Shown here one piece after another: positions 1 to 64,000 of a stretch of DNA of 64,000 bases; positions within the stretch are counted from its first letter, which is position 1, and every line of letters begins with the position of its first letter. This DNA comes from Terriglobia bacterium. Its GTDB lineage: Bacteria; Acidobacteriota; UBA6911. The stretch is taken from assembly GCA_020072565.1 (NCBI GenBank), contig JAIQGI010000014.1, positions 16,327-80,326 on the forward strand, given 5' to 3'. The translations under genes and the position numbers were made by a program. Below the pieces are notes generated by a model. That model saw only the letters and a list, made by a program, of their open reading frames with translations. It did no database searches and was not told the origin of the DNA.

Positions 1-152
1 CTTGACTGCCTGGAGCACCTATACTACCATAGGTGCGCAATGCGGCAATACATTGATTTGTATGACTTTCCTCGACACAGGCATCGGAGCGCGCGTGGAA
101 TTCGTGCGCTCGCATAACAACTCACCTGCTGCCAGGAATCACTCGTGAGACT

Positions 153-1193
153 ATGAAACTATCGGAAATCGCCCGCAAGCTGGCCTGCCGGATGCACGCC
201 GAGAACGATATTGAAATACTGGGAGTCGCCGGCATCGAAGATGCGGGGCCAGGGCACCTTACCTTTGTCGCCAATCGGAAGTATGTCCGGCACATAAAAG
301 ACACCAAAGCCTCGGCGATCATTCTGGGCCTCGATCAGCCGGTGGTTCCTATCCCGAGCTTAAGGACAGCAAATCCCTACCTCGCATTTGCGCGCGCTCT
401 TGAACTGTTTCACACGCCGATCGTGCCCGGACCGGGCATCCACCCTTCCGCCATCATCGCCGGCGACGTAAAGATCGGTCCTGATGCGAGCATCGGCGCC
501 CAGGTTGTCATCGGCAGCGGCTGCAAACTCGGGGCCCGCGCCATTCTCCACCCGCATGTAGTTCTCTATCCCGAAGTGTGTATAGGCGATGATGTGATCC
601 TGCACGCCGGGGTTGTGGTGCGCGAACAGTGCCTGATCGGTCACCGAGTGATAATTCAAAACGGCAGCATACTGGGTTGCGACGGATTTGGCTTCGCCCC
701 GGTGGGCGACGGAACCTATTATAAGATTCGCCAGACGGGCCGCGTGGTCATCGAAGACGACGTGGAGATCGGAGCCAATACCACCATTGACCGTGCTGCG
801 GTTGGTGAGACCAGAATCGGCAGAGGCGCCAAATTGGACAATCTGGTGCAGATCGGTCATGGCTCGCAGGTGGGTGAGAACTCGGTGCTCGCCGCTCAAG
901 TCGGGTTGGCGGGCTCCACGAAGCTGGGACGCAACGTTCAGGCCGGAGGGCAAGCGGGCTTTGCCGGGCACCAGGAGGTCGGCGATGGTGCCGTCATCAC
1001 CGCTCAAAGCGGTGTGCACGGTGAAATCAAAGCCGGTTCGGTGCTGTCAGGGTCTCCGGGATTCGACAACAGCGTCTGGCGCCGCTGCGTTACCGCCTTT
1101 CCCAGACTGCCTGACTTGCAGCGCCGCGTTCAGTCCCTGGAGAAGGAACTCGAATTGTTGAAGGCACAGATAATCCAGAAGAACGGCAAATAA
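153..1193 (+). CDS. lpxD: UDP-3-O-(3-hydroxyacyl)glucosamine N-acyltransferase (LpxD)
   Basis: The 346-aa ORF has an LpxD-like N-terminal domain (..GVAGIEDAGPGHLTF..) followed by long hexapeptide (LbH) repeats (IGxxVxIG..). It also has a C-terminal coiled tail. Confidence 0.85.
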   Translation: MKLSEIARKLACRMHAENDIEILGVAGIEDAGPGHLTFVANRKYVRHIKDTKASAIILGLDQPVVPIPSLRTANPYLAFARALELFHTPIVPGPGIHPSAIIAGDVKIGPDASIGAQVVIGSGCKLGARAILHPHVVLYPEVCIGDDVILHAGVVVREQCLIGHRVIIQNGSILGCDGFGFAPVGDGTYYKIRQTGRVVIEDDVEIGANTTIDRAAVGETRIGRGAKLDNLVQIGHGSQVGENSVLAAQVGLAGSTKLGRNVQAGGQAGFAGHQEVGDGAVITAQSGVHGEIKAGSVLSGSPGFDNSVWRRCVTAFPRLPDLQRRVQSLEKELELLKAQIIQKNGK

Positions 1194-1581
1194 AGCGCTG
1201 GAGTAAAACGAGCTCGGGCCGATGAGAACCGTAGGCTATTCGAGAAGCTGACTCACAGCCTGGGGTCGCGCCTATGGTTCGCCATGGTTTCGCGGCCCCG
1301 GGCTGCGAGATAGGCTGCCAGCGCTCCTCCCAGGATCAACCGGACTCCCGTAAGCAAACGCATTCGTGTTCTCCGTTTCATTCGGGGCTGTTTTTTGCCC
1401 GCAGTGTCTGCGCCGCAGTGGGCCGCCATAGTTGCCTTGACTTTTGGCACTCATTTCCAGTATTCGATTAGGCTTGTTTTCGTAATATTGTCTTGTTTGT
1501 GGCGCCGTTAGATTTCACAGCCGGATTGACCGGCTTTTGCTGAGCGGCATACAGCCTCACTTCGATTCAGGAGACCCTTGG

Positions 1582-4356
1582 ATGACTCATAAATACGTAT
1601 TCATTTTTGCGGACGGAAAAGCCGACGGGCGCGGCGACATGAAGGACCTGTTGGGAGGCAAAGGCGCGGGCCTGGCCGAGATGACCAACGCAGGGCTGCC
1701 GGTGCCTCCGGGATTCACGATTACCACTGAGGCCTGCAACGCCTACCTCGCTTCAGGCGAGAAGTTTCCTGAAGAAATGTGGGCTCAGGTCCTTGCGGCC
1801 CTCGCTCAGGTCGAAGCCGCCACAGGCAAGAGATTCGGCGACCCTTCCAATCCCCTCCTGATCTCGGTGCGTTCAGGCGCAAAGTTCTCCATGCCCGGCA
1901 TGATGGATACCGTCCTGAACCTGGGCCTCAATGAGGGGACCCTTCAGGGCCTTGCCCGTTTGACCTCCAACGAGCGTTTTGCCTTCGACGCCTATCGACG
2001 CTTCATCCAGATGCTGGGCAAGATTGTCCTGGGCATCGATGCAGAGTTGTTTGAACAGGCCCTGTCAAAGGCCAAACGCAAAGCGCGAGCCAGGCTGGAC
2101 ACCGATCTCACGGCGAACGATCTCAAGGGCGTGTGTGAGGAGTTCCAAAAGATCATCCGTCAGGAAACGGGATCCGAGTTCCCTGCCGACCCGCATCTGC
2201 AGCTCGAATTGGCGATCAAAGCGGTTTTCCGCTCCTGGAACGGTGATCGCGCCAAGGCCTATCGGCACCGTGAGAGAATCCCTGACGATCTGGGCACGGC
2301 CGTGAACATTGTGACCATGGTGTTCGGCAACATGGGGAACGACTCGGGCACGGGCGTGGCATTCACGCGCAATCCCGCCACGGGAGCCAAGGAACTTTTC
2401 GGCGACTACCTCACCAACGCGCAGGGCGAGGACGTGGTGGCCGGCATCCGCACACCCAAGCACATCAGCGAGCTCAAGCACGAGATGCCCGGGATTTACG
2501 CGCAATTCGAGGCGGTGGCCGACAAGCTCGAACGGCATTACCGCGATATTCAGGACATGGAATTCACTGTCGAGCGGGGCAAACTCTGGATGCTGCAGAC
2601 CAGGAACGGCAAGCGCACCGGCCCTGCGGCCGTGAAGATCGCCGTGGATATGGCGCGGGAAGGGCTGATCGACGAACCAACCGCCGTCCTGCGTGTTCCG
2701 CCCAGCGATCTCGATCAGCTTCTGCACAAGATGATCGATCCCAAGGCGAAGCTCAACGTCCTGACGACCGGCATCAACGCCAGCCCGGGCGCCGCATTCG
2801 GCCAGGTAGTGTTCACACCGGAGGAAGCCGAAGCAATGGCGGAAAGAAAGGAAAAGGTCATTCTGGTGCGTAGTGAGACCTCCCCGGAGGACGTGCGCGG
2901 GATGGATGCGGCGCAGGGGATTCTGACCTCCACGGGCGGGCCAACGAGTCATGCGGCAGTCGTGGCGCGCGGTTGGGGCAAGCCCTGCATCGTGGGCGCC
3001 GGCGCGCTCAACATCGATTATGCCAAAAACGAGTTCACGGTAGACGGAACCCGCGTGCGCCGCGGCGACTGGATCACGGTGGACGGAACTACGGGGCGTG
3101 TGATCCTCGGCCAGGCCTCCCTGGTCGATCCGGAACTCGGAGGCGATTTCAAGCAATTAATGGAATGGGCCGACAAATATCGCCGGCTTGGCGTGCGCAC
3201 CAACGCCGATACGCCCACCGATGCCAAGGTGGCCCGCGGCTTCGGCGCCGAGGGGATCGGCCTCTGCCGCACCGAGCATATGTTCTTCGAGGGAAACCGC
3301 ATCGACTTCATGCGCCAGATGATTCTCGGCTCCCTGGATTACAAGCGGATCGAGAAGGGTCTGGATGCCATCGCAGAAGAGCTCAAGCGCGGCATTTCTG
3401 CCAAGCGGCGCAAGGATCTGCTCCAGGTCCGCAGACAGCTGCAAAAGCAGATCGCCGAGCCCAGAAAGCTCTACAAGGGCGGCCTGGATCAGCTGCTGAA
3501 GCTCCAGCGCAAAGATTTCGAGGGCATCCTCACCGCAATGGATGGCTACCCGGTCACCATTCGTACCCTAGATCCGCCCCTTCACGAGTTCCTTCCCCAC
3601 ACGGAGGAAGATACGCGCAAGCTCGCGCGCAAGCTCAAGGTGCGCCCGCAGCACCTGTGGGAACGCGTGCAATCGCTCCATGAAGCCAACCCGATGCTGG
3701 GACACCGCGGCTGCCGCCTGGGAATTGTCTTCCCCGAAATCACGGAGATGCAGGCACGCGCCATATTTGAGGCAGCGGTCAACGTCAAGAAGCGGGGCGT
3801 CAAGGTTCATCCCGAAATCATGATTCCGCTGGTCGCCGATCAGGCGGAGCTCAAGCTGCAGGCCGACGTGGTCCGCCGCGTGGCAGGCGAGATCTTCGCC
3901 AAAGCCAAAGAAAGTGTTGATTTTCTGGTCGGGACCATGATCGAGCTGCCTCGGGCGGCGCTCACCGCGGACAAGGTTGCCGAAGTAGCCGAATTCTTCT
4001 CCTTCGGCACCAACGATCTGACCCAAACCACCTTCGGTCTATCGCGCGACGATTCGGGCAAGTTTCTGCCTTACTACATCGAGCACCGGATCTTCGAGTA
4101 TGACCCGTTCCAGGTTCTCGATCGTGAGGGGGTCGGTCAATTGGTGAGGATGGGCACGGAGAGAGGACGAAGCACCCGGAGCAATCTGAAGGTGGGGATT
4201 TGCGGCGAGCACGGCGGCGAGCCTTCGTCCGTCATCTTCTGTCACGAGGTGGGGCTGAATTACGTCTCCTGCTCCCCTTATCGCGTACCGATCGCGCGGC
4301 TCGCGGCCGCGCACGCCGCGCTCGGCACGCAAGAAAGTGTCTCGCGCACTGCTTGA
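1582..4356 (+). CDS. ppdK: pyruvate, phosphate dikinase
   Basis: The ~925-aa product has an N-terminal ATP-grasp (DMKDLLGGKGAGLAEM), a central phospho-His domain (GGPTSHAAVVARGWGKPCIVG), and a C-terminal PEP-utilising domain (GLCRTEHMFF, ICGEHGG). The start is taken at the internal ATG (MTHKYVF) rather than the ORF-track start at 1537. Confidence 0.9.
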   Translation: MTHKYVFIFADGKADGRGDMKDLLGGKGAGLAEMTNAGLPVPPGFTITTEACNAYLASGEKFPEEMWAQVLAALAQVEAATGKRFGDPSNPLLISVRSGAKFSMPGMMDTVLNLGLNEGTLQGLARLTSNERFAFDAYRRFIQMLGKIVLGIDAELFEQALSKAKRKARARLDTDLTANDLKGVCEEFQKIIRQETGSEFPADPHLQLELAIKAVFRSWNGDRAKAYRHRERIPDDLGTAVNIVTMVFGNMGNDSGTGVAFTRNPATGAKELFGDYLTNAQGEDVVAGIRTPKHISELKHEMPGIYAQFEAVADKLERHYRDIQDMEFTVERGKLWMLQTRNGKRTGPAAVKIAVDMAREGLIDEPTAVLRVPPSDLDQLLHKMIDPKAKLNVLTTGINASPGAAFGQVVFTPEEAEAMAERKEKVILVRSETSPEDVRGMDAAQGILTSTGGPTSHAAVVARGWGKPCIVGAGALNIDYAKNEFTVDGTRVRRGDWITVDGTTGRVILGQASLVDPELGGDFKQLMEWADKYRRLGVRTNADTPTDAKVARGFGAEGIGLCRTEHMFFEGNRIDFMRQMILGSLDYKRIEKGLDAIAEELKRGISAKRRKDLLQVRRQLQKQIAEPRKLYKGGLDQLLKLQRKDFEGILTAMDGYPVTIRTLDPPLHEFLPHTEEDTRKLARKLKVRPQHLWERVQSLHEANPMLGHRGCRLGIVFPEITEMQARAIFEAAVNVKKRGVKVHPEIMIPLVADQAELKLQADVVRRVAGEIFAKAKESVDFLVGTMIELPRAALTADKVAEVAEFFSFGTNDLTQTTFGLSRDDSGKFLPYYIEHRIFEYDPFQVLDREGVGQLVRMGTERGRSTRSNLKVGICGEHGGEPSSVIFCHEVGLNYVSCSPYRVPIARLAAAHAALGTQESVSRTA

Positions 4357-4359
4357 AAC

Positions 4360-4412
4360 GAGTACTGAGTTCCGAGTCTCCTGCGATGCTCGTGACCCGG
4401 AACTCAGTACTC
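4360..4412. terminator. bidirectional terminator hairpin between convergent ppdK and MIPS genes
   Basis: A perfect 15-bp inverted repeat, gagtactgagttccg (4360-4374) and cggaactcagtactc (4398-4412), sits 4 nt after the ppdK stop and before the stop of the convergent minus-strand gene. Confidence 0.45.
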
Positions 4413-4429
4413 AGCACTACGTCGTTCGG

Positions 4430-5746
4430 CTAGTCGTAATACTCCAGGCCCAGATGCGTGATCATTTCCTCGCCGCGCAGGTAGCGCAGCGTGTTTTTCA
4501 GCTTCATGAGCTGGATGAAAAGGTCATGCTCAGGGTAGAGTTCCGGAGCGCACATCGGGCTCTTGAAGTAGAAGGAGAGCCATTCCTGGATCCCCTTCAT
4601 GCCGCAGCGATGGGCCAGATCAAGGAACAGGACCAGATCAAGGACCAGCGGTGCGGCCAGGATCGAATCCCGACAGAGGAAGTCCACCTTGATCTGCATC
4701 GGGTAGCCGAGCCAGCCAAAGATGTCGATGTTGTCCCAGCCCTCTTTGTTATCGCCGCGCGGCGGATAATAGTTGATGCGCACGCGGTGGGTGAAATTGG
4801 AGTAGAGGTCGGGGTAGACACTGGGTTGCAGAATCTGCGACAGGACCGAAAGCTTGCTCTCTTCTTTGGTTTTAAACGATTCGGGGTCGTCGAGCACTTC
4901 GCCGTCGCGGTTGCCCAGGATGTTGGTGGAGAACCAACCGTTCAAGCCCAGGAGGCGTGATTTCAGGCCCGGCGCCAGAATCGTCTTCATCAGGGTCTGG
5001 CCGGTCTTGAAATCCTTCCCGCAGATCGGCACGCAACGCTCATTGGCAAGTTGCAGCAGCGCGGGGATGTCGGCACTCAGATTGGGCGCCCCGTTGGCAT
5101 ACGGGATTCCGACCTTCAGAGCCGCGTAGGCATAGATCATGCTCGGTGCGATCGCGACGTCGTTCGCCGCCAGCCCTTTCTCGAAACTTGCGATCGTCTG
5201 GTGAACAGGCTTTTTCCTGAGGAAAATCTCGGTGCTGCCGCACCACACCATGACGACACGGTCGAGTTTGTTTTTCTTCTTGAAGTTGATGATGTCTTCC
5301 TGCAACTGCTCGGCCAGCTCCATCTTGTTTGCGGCCTTCTTGACGTTTGGCCCGTGCAGGCGTTTGACATAATAGTTGTCGAACGCCGCGGGCCAAGGCC
5401 GGATCTTCTTGAGCGCCGGCTTGACCGCATCCAGCAGGCTTTTTTCCAGCACTCCCGCATTGAGGCCGGCGGAATAGACGTCCTCCGTGAAGATGTCCCA
5501 CCCGCCGAACACCAGGTCCTTCAAGGAGGCGAGCGGAACGAAGTCCTTGATTGCCGGAACGCGGCGTTCGGTACGCTTGCCCAGGCGAATCGTACCCATC
5601 TGGGTGAGCGACCCGATTGGTTTGGCCAATCCTCTCCGGACGGCCTCTACGCCCGCGATAAAGGTTGAGCTGACAGCACCCATTCCGGGCAGCACAACAC
5701 CCAGCCGGCCGCGGGCGGGCTTGATCTTGATTCCCTTTGAGATCAT
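4430..5746 (-). CDS. ino1: myo-inositol-1-phosphate synthase (inositol-3-phosphate synthase, archaeal/bacterial type)
   Basis: The 438-aa ORF shows family-typical segments (VVLPGMGAVSSTF, SMIYAYAALK, NGWFSTNILGNRDG, LYSNFTHRVRINYY) and has the length of the short prokaryotic MIPS enzymes. Confidence 0.75.
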   Translation of the reverse strand: MISKGIKIKPARGRLGVVLPGMGAVSSTFIAGVEAVRRGLAKPIGSLTQMGTIRLGKRTERRVPAIKDFVPLASLKDLVFGGWDIFTEDVYSAGLNAGVLEKSLLDAVKPALKKIRPWPAAFDNYYVKRLHGPNVKKAANKMELAEQLQEDIINFKKKNKLDRVVMVWCGSTEIFLRKKPVHQTIASFEKGLAANDVAIAPSMIYAYAALKVGIPYANGAPNLSADIPALLQLANERCVPICGKDFKTGQTLMKTILAPGLKSRLLGLNGWFSTNILGNRDGEVLDDPESFKTKEESKLSVLSQILQPSVYPDLYSNFTHRVRINYYPPRGDNKEGWDNIDIFGWLGYPMQIKVDFLCRDSILAAPLVLDLVLFLDLAHRCGMKGIQEWLSFYFKSPMCAPELYPEHDLFIQLMKLKNTLRYLRGEEMITHLGLEYYD

Positions 5747-5806
5747 TTTCGTGTTCCTCTGCAGGGACCACGCTCAGGAATGCGCAATCCAGGTTTCTGA
5801 TATGAT

Positions 5807-7885
5807 TCAACCAGCTCGTTCAAATACAATCTGCGAAATGTCGGCCACTCTGAGGAATAGTTGCGCCAGCCGGCCGAGAAGGGCGAGACGATTCCTGCGG
5901 AGTCCCGGATCTTCCGCCATGACCAATACCTGCTCGAAAAATGCATCGACGACGCCGCGCAGCGAAGCCATCCGGCGCAAAGCGTCGCCGTACCGGCCGT
6001 CCCTGCCCGCCGCCTCGACTTCGGGCCGCGTCTCCAGATAGCGCTGCCACAGGGTAGTCTCTGCCGCATCGGTCATCAGAGCCGCGTCGGGCTCTTCTGC
6101 GGACGATCCGGACTGTGCGAGGATGTTCATCACCCTCTTGAAACTCGAAGCCAGCGCCAGAAAGTCCTGCTCCGTTCGCATTGCCTGCAGCGCGCGCGCT
6201 CGCTCCGCGGCGTCGGCGGGATCGTCAAATCCCACGGCCAGCGCGGCGTTGATGCAATCATAGGAGTAGCCCATCTCCTCGAATAAAAAGCGCAGCCGCC
6301 CCTCGAAAAACTTCTTGAGCTCGGCGGCGGTCTCGCTGGACGGTGCCGCCAGGGCTTCCAGGCTCCAGGTGATGAGCTGCTCGAGCGAGGTGCGGATACG
6401 ATGATCCAGCAGGATCTTCAGGATGCCGTTGCCCTGCCTGCGCACGGCGAACGGATCCTTGGAACCCGTCGGAATCAGTCCAACCGAGAAGCAGCCGCAC
6501 ACGGTGTCGAGCCGGTCGGTCAGGGCGAGCACTGCGCCGCCCAAGCTGGATGGGGACGGAGAAGTGGAGGCCTTAGGCATGTAATGTTCGTATACGGGGC
6601 GCCAGACCTTTTCAGGATAACCCTCGGCACGAGCATACAGGCCCCCGACGATCCCCTGGAGATCGGTAAACTCCTTCACCATCTCGGTCACGAGATCACA
6701 TTTGAGCAGGTGCGCGGCCGTCTCCAAGTCCGGCAACTCGCCGGCACAGGCGGCGGCCGCTGCCGTCTTCGGCAGCAGCGCCAACACGCGCTGGGTCTTG
6801 GCATAATACGAGCCGAGCTTTTGCTGAAACAGCACGCTCTTGAGCGAGGCTTCGCGGTCCGCGAGTTTGGTCTTGCGATCGCTGTTCCAGAAAAACTCAG
6901 CGTCGGCGAAGCGAGCGCGCAAAACACGTTCGTGCCCGCCGCGGATTTTCGCACCAGGATCGGCGCTGAGATTGATCACGGCGAGAAAAACAGGAAGGAG
7001 GCGGCCCTCTGAATTCACGATTGAGAAGTATTTCTGGTGCTCCTTCATGACGGTGACCAGAATCTCCTCGGGAAGGTTGAGAAATCTCCGGTCGAAGGCT
7101 CCGCAGACAACTGAGGGATTCTCATTGAGGTTGACCACCGTTTCGAGCAGGCTGTCGTCGGCGAGCAGGCGGCCGCCGGCGGCCTCAGCCGCTTGATCCA
7201 GGCCCGTCTGGATCGTGGCCCGCCGCTCCGCGGGATCGACGATCACACCGTTTTCCCGCAGAGAGTCTCTAAGGGAAGTCAGATCCCGAACGGCGATTCT
7301 GGGTTTGCCGGTGAAACGATGACCCGCGGTGTAGCGGGACGATTCGACATCGGCAAGCGCAAACCTGACCACCTTGCCTGCATAGAGCGCAACAATCCAC
7401 CGCAGGGGTCGCGCAAAGCGAAATTTGTCCGGGGTCCAATACATGGCCTTTGGGAACTCGATCTTCGCAATCGCTGCCGGGATCAGGCGTGCCAGAACCC
7501 TGGCGGCCTGCTCTCCCTTCTGCCTGCGCACCGCAGAGAGATACTCGCCTTTCGGTGTCTCCACGATCTTGATTTTGGAGAGAGGAATGGCGCTCTTCTC
7601 TGCAAAAGCCAAAGCCGCCCGGGTCGGCTTGCCTTCGGCATCGTAAGCCACTCGGCGGGGAGGCCCCAGGATCGTTTCGATAAGATCTTCCTGACGGCGG
7701 GGAATGTCACGCACACCGACAATCATGCGTCGCGGCGTATACCACACCGTGTCCAGATCAGCCCCCAGCCGCTCCGTGCGCAAGTCTTCGATGAGATGCC
7801 GGGCAAGCTGATGCGTGGCGCTTTCGAGCATGGAAGCAGGAATTTCTTCAGTACCAATCTCGACAACCAATTCCGCTTTATCCAT
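5807..7885 (-). CDS. glyS: glycyl-tRNA synthetase beta subunit
   Basis: The 692-aa product has a GlyS-like N-terminus (LVVEIGTEEIPA) and lies immediately downstream of glyQ on the same strand. Confidence 0.9.
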   Translation of the reverse strand: MDKAELVVEIGTEEIPASMLESATHQLARHLIEDLRTERLGADLDTVWYTPRRMIVGVRDIPRRQEDLIETILGPPRRVAYDAEGKPTRAALAFAEKSAIPLSKIKIVETPKGEYLSAVRRQKGEQAARVLARLIPAAIAKIEFPKAMYWTPDKFRFARPLRWIVALYAGKVVRFALADVESSRYTAGHRFTGKPRIAVRDLTSLRDSLRENGVIVDPAERRATIQTGLDQAAEAAGGRLLADDSLLETVVNLNENPSVVCGAFDRRFLNLPEEILVTVMKEHQKYFSIVNSEGRLLPVFLAVINLSADPGAKIRGGHERVLRARFADAEFFWNSDRKTKLADREASLKSVLFQQKLGSYYAKTQRVLALLPKTAAAAACAGELPDLETAAHLLKCDLVTEMVKEFTDLQGIVGGLYARAEGYPEKVWRPVYEHYMPKASTSPSPSSLGGAVLALTDRLDTVCGCFSVGLIPTGSKDPFAVRRQGNGILKILLDHRIRTSLEQLITWSLEALAAPSSETAAELKKFFEGRLRFLFEEMGYSYDCINAALAVGFDDPADAAERARALQAMRTEQDFLALASSFKRVMNILAQSGSSAEEPDAALMTDAAETTLWQRYLETRPEVEAAGRDGRYGDALRRMASLRGVVDAFFEQVLVMAEDPGLRRNRLALLGRLAQLFLRVADISQIVFERAG

Positions 7886-7903
7886 AAGTAGATCTCTGGG
7901 ACA

Positions 7904-8812
7904 CTACGCTGGCCCGGGCGCAGTATCGGCGCCGGTTGCCTGCAGCAGCGGAAACTCCTGCTGCCTGCGGCCGGCAACGTATCGGCGGGCCACTTCGCAG
8001 GCAAGTTGCCGCACGCGTGCGATCAGGCCGACGCGTTCGGTCACGCTGATGGCCCCCCGTGAATCAAGCAGGTTGAAAGTGTGGGAGCATTTCAAGCAGT
8101 AGTCGTATGCGGGTAACACCAGATCGAGCGCCAGCAGACGGTTGCACTCTTCCTCGAAGAGGTTGAACAAGCTGAAGAGCATGGGCACGTTCGCGACTTC
8201 GAAATTGTACTTGGAGAATTCGACCTCCTCCCGATGGCGGACATCGCGATAGCTCAGCCCCTTCGTCCAGACCAGATCGTAGATGCTGTCAACCTCGGCG
8301 ATGAACGTGCCGATGCGCTCGAGTCCGTAAGTGATCTCGCAGCTCACCGGATCGAGGTCGATTCCGCCCGCCTGCTGAAAGTAGGTAAACTGGGTGATTT
8401 CGAGCCCATCAAGCAGCACTTGCCAGCCGATGCCCCACGCTCCCAGCGTCGGCGACTCCCAGTTGTCCTCCTCGAACCGCAGATCGTGTTCCCGCAGGTC
8501 AATCCCGAGCGCTTGCAGACTCCTGAGGTAAAGGTCCTGCGAATCTTGCGGGGCAGGCTTGAGGATCACTTGATACTGGTAGTGTTTCTGAACGCGATTG
8601 GGATTGTCTCCATAGCGTCCATCCGCAGGCCTGCGCGACGGCATTACGTATCCCACGCGGTACGGCTCCGGCCCGAGCACTCTCAGGAATGTCTCCGGGG
8701 CCATCGTGCCTGCTCCGACTTCGAGATCGTATGGCTGCTGCAGCGCGCAGCCCTCGCGATCCCAGTACTGCTCGAGCGTCAGAATTATCTGTTGAAAGTT
8801 CTTCTGTTGCAT
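7904..8812 (-). CDS. glyQ: glycyl-tRNA synthetase alpha subunit
   Basis: The 302-aa product is highly conserved with GlyQ ([32 protein letters not shown]). Confidence 0.9.
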
Positions 8813-8817
8813 AGCCC

Positions 8818-9570
8818 CTAACTGCCGCGCAGCATTTCTTTCAAGTTATGGTATGACTTGAGCCGCTTCTCCAGATGCCATTCGATCAATGTTTGCGTCA
8901 GGCGCTCCAGACCACGCGCTGCCGAGCCGGGTTGAGCGCGGGAAGCGTACTGCTCCGGTGAAAGCTCCAGAACCTCGTGCAACGAACGGGCGGCATCCGA
9001 GCTGATCCTTACACCCCGATTCTCCGCGCAGGCACCGCAGCGCCCCTGGCCGGCTTCGGGCCATGCGTAGAACCCATCATCTTTAACACATCTGCCGCAA
9101 CCCGAGCAATAGTCATAATTGGGAAGCCAGCCGTTGAGCTTGAGGGCCCAGAGCTCGAAATAGCGCAACAGCGCTTCGTTGGCGCCCATGCGTTCTCCCG
9201 CTGCGAGCACTGCGAGGAAAAGGCGGAACAGCAGCGCATTCGGATTGTTCTCGGGCACCAGTTCCTGCGCCAGTTCGGCAAGGTAACCGAATCCGAAGAC
9301 CCGGTCCGGCGTCGGATTCTTGCCCAGGTAGGAGTGAATGATTTCGCACTGCCAGATGCGGGAGAGATCGGCGCCTTCCTTGATATAGTATTGCAGCCGC
9401 ACGTGATTCATGGGCTCCAGGCATCCGCCCAGGCGGCTGCGCATCTTCTTGGCGCCTTGAGCCACGCCTCGCAGCGTTCCATGTTCGCGTGTCAGGAGGA
9501 CGACGATCCGATCCGCTTCGGAAAGCGGGTACTGCCGCAGAACGATGGCCTCTACTTCACGGGTTGGCAT
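8818..9570 (-). CDS. recO: DNA repair protein RecO
   Basis: The 250-aa product has an N-terminal OB-fold region ([21 protein letters not shown]) and a C-terminal Cys-rich zinc motif (CSGCGRC...CGAC). Confidence 0.8.
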
Positions 9571-10171
9571 GGTTGAGTGCGACTTCGAGGTTTGTTTTCA
9601 AACGCCGGTCGAGCCGGACGTCATGCATACACAACGTGGCTTCGCGGTTCCAGTCGGCCCCCATGGCCGGATCGATGCGGAAAAAAAGGAATCCGCCACG
9701 CTTCTGAGACTGCGGAAGCGAGCCCGGCGGGAAAGTAACCCTCTCCATGTCGAGCCGGGCGGTCCCGTCGGTCCGGACGGAATACATCCGGATCCGGTTG
9801 CCTCGGTAGTATCGCTCGAAGACTTCCGAGACGCGCAGGGCGGGAAAGGTCTGGTTGCCGATCCGAAGATACCAGTTCCCCGGCCGAAGCTCGATGGCCG
9901 AAGGGCGCGTGTTGTGAATTTCTACCCAGAGGGCTGCAACGCCATCCCCGGGAAGATATTCATCAAAGAGCTGGAGATACGCGTCCTTCCCCGCAATCGG
10001 ACTCACCCCGATATCAATTCCCTGCAGGCTCGAGTGCAGCACTTCCCCGGGCGGAAACGCCGGCGGAGAGAGCGGTACCTGCAGAGTCGCGCACGAAGTC
10101 ATGCAGATCCCGAAACCGGCAACTGCCAGGTAGGTCAGAAAACGGCACCCTACGCCCGTAGCCGACATAGC
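9557..10171 (-). CDS. hypothetical lipoprotein
   Basis: An internal Met (MSATGVGCRFLTYLAVAGFGICMTSCA) gives a signal peptide with a lipobox Cys. No recognisable domain was found, and the gene overlaps the recO start by 14 nt. Confidence 0.4.
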   Translation of the reverse strand, partial: AMSATGVGCRFLTYLAVAGFGICMTSCATLQVPLSPPAFPPGEVLHSSLQGIDIGVSPIAGKDAYLQLFDEYLPGDGVAALWVEIHNTRPSAIELRPGNWYLRIGNQTFPALRVSEVFERYYRGNRIRMYSVRTDGTARLDMERVTFPPGSLPQSQKRGGFLFFRIDPAMGADWNREATLCMHDVRLDRRLKTNLEVALNHANP

Positions 10172-10317
10172 TTGCTCAGTATACGATTTCTCAGGAACAG
10201 CGACAAATCCGCGACAAAGTTCCCGGCGTGGCCGGGCACGCTTGCGGCTGGTTTTCGCCAATGGTGCGTCGCCCGTCCAGGATGGCACCGGATTGAGGCA
10301 GTTCAAAAGCGACGCGA

Positions 10318-11115
10318 TCAGTGAGGTTCACCAGTGTCCGGGAGGTGAATCTCCACGGGTGTTCTCTTCCTGTGCTGCAGGAGTGAATAAATTCGCAGCA
10401 CCGGCCCCGACAGCGAGTATCCCAGTGCAACCACCAGCAGCGTCCATTCGGAGAAGCTGTAAATCAAAGCGACCAAAAGGGCGATGATCAGAACCGCGAA
10501 GTGCGACTTCCTCCCGAGCGTGAGATTCTTCAGGCTGCTGTATTTGAACGTGCTGATCATCAGCAGCGCCAGCCCGAAGACAGCCGCTACCAGAATGCCG
10601 GCGCTGATTCTGCCGGTGACTGGTGCGCCGAAGAAATAGACGATGGCCGCTATTGTGCCCCCGCCCGCAGGAATCGGCAGACCGACAAAGTGCTTGAAAC
10701 GCCCCGCCTGAACATTAAAGCGGGCCAGTCGCATCGCTCCGCAAATGGTGAACGTGAAGGCAGCGGTCCAGCCAAGCCGGTAGTCCACGCTCTGCAGCCC
10801 CCAGAAAAACGCCAGAATGGAGGGGGCGATGCCGAAGGAAATCACATCCGCCAGCGAGTCGAGCTGGAGGCCGAAACCCGAGGTCGAGTTCGTGAGCCGA
10901 GCGATCTTGCCGTCGAGCGCATCGAGTATGATTGCTACTCCGATGGCTTCCGCGGCACGATCGTAGTTGCCGTGCATGGTCGAGATGATGGCATAGTAGC
11001 CGCAAAAGATGTTGCCGACTGTAAACAGGCTGGGAAGGATGAATACGGAGCGGCCCAGGCGATGCCTGGGCCGCTCTTCCATATCGCCTTCAGCAATCTG
11101 TGCCTGTGACCTCAT
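10318..11115 (-). CDS. pssA: CDP-diacylglycerol--serine O-phosphatidyltransferase
   Basis: The product carries a CDP-alcohol phosphatidyltransferase motif (DALDGKIARL...GLQLDSLADVISFG) in a multi-TM protein. It lies directly downstream of psd. Confidence 0.8.
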   Translation of the reverse strand: MRSQAQIAEGDMEERPRHRLGRSVFILPSLFTVGNIFCGYYAIISTMHGNYDRAAEAIGVAIILDALDGKIARLTNSTSGFGLQLDSLADVISFGIAPSILAFFWGLQSVDYRLGWTAAFTFTICGAMRLARFNVQAGRFKHFVGLPIPAGGGTIAAIVYFFGAPVTGRISAGILVAAVFGLALLMISTFKYSSLKNLTLGRKSHFAVLIIALLVALIYSFSEWTLLVVALGYSLSGPVLRIYSLLQHRKRTPVEIHLPDTGEPH

Positions 11116-11736
11116 TCAGAGGACCTCTCCGATCACCGAACTTCCGCCTTTGACGCGGTCGCCTTCCTTGACCAGAATCTTGACCTCAGCTGGAAGAAGA
11201 ACATCAACGCGCGATCCAAAGCGGATCAGCCCGAAGAGCTCCCCACGCTCCAGAGTATTCCCGGGCCGCTTCCAGCATACCACGCGGCGGGCCACCAATC
11301 CTGCAATTTGCTTGACCACGACACGAGTACGTGGCCCGCGGATGGTCAGGATGTTCTGCTCGTTAACACGCGACGCTTCCTCGTCATACGCGACCTTGAA
11401 CTTACCCCGCTTGTACTCCAGGCGCTCGAGTTCGCCGCGAATGGGGGCGCGGTTGACGTGAACATCGAAAATGTTGAGAAAGATGCTGAGGCTCCGCCCG
11501 CCGGGCAGTTCACCTTCGCCCCGCGGCATCGACACCACACGGACGACTCTTCCATCCGCGGGTGAAACGATCTTTTTGTCGTCTGCGGGGATTTCACGGG
11601 TGGGATTTCGAAAAAAGTAACCGACAAATACTGCCAGAAGGAGCAGCACCGCCACCGCCACGCCCAGCCTGAGATAGGCGCAGAGCGCCGCCAGCGCTAA
11701 CAGAGGAAGGATGAATCGATATGCGTCGTTGATCAT
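11116..11736 (-). CDS. psd: phosphatidylserine decarboxylase (short archaeal-type proenzyme)
   Basis: The 206-aa ORF has an N-terminal TM, a conserved core (IVSPADGRV...LNIFDVHVNRAPI) and a GS cleavage motif (FGSRVD). It is adjacent to and co-directional with pssA. Confidence 0.7.
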   Translation of the reverse strand: MINDAYRFILPLLALAALCAYLRLGVAVAVLLLLAVFVGYFFRNPTREIPADDKKIVSPADGRVVRVVSMPRGEGELPGGRSLSIFLNIFDVHVNRAPIRGELERLEYKRGKFKVAYDEEASRVNEQNILTIRGPRTRVVVKQIAGLVARRVVCWKRPGNTLERGELFGLIRFGSRVDVLLPAEVKILVKEGDRVKGGSSVIGEVL

Positions 11737-11838
11737 CGGGGCTTGGGGGCCGATTCTAGAGACTGGAATCCCCCTCCTGGTGTGATGCGAGAACTCCGAA
11801 TGCCCGTCAAAACTGGCCTGATTGGAAACGCAGAAGGG

Positions 11839-12084
11839 TCAGGAACCGGAATTCATTTCCCTTCGATATCGCTGAACGATGGAGTACATCTGATCCTTCA
11901 GCAGCAGTTTCTTCTTCTTGAGCCTGATTTCCTGAATTCTCTCTTCATCACTCAGGTGGTGACGGTGGCTTAACAATGCCAGTTGCTCGTCGTAGGACTG
12001 GTGCTCAGCGGCAAGCTTCTTGAATTCCTCGTCCCTCGCAAGCAACTGTTGACGGAGTTCTGCCTCACCAATCGGAACGTTCAT
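11839..12084 (-). CDS. DUF465/YdcH-family small protein
   Basis: The product is a coiled small protein (LLARDEEFKKLAAEHQSYDEQLALLSHRHHLSDEERIQEIRLKKKKLLLKDQMY). The start is taken at the internal ATG. Confidence 0.5.
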   Translation of the reverse strand: MNVPIGEAELRQQLLARDEEFKKLAAEHQSYDEQLALLSHRHHLSDEERIQEIRLKKKKLLLKDQMYSIVQRYRREMNSGS

Positions 12085-12262
12085 ATCGGTTCCCCTCCTT
12101 TCGTCTCTCTGAAAATTCGTCAGGTTCATAAGATCATAAGCTCCAAAGGTCAATCCCGAAGTGAATCAAACCGCCAGGCGCCGACACGCTCAAAATCACT
12201 CTTGCCCCGGCGTCCTGGCACCACATCCAACATTCAAAATTGCAGTCGGCCATAGGATGATG

Positions 12263-13411
12263 TCACGCCTTTTGCGGTTTTGCGACCATGCCGCCAGCAG
12301 ACGATTCATGCGATAGGTCCATGCGCTCCCGATAGCGCTCAAATCCCAGATCCACGAGACGCCGGATCAGCCGGTCAAAAGGCACACCGCAGGCGTTCCA
12401 CAACTTGGGATACATGCTGATGCTGGTAAATCCCGGCATGGTATTGATCTCGTTGAGCCAGACAGCGCCCGATTTGCGATCCAGGAAAAAATCCACGCGT
12501 GCCAATCCTGACCCGTCGATCGTCCGGAAGGCGCGCAGCGCCAGATCCCTGACGGCTTTGGCCTTGTCGTCGACGATGTCGGCGGGAATCTGAACCCGGC
12601 TGTCGGGATTGGCGTACTTGGCCTCATAATTGTAAAACTCGCAAGCCGGAACCACTTCGCCGACCACGGAGGCTTCGGGAGTGTTGTTGCCGAGCACGGC
12701 ACATTCCAGCTCTCTGGCATCAATCCCCTTCTCGATGATAATCTTGTGGTCGAACTGCGCCGAGGAAAGGATCGCATCATCAAATTCGCCTGCATGATGG
12801 ATCTTGCAGACACCGACCGAGGAGCCAAGATTGGCAGGTTTCGAAAAGACCGGGTAGCCGAATTGAACCTCGATCTCGTGCCGAAGGCTATCCAGCCTCT
12901 GTTCCAGGCCGCGCGAGGATTCCACCCGAAACGGGACGATCGGCAGCCGCGCCTGCGCAAAGAGGCGCTTCATCGCATCCTTATCCATCCCGACGGCAGA
13001 CGCAAGCACACCGCAACCCACGTAAGGCACACCGGCGATTTCCAGCAACCCTTGGATCGTTCCATCTTCGCCGTAAGGGCCGTGCAGCAGAGGAAAGATG
13101 ATCTCAGGGCGCCGATTCGTTTCTTCGCGTTGCGCATCAAATCCACCCGTCCAGGGCAGAACCTCTTCGCTGCCCCCACCCAACCTGACCCGATCCAGAA
13201 GCTCGGCCGGGAGCATGGCTCGCACCTCGGCGCTACTGGCGAGCTTGCCGCTCCTGGTAATGCCGATGGCCGTCACTTCGAATTCGCTCGGATCCAGCGC
13301 GCCGATCACCGATGCGGCCGACGACAGCGAGACCTCATGTTCGCTGGATCTGCCCCCGAACAGAATGCCGAGGCGTATCCTATGTTTCTCTTTCGCCATT
13401 CCCATCGCCAC
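12263..13411 (-). CDS. ddl: D-alanine--D-alanine ligase
   Basis: The N-terminal segment ([17 protein letters not shown]), the central segment ([38 protein letters not shown]) and the C-terminal segment ([11 protein letters not shown]) are classic Ddl. Confidence 0.85.
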
Positions 13412-14366
13412 CAGCGCTCATCCCATTCTGGGCGTGCTGCTGGTACGCCTTGATGATCAAGCGTACCAGATGGTGTCTGACCACATCGCTTTCGTTGAAA
13501 TAACAGAAAGCCAGTCCCTCTACGTCACTGAGAATATTTCTGGCCTCCACCAGCCCGGAACTGCGCCCGAACGGGAGGTCGATCTGTGTGATATCTCCGG
13601 TAATCACGGCTTTGGAGTGCAGGCCAATTCGAGTCAGGAACATCTTCATCTGCTCGGAAGTCGTATTCTGTGCTTCATCCAGTATGATGAAGGCATCGTT
13701 GAGAGTCCTGCCCCGCATAAAAGCCAGGGGGGCGATCTCGATCACTCCCGTCTCCATGTAACGCTGGATCTTCTCCGACTCCATGAGAATATAAAGCGCA
13801 TCGTAGAGCGGCCTCAGATACGGATTGATCTTGGCCTCCAGATCACCCGGAAGAAAACCGAGTTTTTCGCCGGCCTCGACTGCCGGACGGGTCAGGATAA
13901 TGCGCGACACACCCTTTTCCAAGAGATAGGTGAGTGCCATCGCCACGGCCAGGAAGGTCTTGCCTGTTCCGCCCGGGCCGATGCCGAACACGATATCGTT
14001 CTGGCGAATCGCCTCAACGTAGCGCCGTTGATTCAAGCTCTTGGGCGTCACCTGCCTCTTGCCGGCCGCCAGCAGCTGCATCTTTGGGAAGAAATCGTGC
14101 AGGGACAGCGCCGCATCTTCGGCGATCTGCTTGAACGCCGACTTGAGGTCGCCGTTGCTGATGTTGTGCCCCTTGTCCACCAGGCCGGAAAAATCGAGGA
14201 GAATGCGCTCGAGAAGGCTGACGTTGTCTTCCTCCCCATCAATAGTCAGACTGGAATCCCGGGCCTGAATCGTCACGGCAAAAAGGTTTTCCAGGAATCT
14301 GATGTTTTCGTCGAGAGGGCCAAAAAGCAGTTGCAGACTGCGATCCGAGAGAAGGACTTTTTTCAT
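13380..14366 (-). CDS. phoH: PhoH-like ATPase
   Basis: A Walker A motif ([12 protein letters not shown]) and strong PhoH-family similarity run throughout the product. The gene overlaps the ddl start by ~30 nt. Confidence 0.85.
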
Positions 14367-14520
14367 CTCAGGACTGATTTGACCTCAAACGGGATTTTGA
14401 AGGGGCGAAAAACCTCGCGTCCGCTCCACTTGATGGCAGGGCATACCTCAAAAGGCTTTCTTCGCATGTCTAAAAATATCTTAGGCTCGCGATCCCCCCA
14501 AGTCAATGTCAAAATACCAT

Positions 14521-14549
14521 TTGACTGATTTGATAAGTTATTGTAGCAT
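14521..14549 (+). promoter_or_regulatory. possible sigma70-like promoter upstream of rpsT
   Basis: A TTGACT element is followed by a 17-nt spacer and TAGCAT (4/6 match to TATAAT), ~65 nt upstream of the rpsT start. The evidence is weak. Confidence 0.2.
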
Positions 14550-14614
14550 AAGAGTTTTGGCCAGAGGCTCTCATTGATCCGAACGGACTTTGACCATAGT
14601 GAGGAGTGGCAGGA

Positions 14615-14893
14615 ATGGCAAATCACGCGTCGGCGCTTAAGGCACACCGGCAAAGCATCAGGCGAAAGAACAGAAATCGCAGCAATCGCAGCGCTTTCAG
14701 AACATCTTTGAAGACGTTTTCCGAGAAACTCACGGCAGGCAAAATCGAGGACGCCAAGGCTTCTCTGCCGCAGCTTTACTCGGATATCGATAGCGCCGTC
14801 GACGAGGGCGTTCTGAGCAGCAACGCGGCAGCCCGTCATAAATCGCGGCTTTCTAAACACTTGAATGCCGCTGCGTCGCCCGCCGCAAAGTAG
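14615..14893 (+). CDS. rpsT: 30S ribosomal protein S20
   Basis: The N-terminus (MANHASALKAHRQSIRRKNRNRSNRSAFRT) matches the typical S20 N-terminus. Confidence 0.85.
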   Translation: MANHASALKAHRQSIRRKNRNRSNRSAFRTSLKTFSEKLTAGKIEDAKASLPQLYSDIDSAVDEGVLSSNAAARHKSRLSKHLNAAASPAAK

Positions 14894-14981
14894 CGAAGAT
14901 GCAGCCCCACATAAGCACTGACGACCACGAACTACGAGTTTGTGTCTGTGGATGCGGTTCATGGCTGCTTTTCTTTTTTCG

Positions 14982-16046
14982 TCAAAGCGAGCAGACCAGT
15001 TGCTCCAGAAGCAATCTCTCGTCCGGGCGGGAGGATTTGAAGCTGCGATCAATGTGGGCAAGCCGTTGATACATGTTGCGGGCCATTTCCGGCTCCAAGG
15101 CTTTGGCCTGCCGCAGAAAATCACTCAAGATGAATTCCGGCACCTGGGCGGCGCGGCTGATCTCGCGCGGCCCGCACCCTTCCGCTAAAAGTTCTTTGGC
15201 GATAAGTATTTGCCGAAAATGCCTGGCCATCATGGAAACGATGACCAGAGGCGCTTCCCCAGCCTCCAGCAGATTCCCCAGCAGCCGGAGCGCGGCCTTG
15301 CGGTCTCGCCTCCCCAGAGCGGCAGTGAGCTCGAAAATCCCGTGCTCACGGCTCGCCGGGACCAGGGTGTCGACGGCCGATTCCTGAATCTCCTTTTCCT
15401 TGCCGGCATACAGGATGAGTTTTTCGATCTCGTTGATCAGAGTGAGCAGATCGGAACCGGCCAGATCCACCAGTCGCCTCAGCGCGGCCGGGGCGATCCG
15501 ATAGCCACGGCGTGATACGAAGTTTCCCGCCCATCTTTCCAATGCGGCTTCCTTCAGTTTCGCAAATTCGACAACGCAAGCGCAGTCGGCCATGCGCTTA
15601 TAGAACGAAGTTCGCCGATCGAAATCAGCGGCTGTGAGGACCAGTACGGTCTTCTCGTGTGGCCCTCCCGCATATGCAGCGAGTGCTTCCAGCCCGGCTG
15701 CCGGCATCTCGTCGACATCTGTGACCAGCACGAGCCGGCGAGGCGACATCATCGGGAAGGTATTCGCTTCCTCCACAATCTTCGCGCCCTCCGTGCTACG
15801 CCCGCTGCACTCTACAAAGTTGAAGGCCAGCGCTTCAGGAGCGATGGCTTTGGCCTTGAGCGTTGAGATTGCCGTGCGCAAGAGATACTCTTCTTTTCCG
15901 AGGAAGAAGTAGACGGGGCAGAACCGGCCACGGTCAAGGTCGAAATCAAGTTCGTCGGAGGTCAGTGTAGGCAACGGATTAGCGTGTGAGAATGGAACTG
16001 GCCAGACTGGCAGCAAGGTCGCGAGCCAGACGGTCCACCGCAGCAT
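14982..16046 (-). CDS. holA: DNA polymerase III delta subunit
   Basis: The product is HolA-like throughout (YFFLGKEEYLL...LTAADFDRRTSFYK...). The ORF-track start overlaps lptE by 68 nt, so the true start probably lies downstream of that first ATG. Confidence 0.65.
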   Translation of the reverse strand: MLRWTVWLATLLPVWPVPFSHANPLPTLTSDELDFDLDRGRFCPVYFFLGKEEYLLRTAISTLKAKAIAPEALAFNFVECSGRSTEGAKIVEEANTFPMMSPRRLVLVTDVDEMPAAGLEALAAYAGGPHEKTVLVLTAADFDRRTSFYKRMADCACVVEFAKLKEAALERWAGNFVSRRGYRIAPAALRRLVDLAGSDLLTLINEIEKLILYAGKEKEIQESAVDTLVPASREHGIFELTAALGRRDRKAALRLLGNLLEAGEAPLVIVSMMARHFRQILIAKELLAEGCGPREISRAAQVPEFILSDFLRQAKALEPEMARNMYQRLAHIDRSFKSSRPDERLLLEQLVCSL

Positions 16047-16524
16047 TCTCTTCCGAGAAGAATCGGGTGACTTTTGTATTTAGTACGTACGTCGCGCGGA
16101 AGCTGAATCCGGGATTCTCCCAGATAACAGCGCCATCCTTGACGCGCACGAGCCTCGCCGAGATTGCCACTGTTACCAGAAACTCAGACGCGAAGCCGTC
16201 GGCGCCGAACGTGACGGGGCTGGAATTCAGGGCGTGAATTTCGCCCTCCAGCACCGCATCCACTCCCTCGGATCGAGAGCTCACAGGGACCCGTGTCCGC
16301 AAGGTGAACTCCTTCAGCACGGCCGCGGTGATCTGCTGCTCGAGCTTGTATTCGCGCGTGTCGTTCTTAAAAGTCGGGATGCCGATGGAGTGCACTCCAC
16401 CAGGCAGATTCCTGACGGAACCAGCGATGTGGTAACCACACGCGGCAGAGAGCAACATTGCGCTCAATACGAGCCCGCGGAGAATTGGTAGCTGCTTGAT
16501 GTGGAATATGCCGGATCGTTTCAC
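15979..16524 (-). CDS. lptE: LptE-like LPS-assembly lipoprotein
   Basis: A signal peptide with a lipobox (LLSAACGY) and an LptE-like beta-rich body are present. The conserved position immediately upstream of holA supports the call. Confidence 0.5.
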   Translation of the reverse strand: MKRSGIFHIKQLPILRGLVLSAMLLSAACGYHIAGSVRNLPGGVHSIGIPTFKNDTREYKLEQQITAAVLKEFTLRTRVPVSSRSEGVDAVLEGEIHALNSSPVTFGADGFASEFLVTVAISARLVRVKDGAVIWENPGFSFRATYVLNTKVTRFFSEENAAVDRLARDLAASLASSILTR

Positions 16525-16761
16525 TTGGTAGTACCTGGGATCGACACCCGAATGATAGGGGAAGCCGAACTACCATGCAAGTTCCGAACCGACGGAACGA
16601 ATTTCACGAGCGGCGCAACTCGTGACGAGCCGCGACAACTCAACGCGGAGGCCGTGGAGAGCGACGGAGAATGCAAAGCACTCTCAGCCTCGACCGGGTG
16701 AAACTCTCCGCGCGCTCCGTCGCTCTGCACGGCCCCTGCGTTGATCTTTTGCTTTTCATTG

Positions 16762-17316
16762 CTAGAGGCGCGCAATCTGGATCTTCTTCTGTGCTTGGTA
16801 CTTGCCTTTGCGATCGGCGTAAGACGTTTCGCACTCGCTCTCGGCTTTGAGAAACACGAGCTGGGCGATTCCTTCCCCGGCAAAAACCCGGACGGGGATG
16901 GGTGCGGCATTGACAAGGGAGACGGTGACAAATCCTTCCCACTCCGGTTCGAACGGCGTAACGTTTACGATCAGACCGCAACGCGCATAAGTGGATTTCC
17001 CCTGACAGATTACAAGGATGTCCCGTGGAATTCGGAAGTACTCCAGAGATCGTCCGAGCACGTAGGAGTTCGACGCAATCCAGCAGGAGGAACTGTTGTG
17101 ATCGATCCAGGGAGCCTGACCCATCTTTTTGGGATCCCAACGCTTAGCGGTACCCAAGGCCGGTATCTTGAATTCACGCGAAAGACGGAAATCATAGCCG
17201 TAAGAGCTGACGCCGTAAGAGATCCTGCCGCTACGGGTTCGGTTTGCGGCAAAAGGACGGATCATGCCGTGCTTTCGCGCCATTTCTGCAATCCAGCGAT
17301 CGGGCATCACTCCCAT
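16762..17316 (-). CDS. dcd: dCTP deaminase
   Basis: A dCTP deaminase/dUTPase fold is supported by SSYGYDFRL..., GRSLEYFRIP and ARCGLIVNVTPFEPEWEG. The start is taken at the internal ATG (MGVMPDRWI). Confidence 0.8.
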   Translation of the reverse strand: MGVMPDRWIAEMARKHGMIRPFAANRTRSGRISYGVSSYGYDFRLSREFKIPALGTAKRWDPKKMGQAPWIDHNSSSCWIASNSYVLGRSLEYFRIPRDILVICQGKSTYARCGLIVNVTPFEPEWEGFVTVSLVNAAPIPVRVFAGEGIAQLVFLKAESECETSYADRKGKYQAQKKIQIARL

Positions 17317-17395
17317 TTGAGGTCCTCCGATTAGTGAACAAGGCGCGAGTCTAACATCGGGTCCCGGGTGTGTAAAGCGCGTAAATAGAATTGGC

Positions 17396-17424
17396 TTGAC
17401 AGCATTTACGACCACAAATAATAT
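17396..17424 (+). promoter_or_regulatory. sigma70-type promoter of the HU/IHF gene
   Basis: TTGACA (17396-17401), a 17-nt spacer and TAATAT (17419-17424) form a consensus promoter. A GGAGGA RBS lies at 17441-17446, 5 nt before the GTG start. Confidence 0.45.
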
Positions 17425-17451
17425 GTTTGCACCAATTTATGGAGGATCAGC

Positions 17452-17727
17452 GTGATAAAACAGGACATCGTGAACCGTGTCGCCGACCAGTTGAATATCA
17501 CAAAGGTTAAAGCGGAAATTGCGGTGGAATCTGTCTTCAACTCGCTCAAGAACGCGCTTAAGCGAGGAGAGAGGATCGAGCTGCGCGGTTTCGGGGTCTT
17601 CATCGTAAAGCCGCGTAAGAGCGGCGTCGGCCGAAACCCCAGGACCGGCGAGGAAGTCGCTATCCCCCCCGGAAAGACCATCCGTTTCAAGCCGGGCAAG
17701 GAAATTCGTGCCGACAAGATTTACTGA
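17452..17727 (+). CDS. HU/IHF-family DNA-binding protein
   Basis: The 91-aa product carries the conserved HU/IHF arm (RGFGVFIVKPRKSGVGRNPRTGEEVAIPPGKTIRFKPGK). Confidence 0.8.
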   Translation: MIKQDIVNRVADQLNITKVKAEIAVESVFNSLKNALKRGERIELRGFGVFIVKPRKSGVGRNPRTGEEVAIPPGKTIRFKPGKEIRADKIY

Positions 17728-17789
17728 CATCGACAGATACGCCGCCAGCGCTCTGGCCGCTCTGCGAGTTTTGAGAGAGCTCTGATTCT

Positions 17790-18779
17790 GTGAGCAGCGA
17801 CTTTACCCTGGACTCATCCGGACAAACCCCGGAACCCCGGCTTGCAGGTGCGACTGAACAAGAAGGTCCGGCCGTGAACGTGAGCCCGCCCGGTTGGCGC
17901 GAGTGGCGTTTCCCCGCTTTTCTTTTTCTGACAACGCTTTTGAGCACTATGTTCGCCGGCCTGTTCTATGTCTACGGCGATAACACAGGGATCATGCGAA
18001 TGGCGTGGGCGGTTTTTGTGCATCCCTCGCTCTTGCTGGAAGGGATACCCTTTTCCTTCACCTTGATCGCGATTCTCCTGGCCCATGAGATGGGCCATTT
18101 CCTTGCCTGTCGCCACTACGGCATTCGCTGCACGCCGCCTTTCTTCCTTCCCTTTCCCGTTTCCTATGCAGGCACGCTGGGCGCGTTCATCCGGATCCGA
18201 TCGCACTTTCAGCACAAACGCGCCCTCTTCGACGTAGGCATTGCGGGACCGCTCGCGGGCTTTGCCTTTGTGGTTCCGGCACTCATTGTCGGTATCGCCT
18301 TTTCGAAGCTGATCCCCAAGGGCAGTGTTCACGACGGCATCGGCTTCGGAGAGCCGCTTCTGTTTCGCTTGGTGGGCAAGGCCGTACTGGGTTATGCGCC
18401 CGAGACGCAGGACATGCTGGCAGATCCGATTGCCATGGCCGCCTGGTTTGGGCTGCTCGCCACCAGCCTGAACCTGTTCCCGATCTGGCAGCTCGACGGG
18501 GGACATATCACTTATGCCTTGTTCGGCAGAGAGCGCCAAAAAAAAGTGTCCATCGGTGCATCTATTGCCTTGATGCTGGTCAGCTTCGCCGGGTGGCCAA
18601 TTCCCTCCTACTTGATATTTGCCTGTCTGATTTTCTTCTTCGGCATGCGCTTCCGCTTCTATCATCCGCCTACGCTCTATGAAGAGGAGGGGATCGGCAC
18701 CGCACGCGAGATCCTGGGAATCATGGCGCTGTTCATCCTGATTTTGTCCTTCACCCCTATCCCGATCTACCTCTCTTGA
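17790..18779 (+). CDS. site-2 protease family (M50) zinc metallopeptidase
   Basis: The product is a multi-TM protein with a HEMGH zinc motif and a downstream LDGG motif (WQLDGGHI). Confidence 0.7.
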   Translation: MSSDFTLDSSGQTPEPRLAGATEQEGPAVNVSPPGWREWRFPAFLFLTTLLSTMFAGLFYVYGDNTGIMRMAWAVFVHPSLLLEGIPFSFTLIAILLAHEMGHFLACRHYGIRCTPPFFLPFPVSYAGTLGAFIRIRSHFQHKRALFDVGIAGPLAGFAFVVPALIVGIAFSKLIPKGSVHDGIGFGEPLLFRLVGKAVLGYAPETQDMLADPIAMAAWFGLLATSLNLFPIWQLDGGHITYALFGRERQKKVSIGASIALMLVSFAGWPIPSYLIFACLIFFFGMRFRFYHPPTLYEEEGIGTAREILGIMALFILILSFTPIPIYLS

Positions 18780-18948
18780 AAACGGATGACCGGATATCGA
18801 TTCCCTGATTTCATCAGTTCGAGAGTTTCAGCAAGTCATTGAAATCAGCGAATTGACGTTCTGTCATCCAATTTCAGGTTTGACAGGCTGATGGCCTTCG
18901 GTGATAATTTCCGCTCGGTTTCAAGACCGAGCCTACGATGATAGGAGT

Positions 18949-19024
<76 letters not shown>

Positions 19025-19381
19025 ACAAACATGCGGGTTCGACAAGATTCCCTCTAAAATCATATCCAGCGTAGAGGTAGTCAGAGACGGGATAAGGCAG
19101 GTACTTGCGTCGATGAAGAAGTAGGTGCCGGTTGACGCCTTCCAGCGCCCCCAGTCGCCCAGCGGCCCGCGCTGTGCTGGCTCAGAAGCCCCGATCGGCA
19201 GCAGGCCCATATCCTGGTGCTTCACCCCCGTTCTTATGCTTTTACCAAGGTTCCCGGCAGCACAAGGCACGTTTGGCGTTCTCTTCGCCGCCAATGGCAC
19301 TATCCTCGCCGATCGTCGGCATGGTTCCGTCTTCGTTTCGAGGAAATTTAGACTTTGAGGTTGACGGGCGGGAGCCGGAGA

Positions 19382-19858
19382 TTAGCCGTTGGCCGGCGCC
19401 TGCTCTATCCACACTTCCAGCGTGCCGTCGAGCAAATGGGACCATCTGATCATCCGAACGGCTGTTGCGTTGGTCGGAGCCGCGCGGGCAAATACGGTCC
19501 GTTGCGCTGGATCGGCAGAATAGAGTTCGACGAGGCCCCATCCCTGGATCGATAGCGTTTCCGATCCGTTGGCCCTCGCGGAAAAGGTCACGCTGAATAA
19601 GCCATCCGCCGGCACACGGACCTGCTGCTCATCAGGGTCCTGGTAAATAAGAATGCGCACGGCCTCCCGCCCATCCTTCCAACGCCAAGTCTGGCCGACC
19701 GCACAGCCATAAGTGTAGGCGCTGAGATTCACCATCTTGATGCGGGCATAACCGCGCAAGTACTCGGTGATTTCCGCGCCGGTGGCGGGCAGGATCTGAG
19801 AGCAGAGCGTTGGCGTCAACAGAAGAAATGCAAGAATCACTTTAACGAAAGCCTTCAT
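19382..19858 (-). CDS. hypothetical secreted protein
   Basis: A signal peptide (MKAFVKVILAFLLLTPTLCS) is present and no recognisable domain was found. Confidence 0.4.
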   Translation of the reverse strand: MKAFVKVILAFLLLTPTLCSQILPATGAEITEYLRGYARIKMVNLSAYTYGCAVGQTWRWKDGREAVRILIYQDPDEQQVRVPADGLFSVTFSARANGSETLSIQGWGLVELYSADPAQRTVFARAAPTNATAVRMIRWSHLLDGTLEVWIEQAPANG

Positions 19859-19986
19859 GATGATCTCCTCTTGACACACATTCTACACCCGATTCCTCCG
19901 TGGAGGTCGGGGCGCATCCCGGGATCGGCATCGCAATCGCCATCGGCTCTTGTCGGCTAAGAGTTCCGATTGCGATACCGATTTGT

Positions 19987-20571
19987 CTATTTTCGGAGCA
20001 GAATCGGGCGGCGCACGACACAGACTGCGTACGCTTCAGAGGCGGTGACCATCCCCTTCTGGTTTCGGGCAGGCACGAATCGCCATTGCCGTGCAGCTGC
20101 GGAGCAGGCTGCTGTCAAGCTCCCCAATCCCTGCACGACCTTCACGCTGGAGACAGAGCCGGCCTCTGTGACATCCAAGTGCAACACCACACTCCCCTCT
20201 GCCATGGAGTTAGGCGGATAGGCGGGCTCGATCACGTTCGTGGGATAGAGTGCGCCGGGCACAGGATGAGACACAGCTAATTTCTGGGCTGCCGACCCAG
20301 TGGAGTACAGGTTGGGCGAACGAAAATTCACCACGACGAGCACATTGCTATTTTCGGTAGCTTTGAAGCGCCAGCTGCCAAGGGATGCGCGCGCAGGGGC
20401 AACGAATGGCGGATCACCCTGCAGGATCTCAACCTGTTTGACAGAACCTGCCGACACGTGGAGAAGGGCGACAACGTTGCCGCCGGCAATCGCGTTCGGA
20501 GGGTAAGCTGGTCCCACGACTGTCACGGCTTCGGCGAAAGCCAACATCAGTACAGCAAAAGTGGGTAGCAT
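19987..20571 (-). CDS. secreted protein with two tandem TonB C-terminal-like domains
   Basis: An N-terminal signal sequence is followed by two repeats of the form PAYPPNAIAGGNVVALLHV..GSV..V.I.QG...F...A......WRF (TonB_C-like). There is no proline-rich linker. Confidence 0.5.
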   Translation of the reverse strand: MLPTFAVLMLAFAEAVTVVGPAYPPNAIAGGNVVALLHVSAGSVKQVEILQGDPPFVAPARASLGSWRFKATENSNVLVVVNFRSPNLYSTGSAAQKLAVSHPVPGALYPTNVIEPAYPPNSMAEGSVVLHLDVTEAGSVSSVKVVQGLGSLTAACSAAARQWRFVPARNQKGMVTASEAYAVCVVRRPILLRK

Positions 20572-20931
20572 GTCAGATGCTCCAATGCTCCTGGGGCGAA
20601 GTTTTATGATCTGCCTGTTACGGGACAGGCGTCCTTATCCATAAGTAATGGTAACCTCCGACCGCAGCAAATTCAAGAAACAGCCAAACAAGCCCACGAT
20701 TGAAATCCTGCACGCGAATACAGCAACGAACAGCACGTTGTGGCACAGTCGTATCTCAATAATCTCAATGCCATCCCTCATGCGCCGGGGGCGCGCCCGG
20801 GCGCATGAAAAACCGGGATCTGAACACGGGCTAAAGCCCGTACCCACTTAACATTAGCTGACAGTTGAGCCCGGTGGAAACGGGCTTCAGCCCGTCAAGT
20901 TGCGTCAGCTATTTTCACACCTGCTGGTTTT

Positions 20932-21468
20932 TCAGATGCCGATTTCGCTCCTGATCTTCCGAATCAGGGCGTCCAAGCCGTCGGTTTTTCCCTGATGTTG
21001 ACTCTTATAGATCGCATCTAGAAATCTCTTCGCCTTATCGGACCCCGGATTTTTCAAAATGTAACATTTCGCTAGAGCACTCATGGCATCATCGTATTTC
21101 TTCTGGCCGTTTAGCGCCTGCCCATAATAGTAATATGTCTCGCCGACTCTCGGGCGCAGCTTGATAAAACGCTCTGCCAGCGGCACCATCGTGTCCCACC
21201 TGCTTTGATTCCCGAGGTCGTTCAAGATAATCAACAGGTCGGCCTGGACATTGGGCAGCAGCTGGGATTTGGGCCGTTCCTGCAAAAACTTCAACCACTC
21301 GTCAGCCCGCTTGAGCGGCTCCTTCACCGCCTGGATTTTCTGAAATTGCTCATAGTCATCGCGATACTGCTTCTGTGCCGGAGTTTCATCTTCCTGCGCC
21401 CGGAGTTGAGCAGTCCCAAACCAAAGAACGACTCCAAGCAGAGGAAGCAACTTCTTTGCAATACGCAT
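20932..21468 (-). CDS. hypothetical secreted protein (TPR-like helical)
   Basis: A signal peptide (MRIAKKLLPLLGVVLWFGTAQLRA) precedes a helical, Tyr-rich body. Confidence 0.45.
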   Translation of the reverse strand: MRIAKKLLPLLGVVLWFGTAQLRAQEDETPAQKQYRDDYEQFQKIQAVKEPLKRADEWLKFLQERPKSQLLPNVQADLLIILNDLGNQSRWDTMVPLAERFIKLRPRVGETYYYYGQALNGQKKYDDAMSALAKCYILKNPGSDKAKRFLDAIYKSQHQGKTDGLDALIRKIRSEIGI

Positions 21469-21531
21469 GAGTCATCTCCTTGATCGCTATTTACAAATAT
21501 TCAGTAACATGTAAAATAATGCCGCACCAAA

Positions 21532-21607
21532 GGGCGCCTAGCTCAGCTGGTAGAGCACTGCGATCACACCGCAGGGGTCACAGGTTCGAGTCCTGTGGCG
21601 CCCACCA
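21532..21607 (+). tRNA. tRNA-Val (anticodon CAC)
   Basis: The sequence folds as a cloverleaf. It has a gggcgcc acceptor, a D-arm (gctcagctggtagagc), an anticodon loop atCACac, a T-arm (acagg-ttcgagt-cctgt), and a discriminator a followed by CCA. Confidence 0.85.
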
Positions 21608-21875
21608 CCCCTTCGTCCTTCAAGTACTTTGTTTCTTTTGAAGCGGGCACCAATGCGCCTACATGAATCTATTTCTGTGCCATGCGTCCATATCGGGATT
21701 CCGTCTTTCCTTTACGAAAAGCTCTTTCGCGGCGGGATCGGCAACAAGGGCCAACGCATCGAGCAAATACTCGCAATAGGTCTTGTCCACGAGCTTATCA
21801 GGTCCCCACTCCGGGTTCTGAGTGTCGAAAGCGGCGCATGCAGACATTTCGGGAATCTTCCCCGCCCGCACCGGC

Positions 21876-22166
21876 CTACCGGTTGGGTCGCCACAGCCCG
21901 CCGGCGGCTGACGCCTTGTCCATGTCGAGAAAGCTGTTGTCTTCGAAAGAATGCATTTGACTGCAGTACGGACAGCTAACCAGTCCATTCTGGAAGAGTC
22001 CGCTGCTGATCGCTTCCCTGCCCGAAGTGAGGATGCCGCTGTCGATCATCTTCCCGGTTGACGGACATCGAACCATGATCCTGTAATTGTGCGCCATCAG
22101 GTCGATCCGCATGTGTCGCGTGCGCACCGGCGGTGCACAGCGATCACAGAGCAGTGTCAGGGGCAA
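21876..22166 (-). CDS. possible small zinc-ribbon protein
   Basis: Cys pairs (RCPSTGK...CPYCSQMH) suggest a zinc ribbon. The ORF overlaps an alternative ORF at 21659..21988 in another frame, and the two cannot be discriminated by eye. Confidence 0.25.
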   Translation of the reverse strand: MPLTLLCDRCAPPVRTRHMRIDLMAHNYRIMVRCPSTGKMIDSGILTSGREAISSGLFQNGLVSCPYCSQMHSFEDNSFLDMDKASAAGGLWRPNR

Positions 22167-22252
22167 TTCAGGAAACGATGGGATTTTATCAAAATTGCTG
22201 TTGCGGCGGCATTTAAAATTGACTGTCTGCGCGCTAACTTCCTCAGGCGACC

Positions 22253-22864
22253 CTACAGCTCGATTTCGGGGCTGTTCAGATATGCGGAGCCCATAGCGCA
22301 GAGCTGATCGAGGGTAACAGCAAAAAGCTCAAAGAGCTGTTTTAGGCGGCTGATTTCATTGATTATGCCGCTGGCTTGAAATCGCAGCTCATCCGTCCCC
22401 TCGGGAAAATCAGCCCCAAACCAGCCTTCATCGTCCACCACTTCGAAACGAACGTCGCGCTGCGACTGGAGAAGCATCCTGATCTTTTCATTCGCAAAGA
22501 ACTGGCGCAGGCGGCCCTCGTCATTTCCTTTTATGATGAAGTCGCGATCGAATTCAGGAAAACCAACCTCGACATCCTGCATCCCGAGATGCTTGCCCAG
22601 TTCTGAGAAAAGACCGGCGCGATAGACCAGGAATCTGAAACCGTCGGCATTGACAAAGGGCGCCCGAATTCGTGTGTAAGGGATATGAGTATGGCCCGTC
22701 GAAACGGTGTAGATGTCGAGAGTCACAGTCCAGGGCTTTACGCGGGCCTGCACCTTGGCGCCGCGCCATAGACTGCCCTCGACATATTTTGCGCCGATCT
22801 CTGCAGACAGCTGCCGCCAGATTTCCTCCTTGTTGGGACTGAAAAACCCGCGTAACAGGCTCAT
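22253..22864 (-). CDS. hypothetical protein
   Basis: The ~204-aa product, taken from the internal Met MSLLRGF, has no recognisable motif. Coding-like composition is the only support. Confidence 0.4.
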   Translation of the reverse strand: MSLLRGFFSPNKEEIWRQLSAEIGAKYVEGSLWRGAKVQARVKPWTVTLDIYTVSTGHTHIPYTRIRAPFVNADGFRFLVYRAGLFSELGKHLGMQDVEVGFPEFDRDFIIKGNDEGRLRQFFANEKIRMLLQSQRDVRFEVVDDEGWFGADFPEGTDELRFQASGIINEISRLKQLFELFAVTLDQLCAMGSAYLNSPEIEL

Positions 22865-22922
22865 AATCCTCCATTGCGGTGACGCCGCCGTTCTCCACAC
22901 GCTTCGTGAACGCTGCCGCGCG

Positions 22923-25352
22923 TCAGCGTCCGCTCGGCCCATGGAGCTTGCCGAGCAGCGTCAAGGCTCTGCTGAGGTTAGCGCGCGCGTCGCTGAAGTC
23001 GGGCTTAATGCGGAGAGCCTCTCTGAAGTGCGTCGCAGCCTCCTCGAGCCGGCCCCGGCCTGCGAGCGCGACTCCCAGATTATTGTGGGCCTCCGCGGAT
23101 CCCGGCTCCGCTTTGAGCACCTCCCTGTACTGCAAGGCCGCTTCGTCGAGCCGTCCCAGCCCCTGCAGAACCTGTCCGAGGTTGTAGCGAGCCCCGGTGA
23201 AGTCCGGCTTGAGCCGCAAGGCCGCGTTATACTGTGTCACCGCTTCTTCATGGCGGCCCAACGCCTGCAGGGCATTGCCCAGGTTGAAGTAGACCCCGGC
23301 GATATCCGGCTTGAGCCGCAAAGCCTCGTTGTATTCCTTGATCGCATCGCTTTGACGGCCCAAAGCCAGCAGTGCGTTGCCCAGGTTGTTATGAGCCTCG
23401 GCGTAGTCCGGCTTGAGTCGCAAGGCCTCACGGTATCGCGTTACTGCCTCATTGACACGCCCCATGCGCTGCAACGCGCTGCCCAGGCAGTTGTAAGCCT
23501 CTGCAAAATCCGGCTTGAGCCGGACAGCCTCCATGTGTTGTGCCGCCGCCTCGTCGAGACGACCCATCTGCTGCAAGGCGCTGCCGAGATTGTTGTAGGC
23601 CGTGGCGTAATCGGGCTTGAGCTTCACAGCCTCCCTGAGGTGAATTACTGCCTCGTCAAGCCGGCCCAACCCCTGGAGAGCTGATCCCAGATTGCCCTGA
23701 GCCTCTGCGGAACCCGGCTCGTGTCGGAGCGCCTCCCGGTACTGCGCCGCCGCCTCTTCGAGCCTGCCCTGTCCCTGCAGGGCGTTGCCGAGGTTGTAAT
23801 AGGCCCCCCCAAAGTCCGGCTTGAGCCGCAGGGCTGCCTGGTATTGGGTTATGGCCTCGTCGAGCCTGCCGAGCCCCTGCAAGGCATCACCCAGGTTGTT
23901 ATGGGCCTCGGCGTAGTCCGGTTTCAGCCGCAAGGCCTCTTGATATTGTGCCAGCGCCTTCTCTACCTGTCCCCTTGCCTGCAGGGCGTTGCCCAGATTG
24001 TTGTAGGCCATCCAGCACGACGGATTGCGGCTGATCGTGACGCGATAGAGTGTTTCAGCGTTGGCGTACTGACGGCTCTGGCTCCAGGTGGGAAAAGCAA
24101 GCGCGCCTCCCAAAACAACTGTCATGACTGCCGCGGCCGGCTTGGGCTGGAAGCTCCATCGTCGGAGAAGGCTCGCCAGGCCGGCGGTAAACAGGGCTAT
24201 GATCCCTATGCTCGCCAGATACTGGAAGTGATCCGCTACGAACGAGTATCGGAACGGATACACGTTGAAAAAGCCCAGCGCCGGAAAAAGCGTCCCGCAG
24301 AAAAACAGCATCGCCGCCAGCGGCGCCCGGGAACGCATCCGCCACAGTGCCGCCAGCAACACGGCCACAACCAGCGGGTAGAGATATTGCCACCACACGC
24401 CCTGGCTGATCTGCCACCGCGGGTAAATGAAGGTCAGGTTCGCCGGCCAAAACAGCTTGCCGAGATAGAAACAGACCACCCGCCCGGCAATCAGGCCTCG
24501 TTCGATCAGCGTGAACTGGAATTCCGCACCCTGGGCTCCGATCAGCGTGCGCTCGACCAGGGCGGTAAGGAGGCCCCCGGCCGCGCCGATCACGAACCAC
24601 GGCATCAGCGGCGCCACGTCGCGGCGCCCGCTCAGATGCCCGCGTTGCCACCAGAAGATCACCAGCAGCGCCGCCGGTAAGGTGGCCGTGACGGTCTTGC
24701 TTAGCAAGGCCAGAACGAAGAGGGCCAGCGCCAGCGCATAAATGCGTTTTTGCCTGGTTTTGTCGAAGTGGAGATAGGCCAACACCGCAACCAGATAGAG
24801 CACGCCCGAGAGCGTGTTCTTCAGCTCGCTGATCCACGCCACGGACTCCACCTGAATGGGATGCAGGGCGAAGATCACCGCCGCCAGCCAAGCCCCCGGC
24901 ACGCCCAGGCGCCGCAGGATCACCGCCACCAGAAACGCCGCAAGCGCGTGCAGGATGATGTTGACCAGGTGGTAGCCCAGCATGGCGTCGCCCCAGAGTC
25001 TATGCAGGAGCCAGAAAGCCGAATGGGTGACCGGATAGTATTGCTGGGTCGCGCCGAGATCGAACCAGATGCGCCACAGACCTTCTGCGGGGCGCAAATC
25101 GCTGCGGGTGATATGGCGGTCGTCATCCCAGAGCATCCTGCCACGCCAGGCCGGATGATAGGCCGCCAAGGTCGCCAGCAGCAATCCCAGCAGCAATAGC
25201 CACGCTCCCCACCCGCGAGTTGCGCGACGGGCAGTAACTTGCTCCGCTGGCCGTTGCTGCTCCCTGCCCGGGCTGCCCGCCGACTGAAATGGCTTGCGTC
25301 TCTTGCCGGTCACGTTTGTCTTAATTTTCTGGAATCTCTTCGGATTGCTCAT
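22923..25352 (-). CDS. TMTC-like membrane protein: polytopic N-terminal domain plus C-terminal TPR array
   Basis: The 809-aa product has ~10 TM helices in the N-terminal half, typical of GT-C/PMT-like TMTC proteins. About 12 canonical TPRs follow (A..YNNLGNALQ..GRL.EA...Y..AL.L.PD). Confidence 0.75.
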   Translation of the reverse strand: MSNPKRFQKIKTNVTGKRRKPFQSAGSPGREQQRPAEQVTARRATRGWGAWLLLLGLLLATLAAYHPAWRGRMLWDDDRHITRSDLRPAEGLWRIWFDLGATQQYYPVTHSAFWLLHRLWGDAMLGYHLVNIILHALAAFLVAVILRRLGVPGAWLAAVIFALHPIQVESVAWISELKNTLSGVLYLVAVLAYLHFDKTRQKRIYALALALFVLALLSKTVTATLPAALLVIFWWQRGHLSGRRDVAPLMPWFVIGAAGGLLTALVERTLIGAQGAEFQFTLIERGLIAGRVVCFYLGKLFWPANLTFIYPRWQISQGVWWQYLYPLVVAVLLAALWRMRSRAPLAAMLFFCGTLFPALGFFNVYPFRYSFVADHFQYLASIGIIALFTAGLASLLRRWSFQPKPAAAVMTVVLGGALAFPTWSQSRQYANAETLYRVTISRNPSCWMAYNNLGNALQARGQVEKALAQYQEALRLKPDYAEAHNNLGDALQGLGRLDEAITQYQAALRLKPDFGGAYYNLGNALQGQGRLEEAAAQYREALRHEPGSAEAQGNLGSALQGLGRLDEAVIHLREAVKLKPDYATAYNNLGSALQQMGRLDEAAAQHMEAVRLKPDFAEAYNCLGSALQRMGRVNEAVTRYREALRLKPDYAEAHNNLGNALLALGRQSDAIKEYNEALRLKPDIAGVYFNLGNALQALGRHEEAVTQYNAALRLKPDFTGARYNLGQVLQGLGRLDEAALQYREVLKAEPGSAEAHNNLGVALAGRGRLEEAATHFREALRIKPDFSDARANLSRALTLLGKLHGPSGR

Positions 25353-25358
25353 TTCCGG

Positions 25359-25398
25359 TTGGAGCGGGAGACGGGGAACGATCCCGCGACGTCCAGCT
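25359..25398. repeat. attL-like partial copy of the tRNA-Gly 3' half (island boundary)
   Basis: ttggagcgggagacggggaAcgaTcccgcgacgtccagct matches 45942-45981 at 38 of 40 positions. That span runs from the tRNA-Gly CCA through the T-arm and variable loop to the 3' anticodon stem. Confidence 0.6.
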
Positions 25399-26459
25399 CG
25401 AGAATTCCCTTTTAACGAATGCAGCCATTGAATCTACAACACTTGTGTTTCATAAGACACAACAAGCTCGCAAAAAAGTAGCGGAAACGCAACCCCCGCG
25501 CTACCCAAACTGACAGGATTCGCATAGAACACTAATTGCGATCGCAAGAGAAACGTTAGCGGCTGTGGCCTGCTTCCAGAGGGGATACAGTCTGTCGAGG
25601 CTGCCGCGATCTTGTATGTCGCCCGTGTCACGATTCACATCGCAGGGCGCGCCAAGCGCAGAGTTGGGCGACATCTCCACGGACGGGACCTCTGACCCGC
25701 TTCGCGGAATTTATATCTACGAATGCGTTATACAGCCTGTGACCGAGCTGAACTGTTGCCCGCTTGGTTTCTGAGCGCAAAGGCGTCCAGGCTGGCGTCC
25801 ACTTTTTGGCTGATGCGGTAGATCCGCTTGCCTTCATGGCAGAGTTGCGGAGAGCTGGGGTCGAGCAGACCGAGAACTTTGAATCTTGGGATTGAATAAA
25901 ACCCCCCGGATTGCTTTTGATAACAGGCCATTTCACCACCTACCATGAGCGCCGTCGAAGCCCGGGACGCGTCCACTCGGATGGTCAGTCGGCAGGCCAG
26001 ACAAGTTGCCCGTGCGGCCCAACTTCCAGAAAGTGAGCAAAAAGACTTAGGGATTTTACGTACGGACCTGAGGACCCGGGAGGAGGGCAGACGAGCGGAG
26101 GCTTGGCGCGGGCATTGATCGAATACGCGGCTTGTCCTCCCTATTCGGAATGACGGGGTGTCGGCGCCGGCGTGCGCCAATCGGGATCTGTCCCTGTCAG
26201 TTGCCTCAGAATCACCTTGGTTTCATTAATCAGCCGATTGCTCCGACCTTTTGCGGTTACGGCAATTAACATCACAAAGCGCCCCTCCTGTTGTGATTCA
26301 CGCCAACCCCAGCCGGGGAATCCTCTCTCGAGCAGTTTCTACTCAGGCTGGTGGGTAAGGGATAGGTTTATTCCTGCTTTTGAGCCGAGAAAATCCTGAG
26401 GTGGATTGGTAAAAGCTCCGGCGTGTTTCCTACGTGGTGGTGGGTCGAAAGAGGGAGTG

Positions 26460-27824
26460 ATGGGGATAGCATCAATTGAACAAATTGAATGCGAGCCTCG
26501 TATCTATATGCATCTCTGTGCCAGCGAGGTGTCTGTGTATCCAGCTGTCGAGTCGCCCCAAATGGATGCGAGATTTGAATGTGACCTTCGAAGCTTTGTC
26601 GGCAAATATACGGCAGTGTGGCTGAGCTCAGCCGTAGGGACTCCCACCTCAGCAATGACATATACCGCTTCGGCGCAGCGCAGAAACGAGCGCAATACAG
26701 ACCTCTTGATCGACTCCATGGAAAAGGAATTGCGGAACTACCCGTCACGGCCGCGGGAGCAGTCAGGCTGGCGTGAGCGCATTTTCGTAACACTGCGCCA
26801 GTTCGGCACGAAATCCTTCCGGTTTCCCGACAGCCATTTTGACGTTATCTTCTCTCCTGACTATTTTGCGGTTACCAGGGCTTTCGCCCGCCAGGCCCGC
26901 GCATTTGACGAGAGCATCGAGACCGACGCGCTCGCTCAAGCGCTTCGCAACGTCTGGGTCATGAACTGTTTGCAGATGTTCCTGGGCCGGCGGCCTTCGC
27001 TTTCGCCATCAGTTTTCGCTTACAGCATGCTCTATCCATACACCGATAACCACCTCGACCAGCCGAAACTGCCCTACGAGACGAAACGGATGGCGTGCCG
27101 GCGCTTGGGACTTCGTCTTTCAGGCCGGAATATCGAGCCTTGCGATGCGCATGAAGCTGCCGTTTTCCGGCTCGTTGAGATGATCGAAGGCGAATACCCG
27201 CGCGCTACTTCCCCGGAGGTCTACTCGAGTCTTCTGGCGATCCATGCCGGGCAGGTGAAAAGCCTGGGCCAGCAGCACACGCCCTTCGCTCCGGATGAAA
27301 CAACCCTCCTGCGGATCAGCGTTGAGAAAGGAGGCTCCTCTGTCCTCGCCGACGGCTGGCTTGTGGGGGGCGAAATGAGGAGAGCGGAGGCCGATTTCTT
27401 CTTTGGTTTCGGCGTCATGCTTCAGCTGCTCGACGACCTGCAGGACCTACCCGATGACCGCAATGCCGGGCACTGGACTTTATTCACGCGCACGGCCTCG
27501 GCGGAATGCCTGGACCGTCACACCAGCCAGCTCTGGCATTTCGTACACAACGTGCTCGATTCAAGGGGCTGCCTCGCCGATTCCCACGGTCTCGAACTGC
27601 GAGATCTGATCCGCCGCAACAGCACGATACTGTTGCTACGGGCCATGGCAGAAAGCGCAGGCTACTATTCCGCCGATTATGTGCACCACATGGAACGGTT
27701 TTCCCCTCTGAGTTTTGCCTTCCTGCGGGACCGTCGCGTAGCCATCGAAAAGAGATTCGCCAGAATCTGGCCACCGCTGGCGCGCCGGCGAAAGCTGCGC
27801 TCGATCTTCGATCTCCTGGGCTGA
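26460..27824 (+). CDS. hypothetical protein with Asp-rich LQLLDDLQDLPDD motif (possible divergent isoprenoid-synthase-like fold)
   Basis: The ~455-aa product, taken from the internal Met MGIASIEQ, is helical. GVMLQLLDDLQD resembles the second Asp-rich motif (FQxxDDxxD) of trans-prenyl synthases, and a degenerate TDNHLD lies ~125 aa upstream. No confident family assignment was made. Confidence 0.45.
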   Translation: MGIASIEQIECEPRIYMHLCASEVSVYPAVESPQMDARFECDLRSFVGKYTAVWLSSAVGTPTSAMTYTASAQRRNERNTDLLIDSMEKELRNYPSRPREQSGWRERIFVTLRQFGTKSFRFPDSHFDVIFSPDYFAVTRAFARQARAFDESIETDALAQALRNVWVMNCLQMFLGRRPSLSPSVFAYSMLYPYTDNHLDQPKLPYETKRMACRRLGLRLSGRNIEPCDAHEAAVFRLVEMIEGEYPRATSPEVYSSLLAIHAGQVKSLGQQHTPFAPDETTLLRISVEKGGSSVLADGWLVGGEMRRAEADFFFGFGVMLQLLDDLQDLPDDRNAGHWTLFTRTASAECLDRHTSQLWHFVHNVLDSRGCLADSHGLELRDLIRRNSTILLLRAMAESAGYYSADYVHHMERFSPLSFAFLRDRRVAIEKRFARIWPPLARRRKLRSIFDLLG

Positions 27825-27941
27825 TGGCATGGGAGCATTTGACTGGAGCGTAGTGTTTTTCTGCGTTTGAGATCACCCGAGATCCAGGAATGCCGGAAAC
27901 CACTTTCGCTGTGCCAAACGGATGTCGATTTGGGCAATCCC

Positions 27942-28238
27942 TTACTTTATCGCATGCAATGCCTGACGGATTGCCTGAACATCGACCAACCGGCCTGAGC
28001 TGAACCGATAGAGGATGCTCGAAATTAATGTTTGATACGGAAGCCCCTCATCGGCGGCTCTTTTCCTCAGGTTTTCGAGCACAACCTCACTGAGCCGCAG
28101 GCTGATGGTTTTCGTCTTTCCTGCGGCCCGCAGAATTCGCTCTTTCTCGGCGGGCTCTACCGGCAAAAACTCTTCTAAAGAGTCTTCTATTTTTTGTTCA
28201 TACCTGTCAAGTTTTGGCCTACTTCGCTTTTTTGCCAT
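27942..28238 (-). CDS. brnA: BrnA-family antitoxin (RHH/CopG-like)
   Basis: A C-terminal segment (ISLRLSEVVLENLRKRAADEGLPYQTLISSILYRF) is typical of BrnA. The gene overlaps brnT by 20 nt, the classic toxin-first brnTA layout. Confidence 0.65.
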   Translation of the reverse strand: MAKKRSRPKLDRYEQKIEDSLEEFLPVEPAEKERILRAAGKTKTISLRLSEVVLENLRKRAADEGLPYQTLISSILYRFSSGRLVDVQAIRQALHAIK

Positions 28239-28485
28239 AACGCCTCTGAAGCTTGCGAGTGGGATAGATCGTTTTGAGGATCATGTTGCCGTCGGAATCC
28301 CAAAGAAACGGCACCGCATGAACCCGCTCGCCCAGGTTGACGACGAGTATTTTTTGATTCTTTCTCACGCGGTGCTCGAGAATATCAAGAACGCGCCCGG
28401 ACACAATTTCGACGATAACATCCTCAAAACGAACGTCCCTTGCGGCTGCCAGTTTTTCATTCTTGGCTTCGTCCCAGACGATCAC
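28219..28485 (-). CDS. brnT: BrnT-family toxin (DUF497)
   Basis: The 88-aa product begins MIVWDEAKNEKLAAARDVRFEDV..., a typical BrnT N-terminus. It has an apparent GTG start. Confidence 0.65.
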   Translation of the reverse strand: MIVWDEAKNEKLAAARDVRFEDVIVEIVSGRVLDILEHRVRKNQKILVVNLGERVHAVPFLWDSDGNMILKTIYPTRKLQRRYGKKAK

Positions 28486-28502
28486 ATGCTAATTGTGCCC
28501 AT

Positions 28503-28514
28503 ATGTATATACAT
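28503..28514. promoter_or_regulatory. perfect palindrome atgtatatacat upstream of brnT (candidate BrnA operator)
   Basis: The 12-bp perfect palindrome lies ~20 nt upstream of the brnT start. It sits in the divergent intergenic region shared with the giant helicase gene. Confidence 0.35.
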
Positions 28515-28737
28515 TGTCAACGATGTTCGGGACGTATCGGCCCAGGCGATCCAACCACGAGTACGTTTGTTCGGGCTCTAGATGAAACCTATGCGCTGTG
28601 CACGCATGTATCGGGTTGCTATGCTAATTGAATCGGAGCACATACAGATGCACATCCAGGCAACAAATCGCCGGTCGGCCCACGGCCGTGCGTCGGATTT
28701 GACGCTGACTGGTGCCTGACGGTACTATGGCCGCGCG

Positions 28738-31700
28738 ATGGAGATATTGAGATACAGCGACCTGGATACGCGAGGGCTGGAGCAGTACGTGGAGCACGCC
28801 ACGGCGCTTCTTCGGGAAGGCGACTTCCGCGGCGCAGACGCCCGCAAAATGGTTGGTTCGCCGTTTTATAGGGCGCGGTTGAACGACAGGGACCGCCTGT
28901 TGTTCCGCTTCGTCGCTCACGGCGGGAAATCCCATCTCGTGCTGCTCGAGGTGATCCGGAATCATGCGTACGAAAAATCCCGCTTTCTCAACGGCGCCGT
29001 GGTTGATGAAAATAAATTGGTGCCGATCCCGGACGCCGCGCAGGTTCCGGCGGGCGATCTCCTGCCGTTGAGTTTCATCAATCCGAAAATCCAGCGCGTC
29101 CATGTGCTGGACAAGATCCTATCACTCGACGACTGGCAGGAGGCTGCGTATGTGCAGCGGCTGCCATTGATACTGATCGGTTCGGCGGGGAGCGGCAAGA
29201 CGGTACTGACGCTGGAGAAGATGAAGCAGATGTCCGGCGATTTGCTGTACGTCACGCATTCCGCCTACCTGGCGGAGAATGCCCGCAGGCTGTACTACGC
29301 CTCGGGCTACGAGAACGAGGCGCAGAACCTCAGCTTCCTGTCGTTTCGCGAGTTCGTGGAAACCATCCATGTGCCGCCGGGGAGCGTGGTGGATTTCCGG
29401 ATTTTCGCACGCTGGTTTGCCCGGCATCGGCAGGCTTCGGGCCTGCGCGACGCCCATCAGCTTTTCGAGGAATTCAACGGCGTGTTGACCGGTTCGCCGG
29501 TCACGACCCCGTATCTGTCGCGCGCGGACTACCTGGCCCTGGGCGTGCGCCGTTCCATTTTCACCGGCGACGAACGGCCGCTGGTGTACGACCTGTTCCT
29601 CAAATATCTCGACTTCCTCAAACAGGAGGAACTCGCGGACCTCAACCTGCTGTGTTTCCAGTATCACGAGGCCTGCCGCCCGTCCTATGACGCGATCGTC
29701 GTGGACGAAGTGCAGGATCTGACCAATGTTCAGCTCAGCCTGATTCTCAGGACGCTCCGCCATCCGGAAAAATTCATTCTTTGCGGCGATTCCAACCAGA
29801 TTGTTCATCCGAATTTTTTCTCGTGGGCCGCGCTCAAGACCCTGTTCTACGAGAACCGCCTGAAGACCAGCGGCGAGATCATACGGCTTCTCAATACCAA
29901 CTATCGTAACACGCCGGAAGTTACGCGCCTGGCCAATCGGCTGCTGCTCCTGAAGAATGCGCGCTTCGGATCGATCGATCGGGAAAGCCACTACCTGGTC
30001 CGGCCGATCTCGGAAAACCAGGGGCGCGTGGAATTCCTCGCCGATACGGACGCGGTGAAGCGCGAGTTCGACGCACGCACATCCCGTTCCACGCGCTTCG
30101 CCGTGCTCGTGATGCGCCCGGAGGACAAGGAAGCTGCCGGCCGCTGCTTCCGGACTCCGCTGCTTTTCTCCATCCAGGAAGCCAAGGGCCTCGAATACGA
30201 GAACATCATTCTCTTCAACTTCGTCTCAGGATCAGCTGCCGTGTTCAAGGAGGTCACCGAGGGAGTAGAACCCGCGGATTTGAAAGCGGACTTCTCGTAT
30301 GCCAGGGCGAAAGACAAGACCGACAAGTCGCTGGAAGGTTTCAAGTTTTATATCAACTCGCTCTACGTGGCCATGACCCGGGCCGTGCGGAATCTATACA
30401 TCATCGAGCAGGACACCGGGCACCGCCTTTTCCGTCTGCTGGGGCTCGATCTGCCCGGCCGCGAAGTGAAGCTCAAGACCCAGGATTCCTCGGCTGAGGA
30501 ATGGCAGGCCGAAGCGCACCGCCTCGAAATGCAGGGCAAACAAGAGCAGGCGGAAGCGATTCGGCGGCGCATTCTCGAGACGCAGCCTGTGCCTTGGCCC
30601 GTAATTACGCCGGATGGACTGGCGCAACTGGAGTTTGAGGCACTCAATCCGCAAGCCTACAACCGGCAGGCAAAACTGCTGCTGTTCGAGTATGCGGTGA
30701 TGTATTCGGTGCCCCGCCTCTTCCCGAAACTGGCGGCGTTGCAGTTCAACCCGGCGTTCCGTGCTGATTCCGAGCGGGCCGCGATCGAGAACAAGTACAG
30801 CCAGGACTGCCAGGGGGCACATCCGGTTCTGAATCAGAAGATCGAACGCTATGGTGTTGATTTTCGCAACCCGCTCAACCAGACGCCGCTCATGGTGGCC
30901 GCGCGACTGGGGCGGAAAGACCTGGTGCGCGACTTGGTTGCGCAGGGAGCCAACACCCAAGCCCGGGATAACTGGGGACGGGTGCCGCTGCAGATCGCGC
31001 TACGCCAGGCGTATAGCCGGCCCGAATACGCACGGTCGGCTATCGGCGAGGTCTACCCACTGCTTGCGCCGTCCGCGCTCAAGGTGCGGACGGGTGGGCG
31101 GCTCGTGAAACTCGACAGCCATGTCATGGAGTTCTTCCTCCTGCACTCCATGTTGGCGCTGTTTGAAGACGTGGTTCGACGCAAGGTGCAGGTTGCCTTT
31201 CCCGCCTTCGAGACGGGTGATTTTGTGTCCGCCCTGGAGCCGTTCCCCGTAAACGTCATCCCGGAGCATCGCCGCCGCCGTCCTTATTTGAGCGGTGTGC
31301 TCGCGCGCAACGAACTGCACCGCGGCGATCCCGGCAACCGCCAGCTCTTCCTGCGGGTCAGCCACGGGTTCTATGTACCGAATCCGGCGATGGATATCGA
31401 GATCGAGAACGCCTGGATCAATGTGTGCGACCTGCTGCACCTGGACACCATGGACGAAGGCGCCGAAAAGCGCCTGAAAGATCTCCTGGATGTGATGCGG
31501 CACGTCCGAAAACAGGGGCGGCTCGAAGACTCAAGCCGTCTGCGATTTTCTCCGTTTCATAGCACACCCGTTGCGCGTACCCTCGATAGTATTGCCCGCA
31601 AAGTGCGTGGTGAAGACGTGGCTTGGGAAGATGAATGGGAAGCGGCGGATCCACGATCCGGTGCTACGGCTCCCGACGTTCCGTTCCGGCAGGAACCGGC

Positions 31701-32928
31701 TGTAGAGACCGTTTCCGTAGCCACCCCCGCCGAATGGCAGCCGGAGCCGGCGCCATGCGTGCCCACCCAATATGAATTGCCCTTGGAGGATGCCGTGGCG
31801 GAACCGGCGGCAGTGGCAGCATCACCCGCCGAGCCGTCAGAACCCGAACCTATCGACGCTCCCGATGTGGTTCCCGTGGCGGCGGACCCGCTGACAGTCT
31901 CACCGTCGGAACCCGCGCGCCCCCGCGTGGCGGACGCACTGCCCCAACGCGTCGCGGCGATTCCCCAATCCCGTGTGACACCGCGCGGCGCGGAAGGCGC
32001 CGACATGCCTCCACCACTGCCTCCGCTCCTTGACATTGCCATGCCGGCGTACACGCAGCGCGAACAGCAGATGCTGCGGCGATTCGAGTTCCCGTCGTAC
32101 CCATTTCCCGAGGCGGACGCACGTCAGGTGGCCGCGAATCAAGATCGTTTTCGCCCCGCGCTTCTTGGCATAGTCCGAGGGATGCTCGATCCGCAAATAA
32201 AGCAGGAGGTAATTGCCGGCCGGCACAACCACATGGGGTATGCTGCCGCGATCTATATCCTCGCGGGCGCCCGGGATCAGGCGCTTTGGCCGCTATTGCT
32301 GAGGGTGACGATCGATCCGGACCTCGCCCCTTTCCACCTGCGCTACGAAAAATGGCTGGACTTGCCTCGCATCCTGGCCACCGTGGCACCGCAAGATCTC
32401 GCACCCATCATGCGTCTCGGCGCGTGGCGGCCGCTTCCGGGCGCTTCCCGTGGCTTGATCCTCAGAACCTTGGCCTTTCTTTTCTTCTGGAAGCGCACAT
32501 CGCGTGAGAGTGTAGTCCAAACCCTCCGGCAAACCTTCGATGTCGGGATTCCAGCATCGGATCTCGATCTCTGGGACGTCGTCCTGGATGTCTGCTGTAC
32601 CGTGCATCCGCACGAGATGATGGGCTATCTCCGGCGGCAGTTGTCTCCAGCTGTTTGTCGCGGACTTGAAGTGAGTCGCGCGGACCTCGAGAATATGAAC
32701 TTGGTGCCAATGGATAGGGTGCTAGCCGACTCACGCGCCGCCGCCGCCGGACCGATCCGGGGTTGGGAGGACTTTGCCGAGATCGGGCTTGAGGGCGGGC
32801 GCTCCCGTGAAGAGGAATGCGATATCAAAGAAGCCGAGCCTATCCACGCGGCACCGAAGACAGGCCGGAATGATCCATGTCCCTGTGGGAGCGGGCGCAA
32901 GTTCAAGAAATGTTGCGGCGCAGGGTAA
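28738..32928 (+). CDS. 1396-aa multidomain protein: RelE/ParE-like N-terminal segment, SF1A (UvrD-like) helicase, ankyrin repeats, Pro/Ala/Glu-rich linker, unknown C-terminal domain, SEC-C zinc motif
   Basis: Helicase motifs are Walker A GSAGSGKT (aa 148-155), motif II VVDEVQDL, motif III LCGDSNQIV, motif IV NYRNTPEV and motif VI VAMTRAVRNLYII. Ankyrin repeats appear at NQTPLMVAARLGRKDLVRDLVAQGANTQARDNWGRVPLQIAL. The last residues are GRNDPCPCGSGRKFKKCCG, a SecA-type SEC-C metal-binding motif. The N-terminal segment FYRARLNDRDRLLFRFVAHGGKSHLVLLEVIRNHAYE is patterned like a RelE/ParE core. Confidence 0.8.
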   Translation: MEILRYSDLDTRGLEQYVEHATALLREGDFRGADARKMVGSPFYRARLNDRDRLLFRFVAHGGKSHLVLLEVIRNHAYEKSRFLNGAVVDENKLVPIPDAAQVPAGDLLPLSFINPKIQRVHVLDKILSLDDWQEAAYVQRLPLILIGSAGSGKTVLTLEKMKQMSGDLLYVTHSAYLAENARRLYYASGYENEAQNLSFLSFREFVETIHVPPGSVVDFRIFARWFARHRQASGLRDAHQLFEEFNGVLTGSPVTTPYLSRADYLALGVRRSIFTGDERPLVYDLFLKYLDFLKQEELADLNLLCFQYHEACRPSYDAIVVDEVQDLTNVQLSLILRTLRHPEKFILCGDSNQIVHPNFFSWAALKTLFYENRLKTSGEIIRLLNTNYRNTPEVTRLANRLLLLKNARFGSIDRESHYLVRPISENQGRVEFLADTDAVKREFDARTSRSTRFAVLVMRPEDKEAAGRCFRTPLLFSIQEAKGLEYENIILFNFVSGSAAVFKEVTEGVEPADLKADFSYARAKDKTDKSLEGFKFYINSLYVAMTRAVRNLYIIEQDTGHRLFRLLGLDLPGREVKLKTQDSSAEEWQAEAHRLEMQGKQEQAEAIRRRILETQPVPWPVITPDGLAQLEFEALNPQAYNRQAKLLLFEYAVMYSVPRLFPKLAALQFNPAFRADSERAAIENKYSQDCQGAHPVLNQKIERYGVDFRNPLNQTPLMVAARLGRKDLVRDLVAQGANTQARDNWGRVPLQIALRQAYSRPEYARSAIGEVYPLLAPSALKVRTGGRLVKLDSHVMEFFLLHSMLALFEDVVRRKVQVAFPAFETGDFVSALEPFPVNVIPEHRRRRPYLSGVLARNELHRGDPGNRQLFLRVSHGFYVPNPAMDIEIENAWINVCDLLHLDTMDEGAEKRLKDLLDVMRHVRKQGRLEDSSRLRFSPFHSTPVARTLDSIARKVRGEDVAWEDEWEAADPRSGATAPDVPFRQEPAVETVSVATPAEWQPEPAPCVPTQYELPLEDAVAEPAAVAASPAEPSEPEPIDAPDVVPVAADPLTVSPSEPARPRVADALPQRVAAIPQSRVTPRGAEGADMPPPLPPLLDIAMPAYTQREQQMLRRFEFPSYPFPEADARQVAANQDRFRPALLGIVRGMLDPQIKQEVIAGRHNHMGYAAAIYILAGARDQALWPLLLRVTIDPDLAPFHLRYEKWLDLPRILATVAPQDLAPIMRLGAWRPLPGASRGLILRTLAFLFFWKRTSRESVVQTLRQTFDVGIPASDLDLWDVVLDVCCTVHPHEMMGYLRRQLSPAVCRGLEVSRADLENMNLVPMDRVLADSRAAAAGPIRGWEDFAEIGLEGGRSREEECDIKEAEPIHAAPKTGRNDPCPCGSGRKFKKCCGAG

Positions 32929-33340
32929 TGTCTATGGCCACATTGGTCAGCCGAGCCGGCCCAGCAGTGACACAGCCCCCAATTGACGAAAAATATGCCC
33001 TCAGTTCTGGTCGTCCACCTCTGAAGAAATTCCCCAAAGGTCCCAACCTCGGCGAGCCGTCAAGCTGATTTGCTGGCTGCGTCAATCCGTCAATCGCCAC
33101 CTGGTTATGTACGATATCCCCACCACTCGCCCCCGACATCCACTTCTATCCGAAATGATGCTGTAAGCGCTTTTCATTCTCATAATTACCGACCATATCT
33201 TCATGACTTCCTCCAGTGCTACTGCACCATGATGGGAACATTTTGAAGCGGCGGGCGTCTAAGATTGTCAGACAATAAAGAGGGCTTTGTCGTCCTCAGT
33301 CATGAATGCAGTTCTTGATTGAAACCGAAAACGGATCAAT

Positions 33341-34288
33341 ATGCGATACCGAATCTTCGTGGTGATCGTTTTCTGCTTCTGCATTTTGGCACTGATGTTG
33401 GCGCGATACGACTCATCTCTCAGAGCTGCGTCAACAGGAGTCTCCGGTCCTGCCATCCAGCGCCGCAACTACTCACCGAACACAATCCGCTACTATTTGA
33501 GTACGGTCGAGGATTTCGCCAGACACTTTAAGAAATCTCCGGACAAACTTGGTCCGGATCACTTGCGTTCGTACCACGCCTATCTTCTCAGAGACCGCAA
33601 ATTGGCGGTCGAATCTGTTGTCGGACGTGTAGCCGCACTGCGTTTCTTTTTTATCCGCACCCTAAAGCGTCCAGAGTTCCGAGACGATTTGCCGTATCCC
33701 AAACGGCACAGGAAGCATCCGATCGTTCTCAGCCCTGAGGAAGTGGCAAAGGTGATCAATGCCGCTCGAAGTCTGATGCACCGCGCTCGGTTGATGGTGC
33801 TTTACGGTACAGGCCTGCGCCGGGAGGAAGTTTCCCTGTTAAGAGTTGACAATATCGATAGTTCCCGAATGACGATCCATGTCCAATTCGGCAAGGGAGG
33901 CAAGCAACGGTTTGTTCCGCTCAGCCCCGTGCTGCTGAACACGCTGCGCGAGTACTGGCGTTGGAAAAAGCCCAAAGAATATCTGTTTCCCGGCACACGG
34001 ATCCGGAACGGCAAGATCATGCCGATCTCGGATAAGACTGTCTATCATGCCTGTGTCACAGCTGCGCATCGCGCTGGCATCCGGAAGAAAGTCACCCCGC
34101 ATCTGCTGCGTCACACCTTTGCTACCCATATGCTCGAAAACGGAACGGATATCAGGAGAATCCAGGAGATTCTGGGCCATGGAGACCTGGCAACCACCGC
34201 CAGATATCTGCACATATCGCAAAAACATCTGCAAAGTATCGTGAATCCGCTCGACTCGCTTCCGCTTTCGCCTGTGGACAAAAGCTGA
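33341..34288 (+). CDS. tyrosine recombinase (phage integrase family) of the IS91-family element
   Basis: The catalytic C-terminus is present (HLLRHTFATHMLENGTDIRRIQEILGHGDLATTARYLHI; R..HxxR..Y). The first ~40 aa do not align to copy B, and the conserved LRQ.. segment appears in another frame, so a 5' frameshift or alternative start is possible. Confidence 0.6.
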   Translation: MRYRIFVVIVFCFCILALMLARYDSSLRAASTGVSGPAIQRRNYSPNTIRYYLSTVEDFARHFKKSPDKLGPDHLRSYHAYLLRDRKLAVESVVGRVAALRFFFIRTLKRPEFRDDLPYPKRHRKHPIVLSPEEVAKVINAARSLMHRARLMVLYGTGLRREEVSLLRVDNIDSSRMTIHVQFGKGGKQRFVPLSPVLLNTLREYWRWKKPKEYLFPGTRIRNGKIMPISDKTVYHACVTAAHRAGIRKKVTPHLLRHTFATHMLENGTDIRRIQEILGHGDLATTARYLHISQKHLQSIVNPLDSLPLSPVDKS

Positions 34289-34303
34289 ACACACTGCGAC
34301 GCC

Positions 34304-35509
34304 ATGACGAAACCCCCATTTGAGGTTGCCGACATTGTCCGGGTTCAAGGCCATCGATTCCTCGAGAAACATGGCTCCGGCATGGATTTCGAGCAGGTGA
34401 AAGCGTTCCGCGCCATCAAGGCTTGCCGCACGGCAGCGCTCGGGGGCCACATTGATTATTGTCCCGGTTGCGGTAGCTACGAGAAGAACTCCTTCAATAG
34501 CTGCCGCAATCGCAATTGCCCAAAATGCCAGGCGGGATTGCGTCAGCGCTGGATTGCAGAACGGGAACGCGAAGTCCTGGGCGTTCCCTATTTTCATGTA
34601 GTCTTTTCCGTGCCGCACGAACTCAATGTCTTGGTGCGGGATAATCATCGACTGTTTTACAGTCTTCTGTTTTCGGCAAGTTCGAAGGCCGCCGTGGAGC
34701 TTGCGGCCGACCCCAAGTGGCTCGGCGCCCAGATTGGCATTCTCAGCACCTTGCACACTTGGGGCCAGAACCTGACGACGCATCCCGACATCCACTGCGT
34801 GATTCCGCAAGGCGGACTTGCGCCGGACCACAAAAGCTGGATCCATCCGCGCTACCGATTCTTTCTTCCCGTCAAGGTCTTGTCCAAGGTGTTCCGCGGC
34901 AAATTCCTTCATGCTTTGAGGCGCCTCTACCGCAAGAAGAAATTGCGATTGGTCGGCCCCGCAGCCTGTCTGGAGGATCCGAAGTGTTTTGCGGCACTGA
35001 TCCGACGGTTATACAAAAAGTCATGGGTCGTGTACGCCAAGCCGGCATTCGGCGGCCCCGTGCAGGTGATCCGGGATCTCGGACGCTATACCCACCGCGT
35101 CGCGATTTCCAATCACCGCATTGTAAACTTTGACGGCGAAAAGGTGACGTTTCTCTGGAAAGACTATGCCCATGAAAGCAGGCAAGGGGCGATGACGTTG
35201 GAGGCGACCGAGTTTTTGCGCCGGTTCTTTTCGCATGTACTGCCGAAAGGATTCGTTCGCATTCGGCAGTTCGGGTTTCTGGCGAATCGTTTCCGTGTCA
35301 AACGCGTTACGCTTTGCCCCGAGCTGCTTGGCGATCCCGTGGAGCCCAGCCAGACCCTGGAACCGGAACCTGATCCCGAGCTTCCAGAACCAACTGCCTG
35401 GAGATGCCCGCGGTGCGGCACCAGAGTCATCAGGGTGCGGATATTCACGGCCGGAGATTGGTCTTCCCGAGGAGGCTTTACTGATGGACAAATGTGTTCA
35501 GCTTATTGA
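34304..35509 (+). CDS. IS91-family transposase (HUH Y2 rolling-circle)
   Basis: An N-terminal zinc motif (CPGCG...CRNRNCPKCQ) is followed by the HUH motif HTWGQNLTTHPDIHCVIPQGG and the Tyr motif [15 protein letters not shown]. Confidence 0.75.
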   Translation: MTKPPFEVADIVRVQGHRFLEKHGSGMDFEQVKAFRAIKACRTAALGGHIDYCPGCGSYEKNSFNSCRNRNCPKCQAGLRQRWIAEREREVLGVPYFHVVFSVPHELNVLVRDNHRLFYSLLFSASSKAAVELAADPKWLGAQIGILSTLHTWGQNLTTHPDIHCVIPQGGLAPDHKSWIHPRYRFFLPVKVLSKVFRGKFLHALRRLYRKKKLRLVGPAACLEDPKCFAALIRRLYKKSWVVYAKPAFGGPVQVIRDLGRYTHRVAISNHRIVNFDGEKVTFLWKDYAHESRQGAMTLEATEFLRRFFSHVLPKGFVRIRQFGFLANRFRVKRVTLCPELLGDPVEPSQTLEPEPDPELPEPTAWRCPRCGTRVIRVRIFTAGDWSSRGGFTDGQMCSAY

Positions 35510-36142
35510 CCGCTATTTGTGCCGAACCTTCGGCTCTGAACCGCATTTGTGCCAACATTCCGACGATTCTGGTTCAACCTCTCCTGCATCCTGGATTCAT
35601 TCAAAACCCATAAGCGTCCGCCGCAAGCAGACAGCGGCTTCCTTCAAGTGGTCGTTATCGGAAATGCCTCGGCAACTTCTCTTTGCTCGTATCCCATCGT
35701 TTTCTGCGCCGAGGCATTTCCGATGAACGCTAACAACTATACGCTCGCAATAATTACTTTGTATTGAAGCCTTTGGCTCAAGCACTTGGATAATAAGCCG
35801 TTATGAGGACGAAAAGCTGAAATCTATGAAACCATCTTTGCCGACGGATTTGTGTTTCTTTTCCTTCTAAAAACCTCTCCTCTGTTGGCCGACATGAGCG
35901 GAAATTTCTGCGCTGATGCCGGATATCTGGGGATATGAATTCAGCTTTTCAAAGGACATGCCGAATATGTTGCTCATCGTCTGTTTTGACTTCAGTCCTC
36001 CGTCAGGATAGATTATCTTCAAGTTCCTCGAATGAAGTGCGGACGCGGATGTTGATAGCGGATGTAAATGTCCATGGCGACACAGACCCGTACCATCTGT
36101 GTGCAATGTGAAGCATTACTTTGCTGACCAGACGACCGGAAT

Positions 36143-38047
36143 TCAGAGGTGCGGAAGCCGCTCCCGGGTCCAGGTCTGAATCAGTTCCGCCAGTGGCCCA
36201 AAGATGCGAACCGCCCCCATAAAGAAGAGTTGGGGGTCGCGATCCTGGTAGGCTTTCTCCAGCCAGTCGATGACCCGGTCTCGTTCTCCGAGGCCTGCGT
36301 ACATGCAGATTAGGCTTTTTGCCGGCACATATCCCCGCTCGAGTCTCGCCAGCAACCCGTGGAGCATAGAGGTCGCGGTGTCCAGGTGGCCCGCCCTGGC
36401 GTGCGCATGTCCCAGATATCCAATGGAAAGCGCATCCGGGGAAATCGCAGCGGCCTTTTCGAAAGCCTGAACCGCCGAGTCAAATCGTGAGTGCATCAGT
36501 TCCGACCACCCCAGGACGTACCAGGCCTGGAGAGCGTCCGGGAACAGATCCAGCGTGGTGCGTGCCTGTTGTCGGGCCCACTCGTACTCCTCCACAAACA
36601 GATGGATCCAAGCCGCATCCGCGTTGACGTCGAGAGATAGCGGATCCAAATCCAAGGCAAGCTTCGCCTCCGCAATAGCTTTGGCACGATCTCCCGCGAC
36701 TATCGCCAGAAACACGGCATAGTTTACGTGAGCGCCTTCATCGCTCGGATTCAAGTCAATGGCGCGGAGGGTCTCCGCCTTGCAGGTGGCCAAGTCCCAA
36801 TCGTGCAGCCAACTGACCCACCCCAGAACCCAATGAGCAACGCTCAGGGCATCATCCAGAGCGATGGCCTTCAGGGACGCCTTCTGGGCCCGGGGATAGG
36901 CCTCGGGGCCGGGCAGGTGTCCCCAGAAGCCCAGGAGAGAGTAGCATAGGGCCATGTGAGCATACGCCGGTGCGTGGGTGGGATCCTTTTCCAGCGCCAG
37001 GTGGAGACATTGCAGGCCTTTGTGAAACCCGTCCAGTGAGCGCTGGCCCAGGTAATGGCGGGCCTTGAGATAGGCTACTTGTGCTTCCGGGTTCACGGGG
37101 CGCTGGCGAGAGAGCCGCCCGACCTCGGCCGTGCTCAAGGTCACCTGCGCCGCCTCAGCAATGTCCCGCGCGACCTGCCCCTCCATAGTGAGGATGTCAC
37201 CCATCCGGCATGAGTAGGCTTTGGACCAGAGGTGCTGCTCGGGCATGGTTTGCACGAGCTGGGCAGTAATGCGGATGCTGTCCCCATCCACGAGCACGCA
37301 TCCCTCGACGACAAGGTCTGCCTTTAAATCACAGGCGATTTCCGCAAGCGTCTTGCGCGTGCCCTTGAGATGGAGCACGGATTGGCGGGAAATCACGCGC
37401 AACGTGCTCACGTTTCCCAGCTCCGTGGTCAGCGCGTCGGCCACAGCGTCGCCGAAGAAATCCTGTTCCGGATGACGGTTCAGATTCTCGAACGGCAGCA
37501 CTGCGAGCCTGGGTGGAACGATGAGCACCTGCTCGACCGGCGCGATGAAGCGATAGCCACGGTGATGCAGCGTCTCGATATACCTGGGTTTGCGGGCACC
37601 ATCCCGAAGCGCATCCCTCAACCGATTCACCGCGCTGTTCAGGCTGTTGTCGAAGTCGACGGAAACGCCGTCCGGCCAGAGCCGCTGCCTCAAATCCTGG
37701 CGCGTCACAAGTTCGTCGGGATGCTCCAGCAGTGCCACGAGCGCCTCGAAAGATTTGCCCTGGACTTGGATCCGCAGGCCGTTTTTACGCAGCTCACCCG
37801 CAGGCACATCGACCTTGTAGGGGCCGAAGGTAAACCGTTTGACACGGGTTTTTGCCTGACTCACAGTGGATTCACCATAGCGCCCACCGCAATCCGGAGT
37901 CAAGCCTCCTGAAATCATCGTCTTGCGTCGTGAGAAACATTCAAGAAGGAAACAAGAATCACAGCCAAGGATTGTGGCGCAAAATCGGTCTCGGTAAGAC
38001 GTTCCATATGAAGCGCAGAATGCCGGATACGGCCCCAAGCGGCACAT
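36143..38047 (-). CDS. winged-helix (OmpR/CadC-type trans_reg_C) DNA-binding regulator with C-terminal TPR domain
   Basis: The N-terminal segment FGPYKVDVPAGELRKNGLRIQVQGKSFEALVALLEHPDELVTRQDLRQRLWPDGVSVDFDNSLNSAVNRLRDAL...YIETLHHRGYRFIA is a canonical OmpR C-terminal wHTH. It is followed by ~400 aa of TPR-like helices. The true start is probably internal (MISGG.. or later). Confidence 0.7.
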   Translation of the reverse strand: MCRLGPYPAFCASYGTSYRDRFCATILGCDSCFLLECFSRRKTMISGGLTPDCGGRYGESTVSQAKTRVKRFTFGPYKVDVPAGELRKNGLRIQVQGKSFEALVALLEHPDELVTRQDLRQRLWPDGVSVDFDNSLNSAVNRLRDALRDGARKPRYIETLHHRGYRFIAPVEQVLIVPPRLAVLPFENLNRHPEQDFFGDAVADALTTELGNVSTLRVISRQSVLHLKGTRKTLAEIACDLKADLVVEGCVLVDGDSIRITAQLVQTMPEQHLWSKAYSCRMGDILTMEGQVARDIAEAAQVTLSTAEVGRLSRQRPVNPEAQVAYLKARHYLGQRSLDGFHKGLQCLHLALEKDPTHAPAYAHMALCYSLLGFWGHLPGPEAYPRAQKASLKAIALDDALSVAHWVLGWVSWLHDWDLATCKAETLRAIDLNPSDEGAHVNYAVFLAIVAGDRAKAIAEAKLALDLDPLSLDVNADAAWIHLFVEEYEWARQQARTTLDLFPDALQAWYVLGWSELMHSRFDSAVQAFEKAAAISPDALSIGYLGHAHARAGHLDTATSMLHGLLARLERGYVPAKSLICMYAGLGERDRVIDWLEKAYQDRDPQLFFMGAVRIFGPLAELIQTWTRERLPHL

Positions 38048-38228
38048 ACTTCAGATGCGCGTTCTTCTCCTGTGAATCCAGCTGGCAGTGCAACACGTTA
38101 AGGCGGCGGCACTGCTGGGCGCATCCTACCCAACACTTGCCGATCCCCATTCGCAAATTACTTTGTAGCCCAACGTCGGCCCTGAGGGCTTGGCCGCAAG
38201 GGCTACGCAACCAGAAAAGAGGTGTGGA

Positions 38229-38765
38229 ATGACGACCAGAAACATGCGATTCTCCGTCGCCATCCTGGCAGTGCTCATCACCGCCGGGGTTAGCGCATCC
38301 ATCGCTCAGGAGACCGGACCGGTCTACTCGATGGAAGGGTCTTGGTACGGAATAGTTTCGATCACAAGTCCGACGGCCATGTCTACGCCGTCCCTCGACA
38401 CTTTCACCTCAAACTCTCAGAGGCGCGCCGTCGAAGGCACGTTTATTTGCACCATCCCCGCAGTTGGCAAGATGCCGAACCCTATGAATGCGAATGGATG
38501 GCTGGGTACGACTGCCTCGGGACACGGCAACTGGGTGCGAATCGGCACGAACAAGTACGCATTCACAGCCGTGAGGACGGTTTTCGATGAGACCGGGAAG
38601 TTGTTCGGCTGGGCGAAATTCTGGGGGACCATCACCCCCATTTCGGATAACGAATATACGGGTACGATGAACGCACAGTACTATTTGCCCAATGGCACCC
38701 CGTTCACGCCGCTGTTCACTGGCACCCTGCATTCGACACGGATCGAGATCACCTTTGAGCAGTAG
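38229..38765 (+). CDS. hypothetical secreted protein
   Basis: A signal peptide (MRFSVAILAVLITAGVSASIAQE) precedes a beta-rich body with no known motif. The gene is divergent from the regulator at 36143..38047. Confidence 0.45.
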   Translation: MTTRNMRFSVAILAVLITAGVSASIAQETGPVYSMEGSWYGIVSITSPTAMSTPSLDTFTSNSQRRAVEGTFICTIPAVGKMPNPMNANGWLGTTASGHGNWVRIGTNKYAFTAVRTVFDETGKLFGWAKFWGTITPISDNEYTGTMNAQYYLPNGTPFTPLFTGTLHSTRIEITFEQ

Positions 38766-39700
38766 GGCAGAATCATGCAGGTAACGCCAACCCACGTATG
38801 GGCTGCCGCTGCTTGTTGCTGACACGGGGAACTCGAATTCGGCAGGGCCGGTCTTGATCCAGATCATCTCTGTCGGCTGAGTCTGTCAGACTGGCGAGGG
38901 CCGCTTTTCGGGGCGGCCTTTTCAGTTCAAACCATTGATCTGGCTCCTTTGTCGACAGACGTCCATCGGAGAACGCGTTCAAAGTTTTGCTGCGCACATA
39001 TCCGTGGAGGTGTGCCGCATGGCCCATACCCTCTCTGGGGGGTGGGCGCGTAGAACGGCGGAGGATCGAGGTCTTTGACGTATTTAAGGTGTTTCTCTAG
39101 TGAAGGCTCCAGTGTAGCTCTAACGCAATGACCCAGAGGTCGGGATTTGCTCCCCACTGGAAGGGACAATTTGCTGCAGTAGGACCACGCCCCACTGCAA
39201 CCTCATCAGAGCGGGAGGAACGCGCTGCCTTGAGGCAGCGTGGTACGAGGGGACACACCGCACCACGGAGCGAGGTGCTGATGCTTCGCTGGCCTACAAC
39301 GTGCAGAACGGCGTACGACAATACACGAGCTTCGCGGCAACTTTGGTTCCACGCGGGCGGTTAACGTTAGATCTCTATCGGAAGTGCTCCGGCGGATAAT
39401 CCACGATCGTGGCACGAGGTCGCGTCCGGAGCACTTTTGATAGAGACGTTTGAAGTGAGCCGCTGGCGCAGCGTCCGACAGGGCGCTCCCTATGGGTTTT
39501 CTATCATCGCGGGGGATGAAAGAAATCGTGGCTGAGAACTCCGATTTGGCTCTTTTCGGCGGTGCTTCATAAACAGCACGGAGAAATTGTGTTCTAAAAC
39601 GGGGTCAATTACCCAGGAAAAGGGCGATTTTTCGTGGTTTGGGCAAGCCTCCGGCAGATACGGAACATTCGGCACAGACGAGGCCGGGCCGGGTCGAACA

Positions 39701-40954
39701 TCAAGAGCTGTCAGCGGCATATTCCATCCTATTTAGCACGGACCGGATCTGTGCGGCGGTCAGACGTTCGATGATGCACATGGTCCCGTGACAGCGAGGG
39801 CACTTGGCAACCTGCGGTTCATCGGGTTCGGCCGTTGGCGCCGGGTGATGGAGTAAGGTTCGGCAAATCGGCAGCAGTTCTCCGCACCGGCGATTGGCAA
39901 GCCAGCCAAAATAGCGAATGCGTGGCAGCCCCTTCGGTAGCACATGCTGCAGGAAGCGGCGCAAAAACTTCTCGTGGGTGAGTGTCTTGGTGCGTTGCAC
40001 GCCGTTATGGGCGTAATCCTTCCATTGAAAGGTCACATGGGACTCATCAACGGAGGCGATTCGATGGTTGGATATGGCAACACGATGGGTGTAGCGAGCC
40101 AGATACTGAAGCACGTGCTCGGGGCCGCCGAAGGGCGGCTTGGAGTAGACGACCCAGTCCTGTTCCGACAGAGGTTTCAAAAACGCGGCAAACGCTTCCC
40201 CATTGGCTAACGGCTCGCACTTTCCGTAAAAGGACAGTTTGTCTGCCAGATGCGCCTGCCTCAGTCCATCCACAAACTTGTCGCGAAAGGTACGGCTGAG
40301 AACCTTGACCGGCACGAAGTAACGGGGATGCGACGAGATCCAGCGGCTGTGATCCGGGGACAGACCGCCACCGGGCACCACGCAATGAATGTGCGGATGC
40401 CTCTGTAGAGTCTGCCCCCAGGTATGCAAAATGCAGAGAAAGCCGATTTCCATACCTCGACGCTTATGATCGGAAGCCACTTCCAGGAGAGTAGCCGCGG
40501 TAGCCTGGAAGAAAAGCGAAAGCAGGAGTTTCTTGTTTTGCCAGATCAACGGGACCAGGCGGTGCGGGATGCTGAAAACGATGTCGTAGTACCCGACGGG
40601 CAGCAACTCTTGTTGCCGTTTGCGGAGCCACTTCTCGCGTGCATTGACTTGACACTTCGGGCAGTGGCGATTGCGACAGGAAAAGAACGAGATAGCCTGA
40701 TACCCGCAACTGGCACATCGATCACGATGCCCACCAAGAGCGGCGGTGCGGCAGCTCACGATGGCATGGAGCACCTTGAGCTGTCCCCACAGCTCAGCGT
40801 CTCCCCGAGGCGCTCCCACAGTTTGCTGCCCGCCATGCGAATGACATCGGCCACCTCCCAGAGGGGCCGAGCCATTAGTGATTGTCCTCCGGTGGGTAGT
40901 GCAGTTCGGAATGGCTGCGAAGCGTGATCTGCTCAAGAGGATTGATAACCGCAC
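39701..40954 (-). CDS. IS91-family transposase (copy B); N-terminus possibly frameshifted
   Basis: The HUH and Tyr motifs are conserved ([21 protein letters not shown]; [14 protein letters not shown]). Hand translation shows the expected N-terminus [25 protein letters not shown] in a different frame starting at 40875, so the gene may be a pseudogene or carry a sequencing indel. Confidence 0.5.
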
Positions 40955-41032
40955 GAAGATGACGCTGCGACAGATGCAAATAGATCGCGGTTTCTTTCAG
41001 GCAGGAATGCCCCAGGAGAAGCTGAATGGTTC

Positions 41033-41755
41033 TCAGGTCGGCTCCCGCTTCGCAAAGGTGTGTCTCAGCGTGTGCGGACCGATGGTCTTAGTCAAGCCCG
41101 CGCGTTTTGCCGCACCACGAACGGCGTGCCAGACGGTTTTGTCCGACATCGGCTTCTCAACACCGAGACGTCCTGCGGTGCTGGGGAACAGATAGATCTT
41201 CGGCCGCTTCGAACGATAGTACTCACGCAGCGCATCGAGAAGTTTGGGAGACATCGGCAGAGCGCGATCGCGTGAACCTTTGCCCTGCCGGATATGGATG
41301 ATCATGCGCTGACTGTCAATGTCAGCCAGTTTGACAAGCGGAGCCTCGGCCCGTCGTAAACCCGTCGAGTACAAAAGCATCAAAATGGTGCGGTATTTGA
41401 GATTCGGCGCAGCTTCGATCAATCGCGTCACCTCTTCATGACTCAGCACCACCGGCAGCTTTTTAGGAACCTTGGGGAAAGGCAAATCGTCCATGTCAAG
41501 ATCGCGACGCCTGAGGGTCTTCTTGTATAGGAAACGCAATGCCGAGAGTCTTATTTTAACCGTGCTCGGCTCAAGCTTCTTCTCCTTGAGCAGGTAGAGT
41601 TGAAACCGGCGCACCTCTTCGGTGCCGAGTTTATCCGGGGACTTGTCGAAATAATCGGCAAACTGCTTGACGGCCAGAATGTATCCACGAAACGTTTCAG
41701 GTGAGTAATTGCGGCGCTGGAGCTCGTCCAGCATTCTCTGACGTAATGGGGTCAT
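41033..41755 (-). pseudogene. tyrosine recombinase of IS91-family copy B, C-terminally truncated by frameshift
   Basis: The ORF stops after HTLRHTFA. The continuation [31 protein letters not shown]... (catalytic Tyr region) is readable in another frame between 40955 and 41032. Confidence 0.45.
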
Positions 41756-42309
41756 AGAGACCTCCTTTCTATGACCCCGAGGCTAGCAAAACGGCGGGAT
41801 TACCGCAGCAAACGTGGATACCTAAGTCGGTGATGCAAATCGGGGATTACCGCTGCGAACGTCGATACCGGCGCCAGCGGCTTAGTTCTAACGGCGTACT
41901 CGTACAATGACAAAGGTGAACAAAAGGTGAACCCAGCGACTTGTCCGGGTACGCTAACGACTTCTTGGGAGTAATCCGGCGGACCCCTGTGCGGCAGTGG
42001 CATTCAGCGGGATTGTTGGTCCCAGACGAAACCGATGCGGACGCCCTCTCTGGTGAAGCGCTTCGAGATCAATGAGCGGCATGGAATCTCCTTCCGCGCC
42101 GAGGCTTACAACGTGTTCATCAACGCCAACTTCGGCCCGCCGAATACCGATTTCAAATCGAGCTACCTCTGGAAAGATCTCCACTGCCGTGGGCAATGCC
42201 CCGGTTCTACAGGTGGCTCTGCGTTACGATGTTTGAGAACGGGCTGACCAGACGCCCTGGGTGCCTCCGAAGCTTCCTGTTCAAAGTGTGGCCCGCTACC
42301 CGGCTCGTG

Positions 42310-44055
42310 TTATGGAGCGAGGCCCAGGCGGCGCAGGAGTTCGTCATACCGTGGGTCCGAACGCATGGTATCGTACTCGGGATAAATCTTTAGCCAGGGC
42401 AACAGCGGACTGCGTTCCTCATAGGCACGGTTGAGGCATTCGAAGAACTTCTCGCGGTCCCCCAGCCCCCCATGGATTTCCGCCAACACTGTCGAGGGGA
42501 GACCCAGCTTCTCAAAATGCGCTTCGGCCTCCTTCAGAACTTTCTGCGCCTCGGCTTTGTCGCCCCGGAGGCTATACGCATACCCAAGCTTGGAAATCGC
42601 CAGCGGCATATATCCCGTGTGCTCCATGGATTTCTGAATGGCGGCGATAGCTTGGTCATACCGTCCCTGTTGGATTAGGACAAATGCCAGATAGACATAA
42701 GCGAGGCCGAAGTCGGGGTCCAGTTCAAGCGTTTTCTCCAGTTGCTCCACAGCCTGTTTGTATTCCCGGGCCCAGTAAAGCACCAATCCTACATTGGCAT
42801 TGATGCTGAGCGAGAGCGGATCGAGGTCCTCAGCCCGTCTTGCTTCGGCAACGGCTTCATCAAATCGGGCCATGGCACAGAGATACTGGGCATACCAAAG
42901 ATGACTTGTAGGGTAACCCGGATTTAGTTCGAGCGCCTTTTTGAATTCACACTCTGCCCCGGGCCAATCCCACGAATACAGCATTTTAGTATATGCGAGG
43001 GAAGTGTGCGCCTCGGCGATCGTATTGTCGATTTCCAGTGCCTTTTCCGCTGCGGCCTTAGCAGTGGGGAATGTCTCGTGCGAAGCACGGAATTGAAAAA
43101 TGCCTTGCAGATTGTAATAGTCGGCCAATCCCGAGTAGGCCAGCCCGTAACGCGGGTCGACCCCAATCGCTTGCTGAAAATACTCGAGCGCCTTCTCCGG
43201 TGCCCCCGGAGAAAACCGTCTGTTCCAGAAGTGGCGACCTCTCAAATACAGGTGATATGCGTCCACGCTGCCCGTATACCGTTTTACCACCGTGCTTTTC
43301 TCGCTTGGCAGCAGCTTGACCTTCAGCCTATCGATGATCGCAGCAGCAATCTCATCCTGGATCGCAAAAATATCGTCCATCTCGCGGTCGAACTGCTCCG
43401 ACCAAAGATGGTAACCGTCGGCGGCGCTGATGAGTTGAGTGAGGATGCGCACGCGGTTGCCTCTTCTTTGCACACTTCCTTCGAGGATCGTGGCCGCGTT
43501 CAACCGTCTGCCGATCTCGTGCACGTCCAATTTCTGGTTCCTGAGCGAGAATGCCGAGGTTCGCGCGACCACTCGCAGATCCCTGACCCTTGTCAATGTG
43601 TTGAGCAGTTCTTCAGCCAGTCCGTCGCAAAAATACTCGTTCTCCGGCGCGGCGCTCAGGTTGGCAAACGGCAGGACTGCAATAGAGGGCACAGAGGCAA
43701 CACTGACGGCTGCCCTGCGCTCTTCAATAATTACGTCAGCGATGAAGCGATAGCCACGCTTGCGAACAGTGCTGATATAACGGGGAGTGCCGGCCGCATC
43801 ACCGATGGCATGCCGGATATTCTTGATTTCCTGAGCCAGGGCATCGTCGGTGACAAACGATTCCTTCCAGATTTGATCAAACAGTTCCTGCTTTTCCACC
43901 ACACGGTCACGATGTTCGATCAGATAAATCAGGAGGTCAAATGCTCGCGGCTCGAGGCTCATCAGTTGAGCGCCTTTGAACACGCGAAAGAGGTCCCGTT
44001 CCACCACGACATGGTTAAAACGATAGGACAGGTGCGGTTGGTCATGACGTGGCAT
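42310..44055 (-). CDS. winged-helix (OmpR/CadC-type) regulator with C-terminal TPR domain (paralog of 36143..38047)
   Basis: The N-terminal wHTH reads FDLLIYLIEHRDRVVEKQELFDQIWKESFVTDDALAQEIKNIRHAI..YISTVRKRGYRFIA and is followed by a long TPR array. Confidence 0.7.
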   Translation of the reverse strand: MPRHDQPHLSYRFNHVVVERDLFRVFKGAQLMSLEPRAFDLLIYLIEHRDRVVEKQELFDQIWKESFVTDDALAQEIKNIRHAIGDAAGTPRYISTVRKRGYRFIADVIIEERRAAVSVASVPSIAVLPFANLSAAPENEYFCDGLAEELLNTLTRVRDLRVVARTSAFSLRNQKLDVHEIGRRLNAATILEGSVQRRGNRVRILTQLISAADGYHLWSEQFDREMDDIFAIQDEIAAAIIDRLKVKLLPSEKSTVVKRYTGSVDAYHLYLRGRHFWNRRFSPGAPEKALEYFQQAIGVDPRYGLAYSGLADYYNLQGIFQFRASHETFPTAKAAAEKALEIDNTIAEAHTSLAYTKMLYSWDWPGAECEFKKALELNPGYPTSHLWYAQYLCAMARFDEAVAEARRAEDLDPLSLSINANVGLVLYWAREYKQAVEQLEKTLELDPDFGLAYVYLAFVLIQQGRYDQAIAAIQKSMEHTGYMPLAISKLGYAYSLRGDKAEAQKVLKEAEAHFEKLGLPSTVLAEIHGGLGDREKFFECLNRAYEERSPLLPWLKIYPEYDTMRSDPRYDELLRRLGLAP

Positions 44056-44081
44056 CGCTAACTCCGCAAAGTCGCAGAAAA

Positions 44082-44214
44082 ATCAGGTCTTCTTCATTGC
44101 GAAGCGATAAATCTTATTATTTTAACGCCATCCTGGCCTAAGCTCAAAGCACAGCCAAAAAACTCAAGCAATTCGCCCACCCATAAGATCACCGAAAGAT
44201 CAGGTTTTCTTCAT
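44082..44214. promoter_or_regulatory. direct repeats atcaggtYttcttcat (x2, 117 bp apart) in divergent regulator/PD40 intergenic region
   Basis: atcaggtcttcttcat (44082-44097) and atcaggttttcttcat (44199-44214) match at 15 of 16 positions, with flanks gaaaRatcaggt... also conserved. OmpR-family wHTH proteins typically bind direct repeats. Confidence 0.3.
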
Positions 44215-44529
44215 CACAGAGGGCAGCTGATTGGACTATATGCACATCAGTAGGACAAAGGCACTAATTCACGTACCCGCGCCACATCCTCAGGATGATC
44301 AATAAGGAACAACGAAGTACTACTCGGATAGGGATGTCGCTTTTGCTTGGCAATTCCCACCTCGACATTAGTTGTGGATTGCCAGTTCTGACATGGATCG
44401 ATGGATGCCGAGTCTTAATCCCGAAAAGCGGCCGGCCGAGCAGTAAGACCGATGCTCTGGTGCACGCCGGCGTTGTTTGAGGCTATTTCCGGTTGAAGTC
44501 TGCGGATTTCATTATGAATAGGAGGTGCC

Positions 44530-45444
44530 ATGAAAAGAATCCTGGCTGTTGCTGTCATGTTGTTGTTTATGGGGATCCTGCCTGCGGAGGATACCATGCA
44601 GTTCACCGATTGGTCTGCCCCCGTAAGCCTGGGACCCACTGTCAACTCCGGTTACAACGATAGAGACCCGACCATCTCAAAAAGCGGATTGAGCCTCTAC
44701 TTTGGGTCAGATCGGCCTGATCCCAATGCCCAGGGCGGTTTTGACATCTATGTGTCCCAACGGGACAGTCTTGAGGATCCATGGGAAGCCCCGGTCAATC
44801 TCGGCACGACGATCAACGGCCCGTACCACGAAGACGACACGGCCTTCTCGCCCGACGGGCACTGGTTGGTTTTCACCAGTGATCGCCCCCATGGATGTGG
44901 CGGCATGGACCTGTGGATCTCGCACCGCCAGAACAAACGCGATGATTTCGGATGGGAGACGCCGACCAACCTCGGATGCGTGGTGAATAGCGGGAATGGG
45001 GAAAATGGCCCATTTCTCATCGAAGACCAGATGACGGGCCAATTGCTTCTTTACTTTGCCAGCGACCGTGTGCTTGGCGGAACCTGGTTTGATATCTACG
45101 TCAGTTCGCTTTCCGAAGAGACGGGCACCTTCGGGCCGCCCAAACCTGTTGTCGAGTTGAATAGCGAAAAGCGCGAGTTCCAGCCGTGCCTCCGCAAGGA
45201 CGTTCTGGAGATCTTCTTCGTGAGGGGCCAGCCGGGCTTCGGTATAGATCTGTGGGTCGCGACGCGTGAAACCACTCTGGATCCGTGGTCCACGCCGGTG
45301 AACCTGACTTTGTTAAACTCAACAGCCTATGAGTACCATCCAACACTATCCTGGGATGGCACCACACTGATCTTTGCGTCCCAGCGGCTCGGGACGTTTG
45401 ATCTGTTCATGTCCACCCGGACCAAGCTCAACCCGCAGAAATAA
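44530..45444 (+). CDS. secreted TolB-like (PD40/WD40-like beta-propeller repeat) protein
   Basis: A signal peptide precedes repeated PD40-like units (D..Y.S.R..G..D.W.S.R; F..DG..L.F.SDR). Confidence 0.6.
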   Translation: MKRILAVAVMLLFMGILPAEDTMQFTDWSAPVSLGPTVNSGYNDRDPTISKSGLSLYFGSDRPDPNAQGGFDIYVSQRDSLEDPWEAPVNLGTTINGPYHEDDTAFSPDGHWLVFTSDRPHGCGGMDLWISHRQNKRDDFGWETPTNLGCVVNSGNGENGPFLIEDQMTGQLLLYFASDRVLGGTWFDIYVSSLSEETGTFGPPKPVVELNSEKREFQPCLRKDVLEIFFVRGQPGFGIDLWVATRETTLDPWSTPVNLTLLNSTAYEYHPTLSWDGTTLIFASQRLGTFDLFMSTRTKLNPQK

Positions 45445-45586
45445 TTCATGTTCTGCGGGTACTCACGTGCCGGGAGAACAAAAAACGATATACGAATCCA
45501 TGATTGCCGTTCGTCCTTACCTCCGTCCGACCACGCCGGAAGTTCGAGGGCGTCGGGTCGGCGGAGGTGAAGGGACGTCCAGATAG

Positions 45587-45898
45587 GTGACCTTCGATGA
45601 AGTCCGTTTGATGTTATCGGTACTGGATGTTCGGGAACAGCTAATTTCGAGGCTCGCGGTACTTGCCGGGAGGAGGAGTTCCCTTCCGAGGTTGAGGGCG
45701 GTTGGACGGGCGTGGGCAAACTTCCAAGTCATGCGGAGGACCCACAGTTCTCTGTCGAAGGAGCTTGACGTCGATCCGCATATCCGGGCGGAGCAAATGG
45801 GGCATAGCGTCGATGTAAACGAGAACGTTTATACGATTACTTCGATCCACCGCCGCAAGGAAGCCGTCAATGCCCTCGATTCGGTGATTGAGGCTTAA
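45587..45898 (+). pseudogene. remnant C-terminal fragment of a tyrosine integrase
   Basis: Only ~100 aa are retained, with a catalytic-core-like segment (RAVGRAWANFQVMRRTHSSLSKELDVDPHIRAEQMGHSVDVNENVYT; HxxR...GH...Y). No N-terminal domains are present upstream. The fragment ends 44 nt from the tRNA-Gly 3' end. Confidence 0.5.
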
Positions 45899-45942
45899 TG
45901 GACTCTACGAATTCGGGGTGTCTGTAACTCGTTGAAAAGATT

Positions 45943-46017
<75 letters not shown>

Positions 46018-46205
46018 GCGATAACTATTGATATATCTATGCTTTAGCGTTTCATTAAATTTTCGTGCAACAAATGTACAACAGAATATTCCCCTCTGTC
46101 GTTTGGGCTTGTTGTACCGTGTTTGAGTCGCGCTTCAGCATGAGCGTACTTTACTTTTTGTTGCAGATTTTCGCAAGCGGTAATGCCTTCAGGTGGAGAT
46201 CGCCT

Positions 46206-46532
46206 TTATCGAACGATTTTCGAAAAATCTGCATAGTGCTGCCTGATAAACTTCACCATTGATCGCAAGGCCAGATCGGGATGAACCCTGTCAAGGGTAG
46301 GTTGTCTGACGTGATAGGACTGTAATGTACCGTTCTCTTTTATCTGCCACACGAGAACGCTTGATGATTCCTTCCCGGGACGTTTGATTGCTTCCAGCCG
46401 GAACTTCCTGGACCCACCTTTGGCCTCTAGCTGAAACCCGATTGTTCGAACCACCTCGTACGGTTCCGTGATCGCGTCTTCTGTGGACTTGAAGAGTTCT
46501 CCAAGCGTTCGCTCATGCTCTTGTTTTTTCAT
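46206..46532 (-). CDS. hypothetical protein
   Basis: The 108-aa ORF has a good SD (aaggag) 7 nt upstream of its ATG. Confidence 0.45.
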   Translation of the reverse strand: MKKQEHERTLGELFKSTEDAITEPYEVVRTIGFQLEAKGGSRKFRLEAIKRPGKESSSVLVWQIKENGTLQSYHVRQPTLDRVHPDLALRSMVKFIRQHYADFSKIVR

Positions 46533-46725
46533 GCCCTGCTCCTTTGAGGTCCGATGGGGTCTGATTCTATCACAATGCAGCCTTCGCCCTCGAAAACTCT
46601 GCTCTGTAGAGGCTCAGGTTGAACGATCGCCCTTCGAGCGGGCAGCGATGTATGACCGAAATCCGCGTCCCCAGCGCTGCTCACGTCGGGGGCCAGGTTG
46701 CCTAATGTGGCGTTTGCCGCATCCG

Positions 46726-46771
46726 TTCCAGCGGGCCCAGTCACCGAAGACTGAGCCCGCTGGAATTTTTT
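46726..46771 (+). terminator. strong plus-strand Rho-independent terminator inside the minus-strand element
   Basis: The stem ttccagcgggc and gcccgctggaa (11 bp) has an inner pair cagtc/gactg and a 6-nt loop, and is followed by TTTTTT (46766-46771). Confidence 0.55.
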
Positions 46772-47062
46772 GCCGCAGGCCCGGCCGGAGGGGGTGCCTC
46801 ATGACCCTGCGCTTATGCGCAGCCAGGCCCACGGTGCCCGGTGACTGCAGCCGGGCGGTTTGGCTTAAGCGATAGCCGCTGGCGAATCTGTTGCGCCTTC
46901 GGCAATCGCCCGGCGAAACTGAAAAACCATGAGTCCGTCCGGGCGCTTAACGCCTGCGATCAGTTCCCAGCCCAGGGCGCCCAACGGATTGAGGTCTGCC
47001 ATCTCGTCCAAAACCTCGAAACGATATTCCCACTTCATTTCGTGCCTCCTGTTGTTTGACTA

Positions 47063-47623
47063 CTACATTTGGCCAAGAGCCGCCGCAAGGACCCGATCAA
47101 AACGGTAAAACGGCATTGAGACGGATTCCGATTCCTCGAGGCGCTCGATCCACTTGGTGATTGTCAAAATGATTTCAGTTGGATCCTCGCACGCCTCGCA
47201 CTGCCGGAGCACCGCTGCCAGTTCGGTTCTCAATTCCGAGTTCTCCGGGAGTTGAGCACACACGGCGCCAACAACGTTGCCAAAGGAGCCACAAACCGCG
47301 CTCAACGCGCGATGGAGCTTGTCCTTCGTTGCCCGCAGCTGCGGCACAAGATCCGCCGTCAACGCGTCACGACGGGCAATAGCCGCCTCGAGCTCCGCCT
47401 TATGAACCGCGTCGCGTTCGGCCCAAAGTTCTTCACAAACCTGGCGGGAATAACTGCCGTCTTTGGCGAGGCGTAGCGATTCCAGCTGCTCAGCTTCGCG
47501 TTGCGCCTCGTGCCACTTGGGCCGAATCGCAGCAAATTCGCGCTGCAGGTCCGCTCGCACTTTTTGAAGTTCCCTCACCTTGGCAATCCATTTTTTCGCC
47601 TCGTCCTTTTTTGCAAATAGCAT
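47063..47623 (-). CDS. hypothetical coiled-coil protein
   Basis: The 186-aa ORF is highly charged and helical, with no known motif. Confidence 0.4.
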   Translation of the reverse strand: MLFAKKDEAKKWIAKVRELQKVRADLQREFAAIRPKWHEAQREAEQLESLRLAKDGSYSRQVCEELWAERDAVHKAELEAAIARRDALTADLVPQLRATKDKLHRALSAVCGSFGNVVGAVCAQLPENSELRTELAAVLRQCEACEDPTEIILTITKWIERLEESESVSMPFYRFDRVLAAALGQM

Positions 47624-47633
47624 TTCATCTCCT

Positions 47634-47885
47634 TTAGCGGTCTCGATACCGCCGCTGCAACCATTGTTCGTTCATCGCCCGTTGCCGTTCCGCATCTAAC
47701 GTCAGGCCCCGGTGAAATTCGACTTGCGCTTTTGCTGCACGAAAGATTTGCTTAGCCTCATGCGCCTTACGCCAGCGCGCAAACGGTGCCGCATAAAGCC
47801 GGGTGATGCGCAGCCAAAGCGCGCGGACCTGATTTCGAATTTTTCGGCGCAGCCCCCTCAGGCGCATATTCCCCTCCCATACCAC
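47634..47885 (-). CDS. hypothetical small basic protein
   Basis: The 83-aa ORF is Arg-rich. Support is weak. Confidence 0.25.
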   Translation of the reverse strand: MVWEGNMRLRGLRRKIRNQVRALWLRITRLYAAPFARWRKAHEAKQIFRAAKAQVEFHRGLTLDAERQRAMNEQWLQRRYRDR

Positions 47886-48418
47886 TCAACCCATGCTGCC
47901 TCCGGCCAAAACAACCGATCTATTGTTTGCGCCGAAATGACAACACGCCAAGTGGGGCCCGTTTGCGTGCGGCAGAGGCTTTCCAGATGTGCACCGATTC
48001 TCTGAACGCGCGGCCAATTATCACGAATCATTACTCCGGCCCGTGCGAGAATTTCGTCCAGGTCGAGATGAATTCCGACGGTTCCGCAAAGTTGTATCCG
48101 CGACCCCAGATTGACTGCGTCGGTTTGCTCGGGATCGGGATCCATAAAATCCCAGGTGGGAGACACAACCCCGCGCAGGTGGCGATCGGCACAGAGTCTC
48201 ACTTGGATCATCACCGCAGGCAGACCAACGAGTTCAGCCACGACATAGTGTCCAGCCTCGTGAAAACTCACTCCGGCGATCGAATCGGCCTCTGGAGCGG
48301 TTTCGTAAAAAATTTGTTCCGCCCAGGGCCCGCCGCAATCGATGAGCGCGCGGCCTTGCGCTTCCCTGAGAAGTTCCGCTTTTGCATTGGCGAGTTGTGC
48401 CTCTAGGGTTTCCGTCAT
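47858..48418 (-). CDS. putative zinc metallopeptidase (HEAGH motif)
   Basis: The 186-aa product contains SFHEAGHYVVAELVG, a HExxH motif in an FtsH/ImmA-like context. Confidence 0.45.
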   Translation of the reverse strand: MTETLEAQLANAKAELLREAQGRALIDCGGPWAEQIFYETAPEADSIAGVSFHEAGHYVVAELVGLPAVMIQVRLCADRHLRGVVSPTWDFMDPDPEQTDAVNLGSRIQLCGTVGIHLDLDEILARAGVMIRDNWPRVQRIGAHLESLCRTQTGPTWRVVISAQTIDRLFWPEAAWVEWYGRGICA

Positions 48419-48663
48419 GCGTTCACCTGGCTCAGGAAATAGGCGCCAAGCGCGTATACCTTGGCACTGTCTGCAAAAGTTTCGCTGTCCAGCTCTGAGT
48501 TAATCAACCCGACTTCTCTTTTCAAGCGGGTGTACTCCGCTTCGGCATCAGGAGTGAATGCACCCGCCGCGCGAGCGTCGGCCAGCAGCTCATGCGCCCG
48601 ACAAAGTTTTTTCGTTTTTTCCTGCCTCAGTTGTCTCTCTTCAAGCAATAGATTTCGCATTTC
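48415..48663 (-). CDS. hypothetical protein
   Basis: The ORF is trimmed to the internal Met MRNLLLEERQ to avoid overlap with the terminase gene. The product is coiled-coil. Confidence 0.3.
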   Translation of the reverse strand, partial: EMRNLLLEERQLRQEKTKKLCRAHELLADARAAGAFTPDAEAEYTRLKREVGLINSELDSETFADSAKVYALGAYFLSQVNA

Positions 48664-48712
48664 AGTTCCCCTTTCCGAAGTCGAAGTTAGTAAACATGAC
48701 CCCTCCTCATTG

Positions 48713-50656
48713 TCAGCGATTAAGCCAGCCGCCCCGCCCGGGATCGCCGAGCCAGCCCCGTGTTCTCTCGCCCAAAAAGGACTCATTGCGCTCGCGATTT
48801 AACGCCAGGCCGAGCCGTGCTTTTTCATCTGGATCCTGACTTGCGGCGGTCAACTCTTTGGATCTCAAGGCGTCCATCCTGTCCGCGTGCGCGTTCAGCT
48901 TTATCCCGGACATGTGGAGGCTTTGGAGCGCAGCGAAGTTGTAGCACGCAACGTCCAGGACTTCATTTCGTACTCCCGGCGCTTTGAACCACTCCCGGAC
49001 CGCAAAGCCTTTCGAGTATCGGACCCTCACCGTCTCGCTTGTGAGCTGCTCGAAAAAGCTACGATCTGCCGTCATCGGAAAGTGCATAAAGCCCGGACCC
49101 GGATCGAGAATCCTCAAATGGCTTGCGATCCAATCTTTGCAGGGGTCAACGCCCACAATGAACATGGGGCTTTTATCCTTCCCGCGGCCCGCTCTCCGCG
49201 GCCAAACGGGATGACGCCCGGCTTGGCCCTTGATGGCATAGACGCGCCGGCGAAGCCTATCCCGAGTGAACTGATAGACGGCCGCGGTTGCATATCCCGA
49301 GTCAACGCAGCACGCAGAGATCAGGAGTTTCGCGCCGAATTCGTGCGTAAATTCCGAGGTCAGAATCCGGTCAAGGTCTCGCCAAACCTCCGGCCGCATC
49401 GGATCGCCGCGGATGATGTTGTATTGGATCTGCCAGCACTCTTCATCACGCCCCCAGCCAAAAACGCCAACCTCGAGGCGATCCGTTTGGACGTCCACGC
49501 CCGCGGTCAAAAGCGCCACCCCTGCCGGCAGCGTCGCGCCAAATGGCTCCCGTCTCGACAAGAGGAGTTCGACGTCGAGCTTTTCCGAATGTGGTTCCTC
49601 CCAGGATTCCGCCAGGACTGTGTTGATAAAAACTCGGAGACGTTCCGGGCTCTTACTCGCTCTGATGAAATTGGCGGCCAACTTCGGCCAGGTCGTCCAT
49701 GGGGAAGCCAGGGCGTTAATGTGAAACCCAGCCGCCCGGCCTTCCCCCGGTGATTCCGCCCGCCATTCCCCGCGCTCCAGCATAGCCGGCTTGTGTCGGT
49801 CCTCGATTTTGCCGTTGCACAACTCACATTTGTAAAAGGCCTCTGCCGGCTTCCCTTGCGGCCATTCAACGCCGCTCCATTTCAGCGTCTGAAATCCCTG
49901 GCAATGCGGACATGGAACCCAATATTGGCGTTTGTCGCTTTCCTTGTACGCGGCCTCGATCCGGGACACGCCCTTTACCGTTGGAGTGGAGATCATGCAG
50001 ATTTTGCGATTGGCAAACGTCTCGCTGCGTGCGATTGCCAAATCACAAGGGTCGCCCTCAGCTACCGATCCGCCTTCAGCGCCGGCCGCGCCCATCGCGC
50101 TCGCGGGGTAGGCGTCCACTTCGTCAAGGATGATGTAACGCGCCGGCATGCTGCGAAGCCCTGCCGCGCTGTTTGCTCCGCAAAACGCAGCATATCCGCC
50201 AGGAAACGATTTTGTCTGAATGGTATTGTCAGCGGCGCGCGTCTCGGTCCTGCAGATGCGGTCTCGGAGCTCGGGCGTAGTTTGGATCAGTGATGTAACG
50301 CGCTGCTTTGAAAAACGTGCGGCCAATTCGACCGTGGGCTGGACCAGAAGCGCTGGGCCAGGTGCAAGGTGAATGACGAGCCCCAGCAGGTTTAGAAGCG
50401 CCTCAGATCCGCCGATCTGTGAAGGCTTAACGAACACGGTTCGCTCGCTACCACCATTCGGGCTCATGCTGTCCATTACTTCGCGCATGAACGGGACTCT
50501 GGAAGTCCGCCATTTGCCGGGCTCGCCGGCCGAAGTGTGGCTCAGGATTCGATAGCGATCCGCCCATTCAGAAACCGTCAACAGCGGTTCCGGCCGGATT
50601 GCGCGGGCCACAATTCCCCGGATTTCATTTGCCTTCGAGAGCGTCGGCGAGTCCAT
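48713..50656 (-). CDS. phage terminase large subunit, GpA family
   Basis: The 647-aa product has an N-terminal ATPase (TVFVKPSQIGGSEALLNLLG; Walker B ARYIILDEVDAYP) and a Cys cluster (CPHCQGFQ...CELCNG) typical of lambda-GpA-like terminases. A C-terminal nuclease-like region follows. Confidence 0.7.
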   Translation of the reverse strand: MDSPTLSKANEIRGIVARAIRPEPLLTVSEWADRYRILSHTSAGEPGKWRTSRVPFMREVMDSMSPNGGSERTVFVKPSQIGGSEALLNLLGLVIHLAPGPALLVQPTVELAARFSKQRVTSLIQTTPELRDRICRTETRAADNTIQTKSFPGGYAAFCGANSAAGLRSMPARYIILDEVDAYPASAMGAAGAEGGSVAEGDPCDLAIARSETFANRKICMISTPTVKGVSRIEAAYKESDKRQYWVPCPHCQGFQTLKWSGVEWPQGKPAEAFYKCELCNGKIEDRHKPAMLERGEWRAESPGEGRAAGFHINALASPWTTWPKLAANFIRASKSPERLRVFINTVLAESWEEPHSEKLDVELLLSRREPFGATLPAGVALLTAGVDVQTDRLEVGVFGWGRDEECWQIQYNIIRGDPMRPEVWRDLDRILTSEFTHEFGAKLLISACCVDSGYATAAVYQFTRDRLRRRVYAIKGQAGRHPVWPRRAGRGKDKSPMFIVGVDPCKDWIASHLRILDPGPGFMHFPMTADRSFFEQLTSETVRVRYSKGFAVREWFKAPGVRNEVLDVACYNFAALQSLHMSGIKLNAHADRMDALRSKELTAASQDPDEKARLGLALNRERNESFLGERTRGWLGDPGRGGWLNR

Positions 50657-51101
50657 TTAAGTGTCCGAGAATTTCCGTTGATAAAAGTTGACGCACCTTT
50701 GCCGGATCCGTTTCGATCGCCAGCGGAGCAGACAGCCGCTCTGGAATCGTCAAGAGTCCGTCTTTGTGCTGCGCGAAAATGTTAGTCAGGGTGTTCTTGA
50801 CCGTGGCTTGTTCGATCAGCTCGCTTGCCTTCTGGAGAAACTCCAGCCGGCGAAGTTTGGCAAGGAAGGTTTCCTTCATGAAAACGGCCTCGTTGTAATT
50901 TTTGGGGTCGCACCCTTCTTCAAATCCCTGCTCCATCCGGTCAAGAATGGCATCCGATGCAGCAACGTCGATGCGGCCATTCTTCAAAACGAGGAGTCTT
51001 TTTTGTTTCCACTTGGTGACGGCACTCGGAGTCACGCCGCGGTGCCCCGCGTATTCCTTCGCCGTCTCCATGGTTGGATTTTTAAGCCTTGTCTTTTTCA
51101 T
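50625..51101 (-). CDS. HTH DNA-binding protein, possible terminase small subunit
   Basis: An N-terminal HTH-like segment (KEYAGHRGVTPSAVTKWKQKRLL) is present. The call as a terminase small subunit is a positional inference from the ORF lying directly upstream of, and overlapping, terL. Confidence 0.35.
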   Translation of the reverse strand: MKKTRLKNPTMETAKEYAGHRGVTPSAVTKWKQKRLLVLKNGRIDVAASDAILDRMEQGFEEGCDPKNYNEAVFMKETFLAKLRRLEFLQKASELIEQATVKNTLTNIFAQHKDGLLTIPERLSAPLAIETDPAKVRQLLSTEILGHLNGLADALEGK

Positions 51102-51224
51102 CGAGCCTCACCGGATTTTCCGATTTCCTGGGTTTCGGACCCCTTCGCCTCGGGAAGTTGTGCCACACATTCCACCCGAGGGCGCTTGGCCTCCAGTAGG
51201 ACCCAAGCCTTGCCCCTGCAACAG

Positions 51225-51401
51225 TTAGCGCCTATCATCTTTTCGCCCTTCCTTGGCCACGATGCGCGAGCCAGCCCCGAAGGCCCGCAGCACAAGTTCA
51301 ACGCGATTCTGAAAGCGTTGGCCAGGAGTGCGCCGCACTCTTACTTTCAGCCGGCGGATCCGCGGCTTCTGGTCCTCAAGCAGTGTCGGTTGCGGGTTCA
51401 T
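51225..51401 (-). CDS. small basic hypothetical protein
   Basis: The 58-aa ORF has a GGAGG SD 7 nt upstream of its ATG. It is translationally coupled (ATGA) to the upstream small ORF. Confidence 0.35.
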   Translation of the reverse strand: MNPQPTLLEDQKPRIRRLKVRVRRTPGQRFQNRVELVLRAFGAGSRIVAKEGRKDDRR

Positions 51402-51598
51402 TGCTTGGCCTCCGTGACCACTACCGGCCAGGTCATGCCCCAGGAATGCACGCGGCGCCACAATCGGCCCTCGGGATCGCGGAAGACAACCATCTTCGGA
51501 GTCTCCCATAGGATCTCTGCGACCTCGTGACCATCGATGACATCGGGTCTTTGAGTACCGACTAACACCCGGTTTGCAGCGTCGACGTAGCGCCCCAT
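51398..51598 (-). CDS. small hypothetical protein
   Basis: The 66-aa ORF has a GGAGAAG SD upstream of its ATG. Confidence 0.35.
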   Translation of the reverse strand: MGRYVDAANRVLVGTQRPDVIDGHEVAEILWETPKMVVFRDPEGRLWRRVHSWGMTWPVVVTEAKQ

Positions 51599-51625
51599 GT
51601 GTCACTTCTCCGTGCTTTCTGCGTA

Positions 51626-51704
51626 TCTTTCGTTTCTTTCGTAAGTCCCTGCACTGTCCAATGCAGCTCTGACAGGGGTAGCGCAGTACGAAAGAAACGA
51701 AAGA
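51626..51704. repeat. 18-bp perfect inverted repeat with tandem gaaagaaac iterons and nested hairpin (candidate replication origin)
   Basis: tctttcgtttctttcgta (51626-51643) is the reverse-complement of tacgaaagaaacgaaaga (51687-51704). The right arm contains (gaaagaaac)x2, and the spacer holds a ctgca/tgcag hairpin. The structure lies immediately downstream of the DUF3987 replication gene. Confidence 0.4.
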
Positions 51705-51710
51705 AACGAA

Positions 51711-53102
51711 CTAATCGCGCGTAGCACTATGCCCCCTCGCCCCTACGGCCAACCAGCGGACCACGGGCCGACCGGCAGTCTGTTCCGTCCTCGACACCGC
51801 GCTGCCCGTGTCAGCCAGCATCGTAAGCGCCCGGTCGATTTCGCCGGCGGACTTGTTCCGAGCAAATAACCCGGAGATCTGCGTACGACTCATCCCCTCC
51901 GCGACAGAGCGCAGGGCGCGGAGAATCTCATCCGCCACAGGATCGCCCAACTCTGCGCCGAAGACATATCGCGCGGAGGCCTCGGCATATTCCCACAGGG
52001 CCGCCGCGGCTCGGACGTGCTCACCACGGATAGCCTGCGAGAGATCCAACAAGGCATACAACATCGACAGCCTGAGCACCTGTGCCTCGGCCCGCGATGT
52101 CGCGGCACCCAAGAGCCCAGGGTGCCCTTCGGAAAGATCCGCGTAGATTTCATGCCAGACGGCGCGGCCGTCGTCAGAGCGATGCATCGGGCCGACCGCG
52201 CGGGAATGTTCCACGGCCTGCATCAGCCGCAACTGCAGCGCAGCCAGGTCCCCATCGGGTGTGCCACCATCGGGTAGGATGCGCGCGCGGCGCACGCACA
52301 GCCACAAATGCCGATTTGCGAAGCCATTGCCAAGTTCCGTCCGATCGAGATAGCGGCGCACCTCGTCGCGCGTGATGTGCCCGATGATTGAAATGTGCGC
52401 ATCTGTGGCCCGGAGGGGATTGTTTTTCGTGGCGAGCCGCAGTTGTCCATCGTCCCAGGCCTCGCGGATCCGCGCGGACAGGGTGTTGCCCTCGCGGGCT
52501 ATGACTCGCAGCACGCTGGCATACTCAGGTTCAACGACGAGCAAGCGCTTGTCCGTGACCCCGGGATCCCGGGTAACGGTTTGGTAGTCCGTGACGCGGC
52601 CATGGTCGCGGATCGGCTCCTGCTCCTCGATCGCGTCTCGCACGAGCCATACGAGCCCCTCGCCAGAAGATAGCCCATGGTGGATGTGCTCTCGATCATA
52701 CGCTGCGTCGACCTGAGCGCAGAGCGAGCGCACCCGCCCCCAGGAGGTTCCCTTTCTGCCCTTCGCGGTGGCGCCCACCAGAACCACATACAAATTTGCC
52801 GCGTGACGGTCGCCCTCTACGAGGTAGCAAGGGCCGCGGCCGATCATGGATCCGGCCGCGACGAGCACTTGCGACAGCAGCGCCACAGGATCGGCCTCCG
52901 TGGCTGGCCCGAGGGCGCGAACTATCTCGCCAGCGAGGCCGTGGTATGCTTCAGGCGCCGGCGGTTCCGGCCATTGGGCTACGGATGGCGCCACAGCGTG
53001 CAGTGGTGGGGGCCCAGCGATCGCGGCAAGCTCGTCGCCTACCTCCGGCTCCAGGCTCTTGAGGGGATCACACTGAGGCATCGTCATGCCGCCGCCCTCC
53101 AC
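51711..53102 (-). CDS. DUF3987-like replication protein (phage/plasmid primase C-terminal-associated domain)
   Basis: The 463-aa product has an overall DUF3987 pattern. It lies directly downstream of, and overlaps, the CHC2 zinc-finger ORF. No canonical Walker A motif was seen. Confidence 0.45.
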   Translation of the reverse strand: MEGGGMTMPQCDPLKSLEPEVGDELAAIAGPPPLHAVAPSVAQWPEPPAPEAYHGLAGEIVRALGPATEADPVALLSQVLVAAGSMIGRGPCYLVEGDRHAANLYVVLVGATAKGRKGTSWGRVRSLCAQVDAAYDREHIHHGLSSGEGLVWLVRDAIEEQEPIRDHGRVTDYQTVTRDPGVTDKRLLVVEPEYASVLRVIAREGNTLSARIREAWDDGQLRLATKNNPLRATDAHISIIGHITRDEVRRYLDRTELGNGFANRHLWLCVRRARILPDGGTPDGDLAALQLRLMQAVEHSRAVGPMHRSDDGRAVWHEIYADLSEGHPGLLGAATSRAEAQVLRLSMLYALLDLSQAIRGEHVRAAAALWEYAEASARYVFGAELGDPVADEILRALRSVAEGMSRTQISGLFARNKSAGEIDRALTMLADTGSAVSRTEQTAGRPVVRWLAVGARGHSATRD

Positions 53103-53620
53103 TCACGGTAGGCGTTGATCTGTTGGCTCTCGGTTCCAATGTCAATCTGGTCGAGCAGGTACTCCACCTGGTCGAGACCTCGATATGCCGCAGCCAGCCA
53201 GGTCCAGGCGCGCTCATCCTGCGCATCGCGGTGCAGACGCTGCAGAGCCGCGGCCTCAAGACCGAAGCGCCCGAGATATTCGTCGCGCAGCTCGCGGCCC
53301 AGTTCACGGGCCCAGGTTTGTAGACCTTCCTTGATCGCGCGCCGGCGGAGGATTTCAGGATCCGGCGCCGGCGGCTTTCCGGGTTCAAGGCCGAAATATT
53401 TCAATGCTGATACAAAATCGCATCCGCGAAGTTTTTGAACGAAAGCGATCTTGTCCCCATGTTCGGCACAGGCAAAGCAGTTGAAGCCCTTTTCGTCGTG
53501 GCACGAGAAGCCCGTGCTGGAGTCACAGAATGGACAGGCCCCCCGGCCGCGGCGCAAGGACTTGAGGCCCTCGCCGTGGAAGATCGAATCCCAGGTTGGC
53601 AGGTCGTGTGAGTCGATCAC
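53084..53620 (-). CDS. CHC2-type primase zinc-finger protein
   Basis: CPFCDSSTGFSCHDEKGFNCFACAEHGDKIAFV matches the DnaG/P4-alpha CHC2 zinc-ribbon pattern (CPFH.EKTPSF......HCFGCG.HG..I.F). Confidence 0.55.
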   Translation of the reverse strand: MIDSHDLPTWDSIFHGEGLKSLRRGRGACPFCDSSTGFSCHDEKGFNCFACAEHGDKIAFVQKLRGCDFVSALKYFGLEPGKPPAPDPEILRRRAIKEGLQTWARELGRELRDEYLGRFGLEAAALQRLHRDAQDERAWTWLAAAYRGLDQVEYLLDQIDIGTESQQINAYREWRAAA

Positions 53621-54195
53621 GATCGCCGCTCCGCAAGCCGTTGTTTCAAAATCTCGCAGGCCTCAGTCCATGGGGTTTCATCGGGGAGATCACTGATAAG
53701 CTCTAGTTCCGCAGCCAGCCTTATGTGGCGAAGGCCGTCTTCCACGTTCTTCTGTTGCAGGTGGTCAACCATCGTCTGCCTGGCATGAGCCTGGATCCAT
53801 GAGGGCAACGGGACCGCAACGAAGCCAGGCTCGGGAACGTAGCTGCCTTCAGGCAGCGCCAGGGTTGTGACGTCCACATAATCTTTGACCCTGTTCCAAT
53901 CGGCTCGGACTTTTTCCAGAGGGATGAGCTCGGGATGCCAGGAGATCACATTGCCGATAGCCCAGCGGGTGCGATGGGCATTGCAGACAAACCAATCTTC
54001 GTAGTACCTTTCATCGCGATCAACCTGGAACACGATCCCATCAGTGCCCGCACACCACGGGCAACCGCCGAAATAATCGGCCTTTTCTGGAATTGGAGGT
54101 TTTTCTTGCGATTCAGAATCGGTTTTTGTAGAATTCATTTGTCCATCCTTTAGGTTTTGGCCCGGTTCGCGCCGGGCCGTTTTATTTTCGGACAT
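53617..54195 (-). CDS. hypothetical protein
   Basis: The 192-aa ORF has a Cys pair (GGCPWCAG) and no assignable family. Confidence 0.4.
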   Translation of the reverse strand: MSENKTARREPGQNLKDGQMNSTKTDSESQEKPPIPEKADYFGGCPWCAGTDGIVFQVDRDERYYEDWFVCNAHRTRWAIGNVISWHPELIPLEKVRADWNRVKDYVDVTTLALPEGSYVPEPGFVAVPLPSWIQAHARQTMVDHLQQKNVEDGLRHIRLAAELELISDLPDETPWTEACEILKQRLAERRS

Positions 54196-54199
54196 GCCA

Positions 54200-54532
54200 C
54201 TACGCTCGCGCCGCGGCCGATTCAGCTTCCCACTGCGGCCGGATCCGGTTTCGCCTCAGGTACTCGTCCAGGTCTGCCTTGTCGAAATAGATTTTTTTGC
54301 CAGCGGGTTTGAAGTGTGCGATGAGGTTCTTTGACGTCAGCTGGTACAGATGGCTTTTGCTGATTTCCAGGTACTTTGCCGCGGACTCCAGATCGAACGG
54401 GCCCGCGTTCTCCGCACCAGTCCGCAGTGCCAAGCTGATGATGCGATCCAGCTTTGCTTCGATCCGGGTTATTTGCTTTTCCGTCATACTCGCGCGCCTC
54501 CTGTTAGCAAGCGCAAGTATTTCAAACATCAA
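54200..54532 (-). CDS. excisionase-family HTH DNA-binding protein
   Basis: LESAAKYLEISKSHLYQLTSKNLIAHFKPAGKKIYFDKADLDEYL fits the excisionase/AlpA-type HTH signature. Confidence 0.5.
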   Translation of the reverse strand: MMFEILALANRRRASMTEKQITRIEAKLDRIISLALRTGAENAGPFDLESAAKYLEISKSHLYQLTSKNLIAHFKPAGKKIYFDKADLDEYLRRNRIRPQWEAESAAARA

Positions 54533-54563
54533 AAAGGATAGGTATCTGAAATATAGGGCAGGC

Positions 54564-55262
54564 TTATTTCGTAGGTCGGATCAGTCTCTCCTGCAGTTTT
54601 GTTGCCGCTCTCATCCAGTCATTGGCGGGCGTACCCGAATTGTAGGCCATCTTTTTAGGTTCGAGTACGAGCAGAATTTCATCATTTTTTGCGCCAACCG
54701 CTTTTGCGTCCAGCGTGCGGAGATACTTGGCCCAATCCGGAACATGGGGTTTATCCTTGTTTTGGCCGACTTGTTTTAATCCAATCTTGAGAATTTCGAT
54801 ATGCGCCTCAAGGCTTGCGTTTGGGTCCAGCGCAAGTGCCATGGGAGCGAACACGTAATCCCCAGCCTCAATTAGATGGACCGACCAGAATCCCAGATTG
54901 CGCGGCCGCGCCACGGCCGGATTGATGAGCACTGGCATGCGATATTTTTTGACCGAGTGTTTCATGTAAACAACGAATTCCTCGCTCCCGGGATCACAAT
55001 CAAAATTTCCTGGCTCTATTGGTCCTGGTGATTCCAGGTCGGAATTTGGATTGGGTGACATCCATTCTTGGTACGTGTGTTTGCTGTACCATTCAACCGT
55101 CCTTTTGTGTTCTCGCTCCCAGTCCTGGCGGTAATCGTCACACCGGCGAAGAAATTCCCAACGCCAGAGTTCGTCCGGCAGGCTTGCCGGGTATGCCTTG
55201 CTGTTGCGCCAGTCCGGGATTCCCCAGCGACGCCGATATTGCAGATCAGTCTTTTTTGACAT
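54564..55262 (-). CDS. hypothetical protein (integrase-adjacent accessory gene)
   Basis: The 232-aa ORF is Trp-rich at its N-terminus (WRWEFLRRCDDYRQDW). Its 3' end overlaps the integrase 5' end. Confidence 0.4.
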   Translation of the reverse strand: MSKKTDLQYRRRWGIPDWRNSKAYPASLPDELWRWEFLRRCDDYRQDWEREHKRTVEWYSKHTYQEWMSPNPNSDLESPGPIEPGNFDCDPGSEEFVVYMKHSVKKYRMPVLINPAVARPRNLGFWSVHLIEAGDYVFAPMALALDPNASLEAHIEILKIGLKQVGQNKDKPHVPDWAKYLRTLDAKAVGAKNDEILLVLEPKKMAYNSGTPANDWMRAATKLQERLIRPTK

Positions 55263-56355
55263 TGGATTTTCGCTTTCCGTCGCTCAAGTTCGGTATAAGG
55301 TCAACTGCCTGTCTCTTTTTCGCGTCAACGATCTTCGCGTAAATCTCGGTTGTGCTTAGGTCCCGATGGCCCAGCAGCTTCGACATGGTGTAAATGTCCA
55401 TGCCATAGGTGAGCCCCATGGTTGCGAACGAGTGCCGCGCGGTGTGGAATGAAACGCGTTTTGCGATCCCCGCGCGCTTTACCCAGCGCTTGATTGCCTT
55501 GTCGATGCTTTGCTGCGCCGGCAGTTTGAATACCGCGTCCGGGTTTGCTTCGCCGGTGATGTTGGGCGAGTACTCCTGGCCTTTCTGCGCTCCGAGGATC
55601 TTCCCTGCCTGCCTGGATAGTGGCAACTGTTCCGGTGAGCCAGTCTTGACCATGATGAAGTCAATCGAGTAGTGCGGCCCGGCCTTGTGCACCTTGTCCC
55701 ATGTCAGGGCTCGCACATCGGAATAGCGCAGTCCGCAGAAACCGGAAAACAGGAAGGCGTCCTTGACGGCCTGGTTGCCACACTCGGTCCGCTCCAACAG
55801 TTGCAATTCCTTCAGTGTGAGAAACTCGCGCCGGTTTTCCTGCTTTTTGATCCCGATACCATCGCCGGGGTTGCGGGTCAGGATCTTGTCGTGGACGGCC
55901 TGATGCAGCGCCGTCTGGATCCGGGCCAGGTACACCCCCGCGGAGTTCTGTTTCAGTCGTGAAAGAAGGTAGTCGCGGAATGAGCGGACGTATTCCTCGG
56001 TGAGCCGGTCAAAAGAAAGAGACCCGTCCGCGAAGGCCTCCAGGTGCTGGATAGCGTTTTGCCATACCAGCTGGGTATTAGGGGCCCGCTTCGTTTCTGC
56101 GATCGTCCTGCAGTAGGCCAGGAAATCATCCTGTTGCCGCGTTGGCGAGGGGAATCCGTGCTCCCCTTGCACATGCTCGAGCCGGCGCTTTGCGAGGATG
56201 TCCCCGGCCAGCTCGCGGGTCCGCTTGTCCTGCTTTGGGTTTCCGGTGAGGTAAAGATTGAGATACTCCAGTTGCCGGCGGCCGCGGTCGTAAAAGTCCA
56301 GGTATAAGGTCCGGGTGCCGGCCGCCGTCTTGCGTTCTCGAAGGCTGATCTTCAC
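55246..56355 (-). CDS. tyrosine site-specific integrase
   Basis: The 369-aa product has N-terminal arm-binding, SAM-like and catalytic domains, with motifs LRYSDVRALTW and HTARHSFATMGLTYGMDIYTMSKLLGHRDLSTTEIYAKI. Confidence 0.8.
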   Translation of the reverse strand: MKISLRERKTAAGTRTLYLDFYDRGRRQLEYLNLYLTGNPKQDKRTRELAGDILAKRRLEHVQGEHGFPSPTRQQDDFLAYCRTIAETKRAPNTQLVWQNAIQHLEAFADGSLSFDRLTEEYVRSFRDYLLSRLKQNSAGVYLARIQTALHQAVHDKILTRNPGDGIGIKKQENRREFLTLKELQLLERTECGNQAVKDAFLFSGFCGLRYSDVRALTWDKVHKAGPHYSIDFIMVKTGSPEQLPLSRQAGKILGAQKGQEYSPNITGEANPDAVFKLPAQQSIDKAIKRWVKRAGIAKRVSFHTARHSFATMGLTYGMDIYTMSKLLGHRDLSTTEIYAKIVDAKKRQAVDLIPNLSDGKRKSNVKKD

Positions 56356-56553
56356 GATTCACCTCGATGGCGAATAACAACCGCCTTTGTATGTAATTCA
56401 CCTTAGAGAATATCACGCGTACAACAACTGTACAACAAAAATAAACAAGAACCGGCAAAAATCAGGTAAACATCCAAAAACAGGAAGGCCGTAAACACTG
56501 GCGGTTGTTACTGTTAATTGTTTATGGTTTTTCTTACTTGGGGCTGGAAAATA

Positions 56554-56574
56554 CTACCGCTGAATTACTCCCGC
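56554..56574. repeat. direct repeat of tRNA-Gly 5' end (att site of the satellite-like element)
   Basis: ctaccgctgaattactcccgc is identical to 45997-46017, the first 21 nt of tRNA-Gly (acceptor plus D-arm). An imperfect extension, gctgg...ctaccgc, also matches the 5' anticodon stem. Confidence 0.55.
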
Positions 56575-56721
56575 TCACTTCAAAGGTCTGCGTCATACTA
56601 GCGAATCGGACTTCACCAAGTCAATGGGCTCCAGAGCGCGTGCTGCCGATATCTCGTCGCGCTTCCGGTGCGTTGAACCATCCAAGACGCCCGCGCCTGC
56701 AAGGTCCGGTACGGGATTCTG

Positions 56722-57696
56722 TCAAAACATCTGGGTGCGCCAGAGGTCGTGAATGTGGATCACGCCCAAAATGTACTGCCCGGCATCGACCACGACCAGA
56801 CTGGTGATTTTCAGCTCCTCCATTTTTGCCAGCGCTGCGGTGGCTGCCTGTTCGGCGGAGATCGTCTTCGGACTTCGTGTCATGCACTCGCCCGCTTTGA
56901 GCCGAAGCGGATCGGGAGCTCGCTGCAGCAACCGCCGCAGGTCGCCGTCCGAAATCACACCCGCCAGCTTGCCGTCGGCATCCGCCACGGCGGTCATGCC
57001 GAGCTTTTTGCACGACATCTCGTAAATGACCTCACTCATCGGCGTCGCTTCGCCGACGATCGGAATCGCCTCTCCGCGGTGCATCAGTTCGCCAACCCGG
57101 AGCAGCTTCTTCCCGATGCTGCCCGCTGGATGAAAGTGAGCAAAATCTTCCAGCCGGAATCCCTTGCTCTCCATCAGCGCCATGGCCAGTGCATCTCCCA
57201 TCGCCAGAGCTGCGGCGGTACTGGTCGTAGGCGCGAGGCCGAAAGGACAGGCCTCTTCGGCAACACTCACATCCAGGTTCACTTCCGCCAAGCGCGCCAA
57301 GGTGGACCCGGGATCGCCGGATATGGCGATCAGAGGCAGCCCGAGGCGCTTCACGACATTGAGAATCTGGAGGATTTCTCCTGTTTCACCGCTCTTGGAT
57401 ACCGCCAGCACAACGTCGTTCAGGCCAAGCAGGCCCAGATCACCGTGCATGGCCTCGGCCGCATGCAGAAAGATCGCAGGCGAGCCCGTGCTGCTCAAGG
57501 TGGCTGCGATCTTCTTGCAGATGAGGCCGGACTTGCCCATGCCGGTTACGGCAATTTTCCCGGTGCAGGCAGCGGCGATCTCGACAGCGCGCACAAACGA
57601 GCTGTTCAGACGAGGCACCAGAGTGCGCACGGCTTCCGCTTCGAGTTCGAGTACGCGGATGGCGGTCGCCAGCGCAGCATCAGACATGACCTTCAT
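56722..57696 (-). CDS. kdsD: arabinose-5-phosphate isomerase (KdsD/GutQ/KpsF family)
   Basis: A SIS domain (KIAVTGMGKSG...AISKSGET) is followed by two CBS domains. Confidence 0.8.
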   Translation of the reverse strand: MKVMSDAALATAIRVLELEAEAVRTLVPRLNSSFVRAVEIAAACTGKIAVTGMGKSGLICKKIAATLSSTGSPAIFLHAAEAMHGDLGLLGLNDVVLAVSKSGETGEILQILNVVKRLGLPLIAISGDPGSTLARLAEVNLDVSVAEEACPFGLAPTTSTAAALAMGDALAMALMESKGFRLEDFAHFHPAGSIGKKLLRVGELMHRGEAIPIVGEATPMSEVIYEMSCKKLGMTAVADADGKLAGVISDGDLRRLLQRAPDPLRLKAGECMTRSPKTISAEQAATAALAKMEELKITSLVVVDAGQYILGVIHIHDLWRTQMF

Positions 57697-58517
57697 GATT
57701 TCCTCCGAACCGCAGCGCGGATCTCGAGCAATTCCTGGACGAGCCGCGGAAACGCACGAAGAGTCAGCGCGTTCGGCCCATCCGACAAGGCCTCCTCGGG
57801 ATGATCATGCACCTCGGTAAAGAAGCCATCCACCCCGACTGCGGCTCCGGCGCGCGCGAGGTAGGCGATGAACTCGGCCTGCCCGCCCGAACTGTCCCCT
57901 CTCCCTCCCGGTATCTGCACGCTGTGCGTCACGTCGAAAACCACCGGTTGCCCGAAGGAGCGCATGATTACGAGGGAACGGAAATCGACCACCAGATTAT
58001 TGTAGCCGAAAAATGTGCCCCGTTCGGTCAGCATAATGTTGCGGTTGCCTGTTCCCCGCGCCTTTTCGAGGGCCTTGCGCATCTCCTGGGGCGAGAGGAA
58101 CTGTCCTTTTTTGAGGTTGACCGCCCGGCCACTCTTTGCCGCAGCTAGAATCAGATCGGTCTGCCGGCAGAGGAAGGCGGGAATTTGCAGGATGTCCAGG
58201 ACATCGGCAGCGGCGCTGACCTGGTTCGATTCGTGCACATCGCTGAGAACCGGAAGGCCGCTGACGGCGCGCGCCTTTTCCAGAATGCGCAGACCTTCGA
58301 CCAGCCCCGGCCCCCGGAACGAGTCCGCCGAGGTGCGGTTGGCTTTATCGAAGGATGCCTTGAAGATCAGGTCGATACCTAACCGGGAGGCGATTGCAGC
58401 CAGGCGTTCCGCCATTTTGAGGCAGTGTTTTTCGCTTTCAATCACGCACGGCCCGGCGATAAAAAACGGCTGCGAGCCGCGACCGAGCTTCAGGCTGCCG
58501 ACCTTGACGGAATTCAT
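57693..58517 (-). CDS. kdsA: 2-dehydro-3-deoxyphosphooctonate aldolase (KDO-8-P synthase)
   Basis: FKASFDKANRTS, LPAFLCRQTDL and VVFDVTHSVQ are conserved KdsA segments. The start is set at the internal Met MNSVKVG, and the stop overlaps kdsD by 4 nt. Confidence 0.8.
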   Translation of the reverse strand: MNSVKVGSLKLGRGSQPFFIAGPCVIESEKHCLKMAERLAAIASRLGIDLIFKASFDKANRTSADSFRGPGLVEGLRILEKARAVSGLPVLSDVHESNQVSAAADVLDILQIPAFLCRQTDLILAAAKSGRAVNLKKGQFLSPQEMRKALEKARGTGNRNIMLTERGTFFGYNNLVVDFRSLVIMRSFGQPVVFDVTHSVQIPGGRGDSSGGQAEFIAYLARAGAAVGVDGFFTEVHDHPEEALSDGPNALTLRAFPRLVQELLEIRAAVRRKS

Positions 58518-58603
58518 GTTTCCCGACGTTTGAGATCGAAACTGGGTGCAGATCAGCACCAGCACGCAGCTGTTTCTATCCGCGGTCCCGATTTGGGGAG
58601 CGC

Positions 58604-60250
58604 CTAGATCCGGGTCTCTCTGACTTCGATGTCGCGCTCCAGCGGCCGGGCTGCTTCGCGCTCCTGTTTGAATCGCAGTGCGGCAGCGATGAAGCTGGCA
58701 AACAACGGGTGAGGCTGCAAGGGCTTGGACTTGAACTCTGGATGGAACTGACAGCCGAGGAACCACGGATGTCCAGGCAGTTCCATGATCTCGACGAAAT
58801 TGCGGTCGGGTGAGTTGCCCGAAAACTTCATGCCGTAACTCGACAGAATCTCCTCATACTCGCGGTTGAATTCATAACGATGGCGGTGCCGTTCGGAGAT
58901 CTCCTTCTTTCCATAGATGCCGTACGCAAGTGAGTCGTCGTCCAGGATGCATGGGAAGGCACCCAGCCGCATGTTTCCGCCCATGATGTCCGATCCCAGC
59001 AGCTCACGCAGCATGTAAAAGACGCGATGCGGTGCGGCGGGATCGAACTCCGAGCTGTCCGCCTGAAGACTGCAGACATTGCGCGCGAACTCGATCACGC
59101 CACACTCCATACCGAGGCAAATGCCGAAGAAGGGCATCTCGTGGGTGCGGGCGTACCGGATCGCGCGCAGCATGCCGTCGATGCCGCGCTTGCCGAAGCC
59201 GCCCGGAACCAGAATCGCGTCGTAGCCCGCCAGCTGCGCATCCAGGGTTTCGTCCAGAAGCCCTTCGGACTCGATCCATTTGAGGCGCACCTGCACCCGG
59301 TTTGCGAGCCCGCCGTGATAGAGCGCCTCGTTCAGACTCTTGTAGGAGTCCTCATACTCCACGTACTTGCCGACGATTCCGATCCGAACGGTGTCCTCGG
59401 GGTGATGATCGCGGTGCAACAGTTCCTTCCAGGGACTGAGATCCGGCTCATGCACCGGCAAGCTCAGATAGCGTACGATCGCGCCATCGAGCCCTTCACT
59501 GTGCAGCACGAGCGGAACTTCGTAGATATTCTTGACATCGAGCGCGGTGATGACATCCTTCTCGGAAACGTTGCAGAACAGAGCGATCTTTGCCTTGATT
59601 TCACGCGGCAGCAGGCGATCCGTGCGGCAGAGGAGGATGTCGGGCTGGATACCGATTTCTCTCAGCTCCTTGACGCTGTGCTGGGTGGGCTTGGTTTTGA
59701 GCTCGCCCGAGGTCGCGATAAAAGGCACGAGCGTCAGGTGAATGAAGATCGAATTCTCGCGCCCGACCTCGTTTCTCAGCTGACGGATCGATTCGAGGAA
59801 CGGGAGGCTCTCGATGTCGCCCACGGTACCGCCGATCTCAACGATCGCCACATCCACATCCTGCCCCACACGCCGGATGGTATTTTTGATCTCGTTGGTG
59901 ATGTGAGGAATCACCTGGACGGTTTTGCCGAGAAATTCCCCCTTGCGTTCCTTCTCGATGACGTTGAGGTAGATCTTGCCGGTAGTCGAGTTGTTATCCC
60001 GCGTCAGGCGCACATTGGTGAAGCGCTCATAATGTCCCAGGTCGAGATCGGTCTCGGCCCCGTCGTCGGTGACATAGACCTCGCCGTGCTGGAACGGACT
60101 CATCGTGCCCGGATCGACATTGATGTAAGGATCGAGCTTGAGGAAGTTGATCCTGTATCCGCGAGCCTCGAGCAAGGCGCCGATGGAAGCACTCGCCAAT
60201 CCTTTGCCCAGCGAAGAAAGCACCCCTCCGGTCACGAAAATGAATTTCAT
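58604..60250 (-). CDS. pyrG: CTP synthase
   Basis: The N-terminal synthetase domain ([17 protein letters not shown]) and the C-terminal glutamine amidotransferase (GICLGMECG..) are both present. Confidence 0.9.
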
Positions 60251-60440
60251 ACACCCCTCTCCAGCCACGATCGAGTCTTCGATTTTCCGTGGGCAAGCTT
60301 ACCAGCCTGTTGCGGCAGAGGCAAGCGATATGGCGCAGCCGGCACTATCAGGCACCACCAAACACACGCGCCACACAAGAAATCTCTGTGGGTTTCGTGG
60401 TTGTTGATTTGGCTGCAGCGCGATCTCTTCGTCGAGATCC

Positions 60441-61526
60441 TTAGAAGTTGATCACCTCGATCTCGCGCACATCCCGCACATACTCTTCCGCGGGCTGCGG
60501 GTACCGGTACAGCCTGCCTTCGAAATTTCTCAGCACAATTTCGCGCTCGCCGAAATCGACGACATATTCCGGCATCAGCGGGATTTTGCCGCCGCCGCCC
60601 GGAGCATCGATCACGAATTGAGGCACGGCAAAGCCGGTGGTGTAACCCCGCAACGCCTGCATGATCTGAAGGCCCATTTCCACGCGCGTGCGAAAATGGT
60701 TGGTGCCGCGCGTGAGATCGGATTGGTAGAGGTAGTAAGGGCGCACGCGCATCATCAGAAGCTTGTGCATGAGCTCCTTGATGGTTTCAGGATCGTCGTT
60801 GACTCCCCGCAACAGCACCGTCTGGCAGCCGACCGGAATTCCGGCATTCGCGAGGCGCTCGCAGGCTGCCTTGGCCTGGGGCGTCACCTCGCGCGGGTGG
60901 TTAAAATGGGTGTTGAGGTATATGGGATGATACTTCTTCAGCATGTTGCAGAGGTCGTCGGTGATCCGGCTGGGGAGAACACACGGGAACCGGGTTCCGA
61001 TGCGGATGATCTCCACGTGCGGGATGGCGCGCAGCCTGGAAATGATGCTCTCCAGCTTTTCGTCGTTGACCATCAACGGGTCGCCGCCCGAAAGCAGAAC
61101 GTCGCGGATCTCCGGGTGCGCCCGGATATATTCGATGCCGATGGCAATGGTCCGCTCCGTAATGTCGCTGGTGCGGCCCACCATTCTCTTGCGCGTGCAG
61201 AACCGACAGTACATCGGGCATCGGTCGGTGATCAGAAGCAGCACGCGATCGGGGTAGCGATGGGTGAGACGGGTAACCGGGCTGTCATCGTCCTCATGCA
61301 GCGGATCTTCCGGGGCGTCGACGTCCTGCAGCTCCTGAATGGATGCGATCGACTGCATCCAGATGGGATCACCCTTCTCCCGAATCAGATTGTAGTAATA
61401 GCGCGGAATCCTCATGGGATAGACGGCGCGGGCCTCGTTGATGCCATCAACATCGGCGTCGAAATCTTCGCTGATGGTTTCTCCTTTGGTGACGCTGTTG
61501 CGCAGATCAAGCATCCACTGTTCCAT
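60441..61526 (-). CDS. lysine 2,3-aminomutase family radical-SAM enzyme (KamA/AblA/EpmB-like)
   Basis: A CxxxCxxC cluster (CPMYCRFCTRKRM) sits in a KamA-like context (LLLITDRCPMYCRFCTRK...LSGGDPL). The 361-aa length is within the KamA/EpmB range. Confidence 0.75.
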   Translation of the reverse strand: MEQWMLDLRNSVTKGETISEDFDADVDGINEARAVYPMRIPRYYYNLIREKGDPIWMQSIASIQELQDVDAPEDPLHEDDDSPVTRLTHRYPDRVLLLITDRCPMYCRFCTRKRMVGRTSDITERTIAIGIEYIRAHPEIRDVLLSGGDPLMVNDEKLESIISRLRAIPHVEIIRIGTRFPCVLPSRITDDLCNMLKKYHPIYLNTHFNHPREVTPQAKAACERLANAGIPVGCQTVLLRGVNDDPETIKELMHKLLMMRVRPYYLYQSDLTRGTNHFRTRVEMGLQIMQALRGYTTGFAVPQFVIDAPGGGGKIPLMPEYVVDFGEREIVLRNFEGRLYRYPQPAEEYVRDVREIEVINF

Positions 61527-61541
61527 GGACCAAACCTCTCC

Positions 61542-62045
61542 TTACCGGGAAAATCTCTTGACAAAAATCAGCTTGTCGTCACCGACGTCGTAGAAATCCG
61601 GTATCCGCGACGCCTCTTGGTAACCCAGGCGGCGATAGAATCCGACGGTCTTGCCGTAGGATTCCTTGGAAGAAGTCTCAAGCACGAGAAGCCTTCCACG
61701 TTCCTCGCCTACTCTGTTTTCGACGTAATGCATTAGCGCTCGCCCGACACCCCGCCCCTGAGTTCCGGGATGGGTAGCAATCCAGTAGAGATCAAAGGTT
61801 CCCTTGGTGAGCGGGGTCGGTCCCCAGCAGGCATAACCGCACGTGTCCCCGCCCTCGCATTCGGCGACGACAATTCGATAGTCCTTCTGATCGGGGTCGC
61901 TGAGGTAGGTATCCACAAGCTCCAGCGCACAGTCGATCTCGGCCGGGCTGAAGTTGCCGACGTCTCTTATGATCCGGGCGACAGCTGGGCGGTCGCCCGC
62001 GATCAGGTTGCGAATCGAATGTATATGAGAGTCAGGAGCAGGCAT
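61542..62045 (-). CDS. GNAT-family N-acetyltransferase
   Basis: An acetyl-CoA-binding motif (QGRGVGRALMHYVENRV) is present. The ~168-aa product is taken from the internal Met MPAPDS. Confidence 0.6.
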   Translation of the reverse strand: MPAPDSHIHSIRNLIAGDRPAVARIIRDVGNFSPAEIDCALELVDTYLSDPDQKDYRIVVAECEGGDTCGYACWGPTPLTKGTFDLYWIATHPGTQGRGVGRALMHYVENRVGEERGRLLVLETSSKESYGKTVGFYRRLGYQEASRIPDFYDVGDDKLIFVKRFSR

Positions 62046-63077
62046 AGGCAGTGGTGGGAACCTTTGTGCCTCGTTCCAAGGCCGATTGAGTGATCCGAGC
62101 AACCAGGTCAGTGTAAGTCATTCCCGCAGCCCGCGCCGCACGCACAAATCCTGCCTGCGGAGAGAGATCGGGATTCGGATTGACTTCGAGCACATAGATG
62201 TTCCCGTCGGCGTCCGTCCTCATGTCGATACGGGCATAATCCCGGCACCCGATGCACTTGCTGCTTCTCAGGGCGATGAGCTTGATCCGGTTTTCCAGGC
62301 GCGCCGGTATCTCCGCAGGACATACCGGCACCGTGCATTGACAGACAATGCTCTCCTCATCCCACTTCGCACGGTAGCTCACGATCCGCGGCTCATCCGC
62401 CGGCATCCGGCTGAAATCGATCTCCGAGATCGGCAGCGCCTGCGGCTCCCGGTCGCCCAGAACAGCGACGTTGAATTCCCTCCCCTCCAGATACTCATCG
62501 ACCAGAGCATCCTGCTGATAAACATCATGGATGTAAGCGACCTGCTTCTGCAACTGGGCGAGATCGTGGCATACCGACTTGGAGTTGATGCCCAGGCTGG
62601 CGTCCTCATGCACCGGCTTGACGATGACCGGGAATCGGCGCTTCGCCCGCGGCCTGAGCCGCTGGCCCAGGGCACACAGATATCCGCGCGGCACCGGGAT
62701 TCCGGTCGACTGCAGAACCTGCTTGACCCGGAACTTGTTCAATGCCAGACCCAGAGCCAGCGGTCCCGATCCGGTATACGGAATGTTCATGAGCTCGAGC
62801 ATCCCGGCGATGCACATTTCGAGGTTGCAGTCCCCCTGAATCTCCTCGCAGAGGTTCCAGACAAACCTCGGCGCCATGCGGTAGAAGGTCAAAACCAGGT
62901 CCTTCGAAAACTGATCGACCGCGAGCACATATGGGCTGTATCCCAACTCGCGCAGACTTTCCTCGATCGCACCCACCTCCTCGCGAATGAGATTGGCCGG
63001 ATAGACCTTCTCCTCCGACCACGGCAATTCCCTTAGGGTGGCTGCGTTGTACAGGATGATGCAGTCGGATCTCACCA
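62032..63077 (-). CDS. ATP-grasp ligase, D-Ala-D-Ala ligase-like (copy 1)
   Basis: A central Ddl-like segment (GMLELMNIPYTGSGPLALGLALNKFRVKQVL) and a C-terminal motif (LEVNPNPDLS) are present. The start is set at the internal Met MVRSDC, overlapping the stop of the upstream ATP-grasp gene as TGATG. Confidence 0.6.
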
Positions 63078-63992
63078 TCAGTTTAGCCCGCAGCGCCGGC
63101 ACGCGATGTCCAGAACCGCATTGATCAGCTGGTTGTAATTCATTCCCGCAGCCCGCGCCGCTTTGGGGAAGCACGAGTTGTCCTCCGGCCGAGGCAGAAT
63201 CCCGGGCAATGGGTTGAGTTCCAGGATGTGCGGGCAGTTCGATGCATCGAGACGAATGTCGATGCGGCACCAGTCACGGCACCTCATGGTTCGGTAGGCA
63301 CCCAGGCAAATGCGTTCGATCTCCGCCCTGGCTTCCGCGCTGATGCGTGCGGGGCATTCGAAAATCTGCAGCGGATTTGAACTCTGATCCCAGATCCATT
63401 TGGCCTCATATGAGTAGATCGGATTCATCCCCTTCGGAAGTGACTCGAACCGGATCTCGACAATCGGAAGCACACGAGCATCCTCACCGTTTCCCAGGAT
63501 GGCCACCGTGAACTCGCGCCCCGCCAGGAACTCCTCCACCAAGGCCGGCTGCCGGAAGCGCTCAAGCACCCAGGCGATTCTGGCCCGCAGGTCCTCTACG
63601 GTTGCCACCAGCGAGTCATTACGGATCCCGATGCTGGAGCCTTCGAATAGGGGCTTGACCAGAAGCGGGAAATGGAGGCTGTTGAAGGGCTGGTTCCGGT
63701 CCGCAACAACCCGGAAACGCGCGGTGGGCAGACCGTAATAGGCCAGTATCTCCTTGGCGCGCGACTTGTCCAGACAGAGATTCAACGTCAGCGGATCACT
63801 CGCCGTGTACGGAATGTTGAGGTATTCGAGAATTGAGGGGATGTGCCCTTCGCGGCAGGGGCCGAAACTCCCTTCGGCCATGTTGAAAACTATGTCCGGG
63901 CGGCTCTCGCGAAGCGCGTTGTAGGGGTCCTCGGCCGCATCGATCGGGATCACCTCGTGACGCTCCCTAAGGGCTCCCAGAACCGCATCCAC
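63078..63992 (-). CDS. ATP-grasp ligase, D-Ala-D-Ala ligase-like (copy 2)
   Basis: A central Ddl-like segment (GHIPSILEYLNIPYTASDPLTLNLCLDKSRAKEIL) and a C-terminal motif (LELNPLPGI) are present. This is the first gene of a four-gene minus-strand operon. Confidence 0.6.
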   Translation of the reverse strand: MDAVLGALRERHEVIPIDAAEDPYNALRESRPDIVFNMAEGSFGPCREGHIPSILEYLNIPYTASDPLTLNLCLDKSRAKEILAYYGLPTARFRVVADRNQPFNSLHFPLLVKPLFEGSSIGIRNDSLVATVEDLRARIAWVLERFRQPALVEEFLAGREFTVAILGNGEDARVLPIVEIRFESLPKGMNPIYSYEAKWIWDQSSNPLQIFECPARISAEARAEIERICLGAYRTMRCRDWCRIDIRLDASNCPHILELNPLPGILPRPEDNSCFPKAARAAGMNYNQLINAVLDIACRRCGLN

Positions 63993-64000
63993 GGTGTCCT

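Follow-up and report, generated by a model that had tools for sequence, protein, structure and literature searches.

The locus studied here raises two questions: how a mobile element came to lie upstream of a tRNA gene, at the 5' end, and what lifestyle can be expected of an element that encodes both terminase subunits and no capsid genes. We address them in a 64,000-nt stretch of DNA (the window) from an uncultured Acidobacteriota host, in which the element occupies positions 46017-56553 (10.5 kb) and has a 21-nt direct repeat at both ends. The overall explanation that we favor, with moderate confidence, is an element that integrates in the D-arm of a tRNA gene and is a PICI-like satellite with its own terminase. 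Its ends are marked by two features:

45942-46016, minus strand: intact tRNA-Gly(CCC) gene (ARAGORN; Rfam tRNA, 65.5 bits); nucleotides 1-21 (45996-46016) are the att core at the int-distal end of the element
56551-56574, minus strand: displaced native 5' fragment of tRNA-Gly, the int-proximal att core (nucleotides 1-21 perfect; 23/24)

The repeat copies (45996-46016 and 56554-56574) are identical at 21/21 positions, or at 23/24 if begun at 45993 and 56551, and run from the 5' acceptor strand through the 5' D-stem strand and the D loop to the first 3' D-stem base of tRNA-Gly(CCC) (nucleotides 1-21). The perfect copy of the tRNA 5' end reported from a sequence-only reading of this DNA is therefore real, as is its observation that the duplicated end is opposite to that of classical tRNA integrators. 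The copied piece is, however, the 5' quarter (20-24 nt) and not the 5' half of the tRNA, and the imperfect extension into the anticodon stem, for a total of about 30 nt, was not upheld, as related elements share only nucleotides 1-20. The shortness of the repeat is all that speaks for a chance match with the true element ends elsewhere, which we consider extremely improbable: none of the dinucleotide shuffles of the window contained two copies, the block is conserved in 12 loci, and arm-type repeats lie beside both core copies. The shuffles and the conservation in related loci together rule out chance as the origin of the repeat.

Comparison of related loci shows integration at the 5' end of tRNA-Gly. 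Nucleotides 1-20 of the tRNA are found upstream of int in 12 fetched related loci (L016-L023, L096-L098, and L100), which amount to about ten distinct elements, given that L016 and L017 are near-identical and L096-L098 carry one integrase. Among the loci listed in the integrase tables, integrases are 44-86% identical to that of the window; L096-L098 share one 71%-identical integrase. The tRNA block, in the same orientation, precedes int by 159-329 nt (distances taken from L016-L023). The full geometry, with other cargo, is present in a complete Acidobacteriota chromosome (L020; fragment at 9738, int at 10001, and intact tRNA-Gly(ccc) at 20151), and the same pyrG-kdsA-kpsF-tRNA site is occupied in another species (L096). 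The sequence-only reading had held that absence of the repeat from orthologous elements would make it fortuitous; it is kept in every fetched relative whose integrase shows 44% identity or more, apart from one. This exception, the close relative L099 (integrase 74% identical), occupies a non-tRNA site with a 12-nt repeat, and the tRNA-Gly target of the integrase clade is therefore not absolute.

In all loci, the shared block runs from exactly tRNA +1 to nucleotides 20-24, the 3' border of the D loop, beyond which the related att sites carry an A-rich element motif (CAAG.AAGAAAAACCA) and not decayed tRNA. Because identity always stops at this border, we place the crossover in the D-arm rather than the anticodon loop. 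Strand exchange most probably takes place in the 7-nt D loop (AGCGGTA), which has the D-stem inverted repeat ATTC/GAAT on its two sides; a loop with such stem symmetry mirrors the classical anticodon-loop and T-loop sites. The sequence-only reading had instead proposed that this element and the island on the other side of the tRNA both crossed over in the anticodon loop, and in the window alone the sequence after the repeat (CCAGC..CCCAAG) does resemble an anticodon stem-loop, as if the int-proximal copy were what decay had left of a 5' half some 30-40 nt long. For the present element we judge this very unlikely: nucleotides 1-20 form an invariant block across 10 att sites, the sequence past the block is unrelated to tRNA and contains the element-specific A-rich motif, and random decay would not leave 21 perfect bases beside 18 scrambled ones. 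An anticodon-loop crossover fits only the left-hand island, a separate classical island of 20.5 kb (25399-45941) on the 3' side of tRNA-Gly, with its far boundary at:

25360-25398, minus strand: 3' fragment of the same tRNA-Gly, from the CCA end to the anticodon stem, with two T-loop mismatches

No empty attB, excised circle, or virion-derived copy was found; all examined contigs with identical terL (24/24) hold the integrated state, as do all those examined for kpsF (23/23, no empty site).

We propose that the tyrosine integrase recombines an attP core corresponding to tRNA-Gly(CCC) nucleotides 1-20/21 with the chromosomal tRNA gene. As the insertion falls upstream of the gene, the element must rebuild the tRNA 5' end, and it would do so by donating nucleotides 1-20 together with a promoter-like block 130-160 nt upstream. 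The native promoter and native first 21 nucleotides would thereby be shifted 10.5 kb away, beside int, and arm-type repeats (TTGTTGTAC) on either side of the core would complete a lambda-style attP. The sites concerned are:

46065-46117: P-arm arm-type repeats, predicted to bind integrase, with a tandem pair on the minus strand (46084-46076, CTGTTGTAC; 46073-46065, TTGTTGCAC)
46109-46117: inverted P-arm arm-type repeat, TTGTTGTAC
46146-46177, minus strand: promoter-like block directed toward the tRNA (CTTGCGAAAATCTGCAACAAAAAGTAAAGTAC, TTGCGA-17-TAAAGT), with the -10 hexamer ending 132 nt upstream of tRNA +1
56419-56438, minus strand: tandem P'-arm arm-type repeats (TTGTTGTAC twice, 11-nt phasing)
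56595-56624, minus strand: native sigma-70-like tRNA promoter (TTGACT-18-TAGTAT), ending 20 nt before the fragment and now facing the element

All three exact copies of TTGTTGTAC and two one-mismatch copies are found no farther than about 135 nt from the two cores, and the L020 element has the same kind of arm-type motif at both ends. The native promoter recurs at the same distance from the fragment in L096 and L100, and in 5 of 10 loci native promoter-like hexamers stop 17-22 nt short of the fragment. A tRNA promoter within the element, upstream of position 46017, had been suggested as worth seeking, and block 46146-46177 is a candidate: it agrees at 30/32 positions with the intergenic and apparently native sequence that precedes the displaced tRNA fragment of L020, although it matches the consensus at only 8/12 positions, under the threshold of the consensus scan, which missed it. 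The L020 upstream block could alternatively be an old element remnant. At the matching position, the element of L020 itself has TTGAAA-17-TAAATT (9/12 promoter match). The first 20 bases of the tRNA gene are replaced by the element, as, apparently, is the promoter.

The listed protein genes of the element are all on the minus strand. From the int-proximal end, its contents are:

55246-56355, minus strand: tyrosine integrase (Arm-DNA-bind_5, SAM_5, and Phage_integrase domains)
54564-55262, minus strand: orf232, whose frame overlaps the int end; L100 has a 59%-identical counterpart
54200-54532, minus strand: HTH_17 (AlpA/excisionase-type) protein, co-inherited with the integrase in nearly all relatives
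53617-54195, minus strand: orf192 (173 aa in the gene calls)
53084-53620, minus strand: CHC2 (DnaG-type) zinc-ribbon protein
51711-53102, minus strand: DUF3987 protein, a P4-alpha/VapE-like helicase-type replication protein
51611-51727: ori-like structure, a 33-nt inverted repeat of 9-nt iterons (ACGAAAGAA), starting immediately beyond the DUF3987 gene on its 3' side and sharing the last 17 nt of that gene
51225-51598, minus strand: two small ORFs (58 and 66 aa); orf66 is conserved beside the replication genes in L099, L116, and L117
50625-51101, minus strand: terS, small terminase subunit (phrog_57, E = 6e-25; 76% identical to L102 terS)
48713-50656, minus strand: terL, GpA-type large terminase (ATPase domain complete, E = 7e-86; nuclease domain complete, E = 5e-91)
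48415-48786, minus strand: small ORF after terL (81 aa in the gene calls)
47858-48418, minus strand: FtsH-type (M41) zinc peptidase domain that stands alone; invariant motif HE[AS]GH
47634-47885, minus strand: orf83 (77 aa in the gene calls)
47063-47623, minus strand: orf186b, predicted long helical hairpin (coiled coil; AF2 pLDDT 68, all helices)
46865-47038, minus strand: orf57, small protein with a sub-threshold Sp36-family match
46206-46532, minus strand: orf108, no family matches

The integrase, excisionase-like HTH protein, CHC2 and DUF3987 proteins, iteron/inverted-repeat block, terS, and GpA-type terL had all been recognized from the letters alone, and domain matches bear out each assignment; likewise, the HExxH protease noted there is the M41-type domain. 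TerL matches phrog_15 (E = 7e-239) and shares 75% identity with its counterpart in a lambda-like phage contig (L102) with the order terS-terL-portal-protease/MCP-decoration-tail, which clearly points to derivation of the terminase module from a lambda-like phage head module. After terL, the remaining 2.5 kb contain ORFs of 57-186 aa only, six orphans or near-orphans, and no portal, capsid, or tail gene would fit in the element. As the sequence-only reading had stated, such genes are missing from the 10.5 kb: none of the other ORFs matched a capsid, portal, or tail protein in Pfam, PHROGs, NCBIfam, or PADLOC, and lysis genes are absent as well. The M41-type ORF has three remote homologues among 1.84 billion representatives, aligns with M41-like proteins of L116 (which matches Pfam Peptidase_M41) and L100, and yields a profile match to the FtsH protease domain (PDB 2dhr, E = 3e-5); this peptidase is a conserved accessory. 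By tblastn, orf57 matched sequence directly behind terL in phage contigs L101/L102 (E about 1e-7), but this was not reproduced against the annotated ORF there. For orf186b, a fold search returned no significant match, and a role as scaffold or capsid-size factor is speculation.

Related elements show variations on this arrangement. L115/L116, with a different integrase and at tRNA-Asp, have CHC2-DUF3987-orf66-terS-terL followed by accessory ORFs including an M41 peptidase, without portal, and L103 has an accessory gene in place of the portal after terS-terL. On the same int-xis-CHC2-DUF3987 backbone, L099 carries only a Terminase_4 terS, a typical PICI layout. In L117 (terL 73% identical), a protease/MCP fusion directly follows terL with no portal between, and some members of the terminase lineage therefore keep capsid genes. 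Between portal-less elements, terL dN is 0.21-0.26 at saturated dS, which indicates purifying selection.

The best reading of these data is that of a PICI-like phage satellite with its own terminase. Excision would depend on Int and the HTH_17 protein, and replication from the iteron origin on the CHC2 protein and DUF3987. Its TerS-TerL holoenzyme would recognize the packaging site of the element and load the DNA into procapsids, which a lambda-like helper would supply because the element lacks portal, capsid, tail, and lysis genes. A cos-type GpA terminase would package the 10.5-kb genome as head-full multimers, cosmid-like, or alternatively into small capsids if some uncharacterized ORF redirects assembly. 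We identified no helper in the same genome and located no packaging site in the element.

A decaying prophage remnant, which lost everything from the portal onward and keeps an immobile or merely excisable set of int, replication, and terS/terL genes with no helper-dependent transfer, is unlikely. In its favor, the terminase module matches a real phage head module in gene order and at 75% identity, L117 represents an intermediate state, and no excised or encapsidated copy was seen. Against this, every ORF and all modules are intact and both att cores perfect, the reduced layout with the M41 peptidase is seen again beside another integrase and at another tRNA, and purifying selection acts on terL among elements without a portal. 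Moreover, same-backbone relatives are typical satellites of about 10 kb with terS only, and 10.5 kb is within the 7-20 kb quoted for phage satellites (PMC13376191). The element could nonetheless be one step in a decay series, given the capsid gene of L117. The sequence-only reading had offered a new satellite type or a highly reduced prophage; its satellite-like character stands, but the phage-derived terminase, recurrent layout, and purifying selection mean that the two are not exclusive. Less probable still is a non-satellite integrative island that uses the terminase otherwise, for example to block phage packaging in defense or to nick and mobilize DNA. Targeting of terminase complexes by satellites and prophages is known, and the accessory genes include a protease. 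However, PADLOC gave no matches, and both subunits have their full length, with neither the ATPase nor the nuclease domain truncated, keep the phage gene order, and adjoin the replication module, an arrangement that self-packaging requires and that exceeds the needs of interference.

Among known systems, the satellite proposed here resembles classical PICIs, including the Gram-negative AlpA-type, which are likewise about 10 kb, lack capsid, tail, and lysis genes, and share the order of int, AlpA/HTH_17-type regulator, primase-helicase-type replication genes with iteron origin, and packaging module. Compared by genes alone, the element differs in adding a complete GpA-type terL to terS, whereas its relative L099 has terS only, as in PICIs. 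TerL is a hallmark of cfPICIs and absent from classical PICIs (PMC10085698; PMC13612085). The element and cfPICIs have phage-derived terS and terL of their own in common, but cfPICIs encode major capsid, protease, portal, and head-tail connector, none of which the element has; L117 may be nearer to the cfPICI state. With lambda cosmids and P4, it shares a small replicon, a cos-type terminase, and, as proposed, helper-made heads. Lambda terminase packages small cosmids as multimers. P4 and cosmids use the terminase of the helper, whereas the element brings its own, and we found no homologues of P4 sid, psu, or delta in it.

Classical tRNA integrases (Williams classes: anticodon loop, T loop, and 3' end) resemble that of the element in being tyrosine integrases with a gene-restoring tRNA fragment as core, a likely crossover in a 7-nt loop flanked by stem symmetry, and int at the junction on the tRNA 5' side, transcribed in the direction of the tRNA. 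Unlike theirs, the element copies the 5' end, lies upstream, has int beside the fragment and not the intact gene, and must supply transcription signals too. D-loop integration on the upstream side of a tRNA is rare, yet it has a precedent: Klebsiella pneumoniae arg2A-VII islands (integrase clade I.d) lie upstream of tRNA-Arg, with a proposed D-loop sublocation and an att repeat made up of the 5' acceptor strand plus the D stem and loop; their integrases have the N- and C-terminal domains of most group I integrases there (bioRxiv 10.1101/2020.11.02.365908). The element differs from these islands in phylum and tRNA, and adds evidence for its own promoter and arm sites and for a clade that keeps the site across about ten elements. 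The proposed terminase-bearing, portal-less satellite at a tRNA 5' end is a variant of kinds already known.

We found that nt 1-21 of the tRNA-Gly(CCC) gene (45996-46016) are duplicated exactly at 56554-56574, at the integrase-proximal end of the 10.5-kb element (46017-56553) that lies upstream of the gene. The match is 23/24 when started from 45993/56551, and none of the dinucleotide-preserving shuffles of the window contained two copies of the 21-mer.

Features of the window: tRNA-Gly and the insertions beside it
45942-46016, minus strand: tRNA-Gly(CCC) (ARAGORN; Rfam, 65.5 bits)
46065-46117: putative arm-type repeats on the tRNA side, two tandem and one inverted
56419-56438: putative arm-type repeats on the integrase side, two tandem
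25360-25398: tRNA-Gly 3' fragment, 39 nt spanning the CCA end through the anticodon stem, with two T-loop mismatches
33341-35509 (plus) and 39701-41755 (minus): IS91-type units, a XerC-like tyrosine recombinase (315 or 240 aa) beside a Y2/IS91 transposase

As expected of a tRNA-integrating island, part of the target gene serves as the att repeat and integration restores the gene. Integrative elements reportedly duplicate the 3' part of the tRNA gene, a rule associated with Williams in 2002, and the corresponding classes I-III cross over in the anticodon loop, in the T loop or at the 3' end. The present repeat of nt 1-21, with a family block of nt 1-20, falls outside these classes and matches the arrangement of upstream/D-loop integrators, which sit 5' of the tDNA and whose repeat is made up of the 5' acceptor strand, D stem and D loop. 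Aligning ten integrase-proximal sites with two intact tRNAs yielded a single invariant block that begins at tRNA +1 and ends at nt 20 (nt 21-24 in individual loci); beyond it, the sequence is not tRNA-like and an element-specific A-rich motif is present. The D loop comprises 7 nt (AGCGGTA; nt 14-20) bordered by the D-stem inverted repeat ATTC/GAAT, and the shared block stops at its 3' border. Because of this border, the anticodon-loop crossover that the sequence-only reading had proposed for the element has to be abandoned, and from the point where identity stops we infer that crossover probably took place in the D loop. This site has the same loop-plus-symmetry design as the classical anticodon-loop and T-loop sites. 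In sequence terms, these comparisons demonstrate a site-specific integrative element and its boundaries, with a core equal to tRNA-Gly nt 1-20/21. The attP junction is predicted as ...ATAGTTATCGCT/GCGGGAGTAATTCAGCGGTAG/TATTTTCCAGCC and the attB junction as ...CCTTTGAAGTGA/GCGGGAGTAATTCAGCGGTAG/AATGCCAGCTTCC.

The anticodon loop had been suggested for both insertions at this gene, and it stands for the other one, a classical 20.5-kb island (25399-45941) on the tRNA 3' side whose boundary is the 3' fragment reaching to the anticodon stem, but not for the D-arm element. The fragment implies that one tRNA-Gly gene is flanked by two independent elements, the left island having probably entered via the anticodon loop, in the usual way, and the 10.5-kb element via the D-arm from upstream. 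The left island, which looks degenerate and has no P4-type integrase beside the tRNA, encodes TPR regulators, a UvrD/SEC-C protein of 1396 aa and two transposase/recombinase pairs, each IS91-type with XerC-like. These IS91-type units are oppositely oriented and lie between paralogous Trans_reg_C+TPR regulators.

The 5' fragment is a conserved feature of the integrase's closest relatives. We took the eight closest loci (L016-L023; integrases 44-56% identical) from a species-representative genome collection, and 8/8 carry GCGGGAGTAATTCAGCGGTA, identically oriented, at 159-329 nt before int; the fragment is also present in closer metagenomic relatives (L096-L098, integrase 71%; L100, 83%). The earlier caveat that the 21-nt repeat would be fortuitous if related elements lacked it therefore falls. 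Of the eight loci, two are on contigs with the label Acidimicrobiia, one has the label Chlorobiaceae, and the others belong to Acidobacteriota MAGs. The two loci binned as Acidimicrobiia (Actinomycetota; L016 and L017) share the integrase clade and carry a tRNA-Gly(CCC) 5' fragment identical to that of the Acidobacteriota loci, which suggests either mis-binning or cross-phylum spread. No tRNA 5' fragment was found upstream of int in the more distant Bacteroidota-type relatives (L024-L095, ~32-42% identical), so that the preference for the tRNA 5' site is limited to one subclade; fragment-positive loci number 10/78 in the integrase-relative survey. On a complete Acidobacteriota chromosome (L020), the whole arrangement of the window element is repeated with unrelated cargo, with the fragment at 9738, int at 10001-11095 and the intact tRNA-Gly(ccc) at 20151, giving a 10.4-kb element, while L096, from another species, is inserted at the same pyrG-kdsA-kpsF site. 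The exception is L099 (integrase 74%), which lies between FAD-oxidase and CCG-domain genes, without a tRNA, and is flanked by a 12-nt repeat ATATAGTCGTTG (copies at L099 1871-1885 and 11638-11652), an apparent target switch within the integrase clade.

Further repeats mark both ends of the element. The motif TTGTTGTAC has three exact copies in the 64 kb, and all of them, together with two one-mismatch copies, fall within ~135 nt of the cores; a variant (TTGTTGCG..TTGGTGCG) is found at both ends of the L020 element. These repeats are best read as putative arm-type sites for the N-terminal arm-binding domain of the integrase, and their position near both cores confirms the element ends. Upstream of the displaced fragment, a sigma-70-like TTGACT-18-TAGTAT ends 20 nt before tRNA +1. 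The same promoter stands at an identical distance from the fragment in L096 and L100, and another 9/12 match ends 21-22 nt before it in L018 and L023. Since promoters keep similar spacing in relatives, the fragment side represents the native promoter and the native first 20 nt. The comparison shows putative arm repeats at both ends and the native promoter, with the 5' fragment, displaced beside int. Intrinsic terminators (GC hairpin and U tract) lie 60-100 nt past the fragment in three relatives (L016 ~5090-5125, L018 ~9753-9790, L022 ~4815-4845) and would end transcripts of the native tRNA promoter before they reach int. They are clear in these loci but only a weak version occurs in the window element, for which we do not claim an insulating terminator.

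The intact tRNA-Gly now lies behind 10.5 kb of element DNA, and a consensus scan found no promoter at ≥9/12 against the sigma-70 consensus at the element's tRNA-proximal end. Homology to L020 alone revealed a promoter-like block there (46177-46146, CTTGCGAAAATCTGCAACAAAAAGTAAAGTAC; TTGCGA-17-TAAAGT) that is identical at 30/32 positions to the intergenic, apparently native region upstream of the L020 fragment, and in the corresponding place the element of L020 itself shows TTGAAA-17-TAAATT, 141 nt ahead of the L020 tRNA. The simplest reading of this match is that the elements carry a captured tRNA-Gly promoter along with nt 1-20, although the block upstream of the L020 fragment could itself be the remnant of an earlier element. 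Transcription of the tRNA by read-through is also possible, as all genes between the repeat copies are on the minus strand and co-directional with it. We favor the captured promoter, through which the element would supply tRNA-Gly with a promoter after insertion.

Genes of the element, from the integrase towards the tRNA
55246-56355, minus strand: tyrosine integrase (Arm-DNA-bind_5, SAM_5 and catalytic domains)
Listed after the integrase, minus strand: 232-aa protein, no assignment
Minus strand: HTH_17 (AlpA/excisionase-type) protein, by domain assignment
Between the HTH_17 and CHC2 genes, minus strand: 192-aa protein, no assignment
Minus strand: CHC2 zinc-ribbon protein, by domain assignment
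Minus strand: DUF3987 protein, by domain assignment
51611-51727: 33-nt inverted repeat of 9-nt iterons (ACGAAAGAA), starting past the DUF3987 3' end and overlapping its last 17 nt
Between DUF3987 and terS, minus strand: two small ORFs
Minus strand: terS (phrog_57, E 6e-25)
Minus strand: terL, full-length GpA-type (ATPase E 7e-86, nuclease E 5e-91, each profile matched over its full length)
3' of terL, minus strand: six ORFs of 57-186 aa

On its right the element borders ordinary chromosomal genes (kpsF-like SIS+CBS, kdsA and pyrG), and an identical copy of the integrase is annotated in an Acidobacteriia/Terriglobia MAG. Every item of the sequence-only observation, repeat and gene content alike, proved real in ARAGORN/Rfam, the repeat comparison and the domain assignments. 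By the gene calls, the modules for replication and terminase are both intact; the search for domains gave no catalytic primase in the former. The absence of capsid, portal and tail genes, also reported from sequence, was borne out: nine unassigned ORFs had no capsid, portal, connector, tail or defence match in Pfam, PHROGs, NCBIfam or PADLOC, and the 2.5 kb after terL, with no ORF above 186 aa, cannot hold a ~500-aa portal or an HK97-fold capsid protein. The element thereby shows, as far as profiles and ORF sizes tell, an absence of virion genes. For the 186-aa ORF at 47063-47623, the AF2 model is a long helical hairpin (coiled coil, pLDDT 68) with no significant fold match. An assignment of orf57 as a gpW-like head completion protein was dropped, as tblastn matches beside the terL of L101 and L102 were not reproduced against the annotated ORF; its sole family hint is a sub-threshold match to Sp36.

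The HExxH protease noted earlier is likewise upheld. The AF2 model of this ORF (47858-48418) has a pLDDT of 31 and only three remote homologues were found among 1.84 billion representative proteins. It aligns with M41-like proteins of two related elements, with HE[AS]GH invariant and the C-terminal helices conserved, and the profile from this alignment matches the FtsH protease domain (PDB 2dhr, E 3e-5), so that 47858-48418 is a stand-alone FtsH-type peptidase domain. Gene calls differ here between contigs: L001/L002 have a 139-aa ORF on the opposite strand, and L003/L005 and NCBI (LAP85_10520) have the 186-aa peptidase frame, which we favor because of its remote homologues.

When compared with known satellites, the element combines features of several types. 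Like a classical PICI, it has a terminal integrase with flanking att repeats, an AlpA/Stl-type regulator and a pri-rep module with adjacent origin (HTH_17, CHC2, DUF3987 and the iteron/inverted repeat). A classical PICI lacks terL and depends on the large terminase of its helper, whereas this element has a complete GpA terL. Like a cfPICI, it has its own terS and terL, but not the major capsid, protease, portal and head-tail connector genes (Pfam, PHROGs and NCBIfam; post-terL ORFs ≤186 aa). As terL separates PICI from cfPICI (PMC10085698; PMC13612085), the element is not a PICI because terL is present and not a cfPICI because the head module is absent. P4-like satellites carry sid, psu and delta with the alpha primase-helicase; sid, psu and delta had no PHROG or Pfam match in the element, and P4 alpha is resembled only by the helicase-like part of DUF3987. 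Among published satellite families, PICI, P4, PLE and PICMI lack terL and cfPICI have terL with a full head module (PMC10085698; PMC13612085; PMC13376191), and a phage satellite size of 7-20 kb is quoted (PMC13376191). In the literature searched, we found no report of a satellite type with terS and terL only. A defective prophage would show truncated or frameshifted genes, structural remnants and degraded att sites; the ORFs here are full-length and the cores perfect. Elements with both ends visible (window, L020 and L099) span ~10 kb, inside the quoted satellite range, and between the terL-bearing elements compared terL has a dN of 0.21-0.26 with dS saturated and appears to be under purifying selection. 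A helper-dependent satellite family fits better than a single decaying prophage, given the mosaic modules, the intact genes under purifying selection and the ~10-kb size.

The origin of the terminase and the mosaicism are both seen in related elements. Against IMG/VR contigs L101/L102, identity is 76% for terS and 75% for terL. In L102, genes for a portal, a protease/major-head fusion, a decoration protein and a tail protein come after terL and form a lambda-like head module. This identity implies a phage-derived terminase and makes L102-type phages candidate helpers. L115/L116 (terL 68%) carry CHC2-DUF3987-orf66-terS-terL followed by 148-, 291- and 235-aa proteins (the last M41-like), without a portal; their integrase differs (SAM_3) and is positioned classically beside tRNA-Asp. 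In L103 (terL 74%), the gene after terS-terL encodes a homologue of this 291-aa accessory protein, and L100 has the 291-aa and M41 pair with other replication genes and without terL. L099 shares the int-xis-CHC2-DUF3987 backbone with the window and has only a Terminase_4-type terS. L117 (terL 73%; 10001-13664) encodes a P4-type integrase, CHC2, a DUF3987-like protein, terS and terL, with a protease/MCP fusion (phrog_4523) directly 3' of terL and a 76-aa ORF; no portal lies between and the contig ends there. It may be an intermediate between phage and terL-only satellite, and the terminase lineage looks like a reduction series from a lambda-like phage.

The 291-aa protein is an accessory module that moves among otherwise different elements (L116 12419-13998, L100 6879-8456, L103 3974-4797), and in L116 and L100 it comes together with an M41-like HExxH peptidase; L103 has the homologue alone before its contig end. 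The contig end of L116/L115 (14680-14768), just past the terL element, has two copies of a 28-nt repeat, GGCGATTCCACGCGCGCGGGGGCGAAAC, placed 61 nt apart; they look like the start of a CRISPR array belonging to the element or host. L119 (terL 59%), a further candidate for the portal-less group, was not counted; besides several large genes that lack annotation, it encodes a protein of 369 aa with tail-fibre-like repeats. The 4.7-Mb genome of Magnetococcus marinus MC-1 (CP000471.1) encodes at least seven distinct GpA-type terL paralogues. They had been considered as possible terL-only elements, but L118, the paralogue locus that was inspected, proved to be a complete lambda-like prophage, with HigB and HicB/PIN toxin-antitoxin genes within its head and tail modules.

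All evidence comes from uncultured bacteria, mostly Acidobacteriota MAGs. Samples that carry the element include ERZ27247926, SRR15677220 and SRR29366193. Searches for excised or empty forms returned only integrated copies for identical terL, KpsF and PD40 proteins (24, 23 and 23 contigs). Logan contigs that stop inside the tRNA lacked attP and had the integrated junction instead, none of the 6 IMG/VR and 8 JGI loci from terL scans was a circular element copy, and a DUF3987 protein scan of IMG/VR gave no match. The element would work like a PICI with its own terminase. Int and the HTH_17 protein would excise it, CHC2 protein and DUF3987 would replicate it from the iteron origin, and its own terminase would package its DNA into L102-like helper procapsids. 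Lambda terminase packages small cosmids as head-full multimers; the packaged form here would be head-full multimers or remodelled small heads. We propose a satellite type, a natural cosmid, that would have the full TerS/TerL holoenzyme without capsid, portal or tail genes, would occur in uncultured bacteria including Acidobacteriota, and would parasitise lambda-like helpers at DNA packaging only. For the integrase clade, we propose that the tRNA D loop is a third symmetric crossover site and that the promoter problem is solved by the captured tRNA promoter and first 20 nt. Taken together, the two proposals remain tentative, and we put their joint chance a little short of even.

This terminase-only element bridges PICI (terS or none) and cfPICI (whole head), and with L117 and L102 suggests stepwise reduction from a lambda-like phage; phage-satellite biology in such uncultured hosts appears largely uncharted. 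No target is used more often by integrative elements than tRNA genes, and one rationale for duplicating the 3' part is that the host promoter is retained. A clade that uses nt 1-20, apparently with its own tRNA promoter, makes the 3' rule a bias and not a constraint. Islander-type tools search for a displaced piece of a tRNA gene along with the gene itself; they are said to expect a 3' fragment, and if so they would miss 5'-fragment elements. With its mapped arm repeats, the 20-bp core also offers experiments a defined att site. Neither the classical view nor the symmetry hypothesis names any stem-loops but the anticodon and T ones (bioRxiv 10.1101/2020.11.02.365908), and our findings extend that hypothesis to the third stem-loop of the tRNA. 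Klebsiella arg2 islands likewise lie upstream of the tRNA gene with a repeat of 5' acceptor strand, D stem and D loop, termed a novel D-loop sublocation by their authors (bioRxiv 10.1101/2020.11.02.365908). Compared with these islands, the window element belongs to another phylum, uses another tRNA and has an Arm-DNA-bind_5/SAM_5-type integrase. Upstream D-loop integration is thus already described, and what the element adds to the Klebsiella case is clade-wide conservation in ~ten elements, mapped arm sites and evidence for a carried promoter.

Follow-up and report, generated by a model that had tools for sequence, protein, structure and literature searches.

Conserved 9-bp iteron arrays at the 3' end of a DUF3987 helicase gene: a probable replication origin in a satellite-like element of an uncultivated Acidobacteriia bacterium

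Two arrays of 9-bp repeats (iterons) in opposite orientations adjoin the 3' end of a DUF3987 helicase gene in the 64-kb stretch of DNA that was analysed (the window), and the region that they span, 51616-51714, probably functions as the replication origin of a 10.6-kb element. The repeats are real: their position, period and core sequence are conserved in related loci, and they co-evolve with two residues in the helicase's winged-helix domain. The origin assignment rests on this conservation and covariation, on the rep-then-origin layout of the SaPI/PICI family of elements, and on published work on DUF3987 helicases; from these we infer physical binding, its stoichiometry, melting of the DNA and replication initiation as the outcome. 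A sequence-only reading of the region had proposed an iteron-type origin beside its initiator gene, and that proposal is still the best supported by the conserved arrays, the covariation and the SaPI/PICI layout.

The perfect 18-bp inverted repeat on which the sequence-only reading was founded is present, with tctttcgtttctttcgta at 51626-51643 and tacgaaagaaacgaaaga at 51687-51704 on the + strand and 43 bp between the arms. It is the longest perfect inverted repeat of the window for loops of up to 120 nt, and the maximal arms in shuffled windows (n = 5) were 10-13 nt, as against the 18 bp observed. A repeat finder was able to extend the inverted arms to 33 nt at 82% complementarity. The sequence CGAAAGAAA has three exact matches in the 64 kb, all of them at the inverted repeat, and a fourth copy with one mismatch adjoins. 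The arms had been described as tandem 9-mers, and they are, in an array larger than was claimed: when the degenerate outer units are counted, the whole feature consists of two 27-bp arrays of 3 x 9 bp each, placed in opposite orientations (3+3 units) with a 45-bp spacer between them (Table 1). Read along the gene-sense strand, the order is TTAGTTCGT TTCTTTCGT TTCTTTCGT, 45 bp, ACGAAAGAA ACGAAAGAT ACGCAGAAA, and the stop codon of the helicase gene lies in the first unit. These iterons fit the consensus of the family, RCGMMNNAA, of which ACGAAAGAA is the window form, and tandem pairs of this pattern were matched in the 64 kb at the two arrays only. The non-coding gap between the helicase gene and the next ORF, previously given as 110 bp, measures 112 bp (51599-51710).

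Folding of the single strand, which had been suggested as a check, was better than that of shuffled sequences for the iteron region both as RNA (-47.7 kcal/mol, z = -3.2) and as DNA (z = -5.0). The spacer on its own folded no better than its shuffles (z = -0.01). The ctgca-N8-tgcag hairpin reported in the spacer does exist, but a stem of at least 5 bp arises in 25% of shuffled spacers; the stem is therefore at chance level, and the nested hairpin was rejected as a functional part of the site. The spacer has the same GC content as the locus (0.58), i.e., the window site has no AT-rich centre. Of the earlier expectation that an origin of this type consists of iterons plus an AT-rich or dyad element, the iterons were found, whereas the AT-rich centre was absent and the dyad as such proved not to be conserved. 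The spacer was inspected for DnaA boxes by eye only; the best match was 5/9, and none was seen.

Table 1. Features of the iteron site and of the element that carries it (positions in the window).
Feature	Position	Strand	Remarks
tRNA-Gly(CCC)	45942-46016	-	
att direct repeat, copy 1	45993-46016	.	5' 24 nt of tRNA-Gly(CCC)
Large terminase subunit, lambda gpA type	48713-50656	-	Pfam PF05876 and PF20454, E ~1e-86 to 1e-91
Small terminase subunit	50625-51101	-	PHROG phrog_57, E = 5.8e-25
58-aa ORF	51225-51401	-	its ATG overlaps the orf66 stop
orf66	51398-51598	-	begins MGRYVDAAN, ~17 bp past the distal array
Gene-distal iteron array	51616-51642	-	three tandem 9-mers; ends 17 bp before the orf66 start codon
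Distal unit ACGCAGAAA	51616-51624	-	
Distal unit ACGAAAGAT	51625-51633	-	
Distal unit ACGAAAGAA	51634-51642	-	
Spacer between arrays	51643-51687	.	45 bp, GC 0.58
Gene-proximal iteron array	51688-51714	+	three tandem 9-mers; from sequence and phased architecture
Proximal unit ACGAAAGAA	51688-51696	+	
Proximal unit ACGAAAGAA	51697-51705	+	
Proximal outermost unit ACGAACTAA	51706-51714	+	includes the DUF3987 gene stop codon (cta, 51711-51713)
DUF3987 (PF13148) helicase gene	51711-53102	-	463 aa, presumed initiator (Rep); Pfam E = 5e-12
C-terminal winged-helix domain (predicted)	51738-51950	-	~residues 385-455, contains S410 and N416; AF2 and covariation
CHC2 (DnaG-type) zinc-ribbon protein	53084-53620	-	178 aa; Pfam PF01807, E = 1.7e-8
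orf192	53617-54195	-	
AlpA/excisionase-type HTH_17 protein	54200-54532	-	110 aa; Pfam PF12728, E = 5e-12
232-aa protein	54564-55262	-	
Tyrosine integrase	55246-56355	-	Pfam PF00589, PF13102, PF17293
att direct repeat, copy 2	56551-56574	.	23/24 identical to copy 1, adjoins the integrase

The iteron site is carried by an integrated, phage-satellite-like element of 10.6 kb, a size given by the 10,558 bp between the two att copies. The genes around the site are all on the - strand, and the gene order of the element is integrase, 232-aa protein, HTH_17 protein, orf192, CHC2 protein, DUF3987 helicase, the repeat, orf66, 58-aa ORF, small terminase subunit and large terminase subunit, beyond which lie several ORFs without a family match. 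An integrase, AlpA and a DUF3987 "primase" together form the gene set that defines small phage satellites in the SatelliteFinder models (PMC10803314), and the element has a PF00589 integrase, a PF12728 HTH_17 protein and a PF13148 DUF3987 protein within its att repeats. No capsid or portal families were detected among the element ORFs with Pfam and PHROG, missing matches being weak evidence. The gene for the CHC2 protein, a primase-like partner, is directly upstream of the helicase gene; the match of this protein to TIGR01391 is confined to the zinc-finger region.

Conservation of the repeats was examined in 119 related loci. These were fetched with an alignment-based query, which was needed because a query with the single protein returned 2 loci in genome contigs and 0 in viral contigs. 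A tandem-repeat scan for periods of 6-14 bp around the DUF3987 stop codon yielded 35 arrays, 32 of which had a period of 9. In a 9-mer search, a region was counted if the 9-mer occurred at least three times in it and two of the copies were in tandem; this held for 69/113 regions around the stop codon, compared with 5/113 inside the gene and 6/107 random regions. The phased units share the consensus R-C-G-M-M-N-N-A-A (e.g., ACGAAATAA, GCGACCAAA, ACGACATAA and ACGAAAGAA). With two tandem RCGMMNNAA units and at most one mismatch taken as a match, the family pattern was present near the DUF3987 stop codon in 78 of 112 loci; its density was 4.26 per kb near the stop and 0.09 per kb elsewhere, with a sharp peak no more than 250 bp from the stop. 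No array was detected near the stop codon in about 30% of the related loci. The proposed comparison of the iteron with homologous elements thus revealed a shared consensus at the 3' end of DUF3987 genes.

Architecture was counted in 66 loci (65 relatives and the window), and the commonest form is three units, a spacer and three inverted units. The arrays are inverted in 39 of the 66, convergently in 32 and divergently in seven, the window being among this divergent minority, and the other 27 are partial or irregular. Convergent spacers cluster at 6-8, 15-19, 27-28, 40 and 48 bp, and these steps of ~10 bp suggest helical phasing. The spacers of divergent loci are longer (45-160 bp), and over all loci the range is 6 to 160 bp. 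An AT-rich unwinding element was not apparent in the averaged flanks of the 39 array loci, where the GC fraction dips by 0.05-0.07 only; some divergent-type relatives do have AT-rich spacers, such as that of locus L070 (GC 0.36 vs 0.63). In at least 12 loci the arrays are accompanied by a second iteron cluster ~1.3 kb upstream, where the 5' edge of the helicase core lies. In locus L001 there are 5+2 copies, all in direct orientation, which makes a hairpin impossible, and in locus L089 arms identical to those of the window (tacgaaagaaacgaaagaa, 17 bp, ttctttcgtttctttcgta) lie within a fused ORF of 701 aa, in the linker that precedes the helicase core. What the relatives have in common is a set of oriented protein sites rather than a hairpin or dyad in itself. 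The expectation that the structure would recur in homologous elements was therefore borne out for the 9-bp arrays near the stop codon and not for the hairpin.

The genes that accompany the arrays are less constant. A gpA-type large terminase is nearby in 6/119 loci and a related small terminase in 3/119, and the longest downstream ORFs (59) fall into 55 clusters; this variety of downstream ORFs and the rarity of terminases indicate that the iterons belong to the helicase gene and not to packaging genes. A small ORF with the N-terminal motif M-G-R-Y-L-D-I-A starts after the arrays in 24 of the 119 loci, ~17-30 bp past the last iteron wherever arrays were mapped, and orf66 of the window (MGRYVDAAN...) belongs to this set. 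A tblastn search with orf66 against the related loci gave no matches, and the conserved N-terminus surfaced in a motif search. Codons at the motif vary synonymously, a sign that the protein sequence is what is conserved. One relative, the viral contig L090, is 9.1 kb long and probably circular, its ends overlapping by 127 bp. It encodes an integrase, a small terminase and a primase-helicase of 802 aa, which is accompanied by >>>(27)<<< iterons; most of its ORFs have no Pfam match, and the helicase is the sole replication-type gene identified on it, which supports the reading of these elements as replicons.

The relationship between the helicase and the iteron was investigated by calculating mutual information between all 463 protein positions and the nine iteron positions over 60 non-identical loci. 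Both of the highest-ranking pairs fall in the C-terminal winged-helix domain. Residue 416 (N or H) covaries with iteron base 1 (A or G), with 28 N-A loci, 31 H-G loci and one exception (z = 55, Fisher p = 3e-16). Residue 410 covaries with iteron base 5, with 18 loci combining R with C/G, 41 combining a non-R residue (S/T/A and others) with A, and one exception (Fisher p = 2e-14). In a neighbour-joining tree built from the helicase core, ~14-15 changes are counted for each character, and the members of a pair switch together. The other variable residues of the winged-helix domain are weakly associated with the iteron bases, which argues against mere linkage of domain and DNA.

Five loci were outside these statistics because their arrays sit at the 5' site, and they served as hold-outs. 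All five obey the 410/416 code: L008 (iteron start GCGAC, R410, H416), L026 (GCGAA, S410, H416), L089 (ACGAA, S410, N416), L017 (GCGA(T/C), H410, H416) and L109 (GCGAA, H410, K416). In the window, too, the prediction of the code holds, with S410 and N416 in the protein and ACGAA at the start of the iteron. On this sequence evidence, the repeats are very probably binding sites of the C-terminal domain of the helicase.

The winged helix is predicted with high confidence in the AF2 model (residues 388-452, pLDDT ~90), with helices at 388-399, 406-412 and 419-431 followed by a beta hairpin at 435-452. Residue 410 falls within helix 2 of this model, and 416 is placed in the turn that leads into helix 3; as neither is in the canonical recognition helix, direct base contact is a tentative reading. 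A Foldseek search of the PDB with the whole AF2 model ranked MCM helicases best (E down to 5e-6, TM ~0.35). When PDB sequences were searched with the family profile, marginal or weak winged-helix matches were obtained and nothing stronger; there was no detectable sequence match to SaPI Rep structures, of which Rep1 and PriRep5 are expected there according to PMC9371898.

The window protein has more than 6800 DUF3987 homologues, most of them 55-62% identical. Many are fused to PrimPol, PriCT or CHC2/Toprim domains, and some are annotated with a C-terminal HTH. The family was earlier predicted to comprise mobile-element helicases (PMC5862659) and is assigned to superfamily 6 in the literature; a PriCT-DUF3987 protein is a proven oligomeric 5'-3' helicase with a primase partner and is the proposed replicator of its mobile element (PMC11724360). 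The window protein represents a distinct subfamily that is almost confined to metagenomes, and its closest relatives in annotated plasmid and phage collections are 28-31% identical and have no annotated origin. YfjI of Escherichia coli CP4-57, the best-known DUF3987 protein, is 22% identical to the window protein over 189 aa, and an RCGMMNNAA array is absent downstream of its gene. YfjI is therefore too distant to provide an argument that the origin is already known.

An iteron origin beside the self-loading helicase of a satellite is a known kind of feature, and the closest parallel is found in the SaPI/PICI elements. In these, an experimentally proven origin lies directly 3' of rep (Ubeda et al. 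2007, 2012, summarised in PMC9371898; for Gram-negative PICIs, PMC6092414), and it is composed of two iteron sets in opposite directions that are read by the C-terminal winged helix of a self-loading hexameric helicase (PMC9371898, PMC6092414). Plasmid maintenance was assayed for EcCICFT073 (PMC6092414). The window element shares the order int, alpA/xis, pri, rep, ori and then packaging genes. Its array overlaps the DUF3987 stop codon, the position at which the arrays of its relatives also peak, and its iterons are likewise short, with at least two per side (3+3 in the window) in two opposite sets around a central region. A helicase initiator with an iteron-reading C-terminal winged helix is common to both, as predicted computationally for the window from AF2 and covariation, and in both the iteron sequence and the specificity of Rep vary together between elements. 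However, SaPI iterons are 5-6 bp long and present in 6-12 copies, whereas those of the window are 9 bp and strictly tandem (3+3); SaPIs have an AT-rich melting region between the iteron sets, in place of which the window has a spacer of average GC content. The window helicase also differs in being a DUF3987 protein, predicted to be MCM-like, with no detectable match to SaPI Rep structures and with MCMs ranked first by Foldseek, and in its host, an uncultivated Acidobacteriia bacterium.

Other helicase-loading systems provide partial parallels. The alpha protein of P4 is a primase-helicase with a C-terminal winged-helix origin-binding domain that binds short repeated sites; its helicase is of the D5/SF3 type, the P4 iterons are octamers, and ori and crr are ~4.5 kb apart and both required. 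P4 and the window element are both integrative satellites with int, an AlpA/Vis-type regulator and a winged-helix domain that acts, or in the window would act, on short repeats, and the two iteron clusters ~1.3 kb apart in some relatives recall ori plus crr. The P4 helicase type is, however, a different one, the P4 iteron sequence is unrelated to that of the window, and the window has a single cluster. The GAGGC pentamers of SV40 large T antigen, the sites of papillomavirus E1 and the double hexamers of MCM are further examples of helicase-loading origins. In these, inverted short sites position two opposite ring helicases and the helicase has its own origin-binding domain, an arrangement to which the window site would correspond; the predicted window fold is also MCM-like with a C-terminal winged helix. 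The DNA sites are not homologous, the double hexamer is a feature of the known systems, and the DUF3987 helicase that was tested moves 5'-3' (PMC11724360), a polarity opposite to that of MCM and large T antigen.

Within the DUF3987 family, a parallel is provided by AgaPH, the PriCT-DUF3987 helicase that a mobile element of Bacteroidota encodes (PMC11724360). The window protein shares with it the family, the Walker A and B motifs, an oligomeric state, a small C-terminal domain and a primase partner, and a proposed role in the replication machinery of an integrative element (PMC11724360); it differs in belonging to the metagenomic subfamily described above. No origin or DNA-sequence specificity is described in the AgaPH paper, and the word 'iteron' is absent from it (PMC11724360). 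In iteron plasmids, exemplified by RepA of pPS10, RepE of F and pi of R6K (reviewed in PMC4980987), winged-helix domains of the plasmid's own initiator bind repeats beside its gene, much as is proposed here, and inverted copies can autoregulate. Plasmid iterons, however, are direct repeats of ~17-22 bp, not inverted arrays of 9-bp units, and plasmid Rep is not a helicase, has two winged-helix domains and recruits the host DnaA and DnaB. Such origins also have, as integral parts, DnaA boxes and an AT-rich unwinding element, none of which was seen at the window site. A classical iteron plasmid origin of the RepA/RepE/pi type was therefore rejected on account of the 9-bp inverted units, the helicase as initiator candidate and the missing AT-rich core.

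Several other functions could be imagined for the arrays. The covariation and hold-out evidence for binding applies equally to an operator, at which the winged helix would tune or block transcription into orf66 and the terminase genes, or would autoregulate. The arrays lie between co-directional genes, in an operon-like stretch too tight to hold a promoter ahead of the next gene, and only ~17-30 bp with a ribosome-binding site precede the conserved small ORF; binding may therefore also, or instead, regulate read-through. The second, upstream cluster of at least 12 relatives is placed where autoregulation is plausible, and the absence of an AT-rich core from the window site is likewise in keeping with an operator. 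Against this, the presumed binder is not a dedicated regulator but a helicase of replicative type, in many cases joined to a primase (PMC11724360); the main cluster adjoins the gene of this helicase at its 3' end and not at its promoter; and in SaPI/PICI elements the identical layout has been proven to be an origin (PMC9371898, PMC6092414). An operator in place of an origin is accordingly considered unlikely, but the two roles are compatible and not mutually exclusive.

A purely structural role, as a terminator, attenuator or RNA-stability element of the DUF3987 transcript, would account for the favourable RNA fold and for the ability of the inverted arrays to pair in most relatives. It is nevertheless very improbable, as a stem is not expected to keep a strict 9-bp period and an RCG..AA core or to covary with a protein, the spacers vary widely in length, the L001 copies cannot pair, and the L089 arms are inside an ORF. 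A scan of 51599-51725 for promoter and terminator consensus sequences was empty on both strands, and a relaxed-threshold Rfam scan of 45500-57000 yielded the tRNA and, far below threshold, two miRNA hairpin models, and nothing else. The terminator that the sequence-only reading had offered as its alternative is thus disfavoured, and an intrinsic terminator in particular was rejected because a GC-rich stem with a T/U run was not found in that interval on either strand. It is hardly credible that the arrays are a cosB- or pac-like recognition site for the small and large terminase subunits of the element. The genes for these subunits are 0.5-3 kb downstream, and oppositely oriented repeats around a bend site are also used by lambda cosB, but the iterons are present in 78/112 loci and the terminases in few, the iteron bases covary with the helicase winged helix and not with any terminase, and two small genes intervene before the small terminase gene. 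The 123-bp intergenic stretch at 51102-51224, directly upstream of that gene, is a better cos candidate. This function was rejected, as the iterons track the helicase and not the terminases.

The best explanation of the conserved arrays is a helicase-loading origin, for which the following mechanism can be proposed. After excision of the element, the helicase, an oligomeric AAA+/superfamily 6 enzyme with an MCM-like predicted fold, would dock on the iterons through its C-terminal winged-helix domain, with one such domain per 9-mer. N416 would read the A at iteron position 1, and a non-arginine residue at 410 would suit the A at position 5. As the arrays face in opposite directions, helicase assemblies would be oppositely oriented on either side of the 45-bp spacer; the DNA would open at the spacer, and the adjacent CHC2 primase-like protein would prime synthesis. 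Counted against an origin are the lack of an AT-rich core in the window spacer, the minority divergent arrangement of the window arrays, the loci that have no array near the stop codon, the operon-like setting with its scope for regulation, and the position of residues 410 and 416 outside the canonical recognition helix.

On balance, the window appears to be an instance of an undescribed, widespread class of origins used by the DUF3987 self-loading helicases of uncultivated integrative satellites and phages. Members of such a class would have 9-bp RCGMMNNAA iterons, typically 3+3, which would provide six sites for a six-subunit ring, and their convergent arrays would have spacers stepping by ~10 bp. 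Specificity would follow a two-residue code, in which N416 reads A and H416 reads G at base 1, and R410 reads C/G at base 5. The literature that could be searched yielded no DUF3987-family origin and no mention of the 9-bp RCGMMNNAA iteron, of its 3+3 arrays or of a two-residue code.

DUF3987 helicases are among the commonest replication proteins of integrative elements and satellites, and the >6800 matches noted above come from the window's subfamily alone. If the arrays are origins, the replicons of thousands of uncultivated elements could be annotated from sequence, and their incompatibility or specificity groups could be read from two amino acids. The 10.6-kb island would then be a self-replicating, satellite-like element and not a decaying prophage remnant, and the 3+3 inverted layout would make it possible to study, in a compact bacterial system, how an MCM-like ring tethered by winged helices is positioned on duplex DNA. 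If the code is true, origin specificity would be predictable from protein sequence and possibly reprogrammable; the substitution N416H would favour GCGAAAGAA (GCGAA type), and S410R would favour sites of the ACGACAGAA type (ACGAC).

Two minor observations were made on sequences identical to parts of the window. The exact 18-mer ACGAAAGAAACGAAAGAA has 48 matches in viral contigs, among which the L089 contig alone has the inverted pair together with a DUF3987 gene; the others look like chance or coding repeats. On the host side, a protein flanking the element is 100% identical to one of an Acidobacteriia metagenome-assembled genome.

In 24 of the 119 loci with related helicase genes (L012, L013, L016, L024, L036, L051, L052 and others), the tandem 9-mer iterons (RCGMMNNAA) at the 3' end of the DUF3987 helicase gene are followed by a small ORF. 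This ORF opens with the conserved N-terminal motif M-G-R-Y-L-D-I-A, and its start lies ~17-30 bp past the last iteron in every locus with mapped arrays. The codons for the motif vary synonymously, and the motif is therefore conserved at the protein level; beyond it the encoded proteins are highly variable. The member of this set in the window, orf66, has a stop codon that overlaps the start codon of a 58-aa basic ORF (ATGA), an arrangement which suggests that the two are translationally coupled. The 58-aa ORF matched no family.

Coordinates of features in the window and in two other loci
Feature	Sequence	Position	Strand	Details
orf66, small M-G-R-Y-L-D-I-A ORF	window	51398-51598		
Basic ORF	window	51225-51401	-	58 aa, MNPQPTLLEDQKPRIRRLKV...
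Candidate cos site	window	51102-51224		123-bp intergenic stretch immediately upstream of terS
Direct repeat	window	45993-46016 and 56551-56574		24 nt, copies 23/24 identical
Second-longest perfect inverted repeat	window	35657-35673 / 35708-35724		17-bp arms (ATCGGAAATGCCTCGGC), 34-nt loop
Imperfect inverted repeat at yfjI stop	L168 (E. coli K-12 CP4-57)	7318-7401		20 nt
L090	IMGVR_UViG_3300044960_000896			9133 bp

In at least 12 relatives (among them L001, L018, L024, L025, L026/L027, L061, L089 and L109), these iterons form a second cluster, located ~1.3 kb before the DUF3987 stop codon, where the helicase core has its 5' edge; the window lacks this cluster. Locus L089 has a perfect 19-bp inverted repeat, with an arm sequence exactly as in the window, within the interdomain linker of a 701-aa fused ORF. 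Its placement inside an ORF recalls lambda, in which the origin lies inside gene O.

In loci of the convergent type (for example L013, L024, L038, L045 and L065), the spacers between the two arrays group at 6-8, 15-19, 27-28, 40 and 48 bp, and such ~10-bp increments suggest that a fixed helical phase is required between the two convergent arrays. In E. coli, whose DUF3987 gene is yfjI, an imperfect inverted repeat (80% complementary) in AT-rich, low-complexity sequence spans the stop codon of that gene; this repeat may or may not be a site analogous to the iteron arrays.

The direct repeat pair delimits a 10,558-bp element in the window. The repeat corresponds to the 5' end of tRNA-Gly(CCC), where a 3' end would be usual. 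The integrase is on the side distant from the intact tRNA gene. Within window 46017-51101 the element has genes for a small terminase and for a large terminase of the lambda gpA type, and no capsid, portal or tail genes were recognisable among its remaining small ORFs. The element looks like a satellite that supplies a complete terminase of its own. The contig of a relative, L090, has a 127-bp terminal direct overlap and therefore probably represents an entire 9-kb element in circular form. Besides an 802-aa primase-helicase, it encodes an integrase and a small terminase subunit (Terminase_4), and it carries iterons in the arrangement >>>(27)<<<.

Follow-up and report, generated by a model that had tools for sequence, protein, structure and literature searches.

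A conserved operon of two Ddl-type ligases, a lysine 2,3-aminomutase-like enzyme and an acetyltransferase as a candidate pathway to N-acetylated beta-lysine peptides

Arranged head to tail on the minus strand, genes for two Ddl-type ATP-grasp ligases (AG1 and AG2), a small GNAT N-acetyltransferase and a KamA-like radical-SAM/PLP enzyme lie at one end of the window, the 64,000-nucleotide stretch of Terriglobia bacterium DNA (GCA_020072565.1 JAIQGI010000014.1:16327-80326) that was analysed here (Table 1). The four genes are closely coupled: the ATG of AG2 shares one base with the stop codon of AG1 (63078-63080, TGATG), the ATG of the GNAT gene lies 14 nt inside AG2 (a 14-nt overlap with its end), and the KamA-like gene starts 15 nt past the GNAT stop, with an SD sequence (GGAGAGG) 8 nt upstream. 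An earlier note on this DNA had described four co-directional, translationally coupled minus-strand genes; the coupling is real, and its gene labels match the Pfam and NCBIfam assignments, but the AG1 start that it placed at 63992 is an internal GTG. AG1 is cut by the window end, its true ATG lying 102 nt past base 64000 (L001:7427-8449 in our set of loci; 340 aa in full), and the 5' end and promoter of the operon are likewise beyond that base. This truncation at the window edge was absent from the earlier note. Downstream, pyrG lies ~190 nt from the KamA-like gene; a search of this region of the window for terminators and promoters gave nothing above shuffle expectation, KamA and pyrG are not separated by any terminator-like site, and transcription of the module may continue into pyrG-kdsA-kdsD by read-through. 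The modules of Acidobacteriota are syntenic with pyrG/kdsA/kdsD, and the pyrG/kdsA synteny is confined to that phylum.

Table 1. Coordinates of the module genes and the adjoining spacer in the window.
Feature	Coordinates	Strand	Remarks
AG1, Ddl-type ATP-grasp ligase	63078..64000	minus	C-terminal 306 of 340 codons inside the window
AG2, second Ddl-type ATP-grasp ligase, 348 aa	62032..63078	minus	Paralogue of AG1
GNAT N-acetyltransferase, 167 aa, PDB 2R7H family	61542..62045	minus	
Putative KamA-like radical-SAM/PLP lysine 2,3-aminomutase, 361 aa	60441..61526	minus	Short form
Spacer between KamA and pyrG	60269..60440	minus	No terminator-like site

Aligned with the Clostridium lysine 2,3-aminomutase 2A5H (E 1.5e-120), the KamA-like protein has every catalytic and lysine-binding residue. 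The CxxxCxxC motif, R134, D293, D330 and K337 are kept in the window protein and in all 76 of 76 module copies; we take K337 to be the PLP lysine, and R134, D293 and D330 to be the lysine-binding residues (Lepore et al. 2005). The C-terminal Zn/multimerisation domain is missing, and the Zn ligand C268 is changed to Asp. The best-scoring model is the equivalog model TIGR03820, with 483.5 bits, short of its cut-off of 525.4; the alignment stops at position 363 of the 417 in the profile. TIGR00238, a broader model of the KamA family, is passed (313, cut-off 199), and the EpmB model TIGR03821 is failed (242 bits, cut-off 369). The nearest match is the AblA-type lysine 2,3-aminomutase (LAM), not EpmB.

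The two ligases are paralogues with 39% identity that align end to end with the small-molecule Ddl enzymes, and AG1 matches Pfam Dala_Dala_lig_C at E 1.5e-36. Both fail the Ddl family model NF002378 (203.5 bits for AG1 and 162.3 bits for AG2, cut-off 243), whereas a true Ddl elsewhere in the window (12263-13411), taken as a control, scores 420 bits against a cut-off of 262. In DdlB numbering, residues K97, K144, E180, E187, K215, R255, D257, E270 and N272 are invariant or nearly so among 81 AG1 and 87 AG2 family sequences; the ATP-grasp ATP/Mg/catalytic set is complete in both ligases, which are predicted to be active. By contrast, the positions of D-Ala specificity are replaced in a manner specific to each family: H63->E, Y216->W and L282->C in AG1; H63->E, S150->A, Y216->W, G276->D, S281->A and L282->G in AG2; and the E15 loop in both. 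The substrate pockets of AG1 and AG2 are probably remodelled and more acidic. An AlphaFold2 model of AG2 built on 12 aligned sequences was of low quality (pLDDT 60).

The GNAT (Pfam Acetyltransf_7/1) belongs to the same family as PDB 2R7H (E 6e-33), and its acetyl-CoA loop QGRGVG, whose glycines are conserved in the family alignment, agrees with the pyrophosphate-loop consensus Q/R-x-x-G-x-G/A. The AblB-family model gave no match to it at E<=0.01, and its best NCBIfam matches are weak and RimI-like. The solved structure of this family, which the earlier note did not mention, is a structural-genomics entry without assigned substrate, named 'putative D-alanine N-acetyltransferase'; its gene (from Desulfovibrio G20) sits in a KamA-AG-AG-GNAT cluster (L068), the same kind of cluster as that of the module GNAT, and our guess is that the name was probably taken from the neighbouring Ddl-like genes. 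In a Nanoarchaeota (DPANN) MAG (L053) and an unclassified low-GC MAG (L048) the GNAT is replaced by a non-orthologous Acetyltransf_3 GNAT, of one family in the two, which shows that the acetyltransferase function is selected; in three Acidobacteriota species (L017, L020 and L021) the GNAT is missing while AG-AG-KamA persists, and acetylation is therefore dispensable there. A plasmid search returned only distant (32-38% identity) solitary GNATs in unrelated contexts.

The complete four-gene set was found in ~70 of 147 distinct related loci, the remainder being mostly truncated contigs, and the arrangement is far beyond chance. Complete modules occur in two gene orders, and the hosts include ~38 Acidobacteriota species as well as Ignavibacteriales, Longimicrobiales, Spirochaetales, Nanoarchaeota (DPANN), Desulfovibrio/Oleidesulfovibrio and Woeseia: as a functional unit, the module is conserved between phyla. 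KamA is fused to AG1 in one locus (L053:4791-6917), and AG::AG and AG2::GNAT fusions also exist, the latter adjoining KamA and AG1 in L157. In 8 loci a deacetylase like acetylpolyamine amidohydrolases (APAH-like; E 1e-66) adjoins the operon or lies inside it, and no other gene is consistently linked in the locus neighbourhoods. Neither the fusions nor this frequent partner appeared in the earlier note. Relatives of the ligase pair stand without KamA beside a Peptidase_S58 gene in L158-L160, so that the pair has no intrinsic link with beta-lysine. The homologues of the module in Desulfovibrio alaskensis G20 are probably Dde_3041-3044.

Control of the module varies: in Acidobacteria there is a sigma-70 promoter, and in Desulfovibrio an enhancer-binding protein (EBP) acts together with sigma-54. 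An Rfam scan of 140 kb of loci (9 loci) found tRNAs only, and no Na+ or c-di-AMP riboswitch. Upstream of AG1 there is no conserved small ORF that could encode a precursor peptide; conservation there is limited to ~120 nt of promoter DNA, in all frames. None of the four proteins matched the anti-phage defence models of PADLOC. A full-text literature search (in which the comma-spelled enzyme name was partly unmatched) found no paper on the module, and no curated family for it was found either; searches by locus tag matched only the neighbouring phosphatase Dde_3047, and a paper on the D. vulgaris sigma-54 regulome does not mention the module genes.

We hypothesize that this single operon encodes a complete pathway of its own, ending in an N-acetylated di- or tripeptide of beta-lysine, a reading to which we give somewhat better than even credence and for which product and role are both inferred. 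The first step is well supported by the sequence: using radical-SAM/PLP chemistry, the short KamA-like enzyme would turn L-lysine into beta-lysine. Next, AG1 and AG2 would each form one amide bond via an acyl-phosphate. Linkage to one or two other amino-acid units would be through the carboxylate of beta-lysine, through one of its amines, or through both, with a di- or tripeptide, possibly a short oligomer, as the product; AG1 is probably the first ligase to act on beta-lysine, given the KamA::AG1 fusion of one archaeon. In a fourth step the 2R7H-family GNAT would transfer an acetyl group from acetyl-CoA to a free amine, either on beta-lysine or on the peptide, and in many lineages the clustered APAH-like enzyme would remove the acetyl group again, which suggests that the acetylated group is an aliphatic amine, for instance the N-epsilon of the beta-lysine unit. 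The product is probably cytoplasmic, since most modules are without a dedicated transporter. Its likeliest role, and the weakest part of the chain, is that of a stress-protective (compatible-solute-like) or polyamine-like metabolite; no osmotic-stress signal is seen (there is no riboswitch, and regulation is variable), which counts against the reading. At a larger scale, and as a possibility that we put forward tentatively and at less than even credence, the products would form an undescribed family of N-acetylated beta-lysine peptides, a new cytoplasmic protective or polyamine-like class with its own acetylation/deacetylation cycle in at least 7-8 phyla, including the genome-reduced DPANN, and AG1 and AG2 would be a new beta-amino-acid-ligating branch of Ddl.

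The earlier note had predicted a beta-lysine-containing peptide or a new route of EF-P modification, and had tied this to conservation of the operon, to ligases distinct from cell-wall Ddl and to a radical-SAM protein of the aminomutase clade. All three have come out in its favour, through the ~70 complete loci, the ligase scores beside a separate real Ddl, and the intact lysine 2,3-aminomutase active site, respectively; the note had also remarked on the lack of an AblB-sized acetyltransferase and of EpmA, and the locus indeed encodes no AblB-family acetyltransferase and no EpmA. Its EF-P route has fared less well. More generally, the ligases could place beta-lysine on a macromolecule, whether a protein (EF-P, ribosomal or other) or an envelope component, with the GNAT acetylating the same target and EpmA not involved. 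EpmB, too, is a short KamA-family form without the multimerisation domain (PMC2821294), and the weak RimI similarity of the GNAT and the kdsA/kdsD synteny in Acidobacteria would also fit. However, the KamA-like protein is closest to AblA-type LAM, neither EpmA nor efp is present in any locus neighbourhood, the ligases match small-molecule Ddl over their full length, and the kdsA synteny does not extend beyond Acidobacteriota. The module also occurs in DPANN archaea, which have neither EF-P nor LPS; this and an EpmB score far below the cut-off make the EF-P route unlikely, and modification of any macromolecule is, in our judgement, improbable.

[quoted passage not shown] A LAM and an acetyltransferase do make up the known two-enzyme route to this osmolyte (PMC3543383, PMC9337991), and the APAH-like partner fits an N-acetylated aliphatic amine; yet no members of the module are more tightly linked than the ligases, which stay with KamA when the GNAT is lost, they take part in KamA::AG1 and AG2::GNAT fusions, the window has a separate housekeeping Ddl, and the GNAT is outside the AblB family. 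We regard as equally doubtful an exported antimetabolite, a 'Trojan-horse' beta-lysine peptide toxin against which acetylation by the GNAT would give self-protection and which the deacetylase would activate on export. The nearest solved GNATs after 2R7H are the phosphinothricin/methionine-sulfoximine acetyltransferase PA4866 and the tabtoxin resistance protein, a streptothricin acetyltransferase is matched weakly, and MFS or DMT transporters flank some modules (L152, L153), which could mean export. Against this, these matches of the GNAT are weak, at E 1e-3 to 1e-6, most modules have neither a transporter nor a regulator typical of antibiotic clusters, and the module holds a conserved, core-genome-like position in the ~38 Acidobacteriota species and is found in minimal DPANN genomes as well.

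Least probable of the four is polymer synthesis, in which alternating ligase sites would build a beta-lysine polyamide, a cyanophycin-like nitrogen store or polycation whose charge or turnover is set by acetylation and deacetylation. The AG::AG fusions and the dedicated Peptidase_S58 (a family that presumably includes D-/beta-aminopeptidases) resemble a synthetase/hydrolase pair, and the sigma-54/NtrC-type control in Desulfovibrio would also fit, but the known activity of Ddl-type enzymes is single-turnover dipeptide ligation, genes for a primer or for granule-associated proteins are absent, and the S58 variant is without KamA. That the module consists of duplicated cell-wall Ddl genes or of genes adjacent by chance is rejected in view of its conservation, of its fusions and of the true Ddl found separately in the window.

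[quoted passage not shown] If the N-acetylated peptide pathway proposed here is correct, it would be a third route, in which beta-lysine is ligated into a capped peptide of a widespread new metabolite class; in soil Acidobacteria, sulfate reducers, marine Woeseia and DPANN archaea, many proteins annotated 'D-alanine--D-alanine ligase', 'lysine 2,3-aminomutase' or 'GNAT family' would gain a function; and the Ddl scaffold would have been adapted to the chemistry of beta-amino acids. The hypothesis can be tested directly, as one module carrier, D. alaskensis G20, is cultured and genetically tractable, with an archived transposon library (PMC4045070), and a crystal structure of its GNAT exists.

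The module can be compared with known systems. Like AblA/AblB of methanogens, green sulfur bacteria and Pelobacter, it has an AblA-type aminomutase beside an acetyltransferase and a presumably cytoplasmic product, but its aminomutase is short and below the equivalog cut-off, its acetyltransferase is a 167-aa 2R7H-family GNAT in place of AblB, and two ATP-grasp ligases are an obligatory part of the module, which often has an APAH-like deacetylase as well. As in EpmB/EpmA, a C-terminally truncated KamA-family enzyme would supply beta-lysine for ATP-dependent ligation; the differences are the lack of the aaRS-like EpmA and of linkage to efp, the low EpmB score, and the occurrence in archaea. Microviridin/graspetide clusters (with the GNAT MdnD) likewise combine two ATP-grasp ligases with a small acetyltransferase, but the module has no conserved precursor ORF, its ligases are of the Ddl type, and a lysine aminomutase has no role in graspetides. 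NAGGN synthesis (Ngg and AsnO) shares the combination of N-acetylation and ATP-grasp peptide ligation, which there yields a small N-acetylated peptide solute, and AG2 has relatives with a fused GNAT, an arrangement like that of Ngg; in the module, however, there are two separate Ddl-type ligases and a radical-SAM aminomutase that would supply the building block, no locus has an AsnO-type amidotransferase, and the window module has no bifunctional GNAT-ATP-grasp protein. Since these fusions occur only in relatives and the genes are separate here, the resemblance to NAGGN is one of logic only. Finally, Ddl itself (DdlB, VanA) is homologous to AG1 and AG2 from end to end and has its catalytic residues in common with them, as presumably also the acyl-phosphate mechanism, while in AG1 and AG2 the D-Ala1 triad is lost (E15 loop, Y216->W, and S150->A in AG2), H63 has become E, and the C-terminal specificity loop is altered.

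By ORF listing and inspection of the sequence, the module consists of four co-directional minus-strand genes: two Ddl-like ATP-grasp ligases (AG1 and AG2), a small GNAT acetyltransferase and a KamA-like radical-SAM enzyme. The translational coupling described in the earlier note is present in the sequence: AG1 and AG2 meet at TGATG, where the A of the AG1 TGA doubles as that of the AG2 ATG, the GNAT ATG lies 14 nt within AG2, and the KamA-like gene starts 15 nt past the GNAT stop, preceded by GGAGAGG. The AG1 start that the note placed at 63992 has to be corrected, as this position is an internal GTG and the real start lies 102 nt past base 64000; the full length of 340 aa was taken from identical contigs in public assemblies. 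AG1 is the first gene of the operon, since a 530-bp intergenic region and then divergently transcribed DUF2085 and MJ1491-like genes lie 5' of it. About 120 nt of non-coding DNA before the AG1 ATG, outside the window, is conserved among Acidobacteriota and contains CTTGACA, a 17-nt spacer and TATACA; a palindrome, CACAAGCT(C/T)TTGTG, lies upstream, and the region has one more CTTGTG half-site, together a candidate operator for some module regulator. At the other end 190 nt separate KamA from pyrG-kdsA-kdsD; a scan of this spacer found no terminator-like site, and transcription may read through.

Two neighbours may be mentioned in passing. A 328-aa protein encoded 1.7 kb upstream of the module has as its sole, partial match component B of glycine/sarcosine/betaine reductase (GRDB). 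Directly downstream of kdsD lies a prophage-like or integrative element, also found on several metagenome contigs (L001, L002), which additionally encodes an HTH_17 excisionase-like gene and primase/DUF3987 and possibly has a tRNA-Gly(CCC) as its attachment end.

Coordinates of the module genes and associated features; unprefixed positions are in the window, those after a handle within that relative's locus
Feature	Position	Strand	Match
AG1 (stop)	63078-63080	-	Pfam Dala_Dala_lig_C, 1.5e-36
AG1, full length	L001:7427-8449		
Conserved DNA before AG1	L001:7307-7426		
AG2	62032-63078	-	Pfam Dala_Dala_lig_C, 2.2e-32
GNAT	61542-62045	-	Pfam Acetyltransf_7/1
KamA-like gene	60441-61526	-	Pfam Radical_SAM + LAM_C
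Genuine Ddl	12263-13411	-	NF002528, 420 bits (cut-off 262)
328-aa protein	L001:4748-5734		GRDB (partial), E 1e-7
Prophage-like element	~45940-56360		
Its integrase	55246-56355	-	
Its GpA-type terminase	48713-50656	-	
tRNA-Gly(CCC)	45942-46016		
KamA::AG1 fusion	L053:4791-6917		
GNAT-like + APAH-like fusion (D. mangrovi, several uncultured lineages)	L070:9629-11386; L152:6268-8004; L153:6250-7980		
AG::AG fusion, then Peptidase_S58 gene	L158:670-3823; L159:7001-10432		
Planctomycetes AG2 homologue	L033:8001-9017; L037:8001-9038		

The earlier note had read the radical-SAM protein as an aminomutase, the ligases as distinct from cell-wall Ddl, and the acetyltransferase as not of the AblB type, and these readings hold. 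Residues 4-346 of the KamA-like protein match the lysine 2,3-aminomutase of Clostridium subterminale (2A5H; E 1.5e-120) and keep its CxxxCxxC cluster motif, Arg134, Asp293, Asp330 and the PLP lysine Lys337, all invariant when 76 module-linked homologues, drawn from all loci, are aligned; Arg134, Asp293 and Asp330 presumably bind the lysine carboxylate and epsilon-ammonium as in 2A5H. Judged by the conserved residues, the active site is that of a lysine 2,3-aminomutase. The protein scores above the cut-off of the general KamA family model, and its closest NCBIfam model is the AblA-type enzyme (483.5 bits, below the cut-off of 525.4), ahead of the glutamate (416 against 650) and arginine (375 against 600) 2,3-aminomutase and EpmB (242 against 369) models. 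Asp occupies the position of the Zn ligand Cys268 and the C-terminal ~55 residues are missing; EpmB/YjeK likewise lacks the multimerisation domain (PMC2821294).

Both ligases align over their full length with E. coli DdlB (E ~1e-33 for AG1, 1e-32 for AG2) and share 39% identity. The functional positions of DdlB were mapped on 81 AG1-type and 87 AG2-type sequences, and conservation of the catalytic ones (K97, K144, E180, E187, K215, R255, D257, E270 and N272 are essentially invariant in both families) indicates that both are active ATP-grasp ligases. Their specificity positions have changed, so that the predicted pockets are non-Ddl: in both families H63 is an invariant Glu, Y216 is Trp and an insertion replaces the E15 loop, while S150, G276 and S281/L282 are kept, kept and S/C in the AG1 family, and Ala, Asp and A/G in the AG2 family. 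The invariant Glu would suit a cationic substrate. AG1 (203.5) and AG2 (162.3) miss the Ddl cut-off of 243, and the window holds a separate, genuine Ddl, a housekeeping enzyme only 24-27% identical to them that adjoins phoH-like and holA genes.

Family models give the GNAT no AblB match and only weak RimI-like ones. It falls with 2R7H (E 6e-33), a Desulfovibrio G20 structure entered as 'putative D-alanine N-acetyltransferase of GNAT family', and its conserved acetyl-CoA loop glycines mark it, at the sequence level, as an acetyl-CoA-type acetyltransferase.

Conservation of the operon across related genomes, which the note's proposal presupposed, is extensive. A one-genome-per-species scan with an AG2 alignment gave 61 loci, against which the four proteins were searched by tblastn: about 38 Acidobacteriota species have AG1-AG2-GNAT-KamA, mostly with pyrG and/or kdsA after it, and all four genes are found in Ignavibacteriales (L046), Longimicrobiales (L051) and, as KamA-AG1-AG2-GNAT, Spirochaetales (L059); two MAGs, one of Nanoarchaeota (L053) and one unclassified and of low GC (L048), also carry the module. 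Oleidesulfovibrio/Desulfovibrio loci, reached via 2R7H, have a sigma-54 activator, KamA, AG, AG and GNAT in that order; in D. mangrovi a -24/-12 promoter can be recognised (TGGCAT-N5-TTGCT) and GGAACA..TGTTCC sites recur. We infer that the G20 cluster is Dde_3041-3044, since Dde_3047, annotated in print as a Ser/Thr phosphatase, fits the gene order at L068. The order in Woeseia is KamA-AG-(AG)-deacetylase-GNAT. A metagenome scan with the GNAT alignment confirmed at least 570 stretches of the 600 candidates listed; in the 80 loci kept, GNAT stands beside AG2 and/or KamA whenever the contig is long enough, except for some 12-18 paralogues that stand alone in other contexts, so members of the GNAT family also occur outside the module. 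Complete modules, in two gene orders, make up ~70 of the 147 distinct loci gathered, and an exhaustive HMMER search returned 1,708 clusters (50% identity) at E<=1e-30 to AG2. Solitary GNAT paralogues (44-48% identity; metagenome contigs L123, L124, L128, L132, L135 and L147) follow sucB-lpdA or precede ccsA/hemA-like genes. In two Planctomycetes MAGs a 60% identical AG2 homologue has neither AG1 nor GNAT nor KamA within 8 kb, which could reflect horizontal transfer, a binning artefact or stand-alone use.

Fusions, replacements and the pattern of gene loss among the relatives speak for joint action of the four proteins. The Nanoarchaeota MAG encodes KamA::AG1 as one 708-aa ORF; AG::AG (675-789 aa) and AG2::GNAT (498-624 aa) fusions also occur, one of the latter directly downstream of AG1 and KamA at L157. 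An unrelated Acetyltransf_3 GNAT replaces the 2R7H-type enzyme at L048 and L053, and in three Acidobacteriota species (MAGs L017, L020 and L021, with a 170-315-nt gap between AG2 and KamA at the usual GNAT site) GNAT is absent and AG1-AG2-KamA are kept; the ligases and aminomutase are therefore the core. At L053 two more AG paralogues and the GNAT come after the fusion, and the cluster has three PEP-utilizer-domain proteins and a protein of ~460 aa without Pfam match at its sides; the latter also adjoins AG1-like genes that stand alone in Woesearchaeota (L050, L052), and by eye its SGGKDS-like FGKDS motif recalls PP-loop ATPases. AG::AG fusions of 675 and 724 aa immediately precede a Peptidase_S58 gene, of a family that we take to include the DmpA/BapA D-/beta-aminopeptidases, with no KamA nearby at either locus (L158, L159). 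The ligase pair can thus serve other building blocks; this may be a sister synthetase/hydrolase system, and the peptidase may be a sign of a peptide whose N-terminal residue is unusual.

The sole recurrent extra gene, beside or within the operon at L070, L071, L090, L109, L126, L142, L152 and L153, encodes a protein of 576-585 aa; its N-terminus is GNAT-like and its deacetylase domain closest to acetylpolyamine amidohydrolases (APAH; E 4e-66). This partner suggests an aliphatic amine that is N-acetylated, N-epsilon of beta-lysine for instance, and open to deacetylation again. Regulators differ, being either a sigma-54 EBP or a MarR-like HTH of small size, and searches found no riboswitch at module loci, no precursor-peptide ORF at the module and no defence-system match for its proteins.

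In the pathway that we propose, beta-lysine would be the common substrate, each ligase would form one amide bond and GNAT would cap a free amine. The groups of beta-lysine that can be derivatised, its carboxylate and its two amines, number exactly three, as do the group-modifying enzymes of the module; on this purely numerical argument a fully capped di- or tripeptide fits. The core-genome position and the absence of transporters (MFS and DMT_6 genes are only occasional neighbours) agree with a metabolite that is compatible-solute-like or polyamine-like, and export, polymer and protein-modification variants are its rivals. Modification of EF-P by beta-lysine, the other route that the note envisaged, is weakened by the archaeal modules, the low EpmB score and the lack of epmA or efp linkage.

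None of the four proteins has an NCBIfam equivalog, a full-text literature search found no published description of the module, and the sole characterised relative, 2R7H, is a structure with no substrate assigned to it. The module has its first step in common with AblA/AblB, its logic of acetylation and ATP-grasp ligation with NAGGN synthesis by Ngg, the fold and chemistry of AG1/AG2 with Ddl, and a superficially similar gene content with microviridin clusters, yet it lacks the defining features of each; given these resemblances it is not categorically new, and belongs among the pathways of beta-lysine-derived metabolites and ATP-grasp peptide ligases.
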